Of a stretch of 64,000 nucleotides of DNA, positions 1-64,000 are shown one piece after another. Position numbers and translations under genes: made by a program. The notes below the pieces were generated by a model. That model had not been told where the DNA came from. It searched no databases and saw only the letters and a list, made by a program, of their open reading frames with translations. Positions within the stretch are counted from its first letter, which is position 1. The number at the start of each line of letters is the position of its first letter. Origin of the DNA: Patescibacteria group bacterium (lineage in GTDB: Bacteria; Patescibacteriota; Microgenomatia; UBA1400; PJMF01); assembly GCA_040879165.1 (NCBI GenBank), contig JBBDKV010000017.1, positions 23,739-87,738 on the forward strand. The letters are read 5' to 3'.

Positions 1-1020
1 ACCAGGTGCAGCTAGTTCTGCACCAGTGCTAGAAAAACTAGCAAATTGGTCATTACTATCGGTAGCAGAGACGGCAATCACAGAATTATACGCAGCTGGA
101 TACAGTAAGGGACCGCCACTGGTATTGCCAGCAGCTGCCACCAGGTAAATTCCCTGAGCTTGGGCTTCTGCAAGTTTTGTTTTAAGTGCTGAGCTATCAT
201 AGGTAGTTCCTAGAGAAAAGTTCATCACCTGCACATCTTCAGCCATTGCCCAATCTATTCCATCAATGATATCGCTAATATAACCAGTGCCATCAGCCCC
301 CAATACTTTAACAGCTACGAGCGATGCCTGAGGAGCAGCACCTTGCCAACCGCCATTATCTACATCTGCTCCTACAGTACCTGCTACATGAGTGCCATGC
401 CCATGATCATCAAAAGGATCCGAGTCATTATTTGCAAAATCATACCCTCCCACGTACCGTCCACGCAAATCTGGGTGCGAGTAATCAATGCCGGTATCGA
501 CTATTGCTACTCTAACACCACTGGCTTGAGTTGTCGTCCAAACTGGTGGCACCTCAATTTTAGAAATACCCCAATCTACCTGATCAGCAGTAATAAAAAC
601 AGGGTAATCTACCTCAACAGACTCAACAAGTTGTTCAGACTCAAGTTGCGACATGACTTCGGACTCTGTCTCCTTAGCTATTTTGACAACAATCACGCTC
701 GAGCTGCTTTCGATCACTGAGCCGCCAGCCTGTCTTACCACTGCTTCTACACGAGCGATATCAGCGGGTGAATCAGGAATAATTAGCTTTCTCTGAAGAT
801 CAACTTTCTCAGCTATAAGGCTAGTTTCGACGACAGCTTGTTGACTAGGTTGCGAATTAGCAATAAAGACAGGAGGGGCAAGTGAGTCATCAGTTAAAGG
901 GATGGGGCGATTGTACAAAGCGAGTTGAGCCGTAGCTATGTAGAAAAGACCGCCCAAAAACAATGCAACTAAAAGACTTATCCCAACAGTATAGAGGTGA
1001 TTTGTAGTTATTCTAAACAC
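1..1020 (-). CDS. Subtilisin-like serine protease (peptidase S8), partial; C-terminus lies beyond the window start
   Basis: The reverse-strand translation contains the catalytic motifs VAIVDTGIDYSHPDL (Asp), HGHGTHVAG (His) and AAAGN. An N-terminal hydrophobic anchor follows a GTG start at 1020-1018, and an in-frame TAA lies just upstream. Confidence 0.8.
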   Translation of the reverse strand, partial: MFRITTNHLYTVGISLLVALFLGGLFYIATAQLALYNRPIPLTDDSLAPPVFIANSQPSQQAVVETSLIAEKVDLQRKLIIPDSPADIARVEAVVRQAGGSVIESSSSVIVVKIAKETESEVMSQLESEQLVESVEVDYPVFITADQVDWGISKIEVPPVWTTTQASGVRVAIVDTGIDYSHPDLRGRYVGGYDFANNDSDPFDDHGHGTHVAGTVGADVDNGGWQGAAPQASLVAVKVLGADGTGYISDIIDGIDWAMAEDVQVMNFSLGTTYDSSALKTKLAEAQAQGIYLVAAAGNTSGGPLLYPAAYNSVIAVSATDSNDQFASFSSTGAELAAPG

Positions 1021-1226
1021 GCTTTAAGCGTAGATTATTTTGCCCTATGTGACAAGCGTGTAATCAAGTGGTGGATCGAGTCGGTCAGGTACGGGAAAGT
1101 GCTATAATGTTGTTTGACTCGATTTTTGTGGGTGAGTTGATAACTACGGCATTAGTGCTCAGACTATCTTTGGAAAAGACTGCATATTGACAATTGTATC
1201 GTTTCGCAACAAAATGACCCATATAC

Positions 1227-1784
1227 ATGGATAAATCACCGTCACAAACAACACAGAATTCCCCGATAGCAGGTTCAACCCAGCAGCAGCCAAATCCAGC
1301 CATACCAGGTCCTAGCTCTTCTACCAACCAGCCCACACTCCACCAGAGCCCGAATAATTCATCCACCGCTTCTGCGGACCAGTCGTCTTCACCCATGAAA
1401 ATACAGCTTGAGAAGCCCATCAAGGGAGTGACTATACTTGTTGTCGAAGATGAGCAGGATTACCGCCAAATACTCACTGAGGTACTTGAATTAGAAGGAT
1501 TTACAGTCCTGCAGGCAGCTGATGGTCAGCAAGCGCTTGATCTAGCACAGAACAATGATATACAACTTGTTCTTCTCGACATGCTCATGCCAAAAATAGA
1601 TGGCGTGACCTTTTTATACCACCTGCGTAACACACTCCATAAAGAACATATTCCTGCACTGATTCTCACGAACTTCACCGAAGCTGCTTTTCCAGAAAAA
1701 GTGGCTGGTTTTATTATTAAGTCAAATACGAGCTTAGATGAAGTTGTGGCAAAAGTTAAAGAAGTCCTGCCGATTACTACTTAG
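1227..1784 (+). CDS. Stand-alone response regulator receiver (CheY-like) with a Pro/Gln/Ser-rich N-terminal extension
   Basis: ILVVEDEQDYRQIL...LVLLDMLMPKIDG matches a REC domain with the phospho-acceptor Asp. An internal Met at 1395 (MKIQLEK) is an alternative start. Confidence 0.75.
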   Translation: MDKSPSQTTQNSPIAGSTQQQPNPAIPGPSSSTNQPTLHQSPNNSSTASADQSSSPMKIQLEKPIKGVTILVVEDEQDYRQILTEVLELEGFTVLQAADGQQALDLAQNNDIQLVLLDMLMPKIDGVTFLYHLRNTLHKEHIPALILTNFTEAAFPEKVAGFIIKSNTSLDEVVAKVKEVLPITT

Positions 1785-1798
1785 CGCGGAGGCACTCT

Positions 1799-2941
1799 AT
1801 GAAGATTCAGCAAAAAAAGTGGACAGCAGCAAATGGCTGGCAAGATGTCATGGGAGACCAGTTAGCAGAACAAGCGCAGCTGGTTTTTTTATTTGGCGGG
1901 GTAAGTGCTCTTAAAGACCAAGAGCAATACAACGCAGTAAAAAACTGGTATCCTCACGCACAAGTAGTGAGTGTCTCAACTGCTGGTGAGATCATTGGGA
2001 CCCAGGTACTCGATGAGTCATTGGTTGTTACCGCCATAGCATTTGAGAAAACACAAATCCAAGCAGTGCAAGCCAAGATTTGGAATATGGACGAAAGTCT
2101 CTCAGTTGGCCATCAACTTGGTGAAGCCTTGCCGAAAGAAGGTCTCATTCATGTTCTTGTGTTTTCTGATGGTCTGCATATGAATGGCACAATGCTGGTA
2201 AATGGATTAGCAGAAAAACTTCCTCCTGAGGTTTCGGTGACTGGCGGATTAGCTGGTGATCAGGATAGATTTCAAGAAACACTCGTAGGTTTGAACTATG
2301 CTCCGCAACAAAATGTGGTGATTGCAATCGGGTTGTATGGCAATAACATTAAGGTTGGATATGGTTCGATGGGAGGCTGGGATCCGTTTGGTCCAGAACG
2401 ACTGGTAACAAAATCTAAAGCAAATGTTCTCTATGAACTCGATGGCCAGTTAGCTTTGGATTTGTATAAAAAATACTTGGGCGAGCAGGCGAAGAATTTG
2501 CCTGCATCGGGATTGCTCTTTCCTCTCAGCTTGAGAATTGGTGATCGCGAAGTAGGAATTGTTCGCACTATCCTGGCAGTAAATGATGAGGAGGGAAGTA
2601 TGACCTTTGCTGGAGACATTCCAGAAGGATCATATGCACGCTTGATGAAAGCCAACTTTGAACGGTTAGTAGATGGTGCGCAAGGAGCAGCAAGCATGAG
2701 TACTCAGTCGCTTCAGGGTACACGCTCAGAGCTAGCACTACTCATTAGCTGTGTTGGACGCAAACTGGTGCTTAAGCAGCGGGTTGAGGAAGAAGTAGAG
2801 GGCGTAGCGAGTATTTTAGGAGAACAGACCGTAATTACAGGTTTTTATTCGTATGGAGAGATTTGTCCTGTTGCTCCTACAGAAAAACAGTGCGATCTGC
2901 ATAATCAAACGATGACCATTACTACACTCACAGAACAATAA
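1799..2941 (+). CDS. FIST-domain sensory protein
   Basis: At 380 aa it has the size and architecture of FIST_N + FIST_C proteins. It lies between the REC and histidine-kinase genes on the same strand with short spacers. Confidence 0.5.
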   Translation: MKIQQKKWTAANGWQDVMGDQLAEQAQLVFLFGGVSALKDQEQYNAVKNWYPHAQVVSVSTAGEIIGTQVLDESLVVTAIAFEKTQIQAVQAKIWNMDESLSVGHQLGEALPKEGLIHVLVFSDGLHMNGTMLVNGLAEKLPPEVSVTGGLAGDQDRFQETLVGLNYAPQQNVVIAIGLYGNNIKVGYGSMGGWDPFGPERLVTKSKANVLYELDGQLALDLYKKYLGEQAKNLPASGLLFPLSLRIGDREVGIVRTILAVNDEEGSMTFAGDIPEGSYARLMKANFERLVDGAQGAASMSTQSLQGTRSELALLISCVGRKLVLKQRVEEEVEGVASILGEQTVITGFYSYGEICPVAPTEKQCDLHNQTMTITTLTEQ

Positions 2942-2956
2942 AAACTTCCGCCTTGC

Positions 2957-4438
2957 ATGAATAAATTATTACAACGACAGCTGAAAAAGGTCTATGGGAG
3001 AAACACCAATATCCCTAGTGAGATAGCACCCCTTTTACAGATCATTACTGATACCTACGACGGCTTTGATCAAGACCGTGAATTGACGATTCGCTCTCTT
3101 GAGCTCTCATCCCAAGAATTACTTGACGCAAATAGAAAACTAGGAGAGGAAACACAACGTCAGAAAGCAATTCTTGAAGCGCTTCGAGCAGCGACTTCAG
3201 TGCTCAAACCGAGCTCAGCTGAAAAAAAAGAGTGGCTTACTTCAGCGGATGAAGTGATCTATCTTGCGGAGTCGCTTACCCAATTAATCGAGGAACAAAA
3301 GCAGCACGAGCTGGAGTTGATCCACTCCAAAGTTCAGACCGAACAAGAAAAAGCAAAAGCTGAGGCTATTTTACTGTCGATCGGAGATGGGGTATTTGCA
3401 GTAGACCTAGATTTGAGAATTATGTTGATGAATCCCATAGCAGAACAACTATCAGGTTATTCCTTTGCCGAAGCTGAAGGAAGACCATATAACCAAATCT
3501 TCAGTTTTAAAACGGAGCACGATCCAGACGCACCCTATCCTAACTTTGTCCAGGATGTGATGAGTAGTGGTAAAATTCGAGCTCTGACCAACCACACCTT
3601 GCTTGTTAGAAAAGACAAAACGGAACTGTCAGTTTCTGATAGTGCGGCTCCTATTGTGAGTGAAAATGGCAAGATCATCGGCTGCATTGTCGTGGTGCGC
3701 GATGCGAGTCGTGAACGGGAGCTTGAGCGTGCTAAAGACGACTTCATCTCCATCACTGCCCACCAACTACGCACTCCGCTCGGAATTGTGCGCTGGCATG
3801 CTGAGATGCTCCTGCGGAATACTTTGCTCGATGCTGCTACCAGATCAAAGCTCAAACATGTTCATGCGAGCAACTTGCGCTTGATTGCTTTAGTGAATGA
3901 TTTACTTAATGTCTCACGGATTGATCAGGGGAGAGTACAGGATAATCCTCATTCTACCCATGTTTGTGAGGTCATCCGTGACGCATACTCAGAACTAGAG
4001 CCTTTAGCCCAACAGCTCAACGTCACGGTTAATCTACTGTTGAAAGATGGGTGTGACAAGGAAATATTTATTGATTCAAAACGTTTGGAGGAAGTAATCT
4101 TGAACTTACTCTCAAATGCGATCAAGTACAATGTTCCCGGAGGCAAGGTCGATGTCACTACTATGATGCAGGATGAGTTTATTGCGATTAGTTTCAGTGA
4201 TACGGGGATTGGTATCCCGCTGGAGGATCAAAAACGAATGTTTGATAAATTCCACCGTGCTAAAAATGCAACTCGCAATGATACTACAGGCACAGGCCTT
4301 GGCATGTATATTGTCAAATCATACGTTGATGCTTGGAGTGGTAAGATTGCCTTTCAGAGCACCGAAGGCAAAGGCTCCACCTTTGTGATTAGCATTCCTC
4401 TGTCCAGCACCCAATCTACTACACAGTTAGTTGAGTGA
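2957..4438 (+). CDS. PAS-domain sensor histidine kinase
   Basis: PAS-like segment DGVFAVDLDLRIMLMNPIAEQLSGY. HisKA H-box ITAHQLRTPL. HATPase_c N, G1 and G2 boxes (LLSNAIKYNVPGG, DTGIGIP, GTGLGMYIVK). Confidence 0.85.
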   Translation: MNKLLQRQLKKVYGRNTNIPSEIAPLLQIITDTYDGFDQDRELTIRSLELSSQELLDANRKLGEETQRQKAILEALRAATSVLKPSSAEKKEWLTSADEVIYLAESLTQLIEEQKQHELELIHSKVQTEQEKAKAEAILLSIGDGVFAVDLDLRIMLMNPIAEQLSGYSFAEAEGRPYNQIFSFKTEHDPDAPYPNFVQDVMSSGKIRALTNHTLLVRKDKTELSVSDSAAPIVSENGKIIGCIVVVRDASRERELERAKDDFISITAHQLRTPLGIVRWHAEMLLRNTLLDAATRSKLKHVHASNLRLIALVNDLLNVSRIDQGRVQDNPHSTHVCEVIRDAYSELEPLAQQLNVTVNLLLKDGCDKEIFIDSKRLEEVILNLLSNAIKYNVPGGKVDVTTMMQDEFIAISFSDTGIGIPLEDQKRMFDKFHRAKNATRNDTTGTGLGMYIVKSYVDAWSGKIAFQSTEGKGSTFVISIPLSSTQSTTQLVE

Positions 4439-4547
4439 TATACGCGACACTTTTTCAGCCATATTTGTGTGCATACTGATTTGGACTAGGCATCACTGTT
4501 CCTTCATGTGGTCAAATACGGGAGAGTGTTAGAATCCTACTCACTCG

Positions 4548-5204
4548 TTACTCTACTATCTCACCCTTCAACTTTTCAGCTTCAATATGAAAAAAATCAC
4601 TTAAGCTTTTCCTATCAAGAGAACCAATGATAATTGGATCGTCGAGGTGAGCATCTGCTTCAAATAATCTGCTAGCTAACTGGAGTGGGTCAACATGCCA
4701 ATCAAACTTCAATTTTGCTTTCATTCGCAGCTCCTCAGTTCCAAAACCATACTTTCGAATGATTGTGTACAGATCAAAATAATCTCGGCCTCTTGGTTTT
4801 TGAACAATAGTAAACAATTTGTTGGTGGCAATATCAATAACACTGTCAACAAGGAGACCATCTTTTTTCTCTGGATGCTCAATTTGTTCAAAAGGATAAT
4901 AGGTGAACTCTAGTTTGAGAACAGACTCATCCTTGAAACGAATAAAGTATAAATTTCGGTTAAAGCTATTTTGGTAGTCAAATGAAATAAATTCTAACTT
5001 CTTTTGTAGGCTTTTAATTATGACTGTAATGTCTTGCGCATCAAATTCTTCGTGACAGAAAAAATCAAGATCTTCTGAATAACGATGTTGCAAGTAATAG
5101 TGTGAAAGGGCTGTGCCACCACTAAAATAAAAGTGCTCTGCTAGACTCGTTTCTGAGATTAATTTGAGCACTAATTGTTGCTGCTCAGTTAGGATTGTGA
5201 CCAT
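4548..5204 (-). CDS. AbiEii-like nucleotidyltransferase (DUF1814), type IV toxin-antitoxin toxin-like
   Basis: FYFSGGTALSHYYLQHRYSEDLDFF matches the GGTAL...RxSxDLDF signature of AbiEii/DUF1814 nucleotidyltransferases. Confidence 0.7.
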   Translation of the reverse strand: MVTILTEQQQLVLKLISETSLAEHFYFSGGTALSHYYLQHRYSEDLDFFCHEEFDAQDITVIIKSLQKKLEFISFDYQNSFNRNLYFIRFKDESVLKLEFTYYPFEQIEHPEKKDGLLVDSVIDIATNKLFTIVQKPRGRDYFDLYTIIRKYGFGTEELRMKAKLKFDWHVDPLQLASRLFEADAHLDDPIIIGSLDRKSLSDFFHIEAEKLKGEIVE

Positions 5205-5497
5205 ACAATGCTCTTTAAGTAGTTCCGCTTGGCTGCATCAATGTCAAGTTTATCCCAATTAGCTTTTAATTTTTCTAATGAAAGCTTTGTGTTGTTGAGA
5301 CCAAAATTGATTTGCTGCTCCAATACAAATTGATCATACTTAGCAGAATTTTTCTTAAGTCGAGTAGTGTCAGTGTTCCAGTTGTACATAGTAGTATTAT
5401 ACTTGAAAATGGGCGCATTTAATAGGTTTGACCGGAAAAAGAAACTAATTTTGGGTTGATAAATCAAAGCATATTGTTTTTGAGCAAAAATCCTCAA
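5189..5497 (-). CDS. Hypothetical small protein, possible cognate antitoxin or partner of the AbiEii-like gene
   Basis: Its 3' end overlaps the start of the AbiEii-like gene by 16 nt on the same strand. No recognisable wHTH. Confidence 0.3.
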   Translation of the reverse strand: MRIFAQKQYALIYQPKISFFFRSNLLNAPIFKYNTTMYNWNTDTTRLKKNSAKYDQFVLEQQINFGLNNTKLSLEKLKANWDKLDIDAAKRNYLKSIVWSQS

Positions 5498-5523
5498 AAA
5501 CCTTTATTTATATGCATGGAAGC

Positions 5524-5883
5524 TCATTCAGAAATCTCTGCTATCGCTTCAATTTCAATCAATACTTTGGGATCACCCGGAAATTCTGGGAGAGCAGCTA
5601 CTCCAATAGTAGTTCTTGCTGGCAGATGTTTGCCAAAAAAATCCGCATAAAGCTCATTCATCTGAGGAAATAGCGATAAATCAGTCATAAACACCGTTGT
5701 CTTAACAACATTAACTTCAGTTAAGCCAGCAAGTTCTAAGACATTTCTTAAATTTTGGAAAATATTTTCAGTCTGAGATTGAAAGTCCTCAGGAATTACC
5801 TTGGTTTTTGAGTCTGATCCCACTTGACCAGATATAAAAACCATATTTCCAGTTTTGTAAAAAGGGCTGAGAGGTGCTTTCAT
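5524..5883 (-). CDS. ridA: RidA/YjgF family reactive intermediate deaminase
   Basis: 119 aa. ISGQVG...TTVFMTD...ARTTIGVAALP resembles the YjgF/RidA fold signature. Confidence 0.8.
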   Translation of the reverse strand: MKAPLSPFYKTGNMVFISGQVGSDSKTKVIPEDFQSQTENIFQNLRNVLELAGLTEVNVVKTTVFMTDLSLFPQMNELYADFFGKHLPARTTIGVAALPEFPGDPKVLIEIEAIAEISE

Positions 5884-6274
5884 ATGATTATTATAATGCA
5901 GTTTAAAAAAAATAGAACTGGTTGTTTAGACAAAGGGAAGAGCGTCTTGAATTTGGGGTAGCGTACACGAGTGTGTTAACACCTTGTTTGCGTGTTATAA
6001 CAATACTTGGTAGTAATTATAGATCGGACTTAACCAAAGTGAAGTGCAGTGTTTAGCTTAGTGAGCTTATTAACATAATTTTATAAATTTGAATAAGGAG
6101 AAAAATGCACGAAGATGAGCACAATTACGAACAACAAATTTTAGATGAGTACAAACGCAAGTTTCATGAAACACAAAAAATTATAAAGAGTCATCTAGGT
6201 AATTCAGGGTGGTGGGTGATAGGCAGCAATAGTAGACGAGGATTACTCGACATTGCCCCAATTTCAGGTGAAAT

Positions 6275-6875
6275 CAACTACCACCACCAGAGGTGGTGGT
6301 ATGCCTTCCGCCTCAAAGGCGCTACTTGTTACAGTGTATGTTGTTCGTGACTTAGCCCTTTTGCTCTTTTTGTTGCTGCCACTTTACATACTTTTTTATT
6401 TTATCTTCGTCCAGTCCTACAGTACTCACACAATACCCTCTGCTCCATAAGTGTTTTCCCCAGTATTGTTTGGTGAGATCTTTCCTGCTCCCAAACAACT
6501 TGATTGCTACTTTCCCTTTCAGATATCCCATTACCTCACTGACGGAGTACTTGGGTGGAATACTGATGATTAAGTGAACATGGTCGGGTTGAATGTTAAT
6601 TTCTTCGATCTCAACCTTGTTCTTTTGACCACACAATCGGTACAGCTGGTTTCTTACAAATACTTCTGACTTTCCTTCTAGTACTTTATACCTATATTTG
6701 GGACAAAATACTATGTGATATGTACAGTGCCAGATACTGTGCGATAATCGGTTATACTTTTTCATAGCTCCTCCTGGAACTCGCCTTTCAGGCGGAGCTA
6801 TTTTATTTTACTATACTCGTTGAACGTTAATGAGCGCTCACCGCCTGTAGGCGGTGGATATCTGAGGGATTATAT
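6275..6875 (-). mobile_element. IS200/IS605-family insertion sequence (tnpA only) with subterminal hairpins
   Basis: TnpA ORF flanked by perfect hairpins caccacc-aga-ggtggtg (6284-6301) and cgcc-tcaaa-ggcg on one side. The other side has gcctttcaggcgg (6783-6797) and accgcctgtaggcggtgg (6840-6858). Boundaries are approximate. Confidence 0.7.
6352..6765 (-). CDS. tnpA: IS200/IS605 family transposase TnpA (HUH Y1 transposase)
   Basis: 137 aa. WHCTYHIVFCPKYR followed by the HUH motif DHVHLIISIPP and a C-terminal Tyr-bearing helix (YVKWQ). Confidence 0.9.
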   Translation of the reverse strand: MKKYNRLSHSIWHCTYHIVFCPKYRYKVLEGKSEVFVRNQLYRLCGQKNKVEIEEINIQPDHVHLIISIPPKYSVSEVMGYLKGKVAIKLFGSRKDLTKQYWGKHLWSRGYCVSTVGLDEDKIKKYVKWQQQKEQKG

Positions 6876-6911
6876 AAGCCAGGAGGAATTTGGGCAGATA
6901 TAGACCTGCTA

Positions 6912-7430
6912 GTGGTTAATTCAAAAAAAGAAGCTTTTGACGAGTTAAGGAAAATGACAACCCCTCTGCCAATTGGCGGTGGTGTACTTACTACCTACTT
7001 ATCTATTGATGAAATTGACCCAGAAACAGAACTACCAAGCTCAGTAATAGCTGGTCTTAGTAGGCAACAAAATATACGTATTGATCCACAAATCTTCAAG
7101 ACGTTTTATGTAGAACAGATGGGTGAAAGATTTCCAACGGTATGTAGAGAAACTCTACTGGCATTATATTATCTTGGGGGAATAAGAGAAAAAGACATAC
7201 CAAGAATGAAAGAGTTAGAAGATTCGATCATGGCGCGTCCAACATGGACTACTCAAATTGACTCATATCGTTTGATAAAAGAGAAATGGGGAAATAAGGA
7301 CCGGCCTTTGATGGACAGAATAGGAAACGTAGTTGATAAATCAAGTTTATATAGGTTATTGAGAAGAAGAATGCCAAGAGTTACTGGAGCTATATTAGGA
7401 AAGTGTAAGAAAGTATTATATGGAAAGTAA
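6912..7430 (+). CDS. Hypothetical protein (GTG start), cargo of the integrative element
   Basis: 172-aa ORF with no recognised motif. It lies between the IS200 copy and the restriction-modification module. Confidence 0.4.
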   Translation: MVNSKKEAFDELRKMTTPLPIGGGVLTTYLSIDEIDPETELPSSVIAGLSRQQNIRIDPQIFKTFYVEQMGERFPTVCRETLLALYYLGGIREKDIPRMKELEDSIMARPTWTTQIDSYRLIKEKWGNKDRPLMDRIGNVVDKSSLYRLLRRRMPRVTGAILGKCKKVLYGK

Positions 7431-7565
7431 ATATTTTAATTGATATATCAATACGTGGGTAGAGTACGGGAGCTTGTTAGCAATCTTTTTTCATACTATA
7501 TTGAAGATCAAAATAATATGAACATCTCATACTAAACTAAACCCGAGCCAAGTAAGATACAGAAT

Positions 7566-8171
7566 TTACTTTTCCCAAACAATATGCCCATTCATATCAT
7601 TCTTTTCATAGACCTCAAGAATTTCAGTACAAAACCGCAGGAGGTTTTCATCACCCGATTGTTTAGCTATTTCATATAGCCGAATATACATCTTCTTGCC
7701 TGTTTCAGTTTGCTTGAAGTTTTTCTTCAAAAAATTATGTTGACTACAAAGCGTTTGTCCGTTTTGTAGTGTTGCTCCACCACCCAAGTCTTTGGGTTTA
7801 ATGTGGTCAGCATGAATTTCAACTCCTTCATTTCTACCTCTGCCACATATTACACACTTGTAGTCATCTCTCTCAAAAATTTGCTTTCTCAATGCTGGAG
7901 TAAAGTCTTCAAGCTCTCTGATTTGAATCATACTAGGGTCATATCTATAAATGCCCTTGTTCACTTTGATGAGGTATCCATTTTGGTGCAACTTTCTGAT
8001 TGCTCTATCAGGGTCTCGAAATATCTCACCAGTTCTTTCTAGCCATTCACCTGTAGCCCAGTCAACAATTTCAGGATGACTAATATCTCTCTTGGGATGT
8101 CCTTCAAAATACTCCATTATCAATCCACTTTGGCTGAGCTTTTCTTTTTTTATATCGTCGCTTTTTGACAT
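7566..8171 (-). CDS. HNH endonuclease, putative restriction endonuclease of a type II R-M system
   Basis: CVICGRGRNEGVEIHADHIKPKDLGG...NGQTLCSQHN is an HNH motif with flanking Cys pairs. The N-terminal region is wHTH-like. It lies 17 nt downstream of a C5-methyltransferase on the same strand. Confidence 0.65.
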   Translation of the reverse strand: MSKSDDIKKEKLSQSGLIMEYFEGHPKRDISHPEIVDWATGEWLERTGEIFRDPDRAIRKLHQNGYLIKVNKGIYRYDPSMIQIRELEDFTPALRKQIFERDDYKCVICGRGRNEGVEIHADHIKPKDLGGGATLQNGQTLCSQHNFLKKNFKQTETGKKMYIRLYEIAKQSGDENLLRFCTEILEVYEKNDMNGHIVWEK

Positions 8172-8187
8172 ATTACTTCTTCCTTTT

Positions 8188-9183
8188 TTATTTTAACACT
8201 TTGAGTAAAGATGCGATTTGTTTTGCAACTGCTTCAACCACAGGGACTGCAACAGAGTTCCCAAATTGCCTGTACATTTGTGTCCTAGAAACAGGCACTT
8301 TGAAATCCTTAGGAAATCCCATAATAGCCTTACATTCATTTACAGTGAGAAGTCTCAGCCCAGTTTCTCCATCTTTGACAAATGTTCCAGTAAGTCTTTG
8401 TATCTTGTGGTAAGTCGAAACAAGAGTTTTTACTTGTATCCTTGAACTTTTATCAATGATCTTTGGTCTACCATCATCTTTTTTGAACAGGTAGCTTTCT
8501 TGCAAGTGCTTCGATATGGAATATCCAGAAACGTCTTGCTCAAGAAAATCATTTATGTATGATTTTTCCACGCCACCTGTAGGGAAAGTGAAACTTCTCT
8601 CCTTGAGAAGGTCTTTTCTAAATCCAACAATGTAAATCCGCTTTCTAAATTGTGGCACTCCAAAATCAGAAGCATCTAAAACTTTAGTAAAAACTTTATA
8701 CCCAGCTTCATCTAAGGAGTCTAAAATAACTTGAAATGTTCTTCCACTATCGTGACTGACTAAACCTGGCACATTTTCTAATAAAAATGCTTTGTTTTTT
8801 TTATTCTCGATAATTCTCAGTACGTCATAAAATAGAGTACCCTGAGTAGCATGTAGAAACCCTTGTCTCTTGCCAATAGAACTGAATGGTTGACAGGGGA
8901 ATCCGCCTACTAATACATCAAAATCTGGAATTTCTTTCTCATCTATCTTTGTTATATCACCATGTGGAATCTCTCCAAAATTAGCCTCATAGGTTTTTTG
9001 ACTATGCTTGTCCCACTCTGAAGAAAAAACACATTCTCCCCCAGCATTTTCAAATGCAATTCTAGTGCCTCCAATCCCAGCAAATAAATCAATAAACTTA
9101 AAATCACCAACAGTTGATCTTTTATTCTGGTCTTCAAACAGACTAGGTGCACTCATTTTAGATAATTTTTTTGTGTTACTCAT
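8188..9183 (-). CDS. DNA (cytosine-5)-methyltransferase
   Basis: Motif I FIDLFAGIGG, motif IV GGFPCQPFS and motif VI ENVPGL, with target-recognition and C-terminal motifs present. Confidence 0.9.
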   Translation of the reverse strand: MSNTKKLSKMSAPSLFEDQNKRSTVGDFKFIDLFAGIGGTRIAFENAGGECVFSSEWDKHSQKTYEANFGEIPHGDITKIDEKEIPDFDVLVGGFPCQPFSSIGKRQGFLHATQGTLFYDVLRIIENKKNKAFLLENVPGLVSHDSGRTFQVILDSLDEAGYKVFTKVLDASDFGVPQFRKRIYIVGFRKDLLKERSFTFPTGGVEKSYINDFLEQDVSGYSISKHLQESYLFKKDDGRPKIIDKSSRIQVKTLVSTYHKIQRLTGTFVKDGETGLRLLTVNECKAIMGFPKDFKVPVSRTQMYRQFGNSVAVPVVEAVAKQIASLLKVLK

Positions 9184-9207
9184 ATCAAAGACTCGTTTTT
9201 GAAAAAA

Positions 9208-9408
9208 CTATGTTTCCAATTTTCGTTTATCTAAAAAGTTTTGCAAATCATCTTCCTTGACTCGCAGTTCTTGCTCCAATTTGTAGGCGGGCAGTTTTTT
9301 CGTTTTGATATAGCGGTAAATGGTCATCTTGCTCACTTTGAGAGCTTGGGCGACTTCTTCAATGGTGAGGAGCGTCTGTGTTTGCACTATATTGATAGTA
9401 TCACTCAT
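9208..9408 (-). CDS. Small HTH DNA-binding protein (AlpA/excisionase-like), possible controller of the R-M operon
   Basis: 66 aa. LTIEEVAQALKVSKMTIYRYIKTKKLP is a classic HTH. It sits directly upstream of the methyltransferase on the same strand. Confidence 0.6.
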   Translation of the reverse strand: MSDTINIVQTQTLLTIEEVAQALKVSKMTIYRYIKTKKLPAYKLEQELRVKEDDLQNFLDKRKLET

Positions 9409-9463
9409 TCACATTTGTTTACAAGGGTGATATAGTTTTTCTCAAGAATTATCAAATATAAGT

Positions 9464-10621
9464 ATGAAACAAAGTTTTTTCCATCAAGATTTTTTGAAAC
9501 ACGTTGATCTCAATCTTTTCAACCAGTATTTACTTTCCAAGAATCTAACTGAAATAAGTACTCCAGATAGTAAGGCTGACAAAGCTCAAGCAATGTCTGA
9601 CTATTTAGTCAGTTTGACCGATGCGGACGGCGATATTGTGGTCAATGATCTTATGGTAGTGAGAGATTTGTCATCAGACGGCGGTGTGATTGCCATTATG
9701 GAGCTATCGGAGGAAGCTACTTTCAAGCAAGCCCTCTCGGAGCTGACAAGTAACATCAATCGGGTGCTATATTGCTTACTATACAAACCAGATTTGATTG
9801 AACCAGCTCTCAAGTTGAAGCAAATCACAGCGACTGAAAACTTCCACGTTCGCAGGGTGACAAAAAGCGTTGAGGCTGACCAAGTATTAGCCAAGCTCCC
9901 TGAGTTCAAACTTGAGTTGACTGCTTTCTTGCAGAAAGAGGAAGCAAAAGGAGCGAACTGCCAGATAGATAGCTATCAATTCAAAGATAGAGTTTGCTTT
10001 TTTGCCTATCCAGAAGATCATCCCAAATCATTGAATCTTTATCAGAACGGGAAGCTCAATCCTACAGTAGTGCATCCTAGCTTTGAGTTGGTTTTTGTCT
10101 ACTATCCAGAAATGAAACAGCTAGAAATAGCAACCCGAATGAGAAGCAAAAAATTACAAACTCTGTTCAACCTTTTCAATCGTGCTGTGCTAGACGACTC
10201 TCAGCCAGTACCAAACAACCAAGACACACTCAACCTCGATGTGTTGCTTACTGATGGATTTAGCTTCATTTTTGACCCGAGCTACCAAGTTGATTCTATA
10301 TGCGTAACTCAGATTCGCCTTGACTACAAGTACAACCGCAAGAAACGGTTTATCACCCATGTTGATGAGGGTAACGGCATGGAACAAATCTTAGAGGAGT
10401 TAAAATATCGCAATTTACGAGGTGATAGTCTACAACACTATGTGGTTGCCCAAGCTACCATCAAATTGCGTTTCAAACAGTTTGGACGAAGCAATCGGGT
10501 CACCACACTCTTGACCGCACCAGACAAAATAAAGCTCAATGAAACAAATCCTCACCAACTCGCCAAGAAGTGCCTACAGGACTGGAAAATCATCAATGAG
10601 CCACTCACAGACGCTGAATAA
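9464..10621 (+). CDS. Hypothetical protein, 385 aa, no recognisable domain
   Basis: Long uninterrupted ORF with a plausible RBS. Its 3' end overlaps the start of the next ORF, indicating translational coupling. Confidence 0.5.
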   Translation: MKQSFFHQDFLKHVDLNLFNQYLLSKNLTEISTPDSKADKAQAMSDYLVSLTDADGDIVVNDLMVVRDLSSDGGVIAIMELSEEATFKQALSELTSNINRVLYCLLYKPDLIEPALKLKQITATENFHVRRVTKSVEADQVLAKLPEFKLELTAFLQKEEAKGANCQIDSYQFKDRVCFFAYPEDHPKSLNLYQNGKLNPTVVHPSFELVFVYYPEMKQLEIATRMRSKKLQTLFNLFNRAVLDDSQPVPNNQDTLNLDVLLTDGFSFIFDPSYQVDSICVTQIRLDYKYNRKKRFITHVDEGNGMEQILEELKYRNLRGDSLQHYVVAQATIKLRFKQFGRSNRVTTLLTAPDKIKLNETNPHQLAKKCLQDWKIINEPLTDAE

Positions 10622-11675
10622 GCTACTAGATGCAGGTATCAACATCAAGGACTTTCAAATAAGTGCTAAAGATTTAGACCAACAATTTAGGCAGGTTGGT
10701 AACATCTTACTCAATCTTGGCTGGTTTACCCAAGATTATGCCACTGGTTATCAATGCTCGCAGTGCGGTGCTGTTCATGAGGTGGTGGCTTTCAATGGCA
10801 AGTATTTTATTGGCTGTGATGTGGACGGAGATTCTGGTTTAGAGACACTGAGCAAAGATGATCTATTGATCTATCGTTTTTCAGCCACGAAGTTCTTTGA
10901 ATGGTTGCAACAATCTTTCTCCTTGCAGGGTAATGTTGAATCCACTGACGATAGGGTATTACTTGGTCAGGGAACGGTAAACGGCAAGCAACGTCTGTTT
11001 ATATTCAGCCATGAAAACTCACCCGAAGCAAGAAAAGTACTCTGTCAGAAATACCTTATCAGTCAGCCTTTGATTCTCTACCTCAGCACCATTCACGATA
11101 ATCACAATCAGGGATATGACATCAACTTGGCTCATTATCTAGTAGTGCAAGAAATGGGTTTGAGCATCGATACAAACTCAGCTTTGAGTGCGATTGCAGA
11201 TTCCATACCGCCGTTTGCAGGTGAGGCTCAGACAAACTCAAGCATTTATGCCATTGAATTGAAGCTTGTGGGTGACAAAATTGTGCTAGTTGGCACAGCT
11301 CTTGGTGGTTCGTATCCAGCGTTCAAAGCCAAGAAGAAAAGAAGCACTGCCATGTCTAGATTGTTGAGAACCCTGCTCAATTTGCATGAGAACGATAAGG
11401 AAACTACCTCTGTAATTTACAAACAAAGCGTGCTTGAGGCGAACTACATTGACCCACGAAAAAACAAGCTAAATGACCTTGCAGAAATTGATCTCAGTCA
11501 AGACAAGCGACCACTGAGTGAACTCTGCTCACTCTTACTACCATACTTACTCGCACACCGACACCACAAAGACGACGGCTTAGTGGTCGAGTTCAAACCC
11601 GCTTTGTCGCAAGAGAGCTGGAACAGACTCCCAGACTCAGAAAAACAGAAGATTCTAGCTTCAAAGGCTAATTAG
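10539..11675 (+). CDS. Hypothetical protein, about 360-378 aa, with an N-terminal CxxC motif
   Basis: Long ORF. CSQCGAVHE suggests a zinc-ribbon-like element. The likely true start is Met at 10592 (MSHSQTL), overlapping the upstream ORF by about 30 nt. Confidence 0.5.
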   Translation: MKQILTNSPRSAYRTGKSSMSHSQTLNKLLDAGINIKDFQISAKDLDQQFRQVGNILLNLGWFTQDYATGYQCSQCGAVHEVVAFNGKYFIGCDVDGDSGLETLSKDDLLIYRFSATKFFEWLQQSFSLQGNVESTDDRVLLGQGTVNGKQRLFIFSHENSPEARKVLCQKYLISQPLILYLSTIHDNHNQGYDINLAHYLVVQEMGLSIDTNSALSAIADSIPPFAGEAQTNSSIYAIELKLVGDKIVLVGTALGGSYPAFKAKKKRSTAMSRLLRTLLNLHENDKETTSVIYKQSVLEANYIDPRKNKLNDLAEIDLSQDKRPLSELCSLLLPYLLAHRHHKDDGLVVEFKPALSQESWNRLPDSEKQKILASKAN

Positions 11676-11837
11676 CCAAACCTCGTCAATCCTCAGTTTG
11701 TGCAATTACTTGCATTTAGCAACGTCCATCAGTTGTGTTTTTTAGTACTTTCTGCGTTTGCGTGCATTTAGCGTTTTGGATCAAAAACCTAGGTGACAAT
11801 CCTCTTGCGAACATAAAAATTAGCAATGAGGATAAGC

Positions 11838-12086
11838 ATGAAAGACGCACACAATTACTTCACTACTTACGATCTGAACCTGTCAGCCGTATTGGTTTCA
11901 CAAAACTTCATTTTAGAAGAAATAGAAAAACCTGAAAGCGGGAAAGCTCTTTTTTACTTCAAAAAAAGCGATGCTCTGCTAGAGACTATTGATCGCTACT
12001 GGAAAAACCAGCTCCAAATCTCCCCTCAAACCTTATTTACCAGTTTGAAATCCATCAAGAACCGCCTGTACAGCGGTTGGAAGTAA
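11838..12086 (+). CDS. Small DUF5659-like protein typical of CPR and phage mobile elements
   Basis: MKDAHNYFTTYDLNLSAVLVSQNFILEEIEK...ALFYFKK resembles the small DUF5659 family. Assignment from memory, not a search. Confidence 0.35.
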   Translation: MKDAHNYFTTYDLNLSAVLVSQNFILEEIEKPESGKALFYFKKSDALLETIDRYWKNQLQISPQTLFTSLKSIKNRLYSGWK

Positions 12087-12286
12087 AAGTCATGTTGAGT
12101 CGTGCCTCAGTGACAAAGTTCCAGCAAATCTACTTCCAAGAGTACGGCATCAATCTAGATGAGCAGACTGCCTACGAGCTGGCGAATAACCTCGCAAACC
12201 TGTACCGCAGTGTCTACCTGCCAGACACAAAAAATATAAGTCAAAAATATGAAACGAACACATCAACTCAGACGAATCAAAACTAA
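12077..12286 (+). CDS. Hypothetical small protein
   Basis: 69-aa ORF overlapping neighbours by a few nt in a compact same-strand array. Confidence 0.25.
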   Translation: MEVKVMLSRASVTKFQQIYFQEYGINLDEQTAYELANNLANLYRSVYLPDTKNISQKYETNTSTQTNQN

Positions 12287-12302
12287 GAAGTCTTACTCAT
12301 CT

Positions 12303-12668
12303 ATGGAGTTGGCTAACTTGCTTGGTGTTCATGTTCAAACAGTACGATCATGGGCAAGTAATGGTTTAGAACCCCTCAGCCCAAACGCTCACAGACCTTT
12401 GTTTTTAGGTCAGACAGTGAAGTCCTATCTTTCCAAACTGCAAGACGCTCGCAAAGTGAAGCTCCAAGTGGGTGAGTTCTACTGCCTACGGTGTCGAGTC
12501 GCCATCACGCCAGAGTTAGTGATTGAGGTTGATCGTCATGTCACCATCGGCAAGCACAAAGACTCGATTTTACTTACCGCCCACTGTCCACAGTGCAACT
12601 GCCCCGTCAATAAGTTTTCTAGCCGAATATCAACCAACCAGAAAGGAAAATATGCTCCTGACGCATAA
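12303..12668 (+). CDS. HTH (MerR/excisionase-like) protein with a C-terminal Cys4 zinc ribbon
   Basis: MELANLLGVHVQTVRSWASNG is an HTH. CLRC...CPQCNC gives four Cys. It lies upstream of the integrase genes. Confidence 0.5.
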   Translation: MELANLLGVHVQTVRSWASNGLEPLSPNAHRPLFLGQTVKSYLSKLQDARKVKLQVGEFYCLRCRVAITPELVIEVDRHVTIGKHKDSILLTAHCPQCNCPVNKFSSRISTNQKGKYAPDA

Positions 12669-12996
12669 ACGGTACGAAGTCCCTGGCGACTGGTATCAAC
12701 CCAAACAGCAACTCCTCACCAAGCCGAGTGTGATGTTGGCTGAGTACTACGAAACATCATCAAGCTCTGGTGATTGGAGTGGGTACTTCTTGCAGAAAAT
12801 CGGTCAAGCCTATCACCTGATTTTATTCACTCAGGAAAACCTTTATCCAGAGGATGGCTTTGAGTTGATGACAGGTGTGGTAATCCACACATTCAAATCC
12901 GAGCCAAACAAACCCGATGTTGCAAAGGTCATTATCTCAGTACTTGAACACTCTCGTAATCACTCACTTAGTAATAACGCAGAAATGAAAGGATAA
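12652..12996 (+). CDS. Hypothetical protein
   Basis: The ORF starts at ATG 12652, overlapping the stop of the previous gene. No motif recognised. Confidence 0.35.
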   Translation: MLLTHKRYEVPGDWYQPKQQLLTKPSVMLAEYYETSSSSGDWSGYFLQKIGQAYHLILFTQENLYPEDGFELMTGVVIHTFKSEPNKPDVAKVIISVLEHSRNHSLSNNAEMKG

Positions 12997-13148
12997 CTAT
13001 GTTGAATCACGCTCAATTATCGTTTTTAGCAGTAATACTCTGGGTTGGAATAACCTATCTGGCAACTGCCAAGAAAGAGTTTCCCTGGCATCTAGTAATT
13101 TTGGCAGTAATTATCACACTCGAATTACTCTCGAAATAGAAAGGCATT

Positions 13149-14264
13149 ATGTCAAAAACCAAAGACAAAAACGAACGCATCAAACGCAAGTATCTCAACT
13201 GGCTACAAGAGGCTGAGGGATTTTCAGAGAAGTCGATCACGGCGGTAGAAAAAGCTCTGTGGAAATATGAAGATTTTATCAAGGATTCAGACTACAGCAC
13301 GTTCAATCATAAGCAGGCTGAACAATTCAAGAAATATCTGACAACCAACAAAAATAAGGTCAGTAACAAAATCCTCTCACTGAGATCGCAATATCACATC
13401 CTCAGGCACGTTCGCAACTTCTTGACTTGGTTATCTGGACAGCTTGGCTATAAGTCCCGTATCTCAACCTACGATGTCCAGTACTTGCAACTGAGCAAAA
13501 AAGATCGGCGGGTTGCGACCTCTGCCTCACTTCCAAAGTATCCCACCCTTGAGCAGATCAAACAGCTTTGTAGCTTTTCAGTTCAAACTGAGCTTGACCA
13601 GCGAGATCGAGCGTTGATAGCCTTTACTGCTCTAACAGGCATGAGAGATCAAGCGATTGTTACCTTGCCACTTGGTTGTTTTGACCAAGAGAAAATGCTC
13701 GTGCAACAGCTCCCAAGCAAAGGTGTTCAAACCAAGTTCAGCAAGGACATTTATACTACTCTTTTTCAGGTAGATGAAACGCTGGCTGGCTACTTTTTGA
13801 AGTGGTACGCTTATTTGAAAACGGAGAAGCATTTTGGGCTGGAAGATCCGATATTTCCGAGTACAGAGGTAGGTTTTGTTAGTAAAAATCACCATGCCTT
13901 TACCCCTATTGGTATTAGTAAAGAGTTCTGGGCAGATACCAATCCGATGCGAAAGATTTTTCAGGAGCGAAGCAAGCAAGCGAACGTGCCTTACTACACC
14001 CCCCATAAGTTCAGGCACTTCATCATCAATGAGGCTCAGAAACACATCACGAGCATTGAACAGCTCAAGGCTCTCAGTCAGAACCTGGGTCATGAAAACA
14101 TAAGCACCACTTTTCATGGCTACGGAGCAATTGATACTTATCGAGTCAATGAGTTGGTCAGTTCTATTGATTTTTCAGGACTTCCCAAGAACCAAGCAGA
14201 AGAAGCTCAACTTGAAAGAATCGCTGATCTTGTCGCTAAAAAATTAGGAAGAAATGAGCTATAA
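13149..14264 (+). CDS. Tyrosine recombinase / phage-type integrase
   Basis: The C-terminal catalytic region has HKFRHF and LGHENISTTFHGYGAI, the R..H..R..Y signature. Confidence 0.85.
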   Translation: MSKTKDKNERIKRKYLNWLQEAEGFSEKSITAVEKALWKYEDFIKDSDYSTFNHKQAEQFKKYLTTNKNKVSNKILSLRSQYHILRHVRNFLTWLSGQLGYKSRISTYDVQYLQLSKKDRRVATSASLPKYPTLEQIKQLCSFSVQTELDQRDRALIAFTALTGMRDQAIVTLPLGCFDQEKMLVQQLPSKGVQTKFSKDIYTTLFQVDETLAGYFLKWYAYLKTEKHFGLEDPIFPSTEVGFVSKNHHAFTPIGISKEFWADTNPMRKIFQERSKQANVPYYTPHKFRHFIINEAQKHITSIEQLKALSQNLGHENISTTFHGYGAIDTYRVNELVSSIDFSGLPKNQAEEAQLERIADLVAKKLGRNEL

Positions 14265-14294
14265 TGTTAGTGTTGACCCAAGTTATAGTGGTGC

Positions 14295-16040
14295 ATGAAA
14301 AAAGGCAGTTCTGCCAACGTATGCACTATGTTGGGTCAACCAGGACTGTCTTTTTATATGAGAATAAGAAAAACACTTACTAGCCTCAAGCCAAGAAAAT
14401 CTGGTCACCCCAAGCAGAATCGGTACATTCTATATGCCCGTAAGTCTACTACCTCAGAAGACCGTCAAGTTGCTTCGATTGAGTCCCAGATCGAAGTGAT
14501 GAAAGAGGTAGCTCGTGAGCATGATTTGGAAGTTTCAGAGGTATTGAGTGAAGCAGGTTCAGGCTTCAAGATAGGTAGACAAGCGTTCAATGCCATGATC
14601 GAAAAGATCGAAAGCGGTGAAGCTGATGGCATCATTGTCTGGAAGCTCTCACGCTTATCTCGTAACCCTGATGATGCGGGCAAAATCATGGGCTTACTGC
14701 AACGAGGTGAAATCAAGCACATTCGCACCGCAGACCGCAACTGGTATCCAGAAGACAACGTGATGATGATGTATGTTGAGTTTGGTATGACCAACCAGTT
14801 TAGTCGTGATCTGAGTTCAGACACTCGCCGAGGATTAGTCAAAAAAGCTGAGCGTGGTTGGTTGCCGAACGCCATTCTCCCACTTGGCTATATGCACAGC
14901 CCATACAAAAAGTTAGGTGATGAAGAAATTATCATTGATAAAAGCCGTTTTGACTTGATTCAAGAGGGTTTGAAGCTGGTAGCTTCTGGACAGAAAACAC
15001 CTGTTGAAGCTCATGGCTATTTAGTTACTCAAGGTGTTGTGGGAAAAAGAAGTGAAGCATTACCTAAAAGCACTTGGTACAAGATGTTAGTTGAACCACT
15101 ATACGCAGGGACTTTTGAGTATCCAATAGGTAGTGGTCAGTTTTATGACTCCAAAGCACCCAGAGCCATAGAACCGACTGAGTACGATGCCATTCAAGTT
15201 GTTTTAGGTAGAAAAGATAAGCCTCGACCCAAGACTCACTTTTTGCCTTACACGGGTTTGATGAAGTGCGGTGAGTGTGGTTGCTCCATTACTGCTGAAA
15301 AGAAGCGGAAAGTGCAGAAAAATGGTAACGTGCATCACTATATCTACTATCACTGTACCAAGAAAAAAGGCGAGTGTGGTCAGCCGTGTACGCCTGTTGA
15401 TACACTTGAGAAGCAATATAAGTCCATTTTGAAACGTATCAAAATCCCCTTAGCCTTTCACGAATGGGCTATTGATGAGATCAAATATGACCAAGAAAAA
15501 GTCATCAGGGATCGTGACACCAGCCTACAACGAACTCGAACAAACTACGATGACTGCCTGAGTGAGATTGATAACTTGGTAAAGAAATACCTTGAGGGGA
15601 AAGTGCCAGAAGACTACTATGATCGCAACCTTGCCAAGCTCAATAAAAACAAAAAGACATTGGCGAAAATCTTGGAGGGTATAGACAAAGGTGTCGATGA
15701 AAACTTGGAAAAAATCGATAAAGACCTAGATTTTGCCGTAACAGCCAGAAGACGCTTCAACCAAGGCAACGACTCCAAACGTCGAGAGATCATTTCCTAT
15801 TTAGGCTCGAACCTCATCCTCAAAGACCATTCACTCGGCATTGAGCTGAGAAAACCGCTGGAATTGGTGGCAGAAATTGCAGAAGAAGTCAATGCTGTTG
15901 CAGAAAAGTTCGAACCTCTAGAAAATGCTGATAATTCGGCACAATTTAAGTTGTATTTGTCTGAAAATCCTGCAATGGGTGGTATACCGGACTTGAACCG
16001 GCGACCTCCGCTGCCACAGAGCGGCGCTCTAACCAACTGA
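14295..16040 (+). CDS. Large serine recombinase (resolvase domain + recombinase domain + zinc ribbon)
   Basis: YARKSTTSEDRQVASIESQ carries the catalytic Ser. GIIVWKLSRLSRN is also present. The CGECGC...YYHCTKKK zinc ribbon fits this family, as does the 581-aa length. The 3' end overlaps tRNA-His. Confidence 0.85.
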   Translation: MKKGSSANVCTMLGQPGLSFYMRIRKTLTSLKPRKSGHPKQNRYILYARKSTTSEDRQVASIESQIEVMKEVAREHDLEVSEVLSEAGSGFKIGRQAFNAMIEKIESGEADGIIVWKLSRLSRNPDDAGKIMGLLQRGEIKHIRTADRNWYPEDNVMMMYVEFGMTNQFSRDLSSDTRRGLVKKAERGWLPNAILPLGYMHSPYKKLGDEEIIIDKSRFDLIQEGLKLVASGQKTPVEAHGYLVTQGVVGKRSEALPKSTWYKMLVEPLYAGTFEYPIGSGQFYDSKAPRAIEPTEYDAIQVVLGRKDKPRPKTHFLPYTGLMKCGECGCSITAEKKRKVQKNGNVHHYIYYHCTKKKGECGQPCTPVDTLEKQYKSILKRIKIPLAFHEWAIDEIKYDQEKVIRDRDTSLQRTRTNYDDCLSEIDNLVKKYLEGKVPEDYYDRNLAKLNKNKKTLAKILEGIDKGVDENLEKIDKDLDFAVTARRRFNQGNDSKRREIISYLGSNLILKDHSLGIELRKPLELVAEIAEEVNAVAEKFEPLENADNSAQFKLYLSENPAMGGIPDLNRRPPLPQSGALTN

Positions 16041-16052
16041 GCTAATACCACC
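15977..16052 (-). tRNA. tRNA-His (GTG)
   Basis: Manual cloverleaf. G-1 plus acceptor GTGGTAT/ATACCAC with C73. D-arm GCTCAGTTGGTTAGAGC. Anticodon loop CTGTGGC. T-arm GCCGG-TTCAAGT-CCGGT. Confidence 0.85.
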
Positions 16053-16200
16053 ATTAGTGAATTACGTCTCACAATATATTCAAGAAGTGTTTATTATACT
16101 AGATTGGTTCCCAGATGTATATAAAATTTTTCTGTTACACGATCATTTTGAAAGCCACTAATTTCCAAGCATGCCACACAATTCTCATCCTTCGAAAGTC

Positions 16201-16953
16201 TTAGTAACCTGAAACTACACAAACACCACTGTTTAATGCTTCATCAAGTGGATTACTCACAACTTTGCCATCAATGGTATAGGTCGTATCCTGTTCTCCA
16301 CTGAAGAGATCTGCGCTCATGCTTGTTCCAACAGATTCTGCCATGGCTCCATCTCTATAAAACTGCGCTACAGTCACTCGCTCATTTTCAGAATACCGGC
16401 ATTCCATTTTGCCATTATTTGGCATTTGCTCAACATACAAGCACTTTCCGTCAACAATTCCAAAAATCTCTTTTTCCAACATATCACCTGTGAGTGGGTG
16501 TTCAAATGTAGTTTTGTAATCAGTGCAAGAATCTAGTTTATCAGCAAAAACCATTTGAGCGTCTTGTGCTTCGCTTAGAGCAACAGGTTCCTCTTGTTGT
16601 GCAGCTGTTCCAGTAGCCGTTTCGATCTCATTTTCACCAGATAGCTCAACTTCATTTGACAGTGCTGGTGTTTCTTCTGATTTGAATAAAGTTTGGCTGG
16701 CCAGATATGCTCCACCACCTACTAGTGCCACACCTACTAAAATTGCTGCAATAATTTTCCAAGTATTGCTTGAAGCAACAGCCGGACCTGCTGAAGACAA
16801 TTCTGGCACATCCTGCGTAGTAAGACTACTAAGTGCCTCCTCGGCATCTTGGTCTTGCCAACCATTGGCTACCAGCGATGATTTAATTTGCTCTCGACTC
16901 AAACCCTGTTGACTTTGTTCTTTAATGTATTCAAGTACTTGTTGATTCACCAT
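16201..16953 (-). CDS. Hypothetical membrane-anchored protein (single TM)
   Basis: 250 aa with a central hydrophobic helix (IIAAILVGVALVGGGAYL) and an acidic extracytoplasmic C-terminal domain. Confidence 0.45.
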   Translation of the reverse strand: MVNQQVLEYIKEQSQQGLSREQIKSSLVANGWQDQDAEEALSSLTTQDVPELSSAGPAVASSNTWKIIAAILVGVALVGGGAYLASQTLFKSEETPALSNEVELSGENEIETATGTAAQQEEPVALSEAQDAQMVFADKLDSCTDYKTTFEHPLTGDMLEKEIFGIVDGKCLYVEQMPNNGKMECRYSENERVTVAQFYRDGAMAESVGTSMSADLFSGEQDTTYTIDGKVVSNPLDEALNSGVCVVSGY

Positions 16954-16984
16954 ACGCTTTCAGTATAGTAAGTTTTTGAAATCT

Positions 16985-17051
16985 ACACCAGACTCGAAAC
17001 GGCAACCTTCCTGCTTAGCGGAACGCTCTAACCAACAGAGCTACTACCACC
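16985..17051 (-). pseudogene. Degenerate tRNA-like fragment resembling the 5' half of tRNA-His
   Basis: GGTGGTAGTAGCTCTGTTGGTTAGAGCG matches the tRNA-His acceptor and D-arm at 26 of 28 positions. The anticodon arm forms only 4 bp with an 8-nt loop, and no T-arm or acceptor closure is present. Confidence 0.3.
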
Positions 17052-17143
17052 AAGAATCCGTATTATACTAGAAATTTAGCGATTTTTATACCGAAACGTC
17101 CTAGTTTGTGCCTATTTTGAATAAAAATTGATATAATACCGCC

Positions 17144-18184
17144 ATGAATACTGACAACTCAACAAACGCACTAAAGAAACAGACGGCAAGTGGCACTGAG
17201 GCTCCGCTTGAAACACCACTTCGTGACGGTGCTCCAGAACAGCCAAACAAGCTTGAGACCGACATGATCGGAGTAATTGAGATCCAGTGGCAATTGGCTG
17301 AAGATATTCGACAACTGGCAATTGATTTGGGCGTGACAGATGCTGATGAGAGTCAGTTTTTCGAAGTGCCGCCAGATATTCGCCAGGCTGTTGAATTGCA
17401 GAGTGAGTTTGCAGAAAAACAGGAAGAGCTAAAAAACGCCACGTTAGAGTCAGATAGAATTCATATCCAAGAACAATTGGTCAGGCTGTACGTCGAGTTC
17501 TCCTATAACACTATTCTGTTGCTCAAAAAGAATTTTAACGCTCGGTTACGTCAACTAACTGCTACACCAGATAGCTCAGTTGATGGAGAATTAGAACAAG
17601 AACTCAGCAAGACGGATGCACTCATTACACTGCTGCATGAGAGTGGCACGCTGCTTGCCAAGTTAGAAGTGTTCAAGTTTGATACGGAAAATATTTTCAG
17701 AAAAGTTGATCTAGCTAGCTTGGAAATTTCGCCAGATTCTCAAGAGGAGTCAAGCGCCGCAGACAAGACTGTACAATCTACTGAGATCAGACTTAAAGAA
17801 TTGCTGTATGAGCTAAATCAGGTTTTGTACGTTCAGCTTGGGAAAAATACGGCAGATTTGCCAGACTTTGATCAATTGCAGGCTCGAGTGCTGCCTGATC
17901 AAATTGAAAAGCTCACAGAGATTAAGCCAGAAGTCATTGCTGAATTATTAGAACATCTTAGTAGCTATAAAGAGCAGTTGCTCAAGGAAATATACGAAGC
18001 CAATCGCCCTACATCGTACGAGAGTCAAGACACTGAGCTGACTGACCAACAAAACGAGATTCAAGCAGAGGTTGCAGACACATTTGAGTTACATCAAGAA
18101 GGGGAAAATACTAACGACACCAACGACGATCAGCAACGTTCTTTTTCGTTTCCCAAAAGCAATCAGAGAAATCAAGCGGCTTAA
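17144..18184 (+). CDS. Hypothetical acidic, coiled-coil-rich protein
   Basis: 346 aa, Glu/Asp/Gln-rich with repetitive heptad-like segments. Confidence 0.45.
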   Translation: MNTDNSTNALKKQTASGTEAPLETPLRDGAPEQPNKLETDMIGVIEIQWQLAEDIRQLAIDLGVTDADESQFFEVPPDIRQAVELQSEFAEKQEELKNATLESDRIHIQEQLVRLYVEFSYNTILLLKKNFNARLRQLTATPDSSVDGELEQELSKTDALITLLHESGTLLAKLEVFKFDTENIFRKVDLASLEISPDSQEESSAADKTVQSTEIRLKELLYELNQVLYVQLGKNTADLPDFDQLQARVLPDQIEKLTEIKPEVIAELLEHLSSYKEQLLKEIYEANRPTSYESQDTELTDQQNEIQAEVADTFELHQEGENTNDTNDDQQRSFSFPKSNQRNQAA

Positions 18185-18224
18185 TTTTTCTTAAATCATC
18201 AGCGATACTCGTGTGTCAAGCATC

Positions 18225-18300
18225 TGGTGCGCCAAGCTGGACTCGAACCAGCGACCTACTGCTTAGAAGGCAGTTGCTCTATCCACTGAGCTATTGGCGC
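18225..18300 (-). tRNA. tRNA-Arg (TCT)
   Basis: Acceptor GCGCCAA/TTGGCGC. D-arm GCTCAGTGGATAGAGC. Anticodon stem ACTGC/GCAGT with loop CTTCTAA. T-arm GCTGG-TTCGAGT-CCAGC. CCA encoded. Confidence 0.85.
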
Positions 18301-18490
18301 GCATTGAGTATGTTAACCAGCGAGCTCTCTGCCAAATGTCTTGCTTACCTATTCAGACATACGCACATCTACCACACCAGTCCAAGTATTATAACTCAAG
18401 CAGCAGCAAAAAACTCCCACGCACTCGCTCAGCACTGACTTGGCAAATTTACCGCTAGTTAGAGTTTGCATATCTTAGTAAGATGAGTAC

Positions 18491-19747
18491 ATGAAGATAT
18501 CCTATGTCACTGCTCACGAAATTCTTGATTCTAATGGTCGTCCTACGATTGAGGTAGAGGTTGGCCTGGATGATGGCACGACGGCGCTGGGGCAAGTTCC
18601 CTCAGGTGCTTCCACTGGCTCAAAGGAAGCTATCGAGCTGCGCGATCACGATGATAAGCGATACTTTGGTAAAGGGGTGCTCAAAGCAGTAGAGAATGTT
18701 GAAACACATATCTCACAAGCACTTGAAGGTCAGGATGCGAACGATCAGGCAGCAATTGACCAAATTCTGCTCGACCTAGATGGCACTGACAATAAAAGTC
18801 GCCTTGGTGCAAATGCCATGGTCGGTACTTCTATGGCCGTCTGTCGCGCTGCCGCACTCAGTACAAAAAACCCTCTCTATCAGTATCTTGGAGAAATTAC
18901 TGGCAACCAAACATTCTCCATGCCCGCACCGATGATCCTACTCATGGAAGGTGGCAAGCACGGCAACTGGGCGACTGATATCCAAGAATTTTGTGTGTTT
19001 CCGTTAACTGGGGCTTTTGCTTCTTTTCGTGAAACACTGCGTGCTGGTGCAGAAATTTTTCACACGCTTGGGCAAATTTTGGCCAACAAAAACTATGACG
19101 TGGGCGTTGGTTTTGAGGGAGCGTATGCTCCCAAACAACTTAGCTCAAATGCCGAGGCTTTTGACATCATAATGTCAGCCGTTGAGCAGAGTGGCTATAC
19201 GATGGGGCGACATTTTGTTTTTGCAATTGACATCGCAGCCAGCGAATTTTTCCATGATGGTACATATATTTTAGCAAGCGAGGATAATAAAGAAATGACT
19301 CCTGATGCCTGGGAGCGACAGGTGCTTGACTGGGCAAACCAGTATCCTATTTGGTCAATAGAGGATCCATTTGATGAGCAGGACTGGGCACATTGGTCCC
19401 ACTTTAATCAAACATTGAACAACACCAAGCAAGTGGTGGGTGATGATCTCGTCGTAACAAACGTAGCATTAATTCAGCAAGCCATTGAACAAAAAGCCAT
19501 GAACGCCACACTAATCAAGCTTAATCAAATTGGCACAGTTACAGAGACTTTGGCGGCTATCACACTTTCACAAAAAGCCGGATTTAATTCAGTAATTTCT
19601 CACCGCAGTGGCGAAACCAATGACAATTTTATTGCTGACTTGGCAGTTGGCACAGTGGCAAATCAATGCAAATTTGGCGGGCCTGATCGGGGAGAGCGGT
19701 TGGCAAAGTACAATCGGTTATTAAGAATTGAAAATGAGTTGAGGTAA
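18491..19747 (+). CDS. eno: Enolase (phosphopyruvate hydratase)
   Basis: N-terminal ISYVTAHEILDSNGRPTIEVEV and the conserved SHRSGETND motif. 418 aa. Confidence 0.95.
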   Translation: MKISYVTAHEILDSNGRPTIEVEVGLDDGTTALGQVPSGASTGSKEAIELRDHDDKRYFGKGVLKAVENVETHISQALEGQDANDQAAIDQILLDLDGTDNKSRLGANAMVGTSMAVCRAAALSTKNPLYQYLGEITGNQTFSMPAPMILLMEGGKHGNWATDIQEFCVFPLTGAFASFRETLRAGAEIFHTLGQILANKNYDVGVGFEGAYAPKQLSSNAEAFDIIMSAVEQSGYTMGRHFVFAIDIAASEFFHDGTYILASEDNKEMTPDAWERQVLDWANQYPIWSIEDPFDEQDWAHWSHFNQTLNNTKQVVGDDLVVTNVALIQQAIEQKAMNATLIKLNQIGTVTETLAAITLSQKAGFNSVISHRSGETNDNFIADLAVGTVANQCKFGGPDRGERLAKYNRLLRIENELR

Positions 19748-19778
19748 TACAGCTATGAATGAAGCATATCCAAATCAA

Positions 19779-20342
19779 CTACCCCCGAGAAACATAACTA
19801 CAAGTCTGTGTATCAATGACGACTAAATCGCCTGTTTTCACAAAAATTGGCACGGCAATTTTCATACCAGTTTCAAGCTCTGCTTCTTTGCGAGCTTGAC
19901 CAACCGTATTGCCCGCCGCTGCCTCCTCGGCGTGCTTGACTTTCAAACTGACTTTAGGAGGTAATGAAACGCCTATGGCTTTATCTTGGTAGAGCAATAC
20001 ATACACCTTACTATCACTAGTCAATAACTGCACTTGCTTACCAATCAGACTAACGGGCACACTAATTTGATCAAAGTTTCGCGGATCCATGAAAGTTGCT
20101 TCTGTGTCATCAGCGTAGAGGAACTGCAACTCGCGACTTACAACCTCAACTTCTTCAATCGGCTCGGTGGACTTGAACGTATATTCCTGCGTCGAGCCAG
20201 TTTCCGCGCTTCTGATTTTCGCCCGCATAAATGCCGAGCCCTTGCCAGGACTGACAAACTCAGTTTTGGTAACTTGATGGGGCACATTTTTGTGTAGAAT
20301 GTACTTTCCCTTGCGAATATTGCCTGCTTTGATGGTGGACAT
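19779..20342 (-). CDS. efp: Elongation factor P
   Basis: 187 aa. The KPGKG loop (SPGKGSAFMRAKIR) carries the modifiable Lys. Confidence 0.95.
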   Translation of the reverse strand: MSTIKAGNIRKGKYILHKNVPHQVTKTEFVSPGKGSAFMRAKIRSAETGSTQEYTFKSTEPIEEVEVVSRELQFLYADDTEATFMDPRNFDQISVPVSLIGKQVQLLTSDSKVYVLLYQDKAIGVSLPPKVSLKVKHAEEAAAGNTVGQARKEAELETGMKIAVPIFVKTGDLVVIDTQTCSYVSRG

Positions 20343-20372
20343 AGAGGTGAATTATAGCACTTCGCTTAATTT

Positions 20373-21134
20373 TCAGGCACAGCCTGATGCATTCACGCTA
20401 GATAAAAACTGAGTAGTAGAGAAACCAGTTTGTCTGGGTAGTGAAATGTACTCGCAATTACAAGCTTCGGCCCGCTCAAACATCTTGTCCTGATCTCGCG
20501 AACTCATATCATTGTTGCCAAAATAATACGTTGGCTTCAGTTTTTTTAATAACGAGGTATACCCACTGTCAGAGTAGGGAACTTTAGAAATTCTCATTAC
20601 TAAACCATCAAAACCAGATGCAAGAACCCACTGCCACCGCAACCAATCCTTGGCGAAAGGCTGGACAGATTTAAATTTTTTTGTCCTCCAGCCATCTTCC
20701 ATACCCAGAACAAGAATGTCGCATCGTTCGCGCGCCATTATAACATTTGCCCAATTGGCAGGAGTAAGCAAGCGATAGTGTCCGTGTACAAACCCAACTG
20801 TTTTTTGACTCTGCACATAAGTTTCAATTTTGGCACCAACCTCTTGCGAATGATGCACATGAGATTTTACACCATCGCCTGGAACATGCCAGGGAATTAA
20901 GTCGTTAATCGGAATATTCCGAGCAATCTCTTGATCGCAGAGAGCTGTTGAAAGCATGCGATAATAATCAAAACTTGTTGTTAATGCAATAGCTGATAGA
21001 CCGGCACAAAAAACCGCTCCACTGCGTTGGTCTCCAAATTGCTCTAGATATATCGATGCCGCACTTTTGACTTGATCGTCATACTCAGTCTGCCATGCTG
21101 CTCTTAAATACGCAGTATTTTCTTTATTCAGCAT
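20373..21134 (-). CDS. Cytidylyltransferase-like (HIGH-motif nucleotidyltransferase) protein with an N-terminal extension of about 110 aa
   Basis: GFVHGHYRLLTPANWANVIMARERCDILVLGMED aligns with the GxFDxxHxGH...D.LVV of the RfaE-II/TagD family. The downstream LASGFDGLVMRI and YSDSGYTSLL resemble the ISST region. Inference. Confidence 0.4.
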   Translation of the reverse strand: MLNKENTAYLRAAWQTEYDDQVKSAASIYLEQFGDQRSGAVFCAGLSAIALTTSFDYYRMLSTALCDQEIARNIPINDLIPWHVPGDGVKSHVHHSQEVGAKIETYVQSQKTVGFVHGHYRLLTPANWANVIMARERCDILVLGMEDGWRTKKFKSVQPFAKDWLRWQWVLASGFDGLVMRISKVPYSDSGYTSLLKKLKPTYYFGNNDMSSRDQDKMFERAEACNCEYISLPRQTGFSTTQFLSSVNASGCA

Positions 21135-21153
21135 GTTTTTTCAAATTAATATA

Positions 21154-22182
21154 TTAAATTGAAATTTCAAAAATCTCCTCACCCGTATAACTCACTACCT
21201 CACTCATTTTTCCGGAATCTGTCAATACCATCACCAGTCGATCAATCCCTAAGGCAATTCCAGCAGTTGGAGGCAAGCCTTTTTTCAGTGCTGATATAAA
21301 CTGCTCGTCAACGTCCCATGCTGGCAGCCCCTCAGCTTTACGCGCTTTGAGTTGCGCTTTGAGCCGCTTTTCCTGCTCATCAGCGTCGGTCAGCTCAGAG
21401 AACGCGTTGGCAATTTCCAGATTTCCAATATACAGCTCAAAGCGCTCCGCCAACCGCGGGTCGTCGGGCTTCAATCGTGCAAGCGCTGCCTGACTAGCTG
21501 GGTAATCATACAAAAAGGTTGGTCTTGTTTTGCCCAGTTCTGGCTCGACTTCATTGAGCATAATTTGATAAAAAATGTCATCGTAACTGGTGGTATCTGT
21601 AATGCGGTAGCCTTTTTCTTCAGCTCGCGCTCGCAGCTTTTTGACATCAAAAAATTCATCTTCAGTAATCCCAGCGTATCGCTCAAATGCCTCCAGCACA
21701 CTCAGTCGTTCCCACGGCGTACTCATGTCAAGAGTCAGGTCTTGATACCGCAACTTCTTGCCATGCTTGGAATCTACTGCCTGCCAGGCTTCCAGCACCA
21801 ACTTCTCACAGTCCACCATGAGGCCACGATAATCTGCCTCAGGTCGATACCACTCCATAATTGTAAACTCGGGATTGTGCAATCGTGTCACTGGCTCACA
21901 GTTACGAAAACTTTTACAAATCTGGAAAATTGGTCCACTGCCTGCAGCAAGCAGTTTTTTCATTTGAAACTCAGGACTAGGAGCTAAATACCCAACTTTC
22001 TCAAGCTCACCCAGCTGCCAGGTGGTTTCAAACAATAAAATACTCGGTTCGGGATCAGGATTAGCCAAAAAGAGCGGCGTATCCACTTCAAGAAAATCCT
22101 GCTGAATAAAAAACCAGCGGATTGATTGGATAATCTGCGCTCGCTTACGCAGTGTATTTATTTTGGGTGTATATTGAGTCAT
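21154..22182 (-). CDS. epmA: EF-P lysine-lysyltransferase EpmA (truncated class II LysRS paralogue)
   Basis: Class II aaRS catalytic motifs (FFIQQDFLEVDTP, ...FELYIGNLEIANAFSEL..., GIALGIDRL). 342 aa. It sits upstream of efp on the same strand. Confidence 0.8.
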   Translation of the reverse strand: MTQYTPKINTLRKRAQIIQSIRWFFIQQDFLEVDTPLFLANPDPEPSILLFETTWQLGELEKVGYLAPSPEFQMKKLLAAGSGPIFQICKSFRNCEPVTRLHNPEFTIMEWYRPEADYRGLMVDCEKLVLEAWQAVDSKHGKKLRYQDLTLDMSTPWERLSVLEAFERYAGITEDEFFDVKKLRARAEEKGYRITDTTSYDDIFYQIMLNEVEPELGKTRPTFLYDYPASQAALARLKPDDPRLAERFELYIGNLEIANAFSELTDADEQEKRLKAQLKARKAEGLPAWDVDEQFISALKKGLPPTAGIALGIDRLVMVLTDSGKMSEVVSYTGEEIFEISI

Positions 22183-22391
22183 GGGAAGTTGAACTCATTA
22201 CGAAACTTAAACTACTATTAATTTTGAATATATTTGATGCATTTTAGCAGTTTTTGGACGACGATAGTACCCCCATGAATACTTGCCACGCAGATGCTCA
22301 GCTTGGCGGGCGTAGCCACAGCTACTTGAGGAGGACAAAAATGCTATAAATGTTCAAATAGATTTGAAAGAAATGTGGTTTAAGTTTTGTA

Positions 22392-23129
22392 ATGAGTTCA
22401 GTATATAATGCCAGAATCATGACAGCACAGCCTACAATTAAACTGCAAGCCTATATTGCCCAACATGGCGTTACTTCACGCCGAAAAGCTGAAGAGCTAA
22501 TCGAAGCTGGCAAGGTCGTGGTCAATGGAGAGCGTGCCCATATTGGCCAGCGTATTGATCCAAATACAGCGGTGGTTTTGGTCGCAGGGGAACGGATCGG
22601 CAAGCCCATCAATGCCAAATACTTTCTTATTTACAAACCACGTGGCGTCATCTCCACCACTAGTGATGAGCTTGGGCGGCGCACAGTCTTAAGCCTCATC
22701 CCGCCGCAAGATGAGCGACTATATCCTGTTGGACGACTTGACCGTGACAGCGAAGGTCTGATGCTACTCACCAATGACGGTGATCTGGCACATAAGTACA
22801 CACACCCCTCCTTTGGAGTTGAAAAAACGTATCGGGTTACACCTGATAGACGCCTCAGTCGTGATGCCTATGAGCACTTGGAGCGCGGTGTCAAACTCAA
22901 AGATGGTTGGGCAAAACCAACCGCACTTGCTGAGCTACACAACGATGATTCTGGAGAGCTTGAGATAACCATGACTGAGGGGCGCAACCAAGAAATTCGC
23001 CGCATGCTCAGAAGGGTGGGGTATGAGGTTGCGCGACTCATCCGCGTCAGGTTGGGAGATTTTCACTTGTCAGATCTCAATGGTGCTGACTGGATCGAGC
23101 TGCAATCAAATGACGTGTCGAGTAATTAA
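22392..23129 (+). CDS. S4-domain pseudouridine synthase (RsuA/RluB family)
   Basis: S4 segment LQAYIAQHGVTSRRKAEELIEAGKVVVNG. Catalytic motif YPVGRLDRDSEGLMLLTNDG. Confidence 0.85.
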   Translation: MSSVYNARIMTAQPTIKLQAYIAQHGVTSRRKAEELIEAGKVVVNGERAHIGQRIDPNTAVVLVAGERIGKPINAKYFLIYKPRGVISTTSDELGRRTVLSLIPPQDERLYPVGRLDRDSEGLMLLTNDGDLAHKYTHPSFGVEKTYRVTPDRRLSRDAYEHLERGVKLKDGWAKPTALAELHNDDSGELEITMTEGRNQEIRRMLRRVGYEVARLIRVRLGDFHLSDLNGADWIELQSNDVSSN

Positions 23130-23138
23130 ATCAGAGTG

Positions 23139-24059
23139 TTAGTGTTTCTTTTTGAAAATAGAATTAGGTGTAATTGTGAGCACGTTGCGATGACTGACAA
23201 TTCCTTCTGCACCCAACAGCTGGAGCACATTTTTGCGTATCTGATGTTTCAATACCCAAGCATCCTGCGGAGAACTGGCCCAACCCGCCACCCAACACTT
23301 AACTGCTTCTTTCTCAATGTCCATGATCCAAAATTGTGGTTCTTCAACTTCCCAAAGCAGTGAACACTCCTGCACTGCCTGCTTGGCCAATCGCTCTACA
23401 ACATCAAAGTCTGCTTCTGGAATTGTCCAAAATTCTACATACGCCCAAATATTGGAATCGGTGAGCGTGTAATTCACGCACTCCTTAGTCAACATTAGCG
23501 AGTTGGGAATCACATACCGCCGCCAGTCCCAAATTTTAATTGTGGTGTGCGTACTACTGATGTCCTCGATCGTGCCATACTCATCATCGATCATCACCGT
23601 ATCTCCGGTGCGAAACTGACGAGATAGAGTCATCACTATTCCTGCAAAGACATTTTCTATGACAGGCTTGGCAGCGATTCCAATCATCACTGTTGCAACT
23701 GTTGCAATGATGGAAATAAACTGGGTGGGCAAGCTATTCCAATGAGGCAGTAATGTAAGAATAATTGCTACAATCACTAAAAATGAAATTGCTGATACCC
23801 GGATGACGCTAAAACGTTGGGCAATACCTTTTTTACCAGATTTAAGCGTCGATTCCTCAGTAATTTGAGTCAGATCAGTCTTGACAGCTTCTCCTGGCGA
23901 ACCTTCTTTAACTCGAGCGATTCTTTTTTTCTCGGAGTTATGAATAAAGCGCTTGAGCAGCAAGTACCCAAGAAAAAGGCTTCCCCAAACTACAATCACG
24001 TATAAGGTATATATTGGAAATGAGGAGAGAGCATTTGTAATATTTTGCAAAATGAACAT
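23139..24059 (-). CDS. Small-conductance mechanosensitive channel (MscS family)
   Basis: TM helices are followed by the MscS beta-domain signature FRTGDTVMIDDEYGTIEDISSTHTTIKIWDWRRYVIPNS. Confidence 0.8.
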   Translation of the reverse strand: MFILQNITNALSSFPIYTLYVIVVWGSLFLGYLLLKRFIHNSEKKRIARVKEGSPGEAVKTDLTQITEESTLKSGKKGIAQRFSVIRVSAISFLVIVAIILTLLPHWNSLPTQFISIIATVATVMIGIAAKPVIENVFAGIVMTLSRQFRTGDTVMIDDEYGTIEDISSTHTTIKIWDWRRYVIPNSLMLTKECVNYTLTDSNIWAYVEFWTIPEADFDVVERLAKQAVQECSLLWEVEEPQFWIMDIEKEAVKCWVAGWASSPQDAWVLKHQIRKNVLQLLGAEGIVSHRNVLTITPNSIFKKKH

Positions 24060-24115
24060 TGACTAGATAGTATAATCCCTACTCAGACATATACGCTACA
24101 ATCAATTATCAAGCT

Positions 24116-25762
24116 ATGACCCAAGAACAAGCACTAACCATTCTCAAAACTGGTGCCAATGTCTTTCTGACAGGTGAGCCTGGTAGTGGAAAAACGCACA
24201 CAGTGCTCGAGTATATTCAGTACTTACACCAACACGACTTGCGCGTAGCAGTCACTGCATCCACCGGCATTGCCGCCACACATTTAGCTGGCATGACCAT
24301 ACATTCTTGGAGTGGCATAGGCGTACGCAAATCCCTCACACTACGAGATAAAGTATTGCTACAAGAGAAAACACCACTGGTCACTCGAGCGCAAAAAACC
24401 AATGTTCTCATTATTGACGAAATATCTATGCTTGATGCCAGTGTGCTCAACACCGTGGACGAAGCACTACAAACTCTGCGTGATTCTGATGAACCCTTTG
24501 GTGGTCTACAGGTTATTTTTGTGGGCGACTTTTTTCAATTGCCCCCTGTGTCTCGCGATGAAGTAGTTGAGTTCGCCTACACAGCAACTTCCTGGAAAGC
24601 TGTTCAACCAGTCATTTGCTATCTGACTGAACAACATCGACACGAAGACTCGCAACTAGCTGACTTTCTGCGCGCCATTCGTAGTGGTCAGGAATATCTG
24701 GATGAACACTCCTTGCTCCATAGCCGAAGAATGGAGTTTGATATGTCAGAAACCATCACCCGCCTGTATTCCCACAATGCCGATGTTGATGGCGTTAACT
24801 CTGCCAAATTAGAAGCGATTGAAGAAGAACGTAAAGAGTTTACAATGACGAGCAAGGGACGAAAAAACATGATAGAACAGCTGCAAAAAGGCTGCCTCTC
24901 TCCCGCACTTTTGTCACTAAAAGTGGGTGCGCAAGTGATGTTCACCAAAAATAATTATGAATCAGGCTTCGTCAACGGTACTTTGGGAGAAGTAGTTGGT
25001 TTTAACGCCGAAGACCTCCCAATAATCAAAACCAAACAAGGTCAGCACATCACTGCAGAACCAATGGAGTGGCAGATTGAAGATAATGGCAAAGTACTGG
25101 CAAGCATTACCCAACTTCCTCTCAGACTTGCCTGGGCAATTACTGTACATAAGAGTCAAGGCATGACGCTAGATGCCGCAATCATCGATCTTTCCCGAGC
25201 CTTTGAATACGGACAGGGCTACGTTGCGCTCTCGCGCGTCCGATCAAGTGAGGGTTTGTACGTCATAGGATTTAATGAGCGATCGCTCCAAGTTCACCCA
25301 GATATCATCCAAGCAGATCAGAATTTTCAACAACTCTCTGAAAAGGCTGAGGATCGACTCAATGCCTATTCTGAGGATGCGCTCGTAAAAAAGCATCGCA
25401 ATTTTATTCTCAATCACGGCGGCTCACTCAAAAAAATTGCCATATCAGATAAAAAATCTGCGATAACCACTGTGGACAAAACCCTCGCATTATTTAATCA
25501 GGGTAAAAGCATTGCAGAGATCGCATCCGAGCGGGGCTTAAAAGAAAATACCATCATCAGTCATCTTGAAGAGTTAGTGTTTGGCGCCCAGCTGGAAAAA
25601 GAAAAAATCTTAGCTGAGATTCCATCTAAACTAGCCAAAAAACTACCGCGCATTCACAAAGTCCTGGCCAAGATGGAAGACAACCGGCTCGGACCAGTTT
25701 ATTATGCGCTCAAGGGGAAGTTTAGTTACGAGGAATTGCGGTTGGCAAGGATGGTGCGGTAG
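24116..25762 (+). CDS. PIF1/RecD-like ATP-dependent DNA helicase with a C-terminal HTH
   Basis: Walker A GEPGSGKTH, TASTGIAATHLAGMTIHSW, Walker B LIIDEISM and VHKSQGMT. The C-terminal HTH is KSIAEIASERGLKENTIISHL. Confidence 0.8.
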   Translation: MTQEQALTILKTGANVFLTGEPGSGKTHTVLEYIQYLHQHDLRVAVTASTGIAATHLAGMTIHSWSGIGVRKSLTLRDKVLLQEKTPLVTRAQKTNVLIIDEISMLDASVLNTVDEALQTLRDSDEPFGGLQVIFVGDFFQLPPVSRDEVVEFAYTATSWKAVQPVICYLTEQHRHEDSQLADFLRAIRSGQEYLDEHSLLHSRRMEFDMSETITRLYSHNADVDGVNSAKLEAIEEERKEFTMTSKGRKNMIEQLQKGCLSPALLSLKVGAQVMFTKNNYESGFVNGTLGEVVGFNAEDLPIIKTKQGQHITAEPMEWQIEDNGKVLASITQLPLRLAWAITVHKSQGMTLDAAIIDLSRAFEYGQGYVALSRVRSSEGLYVIGFNERSLQVHPDIIQADQNFQQLSEKAEDRLNAYSEDALVKKHRNFILNHGGSLKKIAISDKKSAITTVDKTLALFNQGKSIAEIASERGLKENTIISHLEELVFGAQLEKEKILAEIPSKLAKKLPRIHKVLAKMEDNRLGPVYYALKGKFSYEELRLARMVR

Positions 25763-25776
25763 AACAGACTTCCTTT

Positions 25777-26334
25777 CTATTCAGCTGTTTTCACCCCTTC
25801 TTTTCCTACCTGAATAATCTGCGTTAGCTCAATCAACTCATCCACCATCCGCTCAGCCCGCTCCAACACTTTCTCATCCTTTAGCTGCCCAGCATCATCA
25901 AACAACTCTTTAACAAAGGGAAAATGCAGATTTTTGCCCGAGACAATCATGCCAAAATTACTCAAAATAGGAAGCAGTGACTCCACCGCCCGCACACCAC
26001 CAAACTGACCGCTTGAAACGCTGGCTACGAGAACCGGCTTGTGTTTATAGGTAGCAAATTCTGTATCAAGGAGCGTCTTGAATTTACCTGGAAAACCATG
26101 ATTGTACTCGGGAAAAACGAGTACAAATGCATCAGCAGCCGTTGTTATGGCATGAAATTCTGGTATCTGTTGTTTTTCATCATACTCAATCTCAAAATCT
26201 CTCACATCAACCGAAACTGGAGACACGTTCGGATTTTTCTCAAGAATTGATTGCAGCAGTGCAGCTACTTTGGCGGATTGACGCTCAGGTCGCGAGGCGC
26301 CAAGGATAATTGGGATGTTGAGTGGAGTGGGCAT
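25777..26334 (-). CDS. NAD(P)H-dependent FMN reductase (flavodoxin-like fold)
   Basis: IPIILGASRPERQSAKVA at the N-terminus and FPEYNHGFPG motifs. 185 aa. Confidence 0.7.
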   Translation of the reverse strand: MPTPLNIPIILGASRPERQSAKVAALLQSILEKNPNVSPVSVDVRDFEIEYDEKQQIPEFHAITTAADAFVLVFPEYNHGFPGKFKTLLDTEFATYKHKPVLVASVSSGQFGGVRAVESLLPILSNFGMIVSGKNLHFPFVKELFDDAGQLKDEKVLERAERMVDELIELTQIIQVGKEGVKTAE

Positions 26335-26424
26335 GATAGATCGCTTTCTATTATGGTATTATACCAGCTACTTACTCGTGTTTTGTGAATCTTATTTGTA
26401 GGGATTGATTATAAGGAAGAAAAG

Positions 26425-28128
26425 ATGTTCGAAACATTTGGATTATACGGCAGCATCTCAATTATTGTCATTTTCTACATTCTTCCCTTTATACTTGCCG
26501 TACTCTTGCCTGCATGGCTGTTACCTCAACTAGTAGCTCGTTTCATTAATCGCCAAAAACTCCCCATTCCGTCACTTTTGCTATTTACTGTGAGTTTAGT
26601 GGTGCTTGCAATATTCGCAAACCTGTTCTGGGAATTTGCTCTCTTTAATAGAATTTATCACGAGTGGGATCGCACATTTTTGCCCTACACTTTTTTCTGG
26701 CATGAATCACCTAGCCTGTATGGATCAAGTTGGATTGCAACTCACTGGAAACAATGGCATCTTTATGCAATATGGCTTGTTCTGACTGAACTCATTTACA
26801 TAAGCGCTGCTTTTTTAGCGTATTTTAAAAGAAGTGGAGTGGAGAACACAAAGCTGTTTCGCAAGATTCTTGTAGCTTCGGTTATTGCACTCACTATTCT
26901 TTCAATTGTAATACCACAATTTATTTTTGCTGGAATGAAGTATTTATTTTCCGATACATACAATATTGACTACAAGCAGGTAGACGTTGCCTGTACGCCA
27001 TCAGCTAGTACCGAACCAAAAATTATCTACACCGGGACTCAAAATGAGTGGATTTCTGACATATCGGGTCAAAACTTACAACAAGCCTTCAAAAAGAATC
27101 TGCAATTAAACAGATCTCAGGACGTGCTCTCTCCCGATGGAACCATGGCTGTTATCATTTGGGAGAAAGATCTATGGATTCATTGTGTGCATAGTGACGG
27201 AGCATTTAAAATTGAGTTGCCAAAACCTGAGCAAGAAGTTGGTCACTATCAATCGGGAAGTTTTCCCTCATGGTCGCCAGATAGTCAGCAAATGGTGATA
27301 AATAACGCTGGTGATGTATTATTGGTCGATCTCACACATAAAACTACTGAAGTGCTCAAAGAAACAGTGGCAATTCGGGACAATAAGGTTGATATTACTG
27401 CCAAAGATCGCGATGTAATGATTCCTCCATTTGAATTTGGAGATGCTGATTGGAGCCCTAGCGGAACTATTTATTACACCTCATTTAATGGAGATGAAGT
27501 ACGTTTGCATGAATTGAATCCCAAAACAAATAAAAATGAGATTGTTCATCAAAGTCAAAACCTACTCGCCATTACTTCTGGGGATCCTACTGGCAACTGG
27601 CTACTGCTATCTGAACAGTCGTGGGCGACTCAGGGAGATATGAATAACTGGAAAAGTGAGAGCTACTTTTTCAACACTGCCTCAAAACAAGTGATTGAGA
27701 TTCCAGATGGAGACATATCTAATCCGGTTTGGTCACCATCTGGACAGTCTGTAGCGCAAAGCACCGGAAGTTGGATGCATTCACCCAAATTAGCAGCATT
27801 TCCAGCAACCATTTTGAATCTAGAAACACACCAGTCCACCTCCGTTACTGATATGGTTGGAATCGCTTTGGAAAATCAGAATATTAAAGTGGGAAACAAT
27901 ATTTTGGTTGTTGAAATCAAGGATTTCGTCGATGAGTCTAGAATTCTTTTGAAGATCGCCTTGCCAGGATCAGGAATTGATATTCCCCGACAGATTAATG
28001 CAATTCTAGATATGTCGACGAACGAACTCAGCATTCTGCAAGATTACCCCGCAGAGACATACGAGACTCACCAGAGCGATAGAAGCGATAGAGTTGTGCC
28101 ACTGAAGATCATAAATACTGCCTATTAA
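26425..28128 (+). CDS. Membrane protein with a C-terminal TolB/PD40-like beta-propeller domain
   Basis: The N-terminal 170 aa are multi-TM. Repeated WSPDS/WSPSG (PD40-like) motifs follow. Confidence 0.5.
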   Translation: MFETFGLYGSISIIVIFYILPFILAVLLPAWLLPQLVARFINRQKLPIPSLLLFTVSLVVLAIFANLFWEFALFNRIYHEWDRTFLPYTFFWHESPSLYGSSWIATHWKQWHLYAIWLVLTELIYISAAFLAYFKRSGVENTKLFRKILVASVIALTILSIVIPQFIFAGMKYLFSDTYNIDYKQVDVACTPSASTEPKIIYTGTQNEWISDISGQNLQQAFKKNLQLNRSQDVLSPDGTMAVIIWEKDLWIHCVHSDGAFKIELPKPEQEVGHYQSGSFPSWSPDSQQMVINNAGDVLLVDLTHKTTEVLKETVAIRDNKVDITAKDRDVMIPPFEFGDADWSPSGTIYYTSFNGDEVRLHELNPKTNKNEIVHQSQNLLAITSGDPTGNWLLLSEQSWATQGDMNNWKSESYFFNTASKQVIEIPDGDISNPVWSPSGQSVAQSTGSWMHSPKLAAFPATILNLETHQSTSVTDMVGIALENQNIKVGNNILVVEIKDFVDESRILLKIALPGSGIDIPRQINAILDMSTNELSILQDYPAETYETHQSDRSDRVVPLKIINTAY

Positions 28129-28249
28129 CTGAAATAGTTTGCTAACAGAATTATTCAAGTAGATTTGTTAAAAAATAAAGTTGCGAAGAAATATAGTTTA
28201 CACAATAGCACTTTGAAGTGATAATCTTCGAACATAATACTTACTTACT

Positions 28250-29305
28250 TTAAAAATAATTATTCACCGCAAAATGATACTGATCTAAAAACAACCTTTT
28301 TAGATGATACATATTATTAGTTTCATAAAAAATTATGAGCGCTTGCTTATATTCGTTTTCATTTATGCTTCTATATGAAAGTGGAAAGTGGTCATATGCT
28401 AAAAGTACGGCATTTGAAAGCATTCTGGCTGTTCGTTTATTGCCATCAGCAAATGGTTGAATATAAGTCATTAGAGCAGAGACAATCAGAGCCTTTTCAA
28501 GAGGATGAGCTGTCTTATTGACCAAATTAATCATCTTCTTAACCGCCTCTTTTAGCTCCCAAGCATGTGACAATGGTTTGTATGTGGTGCCAGTTATCCC
28601 CACTGCCTGTTTTCTAATACCACTTGTTATTGGCAAGTTTTTGGTTAACACACCATGAAGTTCCAGTACGTCCTTGGTTTGAAGTTTCTTAAAGCTCGTT
28701 CGATGCTCAATGAGTGTTTTACATGCATCTTTGTGATTTAAAATCATGTCTGCTTCTTCTCTGCTTTTACCTTTTGCCTCAATGCCTTGTTTAATCAGGC
28801 TCTCTGTTTCAAGCAAGCTATAGGTATTTCCTTCAATTTTCGAAGATTTCCAAGAAAGCTCAATCACATAACGCTCTAGCTCTCTCTCAAGAATAGTGGG
28901 GTCAAGTTTTTTCGTAGATTTGTCAAAAGAACGAAATGTTTTGTCCAAAGCACTTTGCTCTGGACTTTCTAGTAATCCTGGAAGCAATTCGAAAACTCCA
29001 GCATCAAACACGGTTTTAGCTAGCTTTCTATTATCAGGCTCTATAGAAAAATATTGCTTGAGATCAACATATGCAAGAAGTGGGTGTGTCGAAGCTGTAT
29101 TATATGCTGTACTTGGACCACTACCAATAGAAATGATGAGTCCTTTTTTAACCAAGTATTTGAGATCTCTTGCGAGGGTGGCTTTGGAAGATTGAAAAGC
29201 CTCCGGTAGCCTGGCTGAAAGCCTTTCTCTAGAAATACTCTTGGTCTTGGCAATAGTATTTACTATTTCTTTCTGCCTAGTGTTCAGTTTTATCGTCTCA
29301 TTCAT
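28250..29305 (-). CDS. Fic/DOC family protein with an N-terminal wHTH and a degenerate Fic motif
   Basis: The motif region reads QPFADGNKRTARML, against the canonical HPFx(D/E)GNGRxxR. The catalytic His is replaced by Gln, and the second Gly by Lys. Confidence 0.7.
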   Translation of the reverse strand: MNETIKLNTRQKEIVNTIAKTKSISRERLSARLPEAFQSSKATLARDLKYLVKKGLIISIGSGPSTAYNTASTHPLLAYVDLKQYFSIEPDNRKLAKTVFDAGVFELLPGLLESPEQSALDKTFRSFDKSTKKLDPTILERELERYVIELSWKSSKIEGNTYSLLETESLIKQGIEAKGKSREEADMILNHKDACKTLIEHRTSFKKLQTKDVLELHGVLTKNLPITSGIRKQAVGITGTTYKPLSHAWELKEAVKKMINLVNKTAHPLEKALIVSALMTYIQPFADGNKRTARMLSNAVLLAYDHFPLSYRSINENEYKQALIIFYETNNMYHLKRLFLDQYHFAVNNYF

Positions 29306-29424
29306 GAGCTCTTATCGTCTCATAATGAGTCGATTTTTACAATCAGTATCATTTCTTGAGGTTTGGCTATAGGAATTTGCGTGACAACTCCGGAGGTAAG
29401 AAGAAAGATGCTATTAATCACTCG

Positions 29425-29787
29425 CTATTTTCGCAAAATCTTCTCCATCGCCCTCCCATTTGCCAACTCATCAACCAGCTTGTCCAGATATCTGACCTGT
29501 TTGGTTAGGGGACTATCAATTTCTTCGATGCGATAACCACAGATTGTGCCCGTAATCTGCTCAGCATTGGGATGCAGTGTTGCTTTTTGGAAAAATTCCT
29601 CAAAAGTAGCGTCCGCATCAATCAGCTTTTGCTGTTGCTTTTCATCAAACCCAGTCAGCCACTCAATAACCTGATGCAATTCTTTTTTTGTTCTGCCTTT
29701 TCTCTCAACTTTTGTGACGTAGTGGGGATAGACTTCTGCAAAGGTCATTTTTGCCATGCGCTCGTCGTGTTTTGGGGTGGTTTTCAT
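29425..29787 (-). CDS. DUF2200-family protein
   Basis: 120 aa. MAKMTFAEVYPHYVTKVERKGRTKKELHQVIEWLTGF resembles DUF2200. From memory. Confidence 0.45.
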   Translation of the reverse strand: MKTTPKHDERMAKMTFAEVYPHYVTKVERKGRTKKELHQVIEWLTGFDEKQQQKLIDADATFEEFFQKATLHPNAEQITGTICGYRIEEIDSPLTKQVRYLDKLVDELANGRAMEKILRK

Positions 29788-29789
29788 AG

Positions 29790-30248
29790 TTATTTCTCCT
29801 CATGAAAATTAATCATCCAACAGACTCCAAACTTGTCTTTGAAACTGCCATAGTAGTCACCCCAGAACTGATCGGCCATCGGCATTTCTACTTCGCCACC
29901 CTCGGACAATGCTGCGAAAAGCCTGTCTGCTTCTGCTTTTGAATCAGGGTGAACCGAGATGTAATTATTGTTTCCCATAGTGACTGGTTTGCCCATGGAC
30001 TTAGTGACGTCATTCGCCATTAAGTACTGCCCATCACCAAGAGGTATTGAAACATGCATAATCAAGTCTTTTTCATCTTCTGCTACTTCGTTGTTCTCAT
30101 CATCGGCCGGCATCTCGCCAAAAGTCATTGTCGAATCCATTTTGACTCCAAATGCTTGTTCGTAAAATTCAAAGGCTTGTCGGGCATTTCCATTAAAGTT
30201 GAGATATGGGTTGAGCTTCATAGTTTCCTTTTTTGTGAGCACTACCAA
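29790..30248 (-). CDS. VOC (glyoxalase/bleomycin resistance/PhnB-like) family protein
   Basis: LNPYLNFNGNARQAFEFYEQAFG at the N-terminus is typical of PhnB-like VOC proteins. Confidence 0.6.
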   Translation of the reverse strand: MVVLTKKETMKLNPYLNFNGNARQAFEFYEQAFGVKMDSTMTFGEMPADDENNEVAEDEKDLIMHVSIPLGDGQYLMANDVTKSMGKPVTMGNNNYISVHPDSKAEADRLFAALSEGGEVEMPMADQFWGDYYGSFKDKFGVCWMINFHEEK

Positions 30249-30342
30249 GTAGCATTTTATACTTTGCCTTGAATTTTTTCTAGAGATACCTCATTTGTTA
30301 ATTCAGGCAAGATTTTACACAGCATCATATTTTGATCAGTGC

Positions 30343-31086
30343 CTACGTAATTTGTATCCTCCTTGTGGCGTGCTTAATAATCCACTGTGTGTTTGTATTG
30401 TCGGAAGTACGGTGTTTTTTAATGAATGCAACGGCGAGTGGCTTATTTACCTTCAGATAATCAGTCAAGTTGTTTGCTACAGATTTTTGGACAAATTTCA
30501 CATCATCTGCTAATAAGTTTGCGAGTATTGCAAAAACAGGTTCTGGCTCATCGATAAAAACATCAAGTTTTGTCGCCCAAGGTAGCTTTGGCCTACAACC
30601 TTCAGAAGCCAATCTGCGCAGATGAAAGTTTTTAGATTTTGACCATTTTTGCATGACTGTAATAGTCTTTTGAGGATACGTTTTTAGAAACGGTCGAATT
30701 GCATACTCACCAGTATTTCTTTTGGTTATTTCTTCAATAGCATGAATTGAGATCTCAAAATGCTCCAGTCCGTATGTTTCTACAAATTTTCCTATTGGCA
30801 GTATCCAGTAATACTGAGTGAACATGCCTGTTTCATTTGGATTTTCTTTCCCAAGTATTGAAGTTACAATCTGCAGTGCTTCAGGATAGGGTTGGGGTAA
30901 AAACTCCCTCAACCTTTTAGCATGTAGCTCCACTCTTTTAGAGTAACTGAGATCTTTGCACTCCTTTTTGATAGACTTGATGTAGGATTCGCTATCAAAT
31001 TCTTTGTAAACACTGGTAATTTTTTCAGCCAGTAATTTTGCAAGATTATCACCAAACCACTGAGTGACACTGTTGTCTTTTTCCAT
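30343..31086 (-). CDS. DNA alkylation repair (AlkC/AlkD-like HEAT-repeat) protein
   Basis: 247 aa, helical repeat composition. The motif assignment is tentative. Confidence 0.4.
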   Translation of the reverse strand: MEKDNSVTQWFGDNLAKLLAEKITSVYKEFDSESYIKSIKKECKDLSYSKRVELHAKRLREFLPQPYPEALQIVTSILGKENPNETGMFTQYYWILPIGKFVETYGLEHFEISIHAIEEITKRNTGEYAIRPFLKTYPQKTITVMQKWSKSKNFHLRRLASEGCRPKLPWATKLDVFIDEPEPVFAILANLLADDVKFVQKSVANNLTDYLKVNKPLAVAFIKKHRTSDNTNTQWIIKHATRRIQIT

Positions 31087-31145
31087 ATATTCACTTTTTT
31101 AAAATTATAGCAGTCCAACTTGCTTTGTTCAGCTCGTTTCGTTCC

Positions 31146-31676
31146 TTAAAGAGCCACTAATTTCTGAATGGTGTTCCAGTTTCTTGTAGTCAAATTTTTT
31201 CCAAAACGCTTTTCTAACACGTCCATTGCTTTTGGAGTCTTTGCTTTTGACAGGTCTAGCACACTTAAAATTATATTATTTTTGACAGCAATTATTTGGT
31301 AGGCCTTGTCTTCTGTAGCATACGGAACTTCTAGCTCAGCCTGAGGGGTTTCTTTTAACAAAGAAGCATAGAGCCTGTGATCTGTATGCATATTGATGTG
31401 CTTGAAGGGATTTTGTTCAACCAACTCAGCTATCTCCTGCTGTGTTCTCAAAATCACAGGTATTGGAAATCCAAATGATTTGGAAAGAAAATCTTCTAGC
31501 TTGTTTTCTAAATCCTGCAGGTCCGAGCGCTTTGTTTCAAAAACAATATTTCCTGAATTTAGCAATGTTCTGACGTCTTCGCAACCTAGTTCATTGAGTT
31601 TGTCACGAAGCTCCGCCATCGGCACCTTGTGATGCCCTCCTACATTTATGCCGCGCAAAAAGCCGAGTGCTGTCAT
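31146..31676 (-). CDS. DUF1697 family protein
   Basis: LGFLRGINVGGHHKVPMAELRDKL matches the DUF1697 N-terminal signature. Confidence 0.6.
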   Translation of the reverse strand: MTALGFLRGINVGGHHKVPMAELRDKLNELGCEDVRTLLNSGNIVFETKRSDLQDLENKLEDFLSKSFGFPIPVILRTQQEIAELVEQNPFKHINMHTDHRLYASLLKETPQAELEVPYATEDKAYQIIAVKNNIILSVLDLSKAKTPKAMDVLEKRFGKNLTTRNWNTIQKLVAL

Positions 31677-31679
31677 TTT

Positions 31680-31982
31680 CTATCCTTTTTTAGTATTTTT
31701 TTGAAAATCTAAATGTGCTTCTTGTAATTTCTTCTTAAAAATCGGCATAGATGATGGACCTATACCGTGCATATCAAGAATCTCTTTTTCTGTGTAATTT
31801 GAAAGGTGTTTGATGGTTTTTATTTCTGCGTGCTCCAAAGCCCGCCGCACTGGTGAACCCAACTCCGCCCAAATACTTTCTTTGGTCTTTTCTTTCTCAC
31901 AAGCAGGACATGTCAAGCAATCGCTTGATTTGTAAAATATGTGTCCTTTTGGGCAGGTTTTCTTTCGAGGTGTTTTTTTCAT
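31680..31982 (-). CDS. Hypothetical zinc-ribbon protein
   Basis: CPKGH...CLTCPAC gives a Cys4-type arrangement. 100 aa. Confidence 0.35.
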   Translation of the reverse strand: MKKTPRKKTCPKGHIFYKSSDCLTCPACEKEKTKESIWAELGSPVRRALEHAEIKTIKHLSNYTEKEILDMHGIGPSSMPIFKKKLQEAHLDFQKNTKKG

Positions 31983-31984
31983 AG

Positions 31985-32326
31985 TTATTCTTTTACTTGT
32001 TTTAGCAAATCGGTGAGCGCTGATTCATCTATGTCTTGAGTGTCTTCTATGATAACAAATCGAATAAACTTTCCTTTTCCTTGTAAGAGCTTCTTTGGAT
32101 CATCGAGAGAACTGCCATTATAAAATCCAAGTTGAATGTAGTCTGACTCTGTGTGAATGTATGCTCTAGGTTTTTCCTCAAATATCCAACATCCTTGTCC
32201 CCATTTAACAGATTTTTCAAAATGAGGAGCGATTTTTTTAATCAAGCTTTCAAGTGCACTGATTAACTTTTTATTATCCTCAGATTGATCGTTTTTCCAG
32301 TCGGAAAAGGATTCATAGGCTTTCAT
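31985..32326 (-). CDS. DUF1801 (YdhG-like) domain protein
   Basis: 113 aa. SVKWGQGCWIFEEKPRAYIH resembles DUF1801. Confidence 0.5.
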   Translation of the reverse strand: MKAYESFSDWKNDQSEDNKKLISALESLIKKIAPHFEKSVKWGQGCWIFEEKPRAYIHTESDYIQLGFYNGSSLDDPKKLLQGKGKFIRFVIIEDTQDIDESALTDLLKQVKE

Positions 32327-32344
32327 TTTTTGCGTTTTTTAAAA

Positions 32345-33535
32345 TTATTTCTTAGTTATATCATAATCCGGCAGGTCGATATTGTCTCTCAAAGAACGAT
32401 CAATAACCACCTGCCTGAGAGGAGAAAATGACAAAGACTGCATTATAATGTTTCTAGCTTTTTGACCAAAGGTAGTTTTGGGTGCAAAAAAACCTCCAAA
32501 TATTTCTGCTCCTTTTTGTTTTTCCTTGATAAAATCTCGTAATCTTTTTTCATAATTTTCAAATGCTTTTTGGTGATCACCATTTGCGGCTTTTAGTTCT
32601 CCAGCCAAAACATAAGCCTGAGTCATTGCCAAACCTGTTCCTTCACCCGCAAGCAGTGAGGCGCAGCTGGCGGCATCACCAATTAAGGCAACACGACCTT
32701 TTGTCCAGCAATCGAGGTGAATTTGGCTAACACTATCAAAATAAATATCCTCAACTTCATTCATTCGTTCTAATATTTTTGGAGTTTCCCAACTCATGTC
32801 TCCAAAAACTTGTAAAAGAGCTTCTTTTTCTTCCGTTTCCGTTTCGGGTTCTTTTTCAGCAAGTTCTGAGCGAAATACAAATATAAAAAGTGTATTACCG
32901 TTTCTCATAGAAAAACGAGAAACTGACTTTTTGACCGGTGCATGCATGATGTACGTCAGTTCATTTCGTGGCTTGTAGTTAGGGAGCTCAAAGGCAGCAA
33001 CACGATATCCTAAGTGTTTTTCAAATTTTTCTTCCGGACCAAAGACGATTTTTCTTATTTCCGAATGTAAACCGTCTGCGCCAATTACCAAGTCAAACCT
33101 CTCTTTTGAACCATCTGAAAGTTTCGCGATAACACCGCTATCGTCCTGAGTAATTCCCACAATAGAAGTATCAAATCGTGTATCTACATCACTACACGCA
33201 TGATAAATAGTGGCAGCCAAATCGCTTCTGGCAATCGAAAGAAACCGATTGTTTATTGATTTTGCTATGGTGCTCATATCAACTCCGGCCTTCGTTTCCC
33301 CTTTGTCATTTACTATTTGTAGCTGACGAAACATATAAACCTTCTTTTTCAATTAATGTAAAATCCCCATTTTCTCGGCAATATCATACCCAACACCCCA
33401 AAAATCAATAATGTAACCGCCTGTACGCAATTCAGGAGCCTTTTCAAATAAGACAGGCTGATATCCATATTTTTTTAACCAATATGCAAGTGTTGGACCG
33501 GCAACACCAGCTCCGTTTATAGCTATTTTTCTCAT
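32345..33535 (-). pseudogene. FAD-dependent monooxygenase (UbiH/salicylate-hydroxylase-like) interrupted by an in-frame TAA
   Basis: The 60-aa N-terminal ORF has the FAD-binding GxGxxG (IAINGAGVAGPTLAYWL). The 335-aa ORF carries the remaining domain (DGLHSEIR, GDAASCASLLAGEGTGLA). Both are in the same frame, separated by one TAA at 33353-33355. Confidence 0.65.
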
Positions 33536-33538
33536 AGT

Positions 33539-34099
33539 TTATTTTCTTAAATTTCTAATGGCATCAACAAGCTCTGGTAACCCATTGGTAAACGCGTGAG
33601 AGTCGCCATTAAGCGCATGTAACTTTGCTTGAGGAAGTGCTTTTTTGTACACATGTGCGTGATTAAACGGGACAATCGGATCATCTTGGCAATGGAATAA
33701 TTGCATCGACGGTATCTCGGGAAGCTTTTCTGCGAAATTCTTTGCCAGTTTGTATTCCTCAACATTCCAGTCTTCCTCGCCCCAGTAGGGAGCAGCAATT
33801 AAAAAGAGACCGGCAATTTTGATGTCAGAATTACGCTCGGAAAGATATTTTAGAAGAGAAGAACCTCCCAAAGAATGTCCGATGAGTACGCACTCGTCAT
33901 TGCCTCGTTCTCTAAATGCTTTACTCAGCAGGGATTGCCACATCTCGTCTGTAGGTGCTTCTGGATCTTCCAGTATTGGATAGTGTATCTCAAATTCTTC
34001 TCCCAGCTCGGCACGCAAATACGCAACGAGGTCATAGCTTCCTTTTCCTGGGCCGTCTTGTGCACCAGCGCTGTGAGCAAATATAATGTGTTTTTTCAT
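33539..34099 (-). CDS. Alpha/beta hydrolase (YdeN/RBBP9-like serine hydrolase)
   Basis: 186 aa with GHSLGG nucleophile elbow. Confidence 0.6.
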   Translation of the reverse strand: MKKHIIFAHSAGAQDGPGKGSYDLVAYLRAELGEEFEIHYPILEDPEAPTDEMWQSLLSKAFRERGNDECVLIGHSLGGSSLLKYLSERNSDIKIAGLFLIAAPYWGEEDWNVEEYKLAKNFAEKLPEIPSMQLFHCQDDPIVPFNHAHVYKKALPQAKLHALNGDSHAFTNGLPELVDAIRNLRK

Positions 34100-34117
34100 A
34101 TTATTTTCCTAGATTTT

Positions 34118-34636
34118 TCATGGCTTCCAATAGTGTGGCATGGATATACTGCATTTCTTCGCTGGGCTCCCATGATGCATCGTCATCACCTTCATCCGTG
34201 TTCCATTCAGCTTCACCTTCGGTCTGGGGTTATGTTTGAACACCCACCAAAGGTTATTCCACGGGTCAGTAAAGCGAGAAAACACATCTCCATAAAAATC
34301 AGTGGGCTCGGTAACAATCTTTGCTCCCAATTTTTTAGCTCGCTTAAGCGTGCCGTCGACATCATCGACATATACCCTTAGCAAACTAGGCGTGAATGGC
34401 CTTCCTGGCTTAGTATCGCCCACCATTACGATTGAGTCTCCGATTGCAAGTTCTGAATGGATGAGTAATCCATCATTGTCAACTGTATGGGCTGCGGGGT
34501 CTTCGGTGGCACCAAATACTTCCTGCAAAAATTCTATCAGTTTAGAAGCGTCTTTGGTGATAATGAACGAGTTAGCGGTATTATGACCTTTTGGTATGTT
34601 TGGTTTTTTCATACTATTTTCCATTGTAAGCTTCAT
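34118..34636 (-). CDS. VOC family protein
   Basis: VOC-like core (FIITKDASKLIEFLQEVFGA...HSELAIGDSIVMVGD). The C-terminal tail may reflect a frameshift. Confidence 0.45.
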   Translation of the reverse strand: MKLTMENSMKKPNIPKGHNTANSFIITKDASKLIEFLQEVFGATEDPAAHTVDNDGLLIHSELAIGDSIVMVGDTKPGRPFTPSLLRVYVDDVDGTLKRAKKLGAKIVTEPTDFYGDVFSRFTDPWNNLWWVFKHNPRPKVKLNGTRMKVMTMHHGSPAKKCSISMPHYWKP

Positions 34637-35528
34637 TTAACTTAACAATATCAAACTTCTTCATCTTAATAAACGCTTCTGTTACTCTATCAATTTTTTC
34701 TTGATCACCACACGTCATCATTTCATTCATTATAGATGGAACGATTTGCCACGACACCCCGTATTTATCTTTCAACCATCCACATTGTTCAGATTCAGGA
34801 GCTGCAGAAAGCTTCTCCCAGTAGTAATCAATCTCTTCTTGAGTGTCGCAATGTACAACTAGAGAAATACCTTCATCGAAAGCAAATTTGTGCATATCAC
34901 TACTTGCGTCGGTTGCAGTAAACCGCTGACTTTCCAAAGTAAAATCAGTAAACATAATCGACCCTTCCTTACCACCCTCTGCTTCAGCACCCGCCGGATA
35001 ACGAGCAACAATCCCTCGCTTCGAATTCTTAAATACTGAGAGATAAAAATCGGTTGCCTCTTCTGCCTTGTCACAACCTTCTGTTACAAAGAGGAAAGAA
35101 GGAATGACAGCTGGACGATCTTCGCCATCAGGGTCGGTTAAAATAAGTTGCCACGATACTCCATACTTATCTTGAATCCAGCCATACTTCTTACTGAATG
35201 GATACTCACCAAGTTCCATTGCTACCATTCCGCCATCACTAAGTTTTTTCCAAATCTCATCTAACTCTTCTTCGGCATTATCCATTTTAGATGGATCAAA
35301 ATTAACCATAAATGAAATGGATGGGTTTGGCTTGAAATCAGGCCCTGCACTAATGGCCATAAAGTCTTGACCCATGACATTGAAAGTCATGATTTCACAG
35401 TCACCGGAAGGAGTGTTGTTTAAAATGGTACTACTGCTTACTTTTGAATTTGGAAAGACAGAAGCGTAAAATTCCGCGGCTTCTTTTGCTTGTGTATCAA
35501 ACCAAATATGGGGGATTATTTTTTGCAT
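34614..35528 (-). CDS. Tandem PhnB-like VOC-domain protein (3-demethylubiquinone-9 3-methyltransferase-like fold)
   Basis: Two repeats each start with the PhnB-like signature (IIPHIWFDTQAKEAAEFYASVF and the second-half equivalent). Confidence 0.55.
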   Translation of the reverse strand: MQKIIPHIWFDTQAKEAAEFYASVFPNSKVSSSTILNNTPSGDCEIMTFNVMGQDFMAISAGPDFKPNPSISFMVNFDPSKMDNAEEELDEIWKKLSDGGMVAMELGEYPFSKKYGWIQDKYGVSWQLILTDPDGEDRPAVIPSFLFVTEGCDKAEEATDFYLSVFKNSKRGIVARYPAGAEAEGGKEGSIMFTDFTLESQRFTATDASSDMHKFAFDEGISLVVHCDTQEEIDYYWEKLSAAPESEQCGWLKDKYGVSWQIVPSIMNEMMTCGDQEKIDRVTEAFIKMKKFDIVKLNEAYNGK

Positions 35529-35546
35529 GTTTTTATTCTTAGTGAT

Positions 35547-36044
35547 TTATAATTTTAGTAACTCCTCAAGCTGCGTAAGACCGGTATCAAATCCTTCCTT
35601 CATTCCCATCTTCACCAAGGTTTCAAGATCTGCCGCGCTCTTGAGCGTTAGAACGACTTTGAGATTAGTCACATCACCGTCCTGAGTAAAAAGTACCTCC
35701 CATTCTGTAGATGGCATATCACTTTTAATATTCCAATATTCATCAGCAAACGAGTCAGAGCACGTAAATGAATCTTGCGGATCGATCGTGTGAAACTCAT
35801 TTACACAATAATGGGCGACTTCTTCAGGACCAGACATTACATATCGCCACTGACCGCCTGGTTGAAAGTCAAAGCTATGAGTAATGGCCTTGTAGGGCAG
35901 GGGTCCCCACCACTTATCCAGTAATTCGGCGGTGGTGTAGTACTTCCAGACCTTGCTCTTTGGTGCATTAAAACTGCGCTCCGCGATGAGCTGGTTTTTT
36001 GCTGCATCTTCTGTGTACTTTGTTTTCATACAAACTTTCATCAT
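35547..36044 (-). CDS. SRPBCC domain protein (AHSA1-like)
   Basis: SFNAPKSKVWKYYTTAELLDKWWGP is typical of the AHSA1/SRPBCC family, often paired with ArsR. Confidence 0.6.
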   Translation of the reverse strand: MMKVCMKTKYTEDAAKNQLIAERSFNAPKSKVWKYYTTAELLDKWWGPLPYKAITHSFDFQPGGQWRYVMSGPEEVAHYCVNEFHTIDPQDSFTCSDSFADEYWNIKSDMPSTEWEVLFTQDGDVTNLKVVLTLKSAADLETLVKMGMKEGFDTGLTQLEELLKL

Positions 36045-36050
36045 TACTTA

Positions 36051-36368
36051 TTACTTTTCAAGTAACGCATCCAGGGCATCAAATCGAGCAGACCAAGCAG
36101 TTTTCATCTGCCGCACCCACTCCTCAAGCTCGTCAAATGCGCGTGCGTTGAGCGTGTACAACCGCCTGCGCGCCTGCCGCTCCATCTGTATCACCCGTGC
36201 CTCTCTCAAAATTTTCAGATGCTGGGAAATAGCTGCGGGAGAAATTTCAAATTGATTGGAAATGTCAGTGGCGGACATCTGACCACGGTCTGCCAGCAAC
36301 TCAACGATCTTTCTGCGTCGTGGTTCCGCTAAGGAGGAGAAAAGCAAGTTTGAAGAGTTTTGAAGCAT
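36051..36368 (-). CDS. ArsR/SmtB family transcriptional regulator
   Basis: RRRKIVELLADRGQMSATDISNQFEISPAAISQHLKILREARVI is an HTH_5 domain. Confidence 0.8.
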   Translation of the reverse strand: MLQNSSNLLFSSLAEPRRRKIVELLADRGQMSATDISNQFEISPAAISQHLKILREARVIQMERQARRRLYTLNARAFDELEEWVRQMKTAWSARFDALDALLEK

Positions 36369-36556
36369 GACTGCATGTTACTGGAAGATGATATTTAAGT
36401 CAATGCTTAAATAAGACACATATGCGAAATTAGAGCAGTAGTCAATTTTTATGAAGATATTAAGAAATGAATGAGTGTAGGTACTCACTTCAAATCAATT
36501 TCACCTATTGGATCAAAACGGTACTAGATTAATGTTGAAGCCTCCTAATTTTGATA

Positions 36557-37021
36557 TTAGGCATATGGCTGATTTCTACCAATTTCAAAATATGTTTCAC
36601 AAAAATCTGATGATTTTTCTACAAACTTGAGCGAATCACTTACATAATCAATCACATTATTTGGGAGATCGCTAATGTTAAACCACTTCAATTCAGAACA
36701 TTTTCCTGGTTCATTATTGCGGATTTTTCCCTTCCAGTTACTGATTTCAAAATAAAAATCCAGCGTTTCTCTATCAATAGAAAATCTATCAAACACGCCA
36801 ACAAAATTTAGACTGTCTTCTGAAATAGTAATACCAAGTTCTTCCCAAGCCTCTCTGACAGCAGCATTTCTGACCGATTCATGAACTTCTTTATGACCCG
36901 CCGGAAGACCAAATTGACCATCTCTATGTCTCGTATTCTGGCGTTTCAAAAACAACACTTTATTATCTCTACGAAAAATGAGGAAAACAACCACATGTAG
37001 TTTAAAAGAGTGCTCAGTCAT
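36557..37021 (-). CDS. NUDIX hydrolase
   Basis: Nudix box GLPAGHKEVHESVRNAAVREAWEELGI (GX5EX7REUXEEXGU). Confidence 0.8.
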   Translation of the reverse strand: MTEHSFKLHVVVFLIFRRDNKVLFLKRQNTRHRDGQFGLPAGHKEVHESVRNAAVREAWEELGITISEDSLNFVGVFDRFSIDRETLDFYFEISNWKGKIRNNEPGKCSELKWFNISDLPNNVIDYVSDSLKFVEKSSDFCETYFEIGRNQPYA

Positions 37022-37023
37022 AG

Positions 37024-37686
37024 TTAGAATTTAGCAAATTTTTGCATCAAAATGCGTGACACACTTGTTGTTAGAATGTCTCTATCTAAAACTCCAATCT
37101 GGGAAAGCAAATGTCTCGTGTCATTCTTTGCTTTGTCAACATTTATGTCATCTACTAATTGCTCCACCTCAATGACTGTACCAAAGTCGGGTATTTCATC
37201 AAAAACTATCGTGTACTCTCCCAACTCATAAGTCTGCCTATCTTTGAGAATTGAAAAGAAGCATTTGAATCCAATAATTTCAAGTATTTGGCAGATAGAT
37301 TCCCATGACTGAATACTACTCTCAATTTCTCTCCAGGAACTATGATCATTTTGCCTTGTTAACACTTTGGTGTTAATATTACTTTCCACACCAGAAGATT
37401 TGGTAATTCTCCTCACTCGTAATCCGTACGAACCAACTTTATTCATGGCAATTTCATCAAAAGATCTCACATTCTGTGGGCAGAAATGAGCGTCTTCAAT
37501 TCTTTGATCTAAGATTCGCTCAGCACCCAGTTGTTCCAAGTTTTCAATAACCGTTGTTAAGACGTCTCGAGAAATTAGAGCCCTGGTTTCAACTTCTATG
37601 GGGGCTACCAACTTTTCAGTTGTGCTTAAAGAGTGTTCTTTATTTTTCATAATCTTATCATCCATATTTAGCGTGTTGTATACCAC
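37024..37686 (-). CDS. CYTH-domain protein (class IV adenylyl cyclase/triphosphatase-like)
   Basis: N-terminal IEVETRA follows the ExExK-like pattern. GLRVRR is present. C-terminal FGTVIEVEQ resembles the CyaB/CYTH signature. Confidence 0.55.
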   Translation of the reverse strand: MVYNTLNMDDKIMKNKEHSLSTTEKLVAPIEVETRALISRDVLTTVIENLEQLGAERILDQRIEDAHFCPQNVRSFDEIAMNKVGSYGLRVRRITKSSGVESNINTKVLTRQNDHSSWREIESSIQSWESICQILEIIGFKCFFSILKDRQTYELGEYTIVFDEIPDFGTVIEVEQLVDDINVDKAKNDTRHLLSQIGVLDRDILTTSVSRILMQKFAKF

Positions 37687-38462
37687 TTTTTTGCAGGGAT
37701 TGTAAAAGTTACCTTGGCCTTGCTTGTTTCTCTAGACTCACTACCAATGATTTGAGCAGTTCTTTTCTTTGTTGATTCAAGAATAGCATTGAAGCGATCA
37801 TCATCTAAATTAATCGGAATGTCTGCTAGGTGTGCCGCACCATAATCTTGGTTTAGTTGTTTGTTTAAATCATCGGGCTTAGGCTTAGTTCTAACAGCAA
37901 TTTCTACTTGAGGAGCCTGTCTGGTTTTAGGCAAAAAATCAAATGGCCCAAATCCTACAAGCCAAGCCTCAGAGTCTTTACTAATTCGTAATCTCAACTC
38001 TAGTATAACAAACTCTCCAAATAATCGCTCTGCAGTAATTTTGACAATCTTTTTTTCGAATAATGACCGAATAGTGTCGCAAAGCTGTTCAACAGTATGG
38101 ATCTCTGGAAATATAAGACTTAAGTTTTGACACTTTGGGTTATCAATTGATGCTTGAAGCAGAGACGGTAAGTCATTGCTGTTCTCTCGAACAACCTCTG
38201 AGTCCCACCCAAGTTTATCTGCTTGTGCAGCAACGATTTGAGCGAATACACAGCCATTTTGACCTCTTATGTGCCAATGCCTCTGCACGTCCTTAACGAG
38301 TTGGTCATTGCTCCAGAGCTCGTGCGGATAACAAATCGTACCTTTTTTTATGAAATATGCTTCATAATCAATTCGAGCGGGAAACCTCAAGCCATTTATT
38401 TCAGTAGATTGTGAAATGGTATTGTTTATTTTAACTACACGTTCTTTACTCATATCAAACAT
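37668..38462 (-). CDS. Hypothetical protein, 264 aa, first gene of the unknown-CYTH-Nudix operon
   Basis: Overlaps the CYTH gene start by 19 nt. There is possible faint YqcI/YcgG-like similarity (GCVFAQ), not supported further. Confidence 0.4.
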   Translation of the reverse strand: MFDMSKERVVKINNTISQSTEINGLRFPARIDYEAYFIKKGTICYPHELWSNDQLVKDVQRHWHIRGQNGCVFAQIVAAQADKLGWDSEVVRENSNDLPSLLQASIDNPKCQNLSLIFPEIHTVEQLCDTIRSLFEKKIVKITAERLFGEFVILELRLRISKDSEAWLVGFGPFDFLPKTRQAPQVEIAVRTKPKPDDLNKQLNQDYGAAHLADIPINLDDDRFNAILESTKKRTAQIIGSESRETSKAKVTFTIPAKKWYTTR

Positions 38463-38493
38463 GATTAATAATTAGTACTATAGTTTATATTTT

Positions 38494-38540
38494 GATTTAG
38501 TCAACATCTCTTTGATATATTAGAAATTATTGGTAAAATC
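38494..38540 (+). promoter_or_regulatory. Putative sigma70-like promoter in the divergent intergenic region
   Basis: TTGATT-18nt-TATATT, and an extended -10-like TGGTAAAAT just upstream of ATG 38549. Confidence 0.25.
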
Positions 38541-38548
38541 TAGATATC

Positions 38549-39115
38549 ATGAAAAATATCGAAGTTAGAACACAACTGGGTGGCAAGTTCTCCAGAGAAG
38601 ATGATGGGATATTTGTATTAAAGAAGCAACTGAAAAGTTTGGGAGTTGCAGTCACTTTTCCAGAGGGGGACAATATAATTGGTGATCACAATGGTATCCC
38701 AGTCACCTTTAACCCAAATGAGAAAGATTTCTATCAAGTTGAACTTGAATATTTAGCCTCTATTCGAGATAGCTCACTTCATATTGTTTATAACAATAAA
38801 CCAGATGTGTCTGGATATATCGGGGAGAGCGCAAGTCTCGAGATGCTGTATGCCATTGCACATAACAAACCTATCATTATCATGTACAGTCCTATAGTTC
38901 TATCCAATACAGTTTGGGATGAGGTCAGAGAGCCTATTAGCAGAAATCAAAATGAGTTTTTTCAGATACGATTCGATCTTTTAACTCCTGAAGAAGTGCT
39001 ATCAATAATCGATAGGGCTGCTCAAAGCACCCCAAAATATAAACTAACCTCTGAGGAATCTGAAAAAGTATTTCCGCTTATATTAAAGTTAATGAGGCAG
39101 TACAGAAATAGATAG
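38549..39115 (+). CDS. Nucleoside 2-deoxyribosyltransferase-like (Rossmannoid NDT/SLOG/TIR-class) protein
   Basis: GYIGESASLEMLYAIAHNKPIIIM resembles the GTAxEiGyAxAxgKPvi core of the NDT family. Inference. Confidence 0.35.
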   Translation: MKNIEVRTQLGGKFSREDDGIFVLKKQLKSLGVAVTFPEGDNIIGDHNGIPVTFNPNEKDFYQVELEYLASIRDSSLHIVYNNKPDVSGYIGESASLEMLYAIAHNKPIIIMYSPIVLSNTVWDEVREPISRNQNEFFQIRFDLLTPEEVLSIIDRAAQSTPKYKLTSEESEKVFPLILKLMRQYRNR

Positions 39116-39211
39116 GTGCAGTATGAGCACAAAACCAGATAAAAAAATTATTCAGCAAAGAGTTGATCCGCGCCACACATTCATACAAAAAAATCCAGCT
39201 TCGCGGGATTT

Positions 39212-39238
39212 TTCTGTATGAGCGGGTGAAGGGAGTCT
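39212..39238 (-). repeat. Partial direct copy of the tRNA-Gly 3' end (about 25 nt with a 3-nt indel)
   Basis: tttttctg(tat)gagcgggtgaagggagtc here versus tttttctgagcgggtgaagggagtc at the genuine tRNA 3' end (39363-39386). Confidence 0.6.
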
Positions 39239-39334
39239 ACGACTCACTCGTTTCACTCGTTCGCATGCATTAGCCAGCCCCGCTGGAGCGGGGTTGGCGG
39301 CAGAACCAAAGAGTTGATCCATGCCACCACCTCA

Positions 39335-39367
39335 GAAAAATATTGACCCTGTCGGGTCATTATTTTT
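39335..39367 (-). terminator. Rho-independent terminator downstream of tRNA-Gly
   Basis: Hairpin gaccc-tgtc-gggtc flanked by an A-run and a T-run, reading on the minus strand. Confidence 0.5.
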
Positions 39368-39370
39368 CTG

Positions 39371-39442
39371 AGCGGGTGAAGGGAGTCGAACCCTCGTCAC
39401 CAGTTTGGAAAACTGGAGCTCTGACCGTTGAGCTACACCCGC
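39371..39442 (-). tRNA. tRNA-Gly (TCC)
   Basis: Acceptor GCGGGTG/CACCCGC. D-arm GCTCAACGGTCAGAGC. Anticodon stem CCAGT/ACTGG with loop TTTCCAA. T-arm GAGGG-TTCGACT-CCCTT. Confidence 0.85.
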
Positions 39443-39551
39443 GCAATTCATTTGTTTGTTAAATAACTAGAACACTCTGTATTGTACTGCCAATTGGTAT
39501 TCTGGGCAAATGCTTGTGCACGTTGAGCTTTGAATCAAAAAAACAGCTCTG

Positions 39552-40811
39552 CTATGCTGGCACCTTCGCCTGCAGATCTGCCTTACGACTCGCTCGCAGT
39601 GACACACCAAACGCAACCAAAAACAGCACAAGGCCCAGAATGAACACACCTGGAATACTATACGTCGCCACCACACCAGCCATCAGTGGACCGCCGATTT
39701 GCCCAAGCGACATGTACGAAGCGTTGATTCCCAGCAAACCACCTTGCTCTTTGGAACTTGCACGTTCAGAAATCATCCCTGAAATAATCGTCAAAATTGG
39801 TCCACTAAACATCATGTACACAAACAAAAATGCCACAAACATTGAAAAATTGCTTATAAACCCAAGCGCTCCAATCAGCGCAGCAGCACCCAGCTCTGCT
39901 CCGAGAATGATGTGTTCGTGATTGGTAATTTTCCTAAGCAGCACTCGAATACCCACTGCCTGCATCAGCAAATTCACCAGCCCCGAAGCCGCAAACAACA
40001 AGCCAATCTCGCGAGGACTCAACATCAGCACATCGACTGTATACGATTGAAATCCAATAAAAAACGCATTTTGCGCCAGCGAAATTATCAGCACCGTCAA
40101 CATCAGCATGCCCATCACTGGTCGCTTCAGTACACCCACAAATGCTTTAAAGTCAAAAAATGGCTCATCACCCCGCACCTTTTTATTCTTATCATCCAGC
40201 GTTTCCTCCAGGAAAAAGTAGCCAAAAATAGTTGCAGTCAGTGCCAAGCCAGCTGCAAACCAGAAGGGAAACGTAATATTGATTTCACTCAATAACCCAC
40301 CAATTGCTGGTCCAATCAAAAAACCAAAACCAAACGACGCTCCAAGTAGACCAAACGCCTTCGCCCGCTCCTTACCCTCCACTCGATCAGCGATCACAGC
40401 CTGAGCCACCGACATATTCCCCCCAGTGATACCATCGAGAATTCGCGCTAGAAAAAGCATTAGCACCGAAGTGGCTGAAGCAAAAAAGGCCAATGACAAA
40501 CTGGTACCCAACAAACTAAGCAGGAGCAATGGTCGCCGTCCATAAATATCCGATAACCTTCCGATAATGGGAGTTGCCAAAAACTGAAACAACGAAAACG
40601 AGGCAAACAAAAAACTCAAGCCAAGTGGATCAATGCCAAATCGACTTGCATATGGGTAGAGCAGGGGAATGATAGTGCCATATGATAGCGCATTGATCAA
40701 CATCAATACCGCTAAGAACACCAAAGTTCGCTTATGTGAATCTGTTTGATCAGGAGGCAATGCCGAACGAGCAGTAAGGATTCTGGAGAAAAACATATAG
40801 CTTGCTCTCAA
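39552..40811 (-). CDS. MFS transporter (drug/H+ antiporter-like)
   Basis: Twelve predicted TM segments. MFS motif A GRLSDIYGRRPLLL. Confidence 0.85.
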   Translation of the reverse strand: MRASYMFFSRILTARSALPPDQTDSHKRTLVFLAVLMLINALSYGTIIPLLYPYASRFGIDPLGLSFLFASFSLFQFLATPIIGRLSDIYGRRPLLLLSLLGTSLSLAFFASATSVLMLFLARILDGITGGNMSVAQAVIADRVEGKERAKAFGLLGASFGFGFLIGPAIGGLLSEINITFPFWFAAGLALTATIFGYFFLEETLDDKNKKVRGDEPFFDFKAFVGVLKRPVMGMLMLTVLIISLAQNAFFIGFQSYTVDVLMLSPREIGLLFAASGLVNLLMQAVGIRVLLRKITNHEHIILGAELGAAALIGALGFISNFSMFVAFLFVYMMFSGPILTIISGMISERASSKEQGGLLGINASYMSLGQIGGPLMAGVVATYSIPGVFILGLVLFLVAFGVSLRASRKADLQAKVPA

Positions 40812-40977
40812 AACTCATAACTATGTCAGCGATTACATTCACTAACAAACAAAAACTGCACTGAACAAGTGGGTGTTCGGCTTGAGGAAAGTATTATACC
40901 TTACTAGGCACTACTAATGCTATAATTGTCTCTGTAGAAATCTAGATCCAAAATAGTCAAATTTTGGCAGACTTCTT

Positions 40978-41061
40978 GGCCCGGTGGCGGAATTGGTAGA
41001 CGCGTCAGACTTAAAATCTGATGATGGCAACATTGTGTGGGTTCGAGTCCCACCCGGGCCA
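40978..41061 (+). tRNA. tRNA-Leu (TAA), class II with a long variable arm
   Basis: Acceptor GGCCCGG/CCGGGCC. D-loop GAATTGGTAGA. Anticodon stem TCAGA/TCTGA with loop CTTAAAA. T-arm GTGGG-TTCGAGT-CCCAC. Confidence 0.85.
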
Positions 41062-41086
41062 CAATTGAGTTATAATACAGAACGAA

Positions 41087-41153
41087 TCAGGGAGTAGCTC
41101 AGATGGTAGGTGCGCCCCGCTTAGCGGGGTGAGGTCACTACCTGCGACCCTGA
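41087..41153 (+). pseudogene. Degenerate tRNA-Pro-like copy
   Basis: The 5' half (GGGAGTAGCTCAGATGGTAG-GTGCGC) is near-identical to tRNA-Pro, with a 1-nt deletion in the D-stem. The anticodon region is replaced by a tight CCCCGC-TTA-GCGGGG hairpin, with no T-arm or acceptor closure. Confidence 0.4.
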
Positions 41154-41179
41154 TACAATATATTCGGCGTATGTATAGC

Positions 41180-41252
41180 CGGGGAGTAGCTCAGATGGTA
41201 GAGTGCGCGCTTTGGGAGCGTGAGGTCGCAGGTTCGAGCCCTGTCTCCCCGA
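41180..41252 (+). tRNA. tRNA-Pro (TGG)
   Basis: Acceptor CGGGGAG/CTCCCCG. D-arm GCTCAGATGGTAGAGT. Anticodon stem CGCGC/GCGTG with loop TTTGGGA. T-arm GCAGG-TTCGAGC-CCTGT. Confidence 0.85.
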
Positions 41253-41281
41253 CATAGTAAGCAACGCGAGTAAAAAGGGGA

Positions 41282-41323
41282 GAACAAGGCGAGAAGTTTA
41301 CCCCGCAAAGCGGGGAGTCCTGT
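41282..41323 (+). repeat. GAGAAGTTTACCCC + CCCCGC-AAA-GCGGGG hairpin + partial copy of the tRNA-Pro 3' end (cctgtctccccga)
   Basis: A 13-nt exact repeat of tRNA-Pro 41240-41252 lies at 41310-41322. It is preceded by a perfect GC-rich hairpin and a leader also found downstream of tRNA-Gln. Confidence 0.6.
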
Positions 41324-41351
41324 CTCCCCGATAAGTAGTTAGGAGTTCAAA

Positions 41352-41669
41352 ATGAATGAAGAGCCAAAATTTAGTAAATTTGATAGTTTAAGAGATGCGA
41401 TGAAAAGCAAGGCTGAAATGAAAGCAAGCGGCCTTGAAGCCCAAGAAGAATTAAGAGAACAAATAGAAACAGGCGAATATTTCCAAGCCCTAAGACTCCA
41501 GCGTGGCTTATCAACAACAGAACTCGCAAATAAAATTAGAGAAGTTGAAAAAGTTGAAGTAGACCCATATCAAATTACTTTATTAGAAGGTGGCGGACTG
41601 CAAAATAGAAAACTGTATTCAAAACTGTGTAAGTTGTTGGAAAAATACTTTTCAACTCATAATCAGTAG
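41352..41669 (+). CDS. XRE-like HTH protein
   Basis: QALRLQRGLSTTELANKIRE is a Cro/C1-type HTH. 105 aa. Confidence 0.45.
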   Translation: MNEEPKFSKFDSLRDAMKSKAEMKASGLEAQEELREQIETGEYFQALRLQRGLSTTELANKIREVEKVEVDPYQITLLEGGGLQNRKLYSKLCKLLEKYFSTHNQ

Positions 41670-41686
41670 TAAATATTCTCTTATCC

Positions 41687-43504
41687 TTACAACCGCTGCT
41701 TCTCCCACAACTGAGCAAATGCTCCCGCTTGATTGATCAACTGCTTGAAGCTTCCTCGTTCAATAATTTTGCCCTCGTGCATCACCACAATTTCGTCCAT
41801 TTCTTTGATCGTAGATAATCGATGAGCAATTACCACCGCAGTTACCCGCTGGAAAAACTGATGCAGCGATGCTTGAATTTTCCTCTCAGAATCAACATCA
41901 AGATGCGAGGTTGCCTCATCCATCAACAACAGATCTGGCTGACGATAGAGAGCACGGGCAATCCCCAGCCGCTGCTTCTCTCCACCAGACAGCTTAACGC
42001 CCTTTTCGCCAATTACCGTATGCATTCCCTCAGGCAGTCGCTCGACCACCTCCTGCAGATGCGCGTTCTGAATCGACTTTAATATTCGTTCCTCGTCTGG
42101 TTTTTCCTGAGGCTGCGCACCAATTAAAATATTTTCTCTCAGTGTCAGATTGAATAATTCCGTATCCTGCAACACCACCGACAGGTGGTTGATATAGTCT
42201 TGGCGTGAAATATTTGTCAGTGAAATGTCATCGATCAAAATTTCTCCTTCATAATCCTCATACAAATCAAGCAATAGACTAAACAGGGTCGACTTTCCCG
42301 CTCCAGACAACCCAACGATACCAATTTTTTGACCACGATTGATGGTAAGATTAAAATTAAGTAGCACCTTTTTCTGGCCATATGAAAACGTCACATTCTT
42401 AAACTCAATCTTCTTCCAATTTTCAGGTACAACTTGCTGCTGAGAAACTCGTGTGCCTTCGATTGTCGGCAGAGTAAGCAAAATCTCCTTTAACCGATAG
42501 AACTGCAATTTATTTATCACCAACTCATGAGCCACATCGGCCAGCTCAAACACAGCCTCTTCCACTTTGCCAAAATATCCTACAAACAGAACTAGGATTG
42601 CAGCCGAAAACTCACCCTGTAAAATTTGATACACAATGTAACTAATCATGCCTACTTCAAAAATGAAGTAAAAGACACTCAAGGCGCCGTTTCGATACTG
42701 AAAAAGCGCAACTCTTTTTTGAATTGCTCCGTAAGTCTGATTAGTGTAGGAATTCAGGCTACTCAAAATTGCCCGATGAATACTCAGTGATTTCACCGTT
42801 TTAATATTATTAAGCGCCTCATAACTAAAGCCTTCTAAATCTTCTTGATATTGATTCACCACATACGCTTGATGGGCGGCTCGCTTTGTAAGAATAGAGG
42901 AGAGGATGAAGTAGACCACCATAAAGATAAACATTGTGATAGCCAAATGTAGATCAAGTGCCAAGAAAATAAGAAAGATACTTATTGAGTTTAGACATGC
43001 TTCAATGATGACATTGAAAAATATTCTGATCGTACCATCAAGCGCTCGACTACCATGATCAATTCGCTTTATTTTATTGCCAATTTTCTCTTTTTCTTGC
43101 CAGGAAATATCCAAACTGAAAATATGTCGAAACGCCTGCAATCGAGTATCTAGTGCCACCCGTTCACTTACTTGATATCCAAGCCACTTAGCAGACTGAT
43201 GAGCCACTGAGTGATACATCACAGCTACCAACCAACCCACCAGCAACCAGATTGCTTCCTGCGTTTTATCGGCTGCAGAAATAGCAGTGGCATCCGTCAG
43301 CAACACCACCAATCTGCTTAAAGCAAAGGTGGGGTATAGATTAACGACATCACTACTGAGTCGTAAAAAAGCACCCAACAAGAACTTGGCCTTGTACGGC
43401 TGAATCAATTTGATCAAATCAGTAACAAATTCGAGAACCGAATACTGAATGGTGCTAGTAGAAAATGACTTATTTGGCACCAGGGTATTGTACAGGAAAG
43501 TCAA
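41687..43504 (-). CDS. ABC transporter, fused permease/ATP-binding exporter (MsbA-like)
   Basis: An N-terminal six-TM domain. Walker A GLSGAGKST, signature LSGGEKQRL and Walker B LLLMDEATSHLD. Confidence 0.9.
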   Translation of the reverse strand: MTFLYNTLVPNKSFSTSTIQYSVLEFVTDLIKLIQPYKAKFLLGAFLRLSSDVVNLYPTFALSRLVVLLTDATAISAADKTQEAIWLLVGWLVAVMYHSVAHQSAKWLGYQVSERVALDTRLQAFRHIFSLDISWQEKEKIGNKIKRIDHGSRALDGTIRIFFNVIIEACLNSISIFLIFLALDLHLAITMFIFMVVYFILSSILTKRAAHQAYVVNQYQEDLEGFSYEALNNIKTVKSLSIHRAILSSLNSYTNQTYGAIQKRVALFQYRNGALSVFYFIFEVGMISYIVYQILQGEFSAAILVLFVGYFGKVEEAVFELADVAHELVINKLQFYRLKEILLTLPTIEGTRVSQQQVVPENWKKIEFKNVTFSYGQKKVLLNFNLTINRGQKIGIVGLSGAGKSTLFSLLLDLYEDYEGEILIDDISLTNISRQDYINHLSVVLQDTELFNLTLRENILIGAQPQEKPDEERILKSIQNAHLQEVVERLPEGMHTVIGEKGVKLSGGEKQRLGIARALYRQPDLLLMDEATSHLDVDSERKIQASLHQFFQRVTAVVIAHRLSTIKEMDEIVVMHEGKIIERGSFKQLINQAGAFAQLWEKQRL

Positions 43505-43676
43505 GAGTCTGTTATGACTAAAAACAAATACAGCTAGTGTAAGATTGCAGCAAATCCTATTGTCACCAAAATCTGATACGGTACTATCAATACAGCGTTA
43601 TCACTTGATCTAAGAGTTCAAAGACAATGTCTCGGTTAATCTTGCCATTTCTTCAACTCCCAGCTATAACTAAACC

Positions 43677-44324
43677 ATGGAAAATACGCAATCTCCTGTA
43701 GAAACTCCCGCAGAAACTACACCGCCTAAAAAACGAATTAGTTGGTACTGGTATCTCATCGGAGGCGTACTTATTGCTGCGTTGGCTAGTGCTTATTTTA
43801 ACCAACACGACCCTGCCCCCACACAGCCGCCAGAGGAGTATGCTCAAACCATACGTTGGGACGAGTGGAAGAGCAGTGATCCTGAGGACAACCAGTTGGA
43901 GCTCACAGATGAGCTTGTCACTGAGATGCTTGAGACCGAGTATGAACAAGTGGCATTTTTACAGTACCAGCCAGATGAAGAATTTCCTGGGGAAGAAGTT
44001 TCTCCCTTGGGGATAGCGTTGGTGAATATTGAAGAAGAACGAACACTAGCTCAGATCACTGTTGACGGCTTGGAGTTTGTGCCACAAGAATATCGCTACG
44101 CTGCTTGGATGCTTAATCCCGAAACAGAAAACTACCGCTTGCTCGGTCCGCTAGTTCCAGTTGCGGATCAAATGGGCGAGCGCCCAGCTTGGGAGTTATT
44201 GTATGGTGTAACAGAAGCATGGCCGGCAGAAGCCACTATCATTGTCACTCAAGAAACCTCTGGCGAGGCGCCAATTGAACCAACAATGCCACCGTTACTC
44301 GCCGGACAGCTTGATTCTCTCTAG
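43677..44324 (+). CDS. Hypothetical acidic, Pro/Glu-rich membrane-anchored protein
   Basis: An N-terminal TM helix (ISWYWYLIGGVLIAALASAYF) followed by an acidic low-complexity domain. Confidence 0.45.
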   Translation: MENTQSPVETPAETTPPKKRISWYWYLIGGVLIAALASAYFNQHDPAPTQPPEEYAQTIRWDEWKSSDPEDNQLELTDELVTEMLETEYEQVAFLQYQPDEEFPGEEVSPLGIALVNIEEERTLAQITVDGLEFVPQEYRYAAWMLNPETENYRLLGPLVPVADQMGERPAWELLYGVTEAWPAEATIIVTQETSGEAPIEPTMPPLLAGQLDSL

Positions 44325-44330
44325 GATACA

Positions 44331-45131
44331 GTGAAAAACTTTCAAACATATATTCTCTGGTGGTATTCGCAGTACGGACGGACACATCTTCCTTGGCGCC
44401 AGACTACCGATCCATATCGAATACTCGTGTCAGAATTAATGCTTCAACAAACGCAGGTGGATCGAGTTATCCCCAAGTACAATGCATTTCTCAAACAATT
44501 TCCAACTGTTCAGGTGCTTGCTACCGCACGCCTCGGTGCAGTTCTGACTGCTTGGCAAGGACTTGGTTACAATCGTCGGGCGAAATACTTGCATCAATTA
44601 GCACAAACCGTAACTCGGGATGCTTCTGGCATATTTCCAAAATCTGAGACGGAATTACTGAATTTGCCTGGTGTTGGATCCTACACTGCCTCTGCAATCA
44701 CTGCCTTTGCATATAATCAACCTACAGTTGTTATTGAAACCAATATACGAGCAGTCTATATTTATCACTTTTTTCCAGAAAAGTCCCAGGTTAAAGACGA
44801 TGAGTTGCTTCTTCTCATTAGCGATTCATTGTACAAAAAAAATCCTCGTCTTTGGTATTCCGCTTTGATGGATTACGGAACTCAGCTTAAAAAAATATTT
44901 CCAAATCCCAACAGAAACAGCAGGCAATACGCTAGGCAAAGCACTTTTCAAGGATCATTACGTCAAACGAGGGGAGAGATTATTCGCATGCTTTCTGTCC
45001 ATTCCAATCTTTCTGAAACAAAACTGTTACAACAACTCACTTCCAATCCAGAGCATCACGCCAAAGCCTTGGAAAGTTTGATCAAAGAGCAGCTAGTTCT
45101 CAGAGAAAAAACCACTATTCGTTTGGCTTAA
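44331..45131 (+). CDS. HhH-GPD DNA glycosylase (MutY/Nth-like adenine glycosylase)
   Basis: WYSQYGRTHLPWRQTTDPYRILVSELMLQQTQV and the HhH LLNLPGVGSYTASAI with a downstream Asp. No clear 4Fe-4S Cys cluster seen. Confidence 0.7.
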   Translation: MKNFQTYILWWYSQYGRTHLPWRQTTDPYRILVSELMLQQTQVDRVIPKYNAFLKQFPTVQVLATARLGAVLTAWQGLGYNRRAKYLHQLAQTVTRDASGIFPKSETELLNLPGVGSYTASAITAFAYNQPTVVIETNIRAVYIYHFFPEKSQVKDDELLLLISDSLYKKNPRLWYSALMDYGTQLKKIFPNPNRNSRQYARQSTFQGSLRQTRGEIIRMLSVHSNLSETKLLQQLTSNPEHHAKALESLIKEQLVLREKTTIRLA

Positions 45132-45177
45132 TTACCCAAACCTTTCACAATACAAAATTTACTGGTACAGTACTTCC

Positions 45178-46338
45178 ATGTCATCACTTGCTCAAACGCT
45201 TAGACCAAAAACACTTGATGAAGTTATTGGCCAATCTCACCTCATAAGCCAGGGAAAACCACTCCGCGCAGCTCTTGAAAAAGATCATATTTTCTCTATT
45301 ATTTTTTGGGGACCACCTGGAGTTGGAAAGACCACACTAGCACGAATTATTGCCAATCATCTTGATCGAGATTTCTACGAAGTTTCAGCAGTCAGCGCTG
45401 GAAAAAAACGGCTTCAAGAAATTGTCCTTGAAGCGCAACAGCTACTCTCCCCAAAAGCTCCAGTATTATTTGTCGATGAAATTCATCGCTTTAATAAAGC
45501 GCAGCAAGACTACCTACTTCCTTATGTTGAAGATGGCACAATCATTCTGATAGGAGCAACCACTGAGAACCCAAGTTTTGAGGTCATCTCAGCTTTACTT
45601 TCTCGTACAAAAGTATTTACTCTTAAACCACTTTCCTCATCTGAATTATTACTTTTGTTAAAAAAAGTAGTCAAGCATCTGAGCATTACTCCACCACTTA
45701 CTTCAGATACCAAAGAATGGCTCATCAATTTTTCTGCTGGTGATGCTCGCAAGCTTCTCAACTTAATTGAGCAAACAAAAATTCTTTTTGATGAAGTATC
45801 ACTTGAGAACTTAAAGAAAACGCTTCAAAGTTCAGCAATTAAGTACGATAAGGATGGGGAAGAACATTACGATACAATAAGTGCTTTTATCAAGTCCATG
45901 CGCGCCAGCAACGTCGATGCGTCACTCTATTATTTGGCTCGAATGGTGCACGCAGGAGAGGACCCTACATTTATCGCTCGACGAATGGTGATCTTTGCCA
46001 GCGAAGACATTGGTTTGGCTGCACCGACGGCACTGGTGGTTGCCAATGCAGTGTTTGATGCAGTAACAAAGATTGGCTATCCCGAAGCCCAGATCAATCT
46101 CGCTCATGGTGTGGCATACTTGGCCAGCTGTAAAAAGAATCGTTCAGCCTATGACGCTTATTTTTCAGCACTAGCAGATGTTGAAAAATTTGGCAATCTA
46201 CCCATTCCCCTCAATCTGAGAAATGCGCCCACAGCTTTGATGAAAGAGTTGGGATATGGCAAGAATTACGAGATGTATCCAGACACCAAAAAATCCCTAC
46301 TACCTGACAAGCTTGCAAAGAAAAACTACTTCAAGTAG
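45178..46338 (+). CDS. rarA: Replication-associated recombination protein A (RarA/MgsA AAA+ ATPase)
   Basis: Walker A GPPGVGKTT and Walker B LFVDEIHRFNK. C-terminal MgsA-type domain (ARRMVIFASEDIGLA). Confidence 0.85.
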   Translation: MSSLAQTLRPKTLDEVIGQSHLISQGKPLRAALEKDHIFSIIFWGPPGVGKTTLARIIANHLDRDFYEVSAVSAGKKRLQEIVLEAQQLLSPKAPVLFVDEIHRFNKAQQDYLLPYVEDGTIILIGATTENPSFEVISALLSRTKVFTLKPLSSSELLLLLKKVVKHLSITPPLTSDTKEWLINFSAGDARKLLNLIEQTKILFDEVSLENLKKTLQSSAIKYDKDGEEHYDTISAFIKSMRASNVDASLYYLARMVHAGEDPTFIARRMVIFASEDIGLAAPTALVVANAVFDAVTKIGYPEAQINLAHGVAYLASCKKNRSAYDAYFSALADVEKFGNLPIPLNLRNAPTALMKELGYGKNYEMYPDTKKSLLPDKLAKKNYFK

Positions 46339-46378
46339 CCCTACACTCTATGCAAGAATTGGTGTGTACACTTGTAAC

Positions 46379-47836
46379 ATGCCAACTCCTCAAGAAGTAC
46401 TGAAGCATTTTTGGCAGTACGACCATTTCCGCTCAGGACAGCTGAAAATTATTGAAGCAGCGCTCAACGGTCGCGACGTACTCGCACTACTACCAACTGG
46501 TGGTGGTAAATCTATTTGTTATCAAGTACCCGCAGTGTTGCTACCTGGTCTCACAATTGTAATCTCCCCACTTATTTCCCTGATGCAGGATCAAGTACAA
46601 AACTTGCTCTCAAGGGGCATTCCTGCAACATACCTAGCAAGCTCAGTTGACAAGCAAGAAATGTCATCACGCATGATCAAGTTACGAAACGGTGAGTATA
46701 CATTAGTCTATTTGTCGCCAGAACGTCTCAAACAAGATGCTATCCAAGCAGTATTTAAAACCCTCACAATTAGTCTGATCGTGATTGATGAAGCGCACTG
46801 TATTAGTCAGTGGGGGCATAGCTTTCGCCCGCCGTACCGAGCCATTGCTGCCAGAGTGAAGCTGATACGACCTGATACACCAATTATGGCACTGACAGCC
46901 ACAGCCACTCCTCAGACGGCACTTGATCTCATTGCCACCCTGCGACTTCAGGATCCGTATACTGAAAAATTGAGCTTTTTTCGGGACATTGCTATCCATG
47001 TCTGGAGAGCTAACCACGTAATGCACAAAGACCTGCAGTTATTGTTGTTACTGAAGCAACTAGGCAATCAACCAACAATTATCTATGCATCAACCAGGGA
47101 AAATGTCGAACTCGTAGCTCATTGGCTAAACTCCTTAAAAACTTTCCTAAAACTTTCATCAGTTGGGAAATACCATGCTGGTATGGGAGCAGATGATCGA
47201 GAAGCTGAGCAGCGTGCTTTTCTAGAAAATACAACCAAGATTATGGTTGCCACTTCTGCCTTCGGAATGGGAATAGATAAACCAGATATTACTACAGTCA
47301 TACACTATCAACTACCAGGCTCAATTGAGCAGTTTTATCAAGAAATTGGCAGAGCAGGAAGAGGCGGACAGCACTCTCAATCTCACTTATTGCTGGCTCC
47401 AAACGATTTGACAATTCAACAAGCAATGGCAACCACTCATGATAGCAAGCAAACAACTCGAAATTCGCACAAACTGCGTAGTCTGATCAATTTTACGACT
47501 CAAAACTGCTGTAGAATGCAAGGTTTATGCGCTTATTTTGGCGAACAATTAGAAACACGATGCAGCTTTTGTGACCGCTGTGATCCCAGCTTTCACTTTT
47601 ATAATCAAGATACAGATCACCTTTCCCAGCAACTTTCCCATTGGCGAACCATACTGGCAAAACACCATAACTATCATCCAGCTTCTATTCTCAACGATGC
47701 GCAGCTTCAACTAATCTCCCTACTGAAACCTACTAGTGTGCAAGAGTTTAAAAGCATCTCTCTTTTTGGCAAGCTTTGGATTGATAGATGGGGTAAAAGA
47801 TTACTTTCACAATCGTGGTACAATACTCAACATTGA
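46379..47836 (+). CDS. recQ: ATP-dependent DNA helicase RecQ
   Basis: FRSGQ at the N-terminus, Walker A PTGGGKS, DEAH box VIDEAHCISQWGHSFRP. Zn-binding Cys cluster and an HRDC-like C-terminus. Start at ATG 46379. Confidence 0.85.
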   Translation: MPTPQEVLKHFWQYDHFRSGQLKIIEAALNGRDVLALLPTGGGKSICYQVPAVLLPGLTIVISPLISLMQDQVQNLLSRGIPATYLASSVDKQEMSSRMIKLRNGEYTLVYLSPERLKQDAIQAVFKTLTISLIVIDEAHCISQWGHSFRPPYRAIAARVKLIRPDTPIMALTATATPQTALDLIATLRLQDPYTEKLSFFRDIAIHVWRANHVMHKDLQLLLLLKQLGNQPTIIYASTRENVELVAHWLNSLKTFLKLSSVGKYHAGMGADDREAEQRAFLENTTKIMVATSAFGMGIDKPDITTVIHYQLPGSIEQFYQEIGRAGRGGQHSQSHLLLAPNDLTIQQAMATTHDSKQTTRNSHKLRSLINFTTQNCCRMQGLCAYFGEQLETRCSFCDRCDPSFHFYNQDTDHLSQQLSHWRTILAKHHNYHPASILNDAQLQLISLLKPTSVQEFKSISLFGKLWIDRWGKRLLSQSWYNTQH

Positions 47837-47855
47837 CAACTTAACTGAGGATTTC

Positions 47856-48182
47856 ATGACAGTACAAGAACTCATTCAACAATATCAAGAAATTGCAAAC
47901 ACGCTTAATAAAACCTGGCCATTGGACAAGCAGCAACGAGTATTTGCCCGCACACTCAAACTCACAGAAGAAATGGGCGAACTAGCTGATGAAATTCTGA
48001 CAAGCATGAAACTACAACGGAATAGCAAAGTAAGCAACTTTACGCAAGAAAAGCTTGAAGATGAGTTTGCTGACGTATTTGCTTGTGTTGTCTTGATGGG
48101 AATTGAGCTCGATATTGATGTCGTGAAAGTGATGGAACGAAAAATCGCATCAACTAGACTTCGTTTAGAAGAAGAAAAATAA
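47856..48182 (+). CDS. MazG-like nucleotide pyrophosphohydrolase domain protein
   Basis: EEMGELADEIL...EDEFADVFACVV has the EExxE...E/D motifs of the MazG fold. Confidence 0.55.
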   Translation: MTVQELIQQYQEIANTLNKTWPLDKQQRVFARTLKLTEEMGELADEILTSMKLQRNSKVSNFTQEKLEDEFADVFACVVLMGIELDIDVVKVMERKIASTRLRLEEEK

Positions 48183-48190
48183 TTTTGTTT

Positions 48191-48772
48191 CTACAACCCT
48201 GGCACGCAGTCTTGCCACAAACCAAGACTCTGATCACGAGCAGCAGCTTGGGCAGCAAGTAAGCGATCTTCATATTTTTTATCTGGCGGATAGGTAATTT
48301 GTGTAGCGAAGCCTTGCTGCACCAACCATTCATTGACCAGTGTTTCATCTACCCAAACGTAGCGAAGCAATCTACCATAGCGATCCCGATTACTGCGATC
48401 ACGCTCCAGTCGCACAACCACACCCTCGACCCATTGACGATTTGCCTCACTTGATTCAGCAGCGTAACATTCCGCGTTACTTGCGCTACGAGAGTTTAAT
48501 TCTGGCGTATCAATTCCGATATACCGCACTCTCTCACCAGAATCCAACTCAACTGTATCGCCATCAATCACTCGCACTACTAAGGCTGACTCAGCTGCAC
48601 GATCTTCATTCAAATCCACAGCAGGTGCTGGCAACTCAGCTGCGCTCTCTAACTGATCGCGAGCCTGTCCAAACAACTCAGGAAATTCAATCAATGCGCC
48701 CCAAGTTAAAAACCAGACGATACCTGTTAAAACCGATAATTGAAAAAAACTTAGCAACTGCTTTCTACTCAT
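48191..48772 (-). CDS. Thermonuclease (SNase-like) with an N-terminal TM anchor
   Basis: VIDGDTVELDSGERVRYIGIDTPE matches the SNase active-site region. Confidence 0.8.
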   Translation of the reverse strand: MSRKQLLSFFQLSVLTGIVWFLTWGALIEFPELFGQARDQLESAAELPAPAVDLNEDRAAESALVVRVIDGDTVELDSGERVRYIGIDTPELNSRSASNAECYAAESSEANRQWVEGVVVRLERDRSNRDRYGRLLRYVWVDETLVNEWLVQQGFATQITYPPDKKYEDRLLAAQAAARDQSLGLWQDCVPGL

Positions 48773-48780
48773 GTCAGCAG

Positions 48781-50592
48781 TTATAACACCTTCTTCTGGT
48801 ACAAGTCACCATCCTCAAAGCCACGCTTGCGGTAGTATTCTCGAGTACCAATTGCAGAAATAACTGCTAAGCTATCAAAGCCCGCAGCTCTACTCAAGAC
48901 TTCGGCTTCTTGTAATAAACGGGTACCAAATCCAGCATGCTGAGATTTACCCAATGCTGATTTTCCTAGTTGCGCCAACTTGCCATAGACGTGAACTTCT
49001 CGGATAATAGCCGTGTTTTCAAGCTCAGTAACGAAACCAGGCTCAGTTGGCAAACTTAATCGCAAAAATGCCACCAACTTGTCGTCTTCAGTCACAAATT
49101 CTAGGAATTTCTCAGTGCTTGAACTTGTTTGGTAGTCATAGCATCTTAGTGAAACTTGTCCTGGATTCACAACCAGATCTCTTACCTCACGAGCGCGGAT
49201 GTCTCGAGAAGTAAAGCCCTTTTTAGCCAGTGACTGCTCAGCAATTTGACGAAAATTAGTCAGCTTATTGCCTTCCACAATATCAGTGGATGGAATATCG
49301 CGAATCACTCGGGTCAAACGACAATATTCTGGAGTCACCTCAAAAGCGTGCTCCAACACCGAAAGTAATTCCTCATAGGTATAGGTCTGCCACTTGCCCT
49401 CTTTGTGATACTGCATCAATTCAGCAGTACCAATCAAGGAACAAGGGTACACCTTCAACTCGTCAGGCCTGAAGTCTGGATCTGAAAATAGTAGCTGGTA
49501 ATCTTTCTTATCAGCTTCCACACTGGAGCCGTACAAGTTAGCCATCCAGTGAGCGTGAATTTTAAAACCGGCTTGACGCAGCAGCTTGATTGCTCGACGA
49601 GAAGACGCAACATCGTGACCGCGTTTATTTTTCTCAAGCACGCTATCCTGCAAACTCTGCAAACCTATTTGTGTTTTCGTGCAGCCTAAACGACGAATAC
49701 GCAACACTTCAGCCTTAGAAATATTATCTGGCCTCGTCTCAATCACGAGCCCAACACAACGAACATTCGCCGACTCATTCAAATCCTGCTGTGCTTTCAA
49801 CTCTGACCACTCAGCCTGTTGATACAAATGAAAACCACCCGTAATTTCTGGTGCGACATAGAGTTCAGAAACCGTATGATTGTAGGTTTTATCAATTTTG
49901 ACTCCATTGATTTGATGTTGCTGGAAGGCCTTTTTATTCTCCATCGGATCGTTACTCATGCTAATAGTTTTATTTTTTTTCAGTGCTGCGCGCATTTCGT
50001 CATACCGTATCAATACCTGAGAGCGCTCATCACGCTTGCCAAAGTCATTCAGTGCACGAAAACATTCCTCGATAAACCAAATCTGATACGCTTCCGGATA
50101 ATACGACCAAGTACCACCCAGCACGATAATTTCCACTTTATCAACATCATGACCAATGTTTTGCAACGCTTGCAATCGATTGTAAGTCTGCAAATAGGGA
50201 TCAAAATAATTTCGCTCGGCACGCTGCGCGCCGGGCTCATCCGCCAAATAACTCTTGGGCATCCGAATATCATTCGGACAAAAAATACATTTGCCTGGGC
50301 AGGGAAACGGTTTAGTGAGCACTGTCACTGGTGCCACACCAGACATCGTTCTCATTGGCTTCATCTTAATTCTATCCAACAGATCTGAGCCCAAATCCGC
50401 GCGTTTTTTTTCAGTCAATCCACGATACACAGAAACCAGCTGGTTTTTGGTGAAAAACGAGCCATCAGCTTTGGGAAACTGCTTTAATAACTGAAAATAA
50501 CGTCTTTTCTTGAACGGCTGCTCAACTGCTAAAACCTTTAGCATCGCTAGTCCCTGTGCCGCATCCTGATTAGATAGCTTGGTATATATCAT
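48781..50592 (-). CDS. Elp3-like radical SAM / GNAT acetyltransferase (tRNA wobble-uridine modification family)
   Basis: CPGKCIFCPN radical-SAM cysteine motif. C-terminal GNAT fold (GFGTRLLQEAEVLSRAAGF...YYRKRGF). 603 aa. Confidence 0.7.
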   Translation of the reverse strand: MIYTKLSNQDAAQGLAMLKVLAVEQPFKKRRYFQLLKQFPKADGSFFTKNQLVSVYRGLTEKKRADLGSDLLDRIKMKPMRTMSGVAPVTVLTKPFPCPGKCIFCPNDIRMPKSYLADEPGAQRAERNYFDPYLQTYNRLQALQNIGHDVDKVEIIVLGGTWSYYPEAYQIWFIEECFRALNDFGKRDERSQVLIRYDEMRAALKKNKTISMSNDPMENKKAFQQHQINGVKIDKTYNHTVSELYVAPEITGGFHLYQQAEWSELKAQQDLNESANVRCVGLVIETRPDNISKAEVLRIRRLGCTKTQIGLQSLQDSVLEKNKRGHDVASSRRAIKLLRQAGFKIHAHWMANLYGSSVEADKKDYQLLFSDPDFRPDELKVYPCSLIGTAELMQYHKEGKWQTYTYEELLSVLEHAFEVTPEYCRLTRVIRDIPSTDIVEGNKLTNFRQIAEQSLAKKGFTSRDIRAREVRDLVVNPGQVSLRCYDYQTSSSTEKFLEFVTEDDKLVAFLRLSLPTEPGFVTELENTAIIREVHVYGKLAQLGKSALGKSQHAGFGTRLLQEAEVLSRAAGFDSLAVISAIGTREYYRKRGFEDGDLYQKKVL

Positions 50593-50717
50593 GCAACTAT
50601 ATTATACGCTGCCTGGCAAGAAAAAATCGGGTACAATAGTGGGTAACAAAGCTCACCAATTTTCAGTTCCATATCTGGCACTTTTCGCCAGAAAAGTGCC
50701 AGCAATCTGCAAAAACC

Positions 50718-51488
50718 ATGAAAACGGCAACCGCTATCAAACTCAACCAGCTCAATCAGCACTTCTATAAAAAAGTGGCTGAACACTTCCACACTTCACG
50801 CCAATTTTATTGGCATGGCTGGCGACAGCTGTTGCCGCACATTAAAAACAATCTCAATTCCAAGACTCAACTAAAAGTGCTCGATGTGGGATGCGGTAAC
50901 GGCAGATTTGGCAAGTTTCTTTTTGACACATTGCCCGAACAAGACATCATCTATCACGGTATCGACTTTAATCAGTCGCTACTCGAACACGCACAACAAA
51001 ATCTCAAAAAAACTACACTAACGTTTGAACTGCATCAGCTTGATCTGGTTGAAAAACTTATTTCAGACACACTTTTCTCTACAAAAGTGAAAAAATACGA
51101 CCTCATTGTGTTGTTTGGTGTCCTGCATCACATTCCTAGCTACCAGCTGCGCAAACAACTTGTCCAGAATCTTTCAGCACAAGTAGCTGAGACAGGAATA
51201 CTCTGCTGCACACTCTGGAGATTTATCAATCCTGACAATGAAAAGAGCACCGCCACAGTTGACTCGTCCCAGGTAAATATAGACCAAAACGAACTAGAGC
51301 CACATGATTATTTTATACCTTGGAAGCGGGGAGTGCCTGCCATTCGCTACTGTCATTTTACTCCTGATTTTGAAGAGCGTCGACTCATTACGGCTTCTGG
51401 ATTAAAGCTGAGGGCAACCTTTGAAGCAGACGGTAAAGAGAGTAAAGGCAATCGCTACTTAATCTTGCAAAATGACAACGAAAGATAG
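50718..51488 (+). CDS. Class I SAM-dependent methyltransferase
   Basis: Motif I VLDVGCGNGRFG. Confidence 0.75.
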   Translation: MKTATAIKLNQLNQHFYKKVAEHFHTSRQFYWHGWRQLLPHIKNNLNSKTQLKVLDVGCGNGRFGKFLFDTLPEQDIIYHGIDFNQSLLEHAQQNLKKTTLTFELHQLDLVEKLISDTLFSTKVKKYDLIVLFGVLHHIPSYQLRKQLVQNLSAQVAETGILCCTLWRFINPDNEKSTATVDSSQVNIDQNELEPHDYFIPWKRGVPAIRYCHFTPDFEERRLITASGLKLRATFEADGKESKGNRYLILQNDNER

Positions 51489-51503
51489 CGTATAATCACC
51501 CAA

Positions 51504-53051
51504 ATGCAGTTATTTTTAGCACTTCTACTCATTATTCTATCTTTGACTGGTATTGTTGATGCTAGTTACATAACCTACCAAGATCTTACCAATCAAATTC
51601 CACCATGCAGCGAAGAATTTCAATGTGAAAAAGTCTTAACAAGTGAGTATGCTGCCATCGGACCGATTCCGGTATCCGGCTTGGGTATAGTCTATTACCT
51701 AGCTGCTTTTATCTTGGCAATCTTTCATTACTTACAGCTTGATCTCAAAAAATTGCCACTCCTGCGCCAGCTACCATATCCAGTCCGAGCACTTGACGGC
51801 TTGTTAGTGGTAACGGCCACTGGCTTTCTTTTCTCGATCTACCTGGTCGTATTGATGGCATTCATTATACAAGGCTGGTGTTTATACTGCCTGATTTCTG
51901 CGGGCATTTCCACTGCTCTGTTTATCATCACACAACTGTATAACTGGCTATATAGCTCTCATTCCAGTTTTCCAATCAAGGACTGTTGGTATCGACTGAG
52001 CCATTGGGGCTACAAAACACTCAGTAAACCATTACTTTTTTTACTCAATCCAGACCGCGTTCACCACGCCGTTCTAGCACTTTCTCCCCACCTCTCCGCA
52101 CAAGGAGTGTTCAAACAAAAACTGCGTTGGTTCTATCATTTTAAGCACCCAAGCCTTCAGCAATCGCTGGCAGGCATTCCTTTTGCTAATCCAGTAGGCT
52201 TACCTGCGGGGTATGACTACAATGGCGACCTAACTGACCTGACCCCCGAACTGGGATATGGCTGGCACACCGTGGGAACTGTTACGTTTCAACCTTATCA
52301 GGGAAATAAGCCACCCTTTTATACTCGATTACCTCAGAGTGAGGGCTTAATCGTCAATAAAGGGCTCAAGAATGACGGTGCAAAAGCAATAGCTCAAAAA
52401 TTAGCTGGCAAGCCCTTCAAAATCCCCACTGGCATTAGCATCGCCAGCACCAATACATCATTTCAAAGCACCAAAGAACAAATACTCGATATTCTCCAAA
52501 GCTTTATTATTTTTGAAACTTCCTCCGTACAACACAGCTATTATGAATTAAACATCAGCTGCCCCAATGTTTTTGGCGGCGAGCCATTTACCACGCCTCA
52601 GCGACTAGAGTCTCTCTTATCAGCACTAGACAAACTCTATCTTTCCAAGCCCACTTTTATAAAAATGCCAATTGATCAATCCACCCAAGAAACTGAAGCT
52701 CTACTTAAAACCATTACAAACCACCAGGTTGCAGGTGTCATTTTCGGCAACTTAACCAAGGATAAAAACAATGCAGCAATTACCCAGCAGGAGCGAAAAA
52801 TCTGGGCAAATAGTGCAGGCAACGTCAGTGGCAAAGCAACTTTTGAACGCTCCAATCAATTGCTTTCCCTAGCTAAAAAAACACTGCCTCCTGGAATGGT
52901 CATTATCGGCACTGGAGGAATTTTTACCCCAGCAGATGCAGACAGAAAAATATCACTCGGAGCTGATTTAGTGCAACTGATCACGGGCAGCATCTTTGAA
53001 GGACCGCAGTTAGTCGCTCAGATCAATTTGTCGCTAGCCGCTAAAAACTAG
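51504..53051 (+). CDS. pyrD: VKOR-domain / dihydroorotate dehydrogenase (quinone-type architecture) fusion protein
   Basis: VKOR hallmarks occupy the N-terminal 150 aa: loop Cys pair [11 protein letters not shown] and TM Cxx[18 protein letters not shown] domain follows ([44 protein letters not shown]). Confidence 0.75.
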
Positions 53052-53572
53052 ACTAATGACTCAACAAACGCGCCTAAGAAGTAGGCTACAAATGCAGCAA
53101 TCGCTCCAATGCTCAACATTTCAAAACCATACTTTAACCAATTGCCTGGAGTCACCAATACCCGCAGACTACCCACTAAAAAGAGGGCGCACCCCGTTGC
53201 TAATACTGATAACGGAAACTGCCAAGTTGCGGAAACTTGATTACCAGTAAGTTGAATCACGTATGGCAATAAAGGTAGTGAGCCGGCGAGCATAAAACTC
53301 ACAAAAGTAATGACGCTCGTTTCCATTGAGCGAATTTTTGGTGACATAGTACCAGATTTTTTGAGACGTTCAGCTGAGCGCTCTCCCAGATAATCACCAA
53401 CCGCCATACTCATCGCGTCAGCCACCATGCTAGCAATTCCTAAAATAATGATAACGCGCGCACTCAAACCAGCGCCAACCGCACCAGCCACTACCGCGAA
53501 GGTCGTAATAATACCATCATTAGCACCAAGCACCATGGCCTTGACTTTTTTTGCTGAAAGCAGTTGAAACAT
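53048..53572 (-). CDS. VIT1/CCC1 family iron/manganese transporter
   Basis: [15 protein letters not shown] signature. 174 aa with a multi-TM C-terminus. Confidence 0.7.
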
Positions 53573-53738
53573 GTAATTATACTACCATGTACGCAAGTAA
53601 TTTTTATCATGAAAGTGTCTGCTATACAGAAATTGCTACATTTTCCAGGCACTTCAAAAAATACTGTTTTCTGTGTACAATATCAGTTCTGTATCTCGAG
53701 AAATAGCACATCGCTCTCTCAAGCAAGCAGCCCACATT

Positions 53739-53809
53739 CTGCCCCGTCGTCCAATGGCAGGACAGCGGCCTTTGAAGCCGTTAATCTAGGTTCGAATCCT
53801 AGCGGGGCA
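53739..53809 (+). tRNA. tRNA-Gln (TTG)
   Basis: U1-A72 acceptor TGCCCCG/CGGGGCA. D-arm GTCC-AATGGCA-GGAC. Anticodon stem GCGGC/GCCGT with loop CTTTGAA. T-arm CTAGG-TTCGAAT-CCTAG. Confidence 0.8.
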
Positions 53810-53926
53810 TCATACAGAATAACTGGCTCAAGCCAGTTTTTCTGTATTTGTCCCCAGATAGAGGCGGGGCTGTTGCGCCGTCGAGATGCGCAGCATCCCG
53901 AGTAGTGCTGGGAGCGAAGCGAACAG

Positions 53927-54022
53927 TGAATCCTAGCGGGGCATCAGTGAACGCAGTGAACTGAGATTTCGCGTAGGATGAGAAGTTTACCCCACTATGG
54001 CGGGGAATCCTAGCGGAGCATC
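53927..54022 (+). repeat. Two partial direct copies of the tRNA-Gln 3' end, the second preceded by GAGAAGTTTACCCC + a CCCCAC-TATG-GCGGGG hairpin
   Basis: gaatcctagcggggcatca (53927-53945) and aatcctagcggagcatca (54005-54022) repeat tRNA 53791-53809. The leader gagaagtttacccc (53979-53992) is identical to the one at 41282-41295. Confidence 0.6.
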
Positions 54023-54032
54023 AGATAATAAA

Positions 54033-54058
54033 AACCAGCTTGGACTGGTTTTTTTGTA
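54033..54058 (+). terminator. Rho-independent terminator-like hairpin
   Basis: ccagcttggactgg followed by ttttttt. Confidence 0.5.
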
Positions 54059-54105
54059 TTGGCACATCTGGTAATTGGACTGTAACTTTTGTGTTAGTAT
54101 GAAAT

Positions 54106-54525
54106 ATGGCTTTTTTGTCTGATAAAACGTGGGAAAGACACGCTAATCCTTGGAGTGGCTGGACAAGAGTAGTATCGATGCCACTTCTCATGTTGGGATT
54201 ATACTTTCAAAATATTTGGATACTGATTGGCGTTGTCTTATGGACAATAATAAATCCCATGCTATTTCCAAAACCCAAGAGTACACAAAATTGGATGAGT
54301 AAAGGAGTGCTTGGAGAAAAATTGTATTACAAGGATGGAAAAAAGTTAAAAAATGACTTGCCTTCACTACTTAATTTAGTCAATGTACCTGTGTTTTTAC
54401 TTTTTCTCTACTTTGGATGGCAACAGCAGCTTGCACCAATGATTCTTTCTGGACTACTGACATCGGTTATAAAATTTTGGTTCATTGACAGAATGGTTCT
54501 TTTCTATGACCAACATCACTCATGA
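54106..54525 (+). CDS. Hypothetical small membrane protein (about four TM)
   Basis: 139 aa, hydrophobic segments. Confidence 0.4.
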   Translation: MAFLSDKTWERHANPWSGWTRVVSMPLLMLGLYFQNIWILIGVVLWTIINPMLFPKPKSTQNWMSKGVLGEKLYYKDGKKLKNDLPSLLNLVNVPVFLLFLYFGWQQQLAPMILSGLLTSVIKFWFIDRMVLFYDQHHS

Positions 54526-54607
54526 TCCTGATGCGCATGCACTTACTTCCACCAGGTGCTTGATTTCTCCTGACCAATAGAGGTATCCTTGTGTAGAACT
54601 AAAAAAC

Positions 54608-54925
54608 ATGGAGGCTTTTATGAACCACAAATTAATTGCAATTAGTCTAATTTTTGTTTGTTTTGTTGCCGCCTTCGCTTACTGGGATAGCGTCTTTACT
54701 GTTTTTATGCCAGAAAAGGGAGTAGAGCAAACAGAATCAACTGAGCTGCAAGTTGAAGCCTCGCTCTGTGCTGCTACCCCAGATAGTGAGTGTTGCCTAG
54801 AATCCGAATCAACTGTTCTTGAGAATGGCTACATGCTCGCTGATGCTGGTAATTGCCCTGAAGGACACACCTCAAACCAACTCCGCTGCACAGAAAGCTT
54901 GGTGTGGTGTGAGCCTGCTATATAG
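54608..54925 (+). CDS. Small secreted or membrane-anchored Cys-rich protein
   Basis: An N-terminal hydrophobic signal/anchor. Seven Cys in the C-terminal 55 aa (CAATPDSECCLE...NCPEGH...LRCTESLVWC). Confidence 0.4.
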   Translation: MEAFMNHKLIAISLIFVCFVAAFAYWDSVFTVFMPEKGVEQTESTELQVEASLCAATPDSECCLESESTVLENGYMLADAGNCPEGHTSNQLRCTESLVWCEPAI

Positions 54926-55070
54926 ATTTCAACCAATAGTGGGATAGATCCTTGATACAGGTTGGGAGTTGTAACCAACCCTACATCCTTCTAACAAAGT
55001 GACATATCCAGCTAGCTGGACAGCATGGATTTTGCTAGACTGAGTAAAGTTTTTACTATTTCTGCCCACA

Positions 55071-56372
55071 ATGTCTAATCCTCACCAACAACAGTCGCAA
55101 CATCCAGGTCAAACACAAACAAACCAACATCCAATAGGTCATCATGCGCCCAGACCAGACGCCCCACATCCTCAGCAGCAACATCCATACACCCACAGCA
55201 GTCATACGTATCATGTAACTGAAGAAGTCAATGCAAAAAAAGAATCTGCTTTCTTTGCGTTTTTTGAACACCACCGGGTATTGATTCCCTTGATTGCTTT
55301 ACTCGCTATAGTGGTCAGTATTTTTTTCGCGATGCAGTACTCTCAAACCATAGGCTCTCAGGTGACGCGCTGGCTTGGTTTTACGCCCAATACACAATCC
55401 AGTGAAGTAGGTGTCAATCAAGAGTTTTCATTTCCCGATACGGGCATTATTTTTTCAAGCAATCAACTGACACTAGTGTACTCATCGGTCGATCAAAATA
55501 TTACAGAAGTTTTCAGCCCGTCTTTTACTCAACTGAGTAACCAATCAAGTATTCAGAGCAACCCCACAAAGACTCACTTTTTACTAAGCGATTATCAACT
55601 CAATACACTCGAACTATACGATTCTCAGTCTGGAAATGCGATAAAAATATCAGATCAATTAAAAAACCTCTACACAAATTTTCAAATACTCGACTCACAA
55701 ATCCACCAGCGCGAAGAGGCGATCGTTGCGCTCGCTCTCATTAAAATAGAAGAATTGAATGTACCCATCACACTTCTAGTCGAATACAATGCACAAACCA
55801 AGCAACTCAAAGACGCACGCTTAAATACTGGTGAAAATCCAAAAATAATCTGGATACATCCCACTAATAATGCGGTCTACCTCACTTCTTACATTTCAAA
55901 TACGGTGGAGCTTCTTACCACAGTAGATCAAAGACAGCGTCAAACTAACACCAGACTACCATACACTTTTTTGGGCAAATCATCTCCGCAAGGATTGCAA
56001 ATAGTTGAGGATGGTCAGAATCTTACTATCACCCAGATCTTCAATCCCACCCAAACACAATCCAGCCTGGCTATTGACCAAAGTGCAGGCAAAATACTAG
56101 AAACTATCTGGCATCAAGATGGCAATCGCGTATCAGTATTACTGGAGCAGGGTAGGTCAAAAAAAATCTTGACGTTCTCACTAAGTGGGCAGCTCAATTG
56201 TGAATCTGCTAATCTGGATTTTATTGATTATGTGGTTGCGCAACATACCAATCAAGTAGCACTACTGTTTGAAGAAAATAGAACTCAATTATTAGATCTC
56301 GCTACTTGTCAAAATAATTCTTTATTCTCATATAGTGACCTGCCGATTACTAAACTTCTGGGATGGTATTAG
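55071..56372 (+). CDS. Hypothetical membrane-anchored protein with a His/Gln-rich N-terminal low-complexity region
   Basis: 433 aa. The N-terminal 50 aa are QQSQHPGQTQTNQHPIGHHAPRP..., followed by one TM and an extracytoplasmic domain. Confidence 0.45.
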   Translation: MSNPHQQQSQHPGQTQTNQHPIGHHAPRPDAPHPQQQHPYTHSSHTYHVTEEVNAKKESAFFAFFEHHRVLIPLIALLAIVVSIFFAMQYSQTIGSQVTRWLGFTPNTQSSEVGVNQEFSFPDTGIIFSSNQLTLVYSSVDQNITEVFSPSFTQLSNQSSIQSNPTKTHFLLSDYQLNTLELYDSQSGNAIKISDQLKNLYTNFQILDSQIHQREEAIVALALIKIEELNVPITLLVEYNAQTKQLKDARLNTGENPKIIWIHPTNNAVYLTSYISNTVELLTTVDQRQRQTNTRLPYTFLGKSSPQGLQIVEDGQNLTITQIFNPTQTQSSLAIDQSAGKILETIWHQDGNRVSVLLEQGRSKKILTFSLSGQLNCESANLDFIDYVVAQHTNQVALLFEENRTQLLDLATCQNNSLFSYSDLPITKLLGWY

Positions 56373-56440
56373 TACGTACTGGTGAAACTGTAGAGAAAGT
56401 CGTACTTGCAAAGCAAAATGTATTTTGAAATACTGACTGT

Positions 56441-57394
56441 ATGAATACTGATGATAGTTTGCCGACTGATAGTGATCTAGAGGACAGCTCCTTCCAACCA
56501 CAACACAGTCGAACAACCTTTTTTAAGAAAAAATTGCTACTACTCTTACTGCTGTTTGTCGGAATAGGTGCTGTAGTGGCAGGTTATTCTTGGTATCAAA
56601 ATCAACAACCTACCGCCATTGATGAAACAGTGTTTCAGGATGCTCAAGGAGTAATAGCCACAGTTGGTGAGGAGCAGATTTTCCAATCAGATCTGGAACA
56701 AATAATTCCACTTCTTCCAGCTTCAGAAAATACGCAAGAACAAGGTCTGGAAGTATTGGTTAATCATTCGATTATTTTACAGGCGGCTCAAGAAGAAGGA
56801 GTAATCGGTATTCCTAGCGAATTGTTTAACAAGCCATATAAAAATCAGAGTGCTCGTTTTGAGTTTGTTGATCAAGTTCGGCAAACTATTGAATCCAATT
56901 TTTCAGTTATTCAAGGCTCAGTAGTATCTATTTATTTCTTAAACGAGTCTCCTGGTATCATTGGTTATGAGGCGGGAAGAGAATTTGCTCAACAAAAAAT
57001 TAACGCCATACATCAGCAAGTAACAAATGGTGAAATAACTATGCAACAAGCTGGGCAGATGATAGCAGCAGATGCAGAATTAGAACGAGTTGATTCGGCA
57101 TTTCGCAGCAATGCTTACTTCGAGTTTAGCGCTGGGCCAGATGAAGGAATCGTTATTGACCCGGATCTTGACCCAGCCATTCGAGCGCTTGACCCAGGAG
57201 AAGTAAGCAGTGTGTTGGTAGGTAAGGGCATGGACTTATCTGATTGGTCTCCAACTAGTGATGTCCAAGTAGAAGTGGTAGATGCTATGTTTATGTTTGC
57301 TCAAGTTGATAAAAAGGAAACAAACTTAGAGTATAATTCTTTTGACGAATGGCTCGAAGCCAAGCGAATGGCATATCAAGTAAGTTATGAATAA
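56441..57394 (+). CDS. Hypothetical membrane-anchored protein
   Basis: 317 aa, one N-terminal TM (LLLLLLLFVGIGAVVAG). Overlaps the next ORF by 8 nt. Confidence 0.45.
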   Translation: MNTDDSLPTDSDLEDSSFQPQHSRTTFFKKKLLLLLLLFVGIGAVVAGYSWYQNQQPTAIDETVFQDAQGVIATVGEEQIFQSDLEQIIPLLPASENTQEQGLEVLVNHSIILQAAQEEGVIGIPSELFNKPYKNQSARFEFVDQVRQTIESNFSVIQGSVVSIYFLNESPGIIGYEAGREFAQQKINAIHQQVTNGEITMQQAGQMIAADAELERVDSAFRSNAYFEFSAGPDEGIVIDPDLDPAIRALDPGEVSSVLVGKGMDLSDWSPTSDVQVEVVDAMFMFAQVDKKETNLEYNSFDEWLEAKRMAYQVSYE

Positions 57395-60300
57395 AATTCA
57401 TCGCATAGTACTAGCAGTTTTATTGATATTTTCAGGTTTGTTCCTGAACAATTCAGTTAGTAACGCTGCAGAAACCGCTCCAAATGTGAATGGTCGAGTG
57501 CGCCATGTTGACGGTATTACACCAATAACTAGTTTTGGTAACGCGAATATTTGGCTCGATTGGGAAGTGCTTGATAATTTGCAGGACACCGCAGCGCAGC
57601 GCAAAGAGCAAAATCCAGATGGCAGGCGTTTTGTCCGCACCTCTAGTGATGGTAGCTATACCTTTCCACACTACAATCCAACAGATGGTGAAAATAAAAG
57701 TATTTGGGAAACAGCTTCTGACTCATATACCTCAAAAAATTTGAATGAGCTGCTTGATCTTGCCAGAAATCAGAGTGATCGCTACAAAAGAATGCGGTAT
57801 GAATACCAAGCTTCCCACTGGTATAAATACGGGTGCCACCAAAATTCCCACATGCTTTCAGTTGTCACGCCAAATTCAGTATCAGGTCAAGGCGTTTTTA
57901 TCGCCTCTGATGGTGTGCCTAGCTCCACAAACCACTACACGACTGACCTTCCTCAGAGCTACCAATTTGATATGCCCAATGGCTCAAACAGCTTGGAATT
58001 TAATTTTAAGTGGTTGCCTACAGGGCAAACGCCAGTCTGTCCCGAAACACTGCCAGTACGATGCAACCCTCAAGTTCGAGACGCTGAGGGCAATATCCAA
58101 GCTACCATTTCCTGGAATCATCCTGCATACTCCACAGCAGCCTCAGGTGAAGAAAACGACGTCACTCAGTTTTTAGTTCGAGTTCATAACACAGCACTTA
58201 CCTGGGCAAATGATTTAAATTATCTTGTTGACCCAATGTATTCCGGCGGAGATACCAATCTACTCAATGGCAATAATCGCAATATCATGGTTAGAAGCAA
58301 TCTCACCAGCATTCCACTCTTCGTTACTCCAGGTCAAGAATATAATTGGTCAGTTCAACCTGGCAAAAGAGATTGGCCCGCACCACATGGTAGCCTTTGG
58401 AACAATGCCCCATACCAATCACCAAATAATTGTTTTGGAGTAGCGATACGGTGTAATGAGCCAACTACCGATCCAGACTCAGATTCTGAAGGAGAAACGT
58501 CGCAAGGCGAAATGCACACCCTTTCTTGTGCTAATTACGAAGGCGGTCAATCCAGTGCAATTAATTATCATCACCGCATTAACATCGATGCAGACAGCAC
58601 ATTCCTTGATACTTTTACAACAGGACAATTAGTTTTAGAATTTTCGGCTCCATCAGACAGTCAGTTAGCAGGAGTAATAGATGGTTTCTTCGGCAATCAA
58701 GTACTGTCTCAATCCACAGTAAATGGAAATACGGTAACGCGAGTTTCTCTTATAAACCTAGGACGTGAAGACTTTAAACAATCTTGGAGAGAGTGGTCAG
58801 TTGCTTCAATTCAGATTCCTGACACCCATCAATTTAGCAATGGTCAGACGATCAGCGACCTTGATACTCAATTACTCGCAGCGGGCATTGATTCAGTATT
58901 GCAAAATACTCGAGTAATTTTTCTCAACAATAGTCAAAACTCGGAAGGGGTTTTTGTTCATGCTCGACCATTAGAAATGGCGTGTCAAACATCAACGGGC
59001 GGCGTTCCAGCTGCATGTCCTGATCCAAATAGCTACAGTATTACACTAGACAATCCAACTCAAGTTGTTGATCGTGATAACCCGAATTTTTTGGTGAATT
59101 GGAATAGCTCACCCAGTCAATTATCAGGTGTCACAAACTACGAGGCACTACTTTTTAATAACCAACAAACCAACATTGATCAAGCATATGCGTCTCCGAA
59201 TGCACTTATAAAAAAGACTCCTGATGAATCAACGAAACAGGCATTATTTAGCATTGATGACATTAATGATCTCAATGATCATGAAATTGGCGTAGCAATT
59301 CGTCCTCTGGCTGGCGCACAAACTTGCCCCTGGACAAGAAACACCCTCACATTACAAGAGGAAGTTGATGTGAATTTTAGAGTCAAAGAGCCTGACACAG
59401 CCTGCATACCAACTGACTCACACCAACTGATATCAAACGGCCTACTTGGCAATTCCACAATCAATGGTGAACCAATAGCTGACAATCCAATGACACTAAA
59501 TTTTGACTACAATAGCAACAACAATAGGATTACTACCAATTTTATTAATACCGACTACTCATGCGCCAGCATGTGTAGCCGCACAAATTGCAATCCTTTG
59601 ATTGATTCTGACGAGCAAGAAATTGACATCCTTGTTCACACAGGTCAAATCTACTCAAGTTGGTGGCAGACTAGAGGCGGGCTTGTGTTCGCCCAACAAC
59701 AAATTAGGTCCAATCTTCCATTACTCAGCGAAGTCCTAAATCCACGTTGTAATGATCTAGAAAGCTGTGTTCCATTTATTATTCGCACTGATCGATTTAG
59801 CCCGACGCAAAGAAGAGAAGTCAATCGAACAGCTGGTATTCTTATGACTGATGGAGAGTTGCAAAATACGGCACTTGACGGCTCAAGTGTAAAGGGATGG
59901 GCAACTCAACGCCAACGAAATCAGTATGCAGAGGGTGCAAGCGCCCATATCGAATCTAACTATAGATATTCTGATTTTAGAACCTTGGTCAGTCCTCCTA
60001 ATGCTACAGCAAAAGCTTCCATATCATCTAGTGACATCACTTCACAGCAGGTTTCGCACTGGTCGGGTGAAGTTGAAATTCCAAACCCAATTCAAATTGA
60101 ACCAGGTGGTCAGCATATAGTATTTGTTGACGGTAACTTGTCAATCAACGCAGTTTCAGAAGGTCAAAAAATGATTACTGTGCCAAATGGATCTTTCTTA
60201 GCATTTATTGTCAATGGCAACATTACCTTCAATGGACTAGTTGGAAGTAGTGATTTTGAGAGTGAGGATCCCTTAGTAGAAGGAATATTTATGGCTGAGG

Positions 60301-60539
60301 AGAGCATAGTTATTAATTCTCTAGGAGCAGGTAATGATCTTAAATTCATCGGTGCCGGCAGCTTTATTGGATGGACTAATGTCAGTATGAACCGCAATTA
60401 CAATGACGTTGATAAGCCCGAAGAAGAACAATTCAATGATCTCTACGCTACAGAACTTTTTATACACCGTCCTGATTTGGTCATCAGTACCCCTGAAATT
60501 CTGAGGGAAGCGTCAGTAACTTGGCAAGAAGTCAATTAA
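57387..60539 (+). CDS. Large secreted or cell-surface protein (1050 aa), function unknown
   Basis: An N-terminal signal peptide (IVLAVLLIFSGLFLNNSVSNAAE). Asn/Ser/Thr-rich with many Cys pairs. No recognised catalytic motif. Confidence 0.5.
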   Translation: MNKIHRIVLAVLLIFSGLFLNNSVSNAAETAPNVNGRVRHVDGITPITSFGNANIWLDWEVLDNLQDTAAQRKEQNPDGRRFVRTSSDGSYTFPHYNPTDGENKSIWETASDSYTSKNLNELLDLARNQSDRYKRMRYEYQASHWYKYGCHQNSHMLSVVTPNSVSGQGVFIASDGVPSSTNHYTTDLPQSYQFDMPNGSNSLEFNFKWLPTGQTPVCPETLPVRCNPQVRDAEGNIQATISWNHPAYSTAASGEENDVTQFLVRVHNTALTWANDLNYLVDPMYSGGDTNLLNGNNRNIMVRSNLTSIPLFVTPGQEYNWSVQPGKRDWPAPHGSLWNNAPYQSPNNCFGVAIRCNEPTTDPDSDSEGETSQGEMHTLSCANYEGGQSSAINYHHRINIDADSTFLDTFTTGQLVLEFSAPSDSQLAGVIDGFFGNQVLSQSTVNGNTVTRVSLINLGREDFKQSWREWSVASIQIPDTHQFSNGQTISDLDTQLLAAGIDSVLQNTRVIFLNNSQNSEGVFVHARPLEMACQTSTGGVPAACPDPNSYSITLDNPTQVVDRDNPNFLVNWNSSPSQLSGVTNYEALLFNNQQTNIDQAYASPNALIKKTPDESTKQALFSIDDINDLNDHEIGVAIRPLAGAQTCPWTRNTLTLQEEVDVNFRVKEPDTACIPTDSHQLISNGLLGNSTINGEPIADNPMTLNFDYNSNNNRITTNFINTDYSCASMCSRTNCNPLIDSDEQEIDILVHTGQIYSSWWQTRGGLVFAQQQIRSNLPLLSEVLNPRCNDLESCVPFIIRTDRFSPTQRREVNRTAGILMTDGELQNTALDGSSVKGWATQRQRNQYAEGASAHIESNYRYSDFRTLVSPPNATAKASISSSDITSQQVSHWSGEVEIPNPIQIEPGGQHIVFVDGNLSINAVSEGQKMITVPNGSFLAFIVNGNITFNGLVGSSDFESEDPLVEGIFMAEESIVINSLGAGNDLKFIGAGSFIGWTNVSMNRNYNDVDKPEEEQFNDLYATELFIHRPDLVISTPEILREASVTWQEVN

Positions 60540-60729
60540 CGTATTCTTTTTTTTCAAAACAAGATTGGAAGCATGCTGCTATGCAGAGCATGAGTGGTGG
60601 ATCTATTGCAATAAAATTCCGTGCGCATTTTGACTAAAGATCAAGCTGATTACACATGCAAAAAGAGCGTATATGCAACAAAGATTAAGAAGTAACGCCT
60701 GAGCTAGAATTCGTTGAAGTAACGACAGC

Positions 60730-61989
60730 CTATCTTGCCACAATTCTTAAGATTGCGTCATCTCCCCGCCTGACAGAACCTCGACCATCTCGATTGCTGG
60801 TACCAATATATATCGCGCCATCAGGACCTACCTCCACCACACGCACTCGTCCCACATCGACTTGTGGCATTTGTTCATGAGCAACCACTTGGGTGGGATC
60901 ATCAAGGTCAAAAACTACTCGATATAAGCCCGTGCCACGCAGACCCCCAAACAAAAAACTACCTCTCAGCTCTGGAATCAAATCAGCATCATAAAATGCA
61001 GCCGTAGCTGGCGCTACAGCCGGTGTATAGACTAGCAAACCCGTTTCCATACCTTCACCAGTCTGTTCGTGCGAGATCACTGGCCACCCATAGTTGCTAC
61101 CAGGTTGAATCAAATTAACCTCATCACCACCAGCAGGACCGTCAAAGACGCTTGGTCCATGTTCAGTAGAGTAGAGCTCATTTGTCAGAGGGTGCCATGC
61201 CAAACCTTGGGGATTGCGGTGACCAAAGCTATAGATCTCTGAAGCAGGAAAAGGGTTGTCATCCGGAATACTCCCATCCAAATTGAGTCTAATGATTTTG
61301 CCTGCCAGAGTATCCATATTTTGTGCTAAGTCACGTTCTAGAGCATCACCAACTGTTATAAACAGCTTTTCATCTGGACTGATCGCCAACTCACAGCCTG
61401 CATGATTGCGAGCAGAGGGCAGTTTATCAATGATTTCGTCAACAACTTCCACACTTGAGCCTTGGTCACGCGCAGCAATCACTTTATTGAAAATACCAGT
61501 TGGAGATTGATAGCCATAGCAAATATAGAGCAACTGATTTTGTTCATAATCAGGATGCGCGACCATGCCCATCATGCCAATTTCGCCATTACTCTGAACT
61601 TCATCCACCACCAGTAGTGGCGACTCTGTAAGTACACCTGCCACTACCTCACGAACTCTACCCGGTCGTTCAGTAATCAACATTCGCTCCGACCCAGTAA
61701 AAACAATACTCCAAGGAACCTCTAGACCTTCAACAACTGTTTCAATCTCTAAGTCTATATTTTCAGCAGAAATAAATGATTGTCGATAATCCTCAGCGCT
61801 GGTTGCCGCCATCTTGTCCTGATCGTCCTGGGCAGATTTTGACGAAGAGAGCTGTTCAGCCAATCGAGTGCTTCCGGGAATACTCACAGGCTCAGGTCGG
61901 TACAATGCCAAGTAATCAATTAACCAAACACCAAGCACTCCCGCAAGACAAAGCGTGGTACCGATAATGGCTTTTTTTGTGACTGTCAT
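60730..61989 (-). CDS. PQQ-dependent sugar dehydrogenase (soluble glucose/sorbosone dehydrogenase-like beta-propeller), membrane-anchored
   Basis: HRNPQGLAWHP and GSNYGWP motifs typical of the YliI/sGDH family. N-terminal TM. Confidence 0.7.
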   Translation of the reverse strand: MTVTKKAIIGTTLCLAGVLGVWLIDYLALYRPEPVSIPGSTRLAEQLSSSKSAQDDQDKMAATSAEDYRQSFISAENIDLEIETVVEGLEVPWSIVFTGSERMLITERPGRVREVVAGVLTESPLLVVDEVQSNGEIGMMGMVAHPDYEQNQLLYICYGYQSPTGIFNKVIAARDQGSSVEVVDEIIDKLPSARNHAGCELAISPDEKLFITVGDALERDLAQNMDTLAGKIIRLNLDGSIPDDNPFPASEIYSFGHRNPQGLAWHPLTNELYSTEHGPSVFDGPAGGDEVNLIQPGSNYGWPVISHEQTGEGMETGLLVYTPAVAPATAAFYDADLIPELRGSFLFGGLRGTGLYRVVFDLDDPTQVVAHEQMPQVDVGRVRVVEVGPDGAIYIGTSNRDGRGSVRRGDDAILRIVAR

Positions 61990-62027
61990 AGCAGGAGAAT
62001 AGCACAGGCTGCAGGCCTGTAAAAGTG

Positions 62028-62528
62028 TTAATCAGATATTTTTTCGATGAAAAAATTATTAATTGCCGTACGTACTGCACCTAACACATCCCCCTGAGGC
62101 TGAGTTGAATCTAGTACCTTTTCGTCAAGTCGCCAATTGCCAGACATACCAACAGCCTCTGAGTGTGTCAGTGAGCCATCGCTGCCTTCAGTAATTTGAT
62201 ACCGTATAATGTAGGGAACGTAAAAATCAGCATGTTGCGCCTCTTTCACCCGTACTATCTTCGCCTGTTGTCGCTCACCATCGACCATAATCAACCACGT
62301 CTGATTTTCTTGAGGAACGTCAGGTAAGCGCTTCATTTCAATTGCTTCAGAATCTTTTGGAGAGCTTAGAGTCTCATGCGTTTTTCCTGGTGACTTAGGT
62401 AAAAGTTTACGAAGTTTATTACTAATCACAGCACCAGCACCACCTAAAAACAAAGCCCCAGTCAAGCGGAAAAATTGCCTCCGCCCAATCTTCTCATCTC
62501 CTAAATCATTTGCCGTTTCCACCGCCAT
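62028..62528 (-). CDS. Hypothetical protein with an N-terminal TM/signal segment
   Basis: 166-aa ORF. RRQFFRLTGALFLGG is Tat-like but weak. Confidence 0.35.
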   Translation of the reverse strand: MAVETANDLGDEKIGRRQFFRLTGALFLGGAGAVISNKLRKLLPKSPGKTHETLSSPKDSEAIEMKRLPDVPQENQTWLIMVDGERQQAKIVRVKEAQHADFYVPYIIRYQITEGSDGSLTHSEAVGMSGNWRLDEKVLDSTQPQGDVLGAVRTAINNFFIEKISD

Positions 62529-62587
62529 ACATTCTTTTTTTTCTGTTTATATCGTACCATTTCTCAGTCACGACAAAAAGTATCGCT

Positions 62588-63040
62588 CTACATTTGACCT
62601 AACCACAACCACGCTACGTACACACTCCCAACAATCGCTGCAACAGCTAGGCACTGCCAAAAAATTTGATAGGCAAAGTAGATCGAGTGATTTTGAAAAA
62701 TACTATAACCAAGAAGCGATTCAGGAGCATCAAGTTTTTTCTCCGCAAACTGCTGATTGAACCAATACTGCGTTTCACCAAGACTGCGCACAACCCAAAA
62801 TACCGAAAAAATAAGCCAAAATAACAGCCAGTCAGACAGCAAGAGACTACTCAAGCTAGCCAAAACCCAGAAAACACTGAACACAAGCGCATCGCCCCAA
62901 ACAAACGAGCCGAGCGGAAACAACCAGCGAGTCAAACCAAATGCAGTACGCTTAGTTTTGACTTGTTGCCAAGCAATGAGAAAAATAAACAGGTTCAATA
63001 GTAAAATAAAATATAAAAAAGTGTGCTGAATATACGTCAT
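62588..63040 (-). CDS. Hypothetical integral membrane protein
   Basis: 150 aa, four hydrophobic helices rich in Trp/Phe. Confidence 0.4.
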   Translation of the reverse strand: MTYIQHTFLYFILLLNLFIFLIAWQQVKTKRTAFGLTRWLFPLGSFVWGDALVFSVFWVLASLSSLLLSDWLLFWLIFSVFWVVRSLGETQYWFNQQFAEKKLDAPESLLGYSIFQNHSIYFAYQIFWQCLAVAAIVGSVYVAWLWLGQM

Positions 63041-63210
63041 GACTGTTTGTCGTTTTCAATTACAGCAGGTGTCCTAATTCTGCACCTCAGGCATAGTATA
63101 CGCCACATCATATGTTTTTCACAATCCAGCATGCCATTTCCTACTTTGTGCAAGGATAGATAAATACCAAGTTGTTAGCAGACAATTGATCACTTATACT
63201 ATACATACCT

Positions 63211-63924
63211 ATGTTATCGATTGTCATACCCGCCTTCAATGAAGAAAAAAACGTATCAAAATGTCTTGATGCATTGTGCAGACAATCAACAGATCAAAAA
63301 TTTGAAGTAATCTTAGTGGATAATAACTCAACAGACAATACAGTTGGGATGGCAAAAGAATTTAGCGAAAAACTTAATTTAAAAATAGTCAAACAAGAAA
63401 AAAAGGGGAGAAGTCCAGCAAGAAAAAAAGGCTTTGATGTTGCCCGAGGGGAAATTATTTTTTCTACTGATGCTGATATCGTTGTCCCGTATAACTGGAT
63501 TCATGAGATGGTATCTTGTTTTGAAGATGAAAACATAGTTGCAGTAACAGGCAGGTGTTATATAGATGACTGCAACTGGCTTACCAACAAAATATTTAAT
63601 ACTTTCCATCCTCTTGCAATGCATCTTTACCGAGTGTTTTTTGGACATTATTGGCTTAATGGATTTAGTTTTGCCGTTCGAGCTTCGGTATATACTAAAT
63701 CAGGAGGTTTTGATTCTGAACTAAATGTACAAGAGGATGTTGATTTAGCTATTAAGCTGAGCAAATTAGGAAAAATTGAGTTTTTGGGAAAAGCGCCGGT
63801 TCACTTCTCAGGGAGGCGATTCAATCAACATGGATTACTTAAAGGACTTTGGCCATACCTCAAATCTTTTAGATTTTATCGACAGGGAAATAAAGCTGAG
63901 GCGTACCTTAGCGATGTGCGCTAA
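63211..63924 (+). CDS. Family 2 glycosyltransferase
   Basis: LSIVIPAFNEEKNV...ILVDNNSTDNT and the DAD (STDADIVVP) motif. Confidence 0.8.
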   Translation: MLSIVIPAFNEEKNVSKCLDALCRQSTDQKFEVILVDNNSTDNTVGMAKEFSEKLNLKIVKQEKKGRSPARKKGFDVARGEIIFSTDADIVVPYNWIHEMVSCFEDENIVAVTGRCYIDDCNWLTNKIFNTFHPLAMHLYRVFFGHYWLNGFSFAVRASVYTKSGGFDSELNVQEDVDLAIKLSKLGKIEFLGKAPVHFSGRRFNQHGLLKGLWPYLKSFRFYRQGNKAEAYLSDVR

Positions 63925-64000
63925 AATTTTCGTGTAGTTGTGGAGCGGGAGACGCAAATTATTTTGAACTCCAGCTTGAGCCGCCCCAGGCGTATTTTAA

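What the first reader, a model, noticed from the sequence alone, without database searches (positions are those of the whole stretch)
41253..41335. A shared GAGAAGTTTACCCC + CCCCGC-N3-4-GCGGGG module followed by a tRNA 3'-end copy occurs downstream of tRNA-Pro, tRNA-Gln and (variant) tRNA-Gly
The 14-mer gagaagtttacccc occurs at 41282-41295 and 53979-53992. Each time it is followed by a GC hairpin (ccccgcaaagcgggg or ccccactatggcgggg) and then a copy of the 3' end of the adjacent tRNA (Pro or Gln). The tRNA-Gly locus has the same hairpin class (ccccgctggagcgggg) before its tRNA copy. A further variant (tttgtccccagatagaggcgggg) precedes the first tRNA-Gln copy. A conserved arm next to variable tRNA-derived cores suggests attL or attR remnants from a family of related integrative elements that use different tRNAs. 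Alternatively it could be a small tRNA-associated non-coding element.
Basis: seen in the sequence. Interest (0 to 1): 0.75.

Follow-up and report, generated by a model that had tools for sequence, protein, structure and literature searches.

The report
Miniature hairpin module duplicating tRNA ends
Downstream of tRNA-Pro and tRNA-Gln lies a conserved 26-nt hairpin module followed by a copy of the tRNA's last 16-17 bases; the same module occurs behind many different tRNA genes in several bacterial phyla and looks like an undescribed, gene-less insertion cassette that targets the T-loop of tRNA genes.

Summary
GAGAAGTTTA plus a CCCCRC/GCGGGG hairpin (module M) occurs twice in the window. Each copy is followed by tRNA positions 58-73 of the upstream tRNA (A') and preceded by an arm (S) complementary to that copy.

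Exact-pattern scans found the same S-M-A' anatomy about 125 times, behind at least 12 tRNA isotypes. Hosts include Bacteroidota, Paceibacterota, Neomarinimicrobiota and a Pseudomonadales MAG. S covaries with the tRNA, and the hairpin's closing pair covaries (T-A or C-G). The terminal repeat is typically 17 nt (A58-C74). M sits about 17 nt after the tRNA terminator. Units form tandem arrays, decay, and are present or absent at orthologous loci. No integrase or other recurrent gene lies nearby. There is no Rfam family, no viral or plasmid hit, and no paper containing the sequence.

Best reading (about 0.4): a miniature, non-autonomous integrative cassette inserted at T-loop position 57|58. It re-supplies the tRNA 3' end and displaces the original. 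S-M-A would be a folded, integron attC-like recombination site, with the recombinase unknown and acting in trans.

Rivals are a structured RNA, scars of larger islands, and a target-site-duplicating integrase. The tRNA-Gly and first tRNA-Gln "variants" share only the tRNA copy, an S-like stem and, for Gly, the hairpin class.

The parts
41180..41253 (+). tRNA-Pro(UGG), the intact target gene. Its positions 58-73 (41237-41252) are the sequence that is duplicated downstream.
   Evidence: ARAGORN and Rfam tRNA at 62.5 bits.
41254..41276 (+). Trailer and linker between tRNA-Pro and the module (catagtaagcaacgcgagtaaaaa). It ends in an A-tract and contains no terminator.
   Evidence: Sequence. An A-rich stretch at -14 to -10 is a family feature.
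41277..41290 (+). S arm (GGGGAGAACAAGGC). It is complementary, with 3 bulges, to the duplicated tRNA-Pro segment N59-C71.
   Evidence: Predicted fold and duplex energy of -17.6 kcal/mol, ranked 1 of 14 partners. The family-wide S:A' helix covaries.
41291..41315 (+). Module M: the conserved 10-mer GAGAAGTTTA (41291-41300) plus the hairpin CCCCGC-AAA-GCGGGG (41301-41315).
   Evidence: The same module occurs in other phyla.
41316..41331 (+). A': a copy of tRNA-Pro positions 58-73 (AGTCCTGTCTCCCCGA), with one mismatch at N60.
   Evidence: the repeat finder family D4.
53740..53811 (+). tRNA-Gln(UUG), followed by an intrinsic terminator (about 53822-53846).
53907..53946 (+). First tRNA-Gln 3'-end copy (53928-53946, 19/19 identical). 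It is preceded by an S-like arm, GCTGGGA (53907-53913), which pairs with TCCTAGC across a 17-nt loop. There is no module M.
   Evidence: The fold is weak (z -1.3). No covariance-model hit.
53970..53979 (+). S arm of the Gln module (CGCGTAGGAT). It is complementary to ATCCTA-GCG of the following copy.
53980..54005 (+). Module M, second copy: GAGAAGTTTA plus the hairpin CCCCAC-TATG-GCGGGG, which has one A.C mismatch.
54006..54023 (+). A': a second copy of the tRNA-Gln 3' end from A58 (AATCCTAGCGGAGCATCA), with one mismatch. It is followed by a terminator (about 54030-54056).
39220..39293 (-). tRNA-Gly locus. It holds a copy of the tRNA-Gly 3' end (39220-39237), an S-like arm (39246-39256, pairing 9 of 11 positions), and a CCCCGCTCCAGCGGGG hairpin (39278-39293) 41 nt upstream of the copy. 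It is related in theme but is not a canonical module.
   Evidence: Fold z -2.9. The covariance model matches the hairpin only.
39370..39442 (-). tRNA-Gly(UCC), the gene whose 3' end and about 34-nt downstream flank are duplicated 150 nt further on.
   Evidence: repeat families D1 and D2.

Best explanation
The Pro and second Gln features belong to a widespread family of gene-less miniature insertion cassettes that target the 3' part of tRNA genes. I found no prior description of this family.

A unit has five parts in order:
- A: tRNA positions 58-74.
- X: a trailer, usually with an intrinsic terminator.
- A short A-rich linker.
- S: 4-16 nt complementary to N59 onwards.
- M: GAGAAGTTTA plus the hairpin YCCCGC(C)-loop-(G)GCGGGR.

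Inferred mechanism: the unit enters the tRNA gene between T-loop positions 57 and 58. The gene is completed by the unit's own A and terminator, and the native 3' end (A') is pushed downstream, directly behind M. The junction S-M-A is the recombination site. On one strand it folds into an outer stem (S:A), an asymmetric internal loop (the 10-mer against A58) and an inner hairpin. This resembles an integron attC site, with the tRNA T-loop playing the part of attI. Repeated insertion or unequal exchange builds tandem arrays, and distal copies decay. The enzyme acts in trans and is not identified.

Shown here: the anatomy, the covariation, the breadth across tRNAs and phyla, the 17-nt repeat, the arrays, presence/absence at orthologous loci, and the lack of linked genes.

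Inferred only: recombination at 57|58, a folded single-strand site, and action in trans.
For: 1. Breadth. The same module sits 10-150 nt behind tRNA genes for Ser, Lys, Met, Leu, Asn, Arg, Asp, Thr, Tyr, Gln, Ile and Pro. Hosts are Bacteroidota (several orders), Paceibacterota, Neomarinimicrobiota and a Pseudomonadales MAG.
2. Junction. M is always followed by A58 and then the cognate tRNA's T-stem and acceptor 3' strand. Of 96 unique instances, the first three bases are AGT in 65, AGC in 19 and AAT in 8.
3. Repeat length. The terminal direct repeat is exactly 17 nt (A58-C74) in 14 or more independent loci, with unrelated trailers on the two sides. It is longer only where whole units are repeated.
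4. Covariation. The S:A' helix has double-sided changes at 8 of 9 pairs. 84.7% of cells are paired against 72.8% in shuffles (0 of 500 reach the observed value) and 38-51% in slid controls. The hairpin's closing pair is U-A in 33 sequences and C-G in 15. A close relative found independently of the motif carries CCCCGAT/ATCGGGG in place of CCCCGCC/GGCGGGG.
5. Geometry. The terminator T-tract lies at -24 to -18 from M, an A-rich stretch at -14 to -10, and S at -7 to -1.
6. Arrays and decay. Tandem arrays have periods of 57, 61 and 95-115 nt and vary in copy number between close relatives. Distal copies are decayed: the 10-mer is lost, A' is mutated, and other hairpins are nested inside A'.
7. 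Polymorphism. Eight orthologous tRNA-Leu(UAG) loci were compared, four of them chosen through a neighbouring gene and so blind to the motif. Four have intact modules, one has units without the 10-mer, two are empty, and one holds a prophage.
8. Cargo. One unit carries a 4.7-kb restriction-modification plus LexA segment.
9. No linked gene. Among 245 ORFs within 4 kb of modules, the largest family has 6 members and reflects synteny.
Against: - No recombinase or other enzyme was identified, and no free or circular form can be seen in these data.
- A tandem duplication is circularly ambiguous. At the best empty/filled comparison (L145 against L006), the only material not derivable from the empty site is S plus M, about 31 nt. 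A target-site-duplicating insertion of S-M therefore fits equally well.
- Units at different tRNAs of one genome share only M, not trailer or linker. There is thus no sign of recent movement between tRNAs.
- How S and A would both be retargeted to a new tRNA is unexplained.
- Modules persist at orthologous loci whose flanking proteins are only 60-68% identical. Resident selfish copies would be expected to decay over that distance, which hints at host-level selection or an RNA role. The set is, however, ascertained through the motif itself.
- A test of whether S matches its own unit's A or the following A' was indecisive: 5 against 2 informative sites within N59-65.
Confidence: 0.4

Rival explanations
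1. S-M-A' is a small structured RNA, or an RNA signal acting in cis. It would be a T-arm or minihelix mimic of the upstream tRNA, with the T-loop replaced by a conserved 10-nt single strand plus a hairpin. It could be made by read-through of the tRNA terminator and might be cut out by tRNA-processing enzymes. Alternatively, on the opposite strand it could act as a terminator that shields the tRNA gene from antisense transcription.
For: - Both helices covary.
- The hairpin shows compensatory changes in a relative sampled without reference to the motif.
- The unpaired 10-mer is invariant across phyla, which suggests a trans partner. The search pattern forced this, however.
- Modules are retained at orthologous loci whose neighbouring proteins are 60-68% identical.
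- The window copies fold better than shuffled sequence (z -3.9 for Pro, z -1.8 for Gln2).
- An A-tract directly 5' of S would give a stem followed by a U-tract on the antisense strand.
- In the window, the Pro copy lies in the leader of the next ORF with no terminator in between.
Against: - Most copies lie about 17 nt after an intrinsic terminator, and no conserved promoter motif is present.
- There is no Rfam match, even at permissive thresholds.
- S usually pairs only with N59-N65. The acceptor part of A' is left unpaired, so most copies are not minihelices (21-45% Watson-Crick at pairs 8-12).
- A' accumulates mutations and nested insertions.
- Units are tandemly amplified, lose the 10-mer, or are absent in orthologous loci.
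- Compensatory changes in DNA palindromes can arise by template switching without any selection on RNA.
Confidence: 0.2
2. One reading: the modules are attR-side scars of larger, integrase-encoding islands or prophages that used different tRNAs. After internal deletion, only the P-arm-proximal sequence (S-M) and the displaced tRNA end remain.
For: - The A58-to-gene-end repeat is the classical signature of integrase-mediated insertion at the T-loop sublocation. This rests on general knowledge, and PMC9897764 (the bioRxiv version was read) describes partial tRNA genes as products of element integration.
- One unit encloses 4.7 kb of cargo.
- The sequence distal to the arrays differs between close relatives, as at an integration hot spot.
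- The window has a tyrosine integrase and a serine recombinase at tRNA-His.
Against: - Of about 75 modules with a same-strand tRNA in the fetched DNA, 62 lie within 150 nt of it, 11 lie further along an array, and only one is kilobases away.
- Independent deletions would not leave the same geometry.
- No integrase family recurs nearby.
- Two module patterns gave no match in IMG/VR, and a consensus query gave none in PLSDB.
- A prophage with an integrase at an orthologous tRNA-Leu shows no module in the 10 kb fetched.
- No module or tRNA copy is associated with the tRNA-His element in the window.
Confidence: 0.15
3. Only S-M (about 31-90 bp with its left flank) is inserted. A transposase-like, casposase/Cas1-like or HUH-type enzyme makes staggered cuts at 57|58 and downstream, most often at 74|75. 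Gap repair then duplicates the intervening tRNA segment as a 17-bp or longer target-site duplication. S acts as a guide that pairs with the target strand, as the guide next to the hairpin does in IS200/IS605 ends.
For: - Compared with an empty orthologous site, the only new sequence is S plus M; everything else is duplicated host DNA.
- The repeat length has a sharp mode at 17 nt.
- The topology of guide, conserved single strand, hairpin and complementary site matches the right end of IS608-type elements (own knowledge).
- M resembles a type I-E CRISPR repeat, GTTTA-CCCCGC-loop-GCGGGG-A, and real arrays with that repeat were picked up by the same pattern.
Against: - The left end of the presumed insert carries no inverted copy of M.
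- Repeats of 17-75 nt are outside the range of known transposases.
- No Y1/HUH, Cas1 or DDE gene recurs near modules.
- In loci with a 17-nt repeat, the insert would have to bring its own terminator.
- Units at different tRNAs of one genome are not similar outside M.
Confidence: 0.15

Closest known systems
Integrative elements that insert into the T-loop/3' end of tRNA genes (tyrosine-integrase islands, prophages, tycheposons, CIME-type derivatives)
   Same: The target is the 3' part of a tRNA gene. The direct repeat runs from the T-loop to the end of the gene. The gene stays intact and the native 3' end is displaced. Tandem accretion occurs, and different family members use different tRNAs.
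   Different: Units are 54-115 bp with no integrase and usually no cargo. The arm next to the core is a 26-28-nt module conserved across phyla, plus a tRNA-specific inverted arm. None was found in viral or plasmid collections.
Integron gene cassettes and attC sites (including integrase-less attC clusters, CALINs)
   Same: Arrays of short units each end in an imperfect hairpin site made of two helices separated by an unpaired spacer. The newest-looking units lie next to a fixed primary site, and distal units are more decayed. The arrays exist without a linked integrase. Cargo is optional.
   Different: The primary site is a tRNA T-loop, not attI. The conserved part is the inner hairpin and spacer, whereas the outer helix (the counterpart of the R box) varies with the target. 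There is no GTTRRRY/RYYYAAC core, no IntI nearby, and most units carry only a terminator.
REP/REPIN elements with RAYT, and IS200/IS605 ends (HUH Y1 transposases)
   Same: A short GC-rich hairpin carries a conserved single-stranded tag on its 5' side. A guide sequence 5' of the hairpin is complementary to a site 3' of it. The elements are non-autonomous, multicopy and intergenic.
   Different: The guide pairing here is 4-16 nt rather than 4 nt. The elements are strictly tied to tRNA 3' ends and come with a 17-nt duplication. The same sequence is found in different phyla, whereas REPs are lineage-specific. No RAYT or TnpA gene was seen.
Type I-E CRISPR repeats
   Same: The sequence GTTTA-CCCCGC-loop-GCGGGG-A is nearly identical to a real repeat, GTTTACCCCGCATGCGCGGGGATCGACC. 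Some arrays have a 57-61-nt period.
   Different: The 'spacers' are identical copies of a tRNA end plus linker. Most periods are 95-115 nt. No cas genes were seen. The repeat's 3' handle (ATCGACC) is replaced by tRNA sequence.
tRNA-like minihelix or T-arm mimics (tRNA-like processing signals)
   Same: The stem is built from the T-stem and acceptor 3' strand of a real tRNA, and in a minority of copies it forms a full 12-16-bp minihelix.
   Different: The T-loop is replaced by a 38-nt insert. In most copies the acceptor strand is unpaired. The element lies behind a terminator, and no Rfam family matches.

Membership tests
tRNA-targeting integrative element (att site pair) | A direct repeat of the tRNA 3' segment flanks the inserted DNA, and the tRNA gene remains intact. 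| tested here: met
   The repeat is 16-19 nt in the window and has a mode of 17 nt (A58-C74) across loci.
tRNA-targeting integrative element (att site pair) | An integrase gene lies inside the element, usually next to one att site. | tested here: not met
   Units are 54-115 nt with no ORF. No recombinase family recurs within 4 kb. The window ORFs next to the modules have no recombinase domain.
tRNA-targeting integrative element (att site pair) | The element occurs as a free or excised form, or in phage or plasmid genomes that carry attP. | tested here: not met
   No match in viral contigs and none in plasmids. Excised circles cannot be seen in assemblies.
Integron cassette array / attC | The site is an imperfect inverted repeat that folds into two helices with an unpaired spacer and a variable terminal structure. 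| tested here: met
   The outer S:A' helix, the 10-nt/1-nt internal loop and the inner hairpin are all present, and both helices covary.
Integron cassette array / attC | Conserved R''/R' core sequences (RYYYAAC ... GTTRRRY). | tested here: not met
   GAGAAGTTTAY and the tRNA-derived arm do not fit the consensus (sequences).
Integron cassette array / attC | IntI integrase and attI lie at the head of the array. | tested here: not met
   The head of every array is a tRNA gene, and there is no integrase nearby.
REP/REPIN-RAYT or IS200/IS605 end | A hairpin with a conserved 5' tag, dispersed in many intergenic regions of one genome. | tested here: inconclusive
   The hairpin plus tag is present. 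All true copies lie behind tRNA genes, however. There are only 2 in the 64-kb window and 3 loci each in two MAGs. Whole genomes could not be scanned.
REP/REPIN-RAYT or IS200/IS605 end | A cognate Y1 HUH transposase gene is present in the genome. | not testable with these tools
   Only loci of 14 kb or less around modules were available. None of the 245 neighbouring ORFs formed a recurrent family.
CRISPR array (type I-E-like) | Identical repeats are separated by unique spacers of uniform length. | tested here: not met
   The intervening sequences are copies of the same tRNA end and linker. Periods range from 57 to 115 nt.
CRISPR array (type I-E-like) | Adjacent cas genes. | tested here: not met
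   No recurrent neighbouring family. True CRISPR hits to the same pattern were recognised and set aside.
Described structured RNA family (Rfam) | A match to a curated covariance model. | tested here: not met
   Only tRNA models match, in the window at gathering threshold. At E up to 10 around the Pro module there is only a 12-bit Whalefall-1 chance hit. There is nothing in L122.
MITE (miniature inverted-repeat transposable element) | Terminal inverted repeats derived from a parent IS, with a short fixed target-site duplication. | tested here: not met
   The inverted arms are target-derived (the tRNA sequence) and differ between loci. The left boundary of the unit has no inverted copy of M.

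The most novel reading that the evidence does not exclude
S-M is the business end of a programmable, guide-bearing insertion system. A conserved 26-28-nt scaffold (the 10-mer plus hairpin) would be recognised by a still unknown enzyme acting in trans. The adjacent S arm would select the target by base-pairing with the tRNA gene strand from N59 onwards, so that strand transfer joins the 3' end of M to A58. The S:A' stem seen in every integrated copy would then be the fossil of the guide-target duplex. Changing S would retarget the element to another tRNA, or to any other sequence.
Probability: 0.12. Interest if true: 0.9.

Novelty: new variant of a known kind. Interest (0 to 1): 0.7.

Why it matters
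tRNA genes are the commonest landing sites for mobile DNA, and partial tRNA copies are routinely read as scars of large islands. This work shows a different, very small and very regular object. It is a conserved 26-28-nt module with a target-complementary arm, found behind at least a dozen tRNA species in Bacteroidota, CPR bacteria and other phyla, without any linked gene.

If it is a cassette system, it would be the smallest integrative unit known. It would also be a tRNA-anchored analogue of integron arrays, with an unidentified recombinase to find. If the S arm acts as a guide, it would be a compact natural example of sequence-programmed insertion. If it is an RNA, it is a new widespread tRNA-linked motif.

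There are practical consequences as well. The units break short-read assemblies at tRNA genes: several loci start or end inside arrays (for example L007, L011 and L016), and the Logan contig carrying the window's Pro locus begins exactly at tRNA-Pro. They may also lead island-prediction methods that rely on partial tRNA repeats to call false islands.

Tried and rejected
- **Chance.** Rejected.
- **CRISPR.** The pattern also hits genuine type I-E-like arrays whose spacers end in GAGAA (L008, L025 and others). The tRNA-linked copies have identical 'spacers' and no cas genes.
- **Coding-region false positives.** Acidobacteriaceae hits of the form ...CCCGAGAAGTTTACCCCGTCRGCGGGRAAGATCAC were removed.
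- **S as a copy of the tRNA's own T-stem 5' strand.** Rejected. S pairs with loop bases N59-N60 and, in some loci, with the acceptor 3' strand. These are not contiguous with the T-stem 5' strand in a tRNA gene. At tRNA-Leu(UAG), S (GGAC) differs from the T-stem strand (AGGAG).
- **Primer-binding-site reading.** S never includes the complement of the 3' terminal bases or CCA, so it could not prime from a tRNA 3' end.
- **XerCD/dif, the integron R box and the Bacteroides CTnDOT core.** I saw no resemblance by eye. These comparisons were made from memory and were not computed.
- **Strand-asymmetry test (G.T against A.C mismatches), to separate folding of one strand from duplex recognition.** The raw counts favour G.T (52 against 18). 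The excess comes from N59-N60, which are G/T-rich, so the test is inconclusive.
- **Does S co-inherit with the upstream or the downstream tRNA copy?** 5 against 2 informative sites, so indecisive.
- **Empty-site test for the window's own loci.** This failed. The ORF after the Pro module is an orphan, and synteny around tRNA-Gln is not conserved in Paceibacteria relatives.
- **A linked enzyme.** None found.
- **Literature.** Full-text searches for the sequence and for related concepts found nothing.

Full report
**What is in the window**

ARAGORN and Rfam find six tRNA genes. The 14-mer GAGAAGTTTACCCC occurs exactly twice, at 41291-41304 and 53980-53993. The first-stage coordinates were off by 9 and 1.

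Both copies have the same layout:
- The 10-mer GAGAAGTTTA comes first.
- A GC hairpin follows: CCCCGC-AAA-GCGGGG at Pro, and CCCCAC-TATG-GCGGGG at Gln.
- Directly after the hairpin comes a copy of the upstream tRNA, running from T-loop position A58 to the discriminator. These copies are 41316-41331 for tRNA-Pro and 54006-54020 for tRNA-Gln.

One feature was not noted before. The 10-14 nt directly 5' of the 10-mer are complementary to the tRNA copy: GGGGAGAACAAGGC at Pro and CGCGTAGGAT at Gln. The whole therefore folds as an outer stem, a 10-nt/1-nt internal loop and an inner hairpin (-26.2 kcal/mol, z -3.9 for Pro; z -1.8 for Gln). I call these parts S (the arm), M (the 10-mer plus hairpin) and A' (the tRNA 3' copy).

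tRNA-Gln has an additional perfect 3' copy at 53928-53946, and tRNA-Gly has one at 39220-39237. Both are preceded by a shorter S-like stem, but M is not adjacent. At Gly, a hairpin of the same class (39278-39293) lies 41 nt away. A covariance model of the family finds only the two full modules in the window and matches the Gly hairpin only as a hairpin.

**The module is a widespread family**

An exact-pattern scan of one genome per species returned 17 loci:
- One is a true CRISPR array.
- Two are hits inside a homologous coding region.
- The other 14 come from Cryomorphaceae, Flavobacteriales, Saprospiraceae, Chitinophagaceae, Lentimicrobium, Daejeonella, other Bacteroidota, Paceibacterota, Neomarinimicrobiota and a Pseudomonadales MAG.

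All of the 14 with enough flanking sequence show the same S-M-A' anatomy. Where the tRNA is in the fetched DNA, the module lies 25-71 nt behind a tRNA gene for Ser, Lys, Met, Leu, Asn or Arg.

After removing CRISPR and coding hits, about 125 module instances remain, 96 of them unique. They add Asp, Thr, Tyr, Gln and Ile to the list of tRNAs. The dominant form has a T-A closing pair (TCCCGCC...GGCGGGA). The window has the C-G form.

The window itself comes from a Paceibacteria-like CPR MAG.

**Family anatomy**

- M is always followed by A58, then N59-N60 and the T-stem 3' strand of the cognate tRNA.
- The terminal repeat shared by the tRNA and A' is most often exactly 17 nt (A58 to C74), with unrelated sequence beyond it. 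It is longer only where whole units are tandemly repeated.
- Upstream of M the spacing is regular. The T-tract of the tRNA's intrinsic terminator lies at -24 to -18, an A-rich stretch at -14 to -10, and S at -7 to -1.
- Arrays of 2-4 units occur, with periods of 57, 61 and 95-115 nt.

**Covariation**

On 51 diverse sequences:
- The S:A' helix has double-sided changes at 8 of 9 pairs.
- 84.7% of cells are paired, against 72.8% in shuffles (0 of 500 reach the observed value) and 38-51% when the partner columns are slid.
- The hairpin's closing pair is U-A in 33 sequences and C-G in 15.

S also tracks the loop bases. AC pairs with GT, GC with GC, and AT with AT at N59-N60. In some loci S continues into the acceptor strand for 12-16 bp. 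S is therefore not a copy of the tRNA's own T-stem 5' strand.

A relative chosen through a neighbouring gene, without reference to the motif, has CCCCGAT/ATCGGGG where others have CCCCGCC/GGCGGGG.

**Dynamics**

I took the gene next to tRNA-Leu(UAG) in one carrier and fetched orthologous loci without reference to the motif. Taking these together with four motif-selected loci whose neighbouring proteins are 60-80% identical, the states are:
- Intact modules: L006, L013, L053, L110 and L152.
- Two units with S and the hairpin but no 10-mer: L147.
- Empty sites: L145 and L148.
- A prophage with a tyrosine integrase directly behind the tRNA: L146/L149. No module lies within the 10 kb fetched, and the prophage's distal end was not reached.

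Compared with the empty site L145, the filled site L006 adds only S plus M. Everything else is a duplicate of the tRNA 3' part, trailer and linker.

Distal units are the more decayed ones. Other small GC hairpins are nested inside some A' copies. One unit encloses a 4.7-kb restriction-modification plus LexA segment bounded by 85-bp inverted repeats.

**What is not there**

- No gene family recurs among 245 ORFs within 4 kb of modules.
- No Rfam family matches.
- Two patterns gave no match in 2.9 million viral contigs.
- A consensus query found nothing in PLSDB.
- No paper in the library contains the sequence, and concept searches found nothing similar. The general idea that partial tRNA genes mark integrated elements is established (PMC9897764; bioRxiv version read).

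**Interpretation**

Three features are the signature of insertion into the 3' part of a tRNA gene: the A58-to-gene-end repeat, the intact tRNA, and the unrelated trailers on the two sides. The small and regular size, the arrays and the lack of genes argue that the unit itself, and not a decayed island, is the thing that inserts.

I therefore favour a non-autonomous cassette of the form [A - trailer/terminator - linker - S - M]. It would recombine at 57|58, with S-M-A as a folded site analogous to integron attC (confidence 0.4).

The data do not distinguish this model from insertion of S-M alone with a long target duplication (0.15). An RNA role also cannot be excluded, given the covariation and the persistence at diverged orthologous loci (0.2).

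Two attempted discriminators were inconclusive: G.T against A.C asymmetry, and whether S matches the upstream or the downstream tRNA copy.

**Verdict**

The 'variants' at Gly and at the first Gln copy are related in theme only. The att-like interpretation is partly right. The object belongs to a cross-phylum family of miniature tRNA-end modules for which I found no prior description. Its enzyme and its strand or chemical form (DNA or RNA) remain to be found.

Noticed in passing
window 41088-41150 (+): A pseudo-tRNA-Pro lies between tRNA-Leu and tRNA-Pro. Its first 20 nt are identical to the acceptor and D-arm of tRNA-Pro. The anticodon arm is replaced by CCCCGC-TTA-GCGGGG, which is the same length (15 nt). 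The variable-loop sequence TGAGGTC is kept. It is followed by an inverted copy of GGTCGCAGGT. Together with the downstream module, this leaves the intact tRNA-Pro bracketed by two hairpins of the same class.
   Followed up: partly
L122 183-240 and 312-360: Two tRNA 5' pieces (…AGCTCAGCTGGTAG / …AGCTCAGCTGGCAG) are each followed directly by a YCCCGC…GCGGGA hairpin. They lie downstream of a canonical module in an unrelated metagenome contig. This is the same arrangement as the pseudo-tRNA-Pro in the window. There is no Rfam match.
   Followed up: partly
window 13149-16051: A tyrosine integrase (13149-14264) and a large serine recombinase (14295-16040) abut the 3' end of tRNA-His (15977-16051, minus strand), and the serine recombinase ORF overlaps it. 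Further out lie an AbiEii toxin (4548-5204), an HNH endonuclease (7566-8171) and a C5 cytosine methyltransferase (8188-9183) in a low-GC stretch. This is probably an integrated island. No second copy of the tRNA-His 3' end occurs in the window.
   Followed up: partly
window 39156-39189 and 39307-39340; 39210-39237 and 39360-39387: The tRNA-Gly duplication is a 150-nt unit. Besides the tRNA 3' end and a terminator, it repeats CAAAGAGTTGATCC…GCCAC (76% identity). The duplicated segment therefore extends well past the gene on this locus.
   Followed up: no
window 53914-53930, 53947-53965, 39238-39262: Short purine-rich motifs of the type GCGAAGCGAACAGTGAA, GTGAACGCAGTGAAC and GCGAACGAGTGAAACGAGTGAG recur next to the tRNA copies of Gln and Gly. 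Their meaning is unknown.
   Followed up: no
L021 3884-4125: In a Paceibacteria MAG, tRNA-Asp is followed by a terminator. Next comes the reverse complement of its positions 54-73, split by a 26-nt hairpin. About 70 nt further on is a direct copy of positions 54-70. This is an inverted-plus-direct tRNA-end repeat without module M.
   Followed up: no
L060, L066, L085, L093, L127, L133, L143 (just after the module): A second kind of small GC-rich insert (CCTGYCYGYCC…, for example CCTGCCTGCCGGAGGCAGG) is nested inside the displaced tRNA copy, usually at the boundary between the T-stem and the acceptor strand. A similar GCCTGCCCCTG sits at the empty site in L145.
   Followed up: no
L059 3808-8793: A 4.7-kb segment sits inside a module unit behind tRNA-Asn. 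It holds a C5 methyltransferase, Vsr, a LexA-like repressor and unknown ORFs. It is bounded by about 85-bp inverted repeats whose outer tips resemble the tRNA-Asn 3' end.
   Followed up: partly
L008, L025, L037, L041, L042 and about 15 further metagenome loci: A genuine type I-E-like CRISPR repeat, GTTTACCCCGCATGCGCGGGGATCGACC, is almost identical to the module from GTTTA through GCGGGGA. I could not tell whether this is convergence or shared ancestry.
   Followed up: partly
trailers of module-bearing tRNAs (e.g. L004, L010, L015, L029, L039, L082): The trailer directly after C74 often begins GAAGT(A/G)A or a close variant. This is the same pentamer as in the module's GAGAAGTTTA. It was not seen in 12 tRNAs without modules, nor in the flanks after terminal copies. 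The sample is small and may reflect lineage.
   Followed up: partly
L021 8836-9203, L022, L024: Small free-standing HNH_3 endonuclease genes lie directly downstream of tRNA-Gln, or close to it, in Paceibacteria relatives of the window organism.
   Followed up: no

Follow-up and report, generated by a model that had tools for sequence, protein, structure and literature searches.

We describe here a gene whose product joins two enzymes that textbooks place at the respiratory quinone pool: a four-helix membrane domain of the VKOR (vitamin K epoxide reductase-like)/DsbB type is followed directly by a class-2-type, FMN-dependent dihydroorotate dehydrogenase (DHODH), with a linker of 5 residues after the fourth transmembrane helix (TM4). 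The gene lies in a stretch of 64,000 nucleotides, hereafter called the window. The pairing is conserved but unstudied, and it is puzzling in bacteria reported to make no quinones and to have no respiratory chain. An earlier note, made from the sequence alone, had claimed the fusion, and it is real, both domains scoring far above their cutoffs in a Pfam search. Our literature searches found no description of a VKOR-DHODH fusion, their matches being only unrelated ferroptosis papers, and searches of supplements came back empty. The gene product is a single polytopic membrane protein, its two redox modules predicted to lie on opposite faces. The features of the fusion gene are the following:

51504 to 53051, + strand: whole VKOR-DHODH fusion gene (open reading frame, database identity, AlphaFold2 model)
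51525 to 51932, + strand: VKOR domain, residues 8-143 (Pfam PF07884)
51507-51587, 51672-51734, 51789-51869 and 51882-51953, + strand: VKOR transmembrane helices, residues 2-28, 57-77, 96-122 and 127-150 (AlphaFold2 model)
51606 to 51626, + strand: loop cysteine pair Cys35 (51606-51608) and Cys41 (51624-51626), predicted to face outward (conservation, alignment)
51879 to 51890, + strand: CxxC motif Cys126-Leu-Tyr-Cys129 (WCLYC), at the outer end of TM4 (invariant, 120/120)
51969 to 52136, + strand: N-terminal helical domain of the DHODH, residues 156-211, with helices 156-178, 183-199 and 201-211 (AlphaFold2 model, NCBIfam and PDB alignments)
52062 to 52064, + strand: His187, matching E. coli His19 (alignment; invariant)
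52155 to 53039, + strand: TIM-barrel FMN domain, residues 218-512 (Pfam DHO_dh)
52218 to 52220, + strand: Tyr239, in the column of Lys66 of E. coli, which is the active-site Lys of class 2 (alignment)
52326 to 52328, + strand: Arg275, equivalent to E. coli Arg102, a hallmark of the class 2 quinone site (alignment; invariant)
52356 to 52361, + strand: Asn285-Lys286 of the substrate loop “VNKG” (column mapping, covariation)
52560 to 52562, + strand: Cys353, at the catalytic-base position, motif N350-I-S-C353-P-N355 (alignment; conservation)
52749 to 52754, + strand: Asn416-Leu417, the Asn aligning with E. coli Asn246 and the Leu replacing the conserved Thr247 (alignment)

The open reading frame starts with ATG and encodes 515 aa followed by a stop codon, while the reverse strand over the same interval contains stops throughout. 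[quoted passage not shown] AlphaFold2 models the whole chain with a mean pLDDT of 94.7 and a pTM of 0.91, the latter suggesting that the arrangement of the domains is fixed. For conservation, we used a set of 120 full-length homologues (48-77% identity); since 120/120 of them keep all four VKOR cysteines as well as Cys353, the fusion is not a chance event.

The N-terminal part matches Pfam VKOR PF07884 over profile positions 2-133 of 134 (E=1.7e-24, 86.9 bits for a cutoff of 27.5). The loop cysteine pair and transmembrane CxxC that had first been noticed there are borne out: the four cysteines are invariant (120/120), and in the Synechococcus VKOR the aligned counterparts of Cys35/Cys41 and Cys126/Cys129 (GWCLYC) are C50/C56 and C130/C133. 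Ser47, downstream of the loop pair, and Trp125, which precedes Cys126, are likewise invariant in 120/120 homologues, and the alignment to the Synechococcus structures 4NV6/3KP9 includes the loop Ser. Cys126/Cys129 is presumed to be the disulfide that reduces quinone. A VKOR serving as an inert anchor was rejected, every catalytic residue being invariant (120/120). The four-helix core, the Cys pairs, and the Ser are common, residue for residue, to the fusion and to the Synechococcus VKOR-thioredoxin protein (3KP9, 4NV2/4NV5/4NV6), and the presumed role, quinone-driven re-oxidation of a Trx-fold partner, is the same as for that protein and for bacterial VKOR/DsbA pairs such as those of M. tuberculosis. 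The two fusions differ in what the VKOR is attached to: the Synechococcus enzyme reaches a periplasmic Trx-like domain through a fifth transmembrane helix, whereas ours has no fifth helix and its partner is a flavoenzyme, predicted to be cytoplasmic, that belongs itself to a family of quinone reductases.

Positive-inside statistics over the 120 sequences gave a K+R value of 0.76 for the acidic, Cys-bearing loop 1 vs. 4.4 for loop 2, and helix α1 of the DHODH is also rich in K/R (3.4). The topology predicted from these figures, and it is a prediction only, has the Cys loops extracytoplasmic and loop 2 together with DHODH α1 on the cytoplasmic side.

The C-terminal domain matches Pfam DHO_dh PF01180 over residues 218-512 (E=2e-42, 145.8 bits for a cutoff of 27). 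The earlier note had seen there a class 2 enzyme with a quinone-tunnel-type segment, and the best profile and fold matches agree: the top ten NCBIfam matches are quinone-dependent DHODHs throughout, the best PDB matches are class 2, and the best Foldseek matches are class 2 DHODHs, at target-normalised TM-scores of 0.85-0.89. Alignments to the best NCBIfam and PDB matches begin near residue 170, hence cover the class 2 N-terminus; residues 156-211 form the class 2 element for membrane association and for the quinone tunnel, and the 10-residue segment in question corresponds to class 2 “GNxKPRLFRL”. The quinone-tunnel residues His187 and Arg275 (the latter being human Arg136 in literature numbering) are invariant, as are the FMN-site residues Lys387, Asn350/355/416, and GTGG. 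With E. coli PyrD (1F76, 7T5K) and human DHODH, the fusion shares the TIM-barrel FMN fold, the quinone-tunnel helices, and the counterparts of His19/Arg102; the equivalents of E. coli Asn172, Asn177, Lys217, and Asn246 and the GxGG phosphate site are retained as well. The equivalog cutoffs, on the other hand, were all missed (NF003652, 239 vs. 267 bits; NF003651, 259 vs. 448; TIGR01036, 165 vs. 200), and by its sequence the VKOR-fused DHODH is best described as a divergent class 2 subfamily. It differs from E. coli PyrD by a Cys instead of Ser175, a Lys66 moved to position 286 with Tyr239 in its place, a shifted Asn111 loop, a Leu for Thr247, an Ile for Tyr318, and an N-terminus that continues from the VKOR.

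The Cys at the catalytic-base position had been read as a class-1-like trait of the fusion. The position proved exact in alignments with classes 1A, 1B, and 2, for which the reference sequences had been confirmed from the PDB or the genome of E. coli: Cys353 is the counterpart of E. coli Ser175, the canonical class 2 Ser base that is absent here, and of Cys130 of L. lactis DHODA and Cys135 of DHODB; it is invariant in the 120 homologues and in 81/81 related loci. What did not hold is that the Cys is peculiar to the fusion, since nearly all of the best 150 representatives of 50%-identity clusters carry it, fused or unfused, including some that are otherwise canonical class 2 enzymes (pattern HKRRMNCNKNTY). 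The Cys base marks a broader class 2 lineage and did not arise from the fusion. Nor does the Cys make the enzyme a member of class 1, which is ruled out by overall similarity and by the presence of the N-terminal quinone domain: class 1 models score 42-54 bits (E 1e-14 to 6e-11) vs. 259 bits for class 2. The class 1A enzyme of L. lactis, PyrDA (1DOR/2DOR), has a Cys base in a nearly identical motif (ELNLSCPNV vs. ELNISCPNV in the fusion), but class 1A enzymes, among them PyrDA and the fumarate-dependent enzymes of trypanosomatids, are soluble, with neither the N-terminal helical domain nor the His/Arg quinone site, and the fusion resembles class 1A with E of about 1e-5 to 1e-12 vs. 1e-36 to 1e-77 for class 2.

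For anaerobic fungi, Cys-base class-II DHODs have already been described; there they support respiration-independent pyrimidine synthesis (Bouwknegt et al. 2021, PMC8520639). Like the fusion, the fungal SjUra9, DbUra9, and ArUra9 combine a class 2 scaffold, a Cys base, and life without respiration, and SjUra9 and DbUra9 also keep the quinone-associated residues; ArUra9 has lost its N-terminal domain and uses free flavins (PMC8520639). Unlike the fusion, these proteins are eukaryotic and not fused to a VKOR, and no Lys/Tyr swap is reported for them; one has to keep in mind that the Cys is not required for the fungal enzymes' anaerobic activity, nor does it suffice for it (PMC8520639). The Cys-base class 2 lineage is probably respiration-independent.

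Further active-site differences, beyond those first noticed, are a Y239/K286 swap, Leu417 for Thr247, and Ile493 where Tyr318 is canonical. The canonical substrate loop is “NRMG” (E. coli Asn111-Gly114), and the Asn loop of the fusion is off by one residue; Lys286 and Gly287 are invariant in 81/81 loci, and position 285 is Asn in 78/81. Among the 150 representatives, residues 239 and 286 are (K,Y) in 53 and (Y,K) in 36, while (K,K) or (Y,Y) never occurs. This covariation identifies Lys286 as the probable relocated active-site lysine in a reciprocal Lys/Tyr swap; because the swap is strictly reciprocal, the active site appears to be kept under selection, and the idea of a lost active-site Lys, leaving a dead or altered enzyme, was rejected. 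Leu417 is invariant in 81/81 loci and also found in sister type B. As two canonical orotate contacts have changed (the register of the Asn111 loop and Thr247 to Leu), the substrate is not assured.

Relatives with the conserved motifs of the family are encoded in at least 529 species-level genomes. Every informatively named locus belongs to Patescibacteria, mostly to the Microgenomates group, and the fusion is in this sense clade-specific, a point that the earlier note had left for a survey. The 81 loci comprise 53 fusions, 6 in which VKOR is a gene of its own no farther than 1.4 kb away (upstream or downstream, in divergent orientation, or at a distance of about 1 kb), and 22 with no VKOR within 10 kb, where the DHODH stands alone with only its own N-terminal helices. 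Sister type B also has a VKOR fusion (P0168). This distribution bears on a reading without redox coupling, in which the VKOR would be a convenient polytopic anchor and co-expression partner, the two activities being independent and their acceptors possibly different. It would account for relatives of the same DHODH type being fused to PAP2 (P0148) or to a cytidylyltransferase-like domain (P0138/P0271), for the lone DHODHs, and for the interleaving of fused, split, and lone forms on a crude tree. It would not explain why VKOR is by far the dominant partner (59/81 loci) or why the split genes are adjacent in varied orders and orientations, and it sits uneasily with both partners belonging to quinone-dependent families and with the fixed arrangement suggested by the whole-chain pTM. 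We regard it as unlikely, at roughly one chance in five.

The reading that we prefer, while holding it to be somewhat less than evenly probable, is that the two modules, each reducing quinone from its own side of the membrane, draw on one scarce and probably acquired quinone. On the outside, the VKOR would take thiol electrons from an exported DsbA/Trx-like partner via Cys35/Cys41 and pass them through Cys126/Cys129 to a membrane quinone, its turnover regenerating the oxidant for disulfide formation in exported proteins. On the inside, TM4 would lead through the short linker into the amphipathic N-terminal helices of the DHODH, which would oxidise a substrate that is most likely dihydroorotate, Cys353 acting as the base and the relocated Lys286 sitting in the pocket; electrons from FMN would then reach quinone through the conserved His187/Arg275 tunnel. 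VKOR and DHODH would thus be two inputs into one small quinone pool, and fusion or tight linkage would hold an otherwise peripheral DHODH at the membrane, co-expressed and beside a quinone-binding partner. Since CPR bacteria are reported to be without quinone synthesis, the quinone would probably be taken from other organisms; a host-derived quinone has been proposed for them (PMC4508563), and exogenous quinone use has been proposed for quinone-less Clostridia in which VKORs occur (PMC12453122). The quinol could be re-oxidised by O2, non-enzymatically, or by another enzyme.

Gene fusions usually link successive reactions and seldom two enzymes that use a common co-substrate. Under this two-input reading, moreover, oxidised quinone is consumed at both modules, so that joining them brings no redox advantage. 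We also counted against it the absence of nearby pyr genes, the missed equivalog cutoffs, the 22/81 loci without a nearby VKOR, and the fusions of relatives to other domains such as PAP2. The earlier note had spoken of an unusual electron-transfer architecture: the fusion of two quinone-linked modules stands, but a donor-acceptor pair is not what their canonical directions suggest, in which both reduce quinone. The fusion alone does not make a chain for electron transfer. What is truly puzzling is where the electrons go, CPR genomes being generally said to lack a sink (PMC7143001).

Gene neighbourhoods were considered next to these readings. One co-directional gene precedes the fusion by 15 bp and is probably co-transcribed with it:

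50718 to 51488, + strand: class I SAM methyltransferase (Pfam Methyltransf_12/31/25/23/11)

A SAM methyltransferase lies directly upstream in 19/81 related loci. The best NCBIfam match of the present one is UbiG, at 43 bits vs. a cutoff of 103, one of many equally weak matches, and its PDB matches are weak and generic; a quinone methyltransferase is therefore not supported, and no clear match to Trm9 was found either. A neighbouring Crp-like regulator was rejected as an FNR-type Fe-S sensor, the Cys cluster being absent. Pfam annotation revealed no pyr, Dsb/Trx, or quinone-synthesis genes in the window. E. coli CarA, CarB, PyrB, PyrC, PyrE, and PyrF, used as tblastn queries, had no match in the 1.36 Mb around the 81 genes, a search that covered about 17 kb per genome and says little on whole genomes. 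CPR bacteria have often been reported to be without de novo nucleotide synthesis, so dihydroorotate may be unavailable to the enzyme. The gene contexts of the sister types yielded no clue to a pathway, and no recurrent thiol partner gene was seen near the locus among those examined, exported WCPxC proteins being found only in loci L025 and L083.

The exported proteins were more informative. In the related loci, 73% of them have an even number of cysteines vs. 43% (raw counts, p=3e-7), and the bias persists after collapsing homologues (69% vs. 40%, median p=5e-5). Such a bias indicates that disulfides are made outside the cell; the VKOR therefore probably works as an oxidase. This result bears on the opposite direction of flow, in which dihydroorotate oxidation would feed quinone and a reversed VKOR would reduce disulfides outside, a supply of reductant similar to that of DsbD/CcdA. 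The fusion does span the membrane, and dihydroorotate/orotate is a low-potential couple, which makes the overall reaction with a DsbA-type disulfide downhill; but the step from quinol to disulfide is strongly uphill for both menaquinone and ubiquinone, we know of no VKOR running in reverse, and the even-Cys bias speaks of oxidative folding and not of a reducing envelope. We consider this direction highly improbable and rejected a reversed VKOR on the thermodynamics together with the Cys-parity result.

A different answer to the missing sink would be a redox loop, in which the domain derived from a DHODH would have been repurposed to serve the VKOR as its electron sink: electrons from exported thiols would pass through the VKOR to a captive quinone, then through the DHODH tunnel to FMN and on to a cytoplasmic acceptor, be it fumarate, some other compound with an activated C=C bond, or O2; the proton donor would be Cys353. 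Fusion and order-independent linkage are what one would expect where one site makes what the other consumes, and bacteria reported without respiratory chains or quinone synthesis that nevertheless make extracellular disulfides need a sink. A Cys is also what is found in relatives whose reaction runs reductively or involves fumarate, such as class 1A DHODH. The remodelled substrate pocket (Thr247 to Leu, the Asn-loop shift, and the Lys/Tyr swap), the lack of pyr genes nearby, and the frequent absence of nucleotide synthesis in CPR bacteria would also fit. Fumarate has been implicated for a Cys-type class II enzyme (PMC8520639). A precedent exists in giant viruses, where a VKOR stands beside a gamma-carboxylase-like epoxidase-desaturase (PMC13486548); there, as in the vertebrate vitamin K cycle, the VKOR is coupled to a second quinone/quinol enzyme, but this partner consumes the quinol of the VKOR, whereas the DHODH of the fusion canonically makes quinol too.

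The energetics argue against such a loop: FMN bound to DHODs lies at -242 to -330 mV (values cited in PMC8520639), well below menaquinol/ubiquinol, so that the transfer from quinol to FMN would be uphill. Moreover, many unfused relatives, those of diderm bacteria among them, have the Cys and Leu417 too, so that these residues are not adaptations to the VKOR; the Lys/Tyr swap points to an ancestral pocket that was conserved, not to a new one; 22/81 loci are without a nearby VKOR; and a supply of fumarate is without supporting evidence. We judge the loop improbable, with about a one-in-five chance, and slightly less probable still its fullest form, a complete and self-contained disulfide generator with cytoplasmic fumarate or O2 as acceptor and the class-1-like Cys as proton donor. 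If true, the loop would be a new way to drive oxidative protein folding, and the generator would in effect combine DsbB, menaquinone, and fumarate reductase in a single polypeptide, with a pyrimidine-synthesis enzyme repurposed for it.

Whichever reading applies, two clients of the quinone pool are fused or adjacent in hundreds of CPR genomes reported to be without quinone synthesis or a respiratory chain. Cys-base class 2 DHODHs, regarded so far as rare exceptions, form a large clade among environmental bacteria, and the change from K239/Y286 to Y239/K286 is a clean example of a migrated active-site lysine. The fusion is experimentally tractable: it offers a single clonable handle on extracellular disulfide formation in ultrasmall, host-dependent bacteria, and it bears on the borrowing of quinones, the re-oxidation of quinol, and the purpose of a lone DHODH in these organisms.

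The open reading frame at 51504-53051 (+), which has an ATG start and 515 codons and lies opposite a closed strand, encodes in one chain a vitamin K epoxide reductase-like (VKOR) domain (residues 8-143, E=1.7e-24) and a dihydroorotate dehydrogenase (DHODH) domain (DHO_dh, residues 218-512, E=2e-42); both Pfam matches are far over the curated cutoffs, which bears out the fusion proposed in the earlier note. NCBI holds an identical protein in a MAG entry named "Patescibacteria group bacterium", and database annotation of such proteins reads only "VKOR family protein" or "quinone-dependent DHODH". In NCBIfam, models of quinone-dependent dihydroorotate dehydrogenase take all of the first ten places, with alignments that begin at about residue 170 and include the N-terminal helical domain defining class 2; none of the ten reaches its equivalog cutoff, the nearest scoring 239 bits vs 267. 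A comparison with PDB sequences ranks class 2 DHODHs first, from A. baumannii, M. tuberculosis, and E. coli (E=1e-36 to 1e-30); matches to class 1 enzymes stay at about 1e-5, and residues 6-153 match Synechococcus VKOR.

We compared the key residues with E. coli PyrD, taken from the MG1655 genome, and with L. lactis DHODA and DHODB and human DHODH, whose sequences were checked to be identical to PDB 1DOR, 1EP1, and 3U2O. Cys353 (N350-I-S-C-P-N355) aligns with E. coli Ser175, DHODA Cys130, and DHODB Cys135, placing a Cys at the catalytic-base position as had been claimed. The segment [10 protein letters not shown], previously read as a class 2 quinone-tunnel element, does correspond to class 2 GNxKPRLFRL, with Arg275 on E. 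coli Arg102; His187 falls on E. coli His19, and the equivalents of His187 and Arg275 are hallmark quinone-site residues in class 2 structures. In the VKOR half, the predicted loop Cys pair and CxxC fall on known cysteines of Synechococcus VKOR (C35/C41 on C50/C56, C126/C129 on C130/C133). With both halves aligned, all the sequence statements of the earlier note hold.

The AlphaFold2 model built from a 120-sequence alignment (mean pLDDT 94.7, pTM 0.91) has four transmembrane helices (residues 2-28, 57-77, 96-122, and 127-150), then a 5-residue linker, helices 156-178, 183-199, and 201-211, and the barrel; Foldseek matched it to class 2 DHODHs with a TM-score of 0.85-0.89 normalised to the target. 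A pTM this high over the whole chain suggests that the two domains sit in a fixed position relative to each other. Across the family, the C35/C41 loop is acidic and poor in Lys and Arg (0.76), while loop 2 (K+R 4.4) and DHODH helix α1 (3.4) are basic, a distribution that places the VKOR cysteines outward and the DHODH facing the cytoplasm; this predicted orientation is the canonical one of both families.

Published reconstructions describe candidate phyla radiation bacteria (CPR, Patescibacteria) as generally lacking respiratory chains and quinone synthesis, and often nucleotide synthesis; host-derived quinones have been proposed (PMC7143001, PMC7304191, PMC4508563, PMC3812714), and the VKORs of quinone-less Clostridia have likewise been explained by acquired quinone (PMC12453122). 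In their canonical directions, both halves of the fusion would pass electrons to quinone, with VKOR acting in the outer and DHODH in the inner leaflet. The unusual electron-transfer architecture announced in the earlier note stands insofar as a quinone-reducing VKOR is joined to a quinone-type DHODH; what tells against it is that both reduce quinone canonically. The most likely explanation, if one we hold only tentatively, is a two-input quinone reductase, in which fusion would tether a peripheral DHODH beside a quinone-binding membrane protein and co-express two enzymes that draw on a very small and probably acquired pool of quinone, with the Cys base reflecting an "anaerobic-type" class 2 lineage. 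This reading, however, leaves the electron sink without account and offers no strong reason to fuse two consumers of the same oxidant.

The substrate pocket shows further differences. Tyr239 stands at the class 2 lysine position (E. coli Lys66), which gave a first impression that the active-site Lys had been lost; this was ruled out, as the lysine has shifted to position 286, in the neighbouring substrate loop ("VNKG" instead of the canonical "NRMG"). An exhaustive phmmer search with the DHODH half against 1.84 billion cluster representatives gave 398 matches at E<=1e-30; over the best 150, positions 239 and 286 pair as (K,Y) in 53, (Y,K) in 36, (K,M) in 22, and (K,A) in 15, and never as (K,K) or (Y,Y). 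This relocation argues that the ancestral pocket is maintained. Types A and B below have a one-residue displacement of the Asn in the Asn111 loop and carry Leu in place of Thr247, so dihydroorotate is the probable, not the certain, substrate.

DHODH types among the best 150 of the 398 representatives
Type A (this subfamily), 36: Y239, K286, C353, L417, I493; fused or not
Type B, 71: K239 with Y, A, or F at 286, Cys, L417, I/V493
Type C, 23: class 2-canonical at all checked positions except the Cys base
Type D, 6: canonical Ser; for example, an Elusimicrobiota protein
Outside types A-D, 14: mostly fragments missing at least one checked column

Of these 150, only six lack Cys in the catalytic-base column. 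The literature regards such a Cys as a rarity among class II enzymes, met in anaerobic fungi, where it goes with pyrimidine synthesis independent of respiration but is neither strictly required nor enough for it (PMC8520639); it is known in kind, yet, judging from these representatives, much commoner in uncultivated bacteria than the literature suggests. Type B takes in a Magasanikbacteria protein and another VKOR fusion (representative P0168), and one type C example comes from the genome of a diderm, which also encodes LptE and TonB. Cys-type DHODHs also occur in other architectures (P0148, P0138/P0271, P0245, P0168, and P0143), including PAP2 membrane phosphatase-DHODH and DHODH-cytidylyltransferase-like proteins; there are additional VKOR fusions among the relatives, P0168 being the one in sister type B, and a 705-aa Magasanikbacteria relative has a 360-aa C-terminal extension without a Pfam match.

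Both Pfam domains are present in all 120 best homologues (48-77% identity), in which C35, C41, S47, W125, C126, C129, H187, R275, K286, N350, C353, N355, K387, and N416 are invariant. Scanning one genome per species with two conserved family motifs, we found relatives encoded in at least 529 genomes; informative names among the 80 best loci are Pacebacteria, Woesebacteria, Roizmanbacteria, Gottesmanbacteria, Levybacteria, or "Patescibacteria". Many TPA MAG records (within L007-L086) titled "uncultured Pseudomonadales", "uncultured Gammaproteobacteria", or "Limisphaerales" carry the CPR-type gene; since they share CPR-type synteny and cluster with named Patescibacteria, these titles look wrong and the organism labels appear unreliable. 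We scored 81 non-redundant loci with local HMMs of the two halves.

Arrangement of VKOR and DHODH in 81 related loci
Fused in one ORF: 53
Split, VKOR gene close by: 6 (directly upstream in L039 and L048, directly downstream in L085, divergent in L037, 1.3 kb upstream in L033, 0.8 kb downstream in L055)
DHODH alone (about 370-380 aa), VKOR absent within 10 kb: 22

The three states, whose signature residues are identical, are interleaved on a crude distance tree, which fits repeated fission and fusion, the tree being too unreliable for counting events. The VKOR half might instead serve purely as an anchor or for co-expression, as the PAP2 and other fusions and the 22 lone genes would allow; we find this unlikely, as it does not account for VKOR-DHODH adjacency in varying order. 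That the linkage outlasts rearrangement of the genes speaks for a functional tie.

Other features of the window are as follows:

1227-4438 (+): signalling cluster of response-regulator receiver, FIST/FIST_C sensor, and PAS-containing histidine kinase
~4548-16051: apparent mobile or defence island with AbiEii toxin, HNH endonuclease, C-5 cytosine DNA methylase, tyrosine integrase, and large serine recombinase
15978-16051 (-): tRNA gene, overlapped by the 3' end of the serine recombinase gene
25777-26334 (-): NADPH-dependent FMN reductase family protein
34614-35528 (-): "3-demethylubiquinone-9 3-methyltransferase" Pfam-family protein, also a weak Glyoxalase-family match
48781-50592 (-): Elp3 (radical SAM/GNAT tRNA U34 enzyme; TIGR01211, 480 bits vs cutoff 350), divergent from the methyltransferase and beyond it from the fusion gene
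50718-51488 (+): class I SAM methyltransferase, 15 bp upstream of the fusion gene on the same strand; best match UbiG-like, far under cutoff
53048-53572 (-): VIT1-family gene (iron/manganese transporter-like), convergent, with a 4-nt overlap with the fusion stop region
54608-54925 (+): 105-aa ORF, 1.5 kb downstream of the fusion gene
60730-61989 (-): GSDH, PQQ-type glucose/sorbosone dehydrogenase with a predicted N-terminal signal or anchor

The Elp3/methyltransferase block is found again in 18-19 of the 81 loci, in a single subclade, and the VIT1 neighbour is kept in about 12. The methyltransferase, which has no more exact assignment, may go either with Elp3 (tRNA) or with the quinone enzymes. 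The 105-aa product, without an NCBIfam match, has an N-terminal hydrophobic segment and 7 Cys, 6 of them past that segment, and is a candidate for an exported protein with disulfide bonds. A Crp-family regulator (cNMP_binding + HTH_Crp_2) lacking an FNR-type Cys cluster adjoins VKOR and/or the Cys-type DHODH in 10/81 loci (L026, L033, L037, L038, L055, L058, L071, L078, L085, and L086); its presence across fused, split, and lone arrangements suggests regulated expression. No pyrimidine-pathway, Dsb/Trx, or quinone-synthesis gene turned up in the 64-kb window, and the GSDH, FMN reductase, and "3-demethylubiquinone-9 3-methyltransferase" family genes do not count as evidence of quinone synthesis. 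E. coli CarA, CarB, PyrB, PyrC, PyrE, and PyrF had no tblastn match in the window or in related loci totalling 1.36 Mb, a scope of only about 17 kb per genome, so that the pathway could lie elsewhere.

The absence of pyr genes nearby, together with the VKOR-DHODH linkage, the lack of a respiratory chain, and the remodelled pocket, would suit the main rival, in which the DHODH half runs in reverse: the tunnel would serve to re-oxidise the quinol coming from VKOR, and FMN would pass electrons to a cytoplasmic acceptor, fumarate for example, with Cys as proton donor. We regard this as improbable, given the low potential cited for DHOD-bound FMN (-242 to -330 mV), the recurrence of the residues concerned in unfused relatives and outside the CPR, and the fact that the Lys swap is compensated.

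The direction of VKOR was addressed by cysteine parity, a logic reportedly due to Dutton et al. 2008, applied to ORFs from the window and the related loci that do not overlap one another, sorted by a simple hydropathy rule. Raw counts were 61 even and 23 odd (73% even) for predicted exported Cys-containing proteins, vs 190 even and 256 odd (43% even) for cytoplasmic ones (Fisher p=3e-7). After correction for homology (one random member per homologous cluster, 200 draws), even-Cys proteins were 69% of exported (n~55) vs 40% of cytoplasmic ones (n~253), with a median p of 5e-5 and a worst of 5e-4. Structural disulfides, by this measure, appear to be made outside these cells, and the bias supports a thiol-to-quinone VKOR rather than a reversed one. 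Reverse electron flow to the cell exterior, disfavoured by this result as well as by thermodynamics, is very improbable.

The VKOR and DHODH parts each come from known families. Their joint architecture was not described in any paper found by full-text searches that paired VKOR with DHODH, or either of them with CPR lineages, and it is unmentioned in a dedicated VKOR phylogeny paper. The interest of the finding lies in a coupling of VKOR and DHODH that lacks an explanation, and in a protein that is experimentally tractable.

What the first reader, a model, noticed from the sequence alone, without database searches (positions are those of the whole stretch)
53810..54060. Tandem array of two tRNA-Gln 3'-end copies downstream of tRNA-Gln
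Two partial copies (19 and 18 nt, one with a G-to-A change) lie 118 and 196 bp after the tRNA. They are separated by GC-hairpin modules and followed by a strong terminator. The array suggests successive integration and excision events at this tRNA.
Basis: seen in the sequence. Interest (0 to 1): 0.6.

Follow-up and report, generated by a model that had tools for sequence, protein, structure and literature searches.

The report
Tiny insertion modules behind tRNA-Gln
The two repeats of the end of the glutamine tRNA gene are real and most likely mark two tiny, gene-less insertions of a structured DNA module family that, in this group of ultra-small (Patescibacteria) bacteria, lands in the T-loop of tRNA genes: a known kind of event in an unusually small, modular form.

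Summary
GAATCCTAGCGGGGCATCA (tRNA-Gln G57 to 3' end plus CA) occurs at 53794 (in the gene), 53928 (exact) and 54005 (G>A at 54017). None is expected by chance, and a second assembly is identical.

It is not a peculiarity of this locus. In the same window tRNA-Gly and tRNA-Pro also carry a downstream copy of their own 3' end starting at G57. In related Patescibacteria genomes so do tRNA-Gly (3 genomes), tRNA-Gln (twice) and tRNA-Arg.

Every one of the 10 copies is preceded by a member of one module family. In the well-preserved relatives its constant part is 83-87% identical behind different tRNAs and has covariation-supported helices. In relatives, 0-2 genes lie between the tRNA and the module.

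An empty tRNA-Gly site in another relative shows that the distal copy keeps the native flank. The window's tRNA-Pro copy keeps the ancestral base (T60) that the working gene has lost.

Best reading: two successive cargo-less insertions (115 and 58 nt), each regenerating the tRNA end and displacing the old one. The site lies at the edge of a ~6.9 kb hypervariable island. Successive integration is therefore supported.

Excision is not shown. The recombinase is unknown. Whether the module acts as a DNA site or as RNA is open.

The parts
53740..53811 (+). tRNA-Gln(UUG), intact. No CCA is encoded; the gene is followed by CA.
   Evidence: ARAGORN; Rfam tRNA 65.7 bits.
53794..53812 (+). Repeat copy 0: G57 to U73 plus CA, inside and at the end of the working tRNA gene. 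Inferred to have been brought in by the latest insertion.
53812..53848 (+). T1: extended palindrome and bidirectional terminator (ATACAGAATAACTGGCT..AGCCAGTTTTTCTGTAT). This is the left end of insert 1. It resembles T2 and the native tRNA-Gly terminator.
   Evidence: I2 94% complementary; D3, I1; terminator-like on both strands.
53849..53927 (+). Module of insert 1 ('type B'), a diverged member of the module family. Motifs: GTCCCCAGATAGAGG, TGTTGCGCCGTCGAG (family motif GTTCTGCCGCCAAG), hairpin TGCGC..GCGCA, GCGAAGCGAAC (family motif CGAAGCGCG). It ends ..AGT just before G57 of copy 1.
   Evidence: Motifs shared with the window tRNA-Gly module and with L139 Gln modules.
53928..53946 (+). Partial copy 1 of the tRNA-Gln 3' end (19/19).
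53947..54004 (+). Insert 2 ('type A', truncated module). It holds tandem CAGTGAAC x2, a strand complementary to copy 2 (UUUCGC 53967-72, UAGGAU 53974-79), GAGAAGTTTA (53980-89) and a CCCC..GGGG hairpin (53990-54005).
   Evidence: fold -23.2 kcal/mol, z -1.9. The 14-mer GAGAAGTTTACCCC occurs only here and behind tRNA-Pro. The same motif plus a covarying hairpin is in L139.
54005..54023 (+). Partial copy 2 (18/19, G>A at 54017). It is the outermost copy and so the oldest displaced end.
54024..54061 (+). T2: terminator hairpin plus T-run, inferred to be the native tRNA-Gln terminator.
   Evidence: By analogy with the empty and filled tRNA-Gly sites.
54062..60729 (.). Hypervariable island between the tRNA-Gln array and the GSDH gene. 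It holds DUF6653 plus four ORFs with no family hit. Gene content is unrelated to that at the same place in relatives. This is context, not shown to be bounded by a repeat.
41254..41331 (+). Sister case behind tRNA-Pro (41180-41253): GGGGAGA/UCUCCCC and T-like stem enclosing GAGAAGTTTA plus the CCCCGCaaaGCGGGG hairpin. It is followed by the partial copy GAGTCCTGTCTCCCCGA (41315-41331), which carries the ancestral T60.
   Evidence: (z -2.96).
39219..39369 (-). Sister case behind tRNA-Gly (39370-39442, minus strand): bidirectional terminator, module (GGTTCTGCCGCCAA, CCCCGCtccaGCGGGG, GGCTAAT, GCGAACGAGTGAA) and partial copy GACTCCCTTCACCCGCTCA (39237-39219). The native-type terminator follows it.
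   Evidence: (z -3.46). Homologous modules at the same site in L131, L132 and L138.

Best explanation
The array is the product of two successive site-specific insertions into the 3' part of the tRNA-Gln gene by members of a family of small modular integrative cassettes found in this Patescibacteria (Paceibacteria/Microgenomates-like) lineage.

Each inserted unit reads, left to right: a replacement tRNA segment (G57 to the 3' end plus about 2 nt), a bidirectional terminator, 0-2 cargo genes, and a conserved structured module of roughly 60-130 nt. Recombination within the 19-nt segment shared with the tRNA gene regenerates a working tRNA. It pushes the previous 3' end downstream, where it now sits directly after the module (an attR-like junction). 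A second insertion repeats this.

In the window both units are cargo-less (115 nt and 58 nt) and their modules are diverged or truncated. Copy 2 plus the terminator T2 is the original gene end.

Shown: the repeats; the module family and its association with every copy; the empty versus filled site at tRNA-Gly; the ancestral base kept in the tRNA-Pro copy; the patchy distribution; the hypervariable island.

Inferred: that a site-specific recombinase acting in trans does this; the direction and order of events; and that the module is the element-side recombination arm, possibly recognised as a folded structure.
For: 1. Each copy starts at T-loop G57 of its own tRNA. This holds in all 10 cases: window Gln x2, Pro, Gly; L131, L132 and L138 Gly; L132 Arg; L139 Gln x2.

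2. Empty versus filled site. In L134/L135, tRNA-Gly is followed directly by GAAGTGACAG..AAATGTA. In L132 the same flank follows the partial copy, not the tRNA, while the tRNA keeps the native upstream leader.

3. The window tRNA-Pro copy has T60, as in the tRNA-Pro genes of L131, L132, L134, L137 and L139. The window's working gene has C60. The copy is therefore the old end and the working end was imported.

4. One module family sits behind different tRNAs. The covariance model built from three copies finds a fourth behind tRNA-Arg (87 bits). It also finds weaker copies in L131 and at the second L139 Gln repeat. The constant part is 83-87% identical for all pairs.

5. Cargo is present in relatives. 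A 105-aa HTH-like ORF lies between tRNA-Arg and its module in L132. Two ORFs lie between Gln copy 1 and copy 2 in L139.

6. Occupancy is patchy: Gly filled in 4 genomes and empty in 1; Gln filled in 2 and empty in 3; Pro filled in 1 and empty in 4 (five loci; L139 belongs to the same genome as L132); Arg filled in 1 and empty in 1.

7. Synteny with L010 and L139 ends at the tRNA-Gln 3' end. With L139 it resumes at GSDH, ~6.9 kb later.

8. Arrays of partial tRNAs from repeated integration, and integrase-less elements that keep attL and attR (CIMEs), are documented elsewhere (10.1101/2020.12.28.424599; PMC5704250).
Against: 1. No recombinase gene lies in or next to any cassette seen. The only recombinases in the window (13149-14264 and 14295-16040) lie 38 kb away, next to tRNA-His.

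2. A classical attP has one fixed core. Here nearly the same module is joined to the 3' ends of Gly, Gln and Arg tRNAs within one genome. A simple integrase model does not explain this.

3. Inserts of 58-150 bp are too small to have integrated as free double-stranded circles. They must be deletion derivatives, or must have moved in some other way.

4. The module shows covariation-supported helices and invariant blocks. It is under selection, and that selection could be for an RNA function rather than for recombination.

5. No circular or excised form, and no strain polymorphism at the Gln locus itself, could be examined.

6. Homology of the window's two Gln modules to the well-conserved relatives' module rests on short motifs. 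The covariance model did not detect them.
Confidence: 0.58

Rival explanations
1. The modules plus partial copies are functional small RNAs or cis-acting RNA structures. They would be tRNA-linked, tRNA-end-mimicking hairpins or minihelices, transcribed with or after the tRNA and kept by selection for an RNA role such as processing signal, decoy or regulator. On this view the duplication is only how they arose.
For: Helices of the module are supported by compensatory changes: 91% of cells paired versus 27-49% in slid controls, and 9 pairs with double changes versus 0-3. Invariant blocks persist at 83-87% identity between genomes whose MFS gene is only 71% identical. In the window, the Gln copy 2 and Pro copies each form the 3' strand of a long hairpin whose 5' strand is tRNA-specific. 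The hairpin after GAGAAGTTT covaries: CCCCGC/GCGGGG, CCCC/GGGG, GCAC/GTGC, CGCG/CGCG. In L131, ATGGGTG pairs with the altered copy end CACCCAT. In L132 no terminator separates tRNA-Gly from the module.
Against: No Rfam family matches. Occupancy is patchy across loci and genomes, which is unlike a housekeeping RNA. The module stays with the distal copy even when genes intervene between it and the tRNA. Terminators separate tRNA and module in most loci. Single-sequence fold z-scores are modest (-1.2 to -3.5; about 0 for L132 and L138). The alignment used for the pair counts was fitted to the model. Structure conservation is equally expected for a recombination site used in folded form.
Confidence: 0.2
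2. The module is an autonomous-in-trans miniature mobile element (MITE/PATE-like or RNA-guided) that homes to the T-loop, between C56 and G57, of any tRNA gene. Its adjoining tRNA 3' end would be flank-derived, as with a guide. That would explain one module with many tRNA ends.
For: The constant module starts with GTTC (like T-loop G53-C56) and ends with ..RGA next to the tRNA-specific part. It therefore looks like an insertion exactly inside a T-loop. In L132 the unit behind tRNA-Arg retains tRNA-Arg positions ~17-52 in front of the module. The same module sits with three different tRNA ends in one genome.
Against: The native upstream leader is attached to the intact tRNA and the native downstream flank to the distal copy. 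A 19-nt duplication therefore accompanies the insertion, which IS200/IS605-type elements do not make. No terminal inverted repeats were seen (sequence inspection). No transposase, TnpB, IscB or Cas gene was seen in the cassettes. No module was found away from a tRNA-end copy.
Confidence: 0.12
3. Local duplication without mobile DNA: replication slippage, unequal crossing-over or gene conversion copied the tRNA end, and the spacers are ordinary intergenic sequence.
For: T1 and T2, and their downstream bases, resemble each other (D3, I1). In the tRNA-Gly locus GGATCAACTCTTTG follows both terminators.
Against: This does not explain the same module behind different tRNAs in several genomes, nor cargo genes inside the units, nor the ancestral T60 in the Pro copy versus C60 in the gene, nor the constant start at G57.
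Confidence: 0.05
4. Chance similarity or assembly artefact.
For: None beyond the short length of the repeats.
Against: There were 0 matches in 100 shuffles. A second assembly is identical. The same architecture is found at 10 sites in 5 genomes.
Confidence: 0.01

Closest known systems
Tandem arrays of partial tRNAs left by repeated integration at tRNA genes (e.g. tycheposons and genomic islands of Prochlorococcus; 10.1101/2020.12.28.424599)
   Same: An intact tRNA lies at one edge of a hypervariable island. Partial copies of the same tRNA separate successive or degenerated elements. Newer arrivals push older ones outward.
   Different: There the elements are kb-sized and many carry a tyrosine recombinase, and the attachment site is about 40 nt. 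Here the units are 58-150 nt (up to 1.4 kb with cargo in relatives) and have no recombinase. Each ends in a conserved structured module that recurs behind different tRNAs.
CIMEs (cis-mobilizable elements) and site-specific accretion (PMC5704250)
   Same: These are elements that have lost their integration genes but keep attL and attR. [quoted passage not shown]
   Different: CIMEs are decayed ICEs or IMEs of kb size in Firmicutes. No conjugative or parent element is known here, and the module is conserved rather than decaying in the relatives.
Integron gene cassettes with attC sites
   Same: Small cassettes of 0-2 promoterless-looking genes are lined up at one landing site. Each ends in a site that is conserved more in structure than in sequence.
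   Different: No IntI-like gene lies next to the landing site. There are no R''/L''/L'/R' boxes or GTTRRRY core. The landing site is a tRNA T-loop and 3' end, and 19 nt are duplicated.
[quoted passage not shown]
   Same: Site-specific islands sit at a tRNA-like gene. A serine recombinase gene does lie against tRNA-His in this window.
   Different: The paper's repeat structure was not read here. No recombinase adjoins the Gln, Gly or Pro arrays.

Membership tests
tRNA-targeting integrative element / genomic island (attL-attR) | Inserted DNA is flanked by direct repeats identical to a 3' segment of the tRNA gene, with an intact tRNA at one end. | tested here: met
   19/19 and 18/19 repeats starting at G57. 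ARAGORN and Rfam call the tRNA intact.
tRNA-targeting integrative element / genomic island (attL-attR) | Comparison with an unoccupied site shows that the distal repeat carries the native downstream flank. | tested here: inconclusive
   Met for the sister tRNA-Gly site (L134 empty versus L132 filled). For tRNA-Gln itself the relatives L010, L007 and L008 are empty, but their downstream flanks are unrelated.
tRNA-targeting integrative element / genomic island (attL-attR) | The element encodes its own integrase next to an att site. | tested here: not met
   The 115- and 58-nt inserts hold no ORF. Cargo ORFs in L132 and L139 give no recombinase hit. The flanking genes are VIT1 and DUF6653.
tRNA-targeting integrative element / genomic island (attL-attR) | Excision to a circle and re-integration. 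| not testable with these tools
   This needs reads or experiments.
CIME (integrase-less element retaining attL and attR) | Bounded by att repeats; lacks integration and transfer genes; related to an autonomous parent element. | tested here: inconclusive
   The first two features are met. No parent element was found: the viral-contig scan for the 19-mer gave 0 hits, and none is present in the loci held.
Integron cassette / attC | IntI gene and attI next to the array; attC with inverse core RYYYAAC and core GTTRRRY. | tested here: not met
   No recombinase lies beside the arrays. Inspection of the module sequences shows no such boxes.
Known tRNA-like or other RNA families (tmRNA, YrlA, T-box and the rest of Rfam 15) | Match to the family covariance model. 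| tested here: not met
   Only the tRNAs themselves reach threshold. There is no credible sub-threshold hit on the modules. ARAGORN finds no tmRNA.
IS200/IS605-type miniature elements (PATEs) or TnpB omega-RNA | Insertion 3' of a short target without target duplication; subterminal hairpins; scaffold followed by a flank-derived guide. | tested here: not met
   A 19-nt duplication is present. No tnpA or tnpB gene was seen. The scaffold-plus-flank layout is only superficially similar.

The most novel reading that the evidence does not exclude
The conserved module together with the adjoining tRNA 3' segment is the working part of a previously undescribed cassette-capture system of Patescibacteria. 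It would be a folded (ssDNA or RNA) recombination or guide element that uses the universally conserved tRNA T-loop as its landing pad. It would automatically pair itself with whichever tRNA end it lands next to. One module family could then seed gene-cassette arrays behind many different tRNAs with a recombinase supplied in trans, making it an integron-like or guide-like system built on tRNA genes.
Probability: 0.18. Interest if true: 0.85.

Novelty: new variant of a known kind. Interest (0 to 1): 0.5.

Why it matters
Patescibacteria (CPR) have tiny genomes, and how they exchange genes is poorly understood. If this reading is right, their tRNA genes carry miniature, modular landing sites that nucleate hypervariable islands. 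One structured module would be reused behind several tRNAs.

That would give a concrete, searchable marker for gene flux in this lineage: the module plus a G57-to-3'-end copy. It would also give a candidate new recombination-site type to test.

For annotation, it warns that short tRNA 3'-end copies and GC hairpins downstream of CPR tRNA genes are neither pseudogenes nor noise.

Tried and rejected
1. Assembly artefact. Rejected: the Logan contig is identical.

2. Phage or viral origin. The 19-mer gives 0 hits in IMG/VR. The 14-mer GAGAAGTTTACCCC gives only chance hits there, none followed by the hairpin and tRNA end.

3. Known RNA family. Rfam at gathering and relaxed thresholds finds only the tRNAs.

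4. 'Copy 1 is a whole tRNA-sized pseudo-tRNA.' TGCGCCGTCG at 53874 lies in the same 134-nt register as the tRNA 5' end. I dropped this idea because the interior is 23% identical (random) and the 10-mer aligns better with the module motif GTTCTGCCGCCAAG.

5. tmRNA-like reading of the tRNA-Gly module (possible tag ORF ending GGCTAA). The frame and peptide are not conserved in the window or in L131. Rejected on sequence inspection.

6. CRISPR repeat or homing-guide reading of GTTTACCCCGC..GCGGGGA. There is no regular spacing, no cas genes, and the copy sits in the native flank. Rejected.

7. Strain comparison through DUF6653 relatives. L140 and L141 have no tRNA nearby. The closest relative of the VKOR-DHODH gene (77% identity, L009) sits on a contig that ends before the tRNA.

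8. Search for further modules in the window by motifs and by the covariance model. None was found outside the three tRNA loci.

9. The genome-contig scan returned only 40%-identical relatives with no tRNA nearby. The metagenome scan for the 19-mer returned two plain tRNA-Gln genes.

Full report
**The observation**

tRNA-Gln(UUG) lies at 53740-53811. The 19-mer GAATCCTAGCGGGGCATCA runs from T-loop G57 through discriminator U73 plus CA. It occurs at 53794 (the gene's own end), at 53928 (19/19) and at 54005 (18/19, G>A at 54017). It occurs nowhere else in the window at up to 3 mismatches, and shuffles give 0 matches.

A palindromic, bidirectional terminator (T1, 53812-53848) follows the tRNA. A second terminator (T2, 54030-54053) follows copy 2. 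The two inserts between the repeats are 115 nt and 58 nt long and hold GC-rich hairpins. A Logan assembly of run SRR27977663 is identical over the whole intergenic region.

**The organism**

The flanking genes are ordinary chromosomal genes: a VKOR-DHODH fusion, VIT1 and DUF6653. Their best relatives are Patescibacteria (Pacebacteria, Woesebacteria, Microgenomates) MAGs. The window's own proteins are recorded from an NCBI 'Patescibacteria group bacterium' contig of 113.6 kb.

**It is systematic, not local**

A BLAST of the intergenic region against the rest of the window hit 41291-41321, just downstream of tRNA-Pro. There the same 14-mer GAGAAGTTTACCCC, a GC hairpin and then a copy of the tRNA-Pro 3' end are found.

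A scan of all six tRNAs shows that Gly, Pro and Gln each have a downstream copy of their own 3' end. Each copy begins at G57. His, Arg and Leu have none.

**Relatives**

Homologues of the MFS gene, which lies between tRNA-Gly and tRNA-Leu/Pro, gave syntenic loci from other species at 64-68% amino-acid identity.

- tRNA-Gly is followed by a copy of its own 3' end in L131, L132 and L138, 125-157 nt downstream.
- In L134/L135 the tRNA-Gly site is empty. The flank that follows the tRNA there (GAAGTGACAG...AAATGTA) is the flank that follows the partial copy in L132. The intact tRNA keeps the native leader.

DNA has therefore been inserted between the tRNA body and its original end, with a 19-nt duplication.

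For tRNA-Gln, L010 (syntenic up to the tRNA), L007 and L008 are empty.

L139 comes from the same genome as L132. Its layout is tRNA-Gln, terminator, module, copy 1, two ORFs (130 and 187 aa), diverged module, copy 2.

In L132, tRNA-Arg is followed by a 105-aa HTH-like ORF, then a module, then a copy of the tRNA-Arg end. That ORF is 35% identical (E = 1e-8) to the window ORF 41352-41669, which follows the tRNA-Pro copy.

**The module**

All ten partial copies are directly preceded by related sequence. Four copies are well conserved: L132 Gly and Arg, L138 Gly, and L139 Gln-1. Their constant part is:

(G)GTTC TGCCGCCAAGCGAAC – AT-rich hairpin – CGAAGCGCGTGGCYAATACCCGNAGGGYR

The tRNA-specific end follows, from GA onward. 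These copies are 83-87% identical in every pairing, whether within one genome or between genomes. By comparison, the MFS gene of L132 versus L138 is 71% identical and the tRNA leader 61%.

A covariance model built from three copies recovered the fourth at 87 bits, and weaker copies in L131 and at L139 Gln-2. On the model-fitted alignment of seven copies:

| Measure | Observed | Slid controls |
|---|---|---|
| Cells paired | 91% | 27-49% |
| Pairs with changes on both sides | 9 | 0-3 |

The double changes are concentrated in the helix GCCAaGCG/CGCgTGGC. The fitted alignment biases these counts toward the structure, so I treat this as good but not conclusive evidence of a conserved fold.

The window's own modules are more diverged:

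- The Gly and Gln-1 modules keep the motifs GTTCTGCCGCC / TGTTGCGCCGTCG and GCGAAC / CGAAGCG, plus a closing helix.
- The Pro and Gln-2 units are short forms. They hold GAGAAGTTTA plus a hairpin, abutting the copy. A tRNA-specific 5' strand pairs with the copy.

The motif GAGAAGTTT plus hairpin recurs in L139 Gln-2 with a different but still perfectly paired stem, GCAC/GTGC.

**Direction of events**

The window's tRNA-Pro copy reads GAGTCC. That is the state of tRNA-Pro in the five relatives' loci examined. The window's working gene reads GAGCCC. The copy is therefore the displaced ancestral end, and the working end arrived with the insert. By the same logic, Gln copy 2 plus T2 is the original end of tRNA-Gln, copy 1 was displaced second, and the present end plus T1 came last.

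**Context**

Synteny with L010 and L139 runs up to VIT1 and tRNA-Gln and breaks at the tRNA's 3' end. With L139 it resumes at the GSDH gene (window 60739-61752). The ~6.9 kb in between (DUF6653 plus four ORFs with no family hit) is unrelated to the ~6.3 kb at the same place in L139. tRNA-Gln therefore anchors a hypervariable island. DUF6653 relatives elsewhere are not next to tRNAs.

**Interpretation**

The facts fit successive site-specific insertion at the tRNA 3' end, as in known partial-tRNA arrays and CIME accretion. The units here are miniature and the right-hand arm is conserved and structured.

Three things do not fit a textbook integrase element:

- No recombinase lies in or beside any unit. 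The only recombinases in the window are a Xer-like tyrosine recombinase at 13149-14264 and a large serine recombinase at 14295-16040 that overlaps tRNA-His.
- The units are extremely small.
- One module is joined to the ends of three different tRNAs in one genome.

These points keep two rivals alive: a functional tRNA-linked RNA, and a T-loop-homing miniature element. They also motivate the more novel reading of an integron-like or guide-like capture system.

**Verdict**

'Excision' is unsupported. The GC-hairpin modules are the interesting part. This is a new variant of a known kind. Interest is 0.5, and confidence in the insertion-cassette reading is about 0.58.

Noticed in passing
window 41088-41153: A 66-nt tRNA-Pro-like pseudo-unit lies between tRNA-Leu and tRNA-Pro. 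Its first 22 nt match the tRNA-Pro 5' end at 21/22. The anticodon arm is replaced by a perfect hairpin with a triloop (CGCCCCGC TTA GCGGGGTG). The acceptor pair is changed on both sides (CAGGG...CCCTG versus CGGGG...CCCCG). In relatives the Leu-Pro spacer is only 24-36 nt.
   Followed up: partly
window 13149-14264 and 14295-16040 (tRNA-His 15977-16051, minus strand): A Xer-like tyrosine recombinase (PF00589, 1e-9) lies next to a 581-aa large serine recombinase (XisF/CcrB-like). The 3' end of the serine recombinase ORF overlaps the 3' end of tRNA-His on the opposite strand. No partial tRNA-His copy is found in the window. This may be an integrated element, together with the C5 DNA methylase at 8188-9183.
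   Followed up: partly
window 41352-41669; L132 17401-17718: A 105-aa HTH-like ORF lies after the tRNA-Pro copy. It is homologous (35% identity, E = 1e-8) to the cargo ORF that sits between tRNA-Arg and its module in L132. A small regulator seems to travel with these units.
   Followed up: partly
L132 17690-17818: The unit behind tRNA-Arg keeps tRNA-Arg positions ~17-52 (anticodon arm 26/27 identical) in front of the module. The element-side site therefore looks like a tRNA 3' part with the module sitting inside its T-loop (GTTC | module | GAGTC).
   Followed up: partly
L138 3075-3094 versus 2846-2918: The partial tRNA-Gly copy ends in ..CACCCGCTCCA (CCA encoded), while the working gene in the same locus ends ..GCTCAG (no CCA). 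The empty-site relative L134 encodes CCA. This fits the copy being the ancestral end.
   Followed up: no
window 54608-60539: Four consecutive ORFs (105, 433, 317 and 1050 aa) have no Pfam or PHROG hit. They lie inside the variable island between tRNA-Gln and GSDH.
   Followed up: partly
window 51504-53051: A fusion of a VKOR domain with quinone-type dihydroorotate dehydrogenase. It is widespread in Patescibacteria: more than 2,000 relatives with both domains.
   Followed up: no
window 53624-53694, 53812-53847, 39190-39215 and 41070-41160: The motif ATACAGAA / TTCTGTAT recurs around tRNA genes. It appears in promoter-proximal regions and as the outer arms of the A-tract/T-tract bidirectional terminators.
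   Followed up: no
window 53564-53905: The 113-aa TTG-start ORF listed across the tRNA-Gln gene and T1 is almost certainly spurious.
   Followed up: no
window 28250-29305: A Fic/DOC family protein (PF02661, 2e-13).
   Followed up: no
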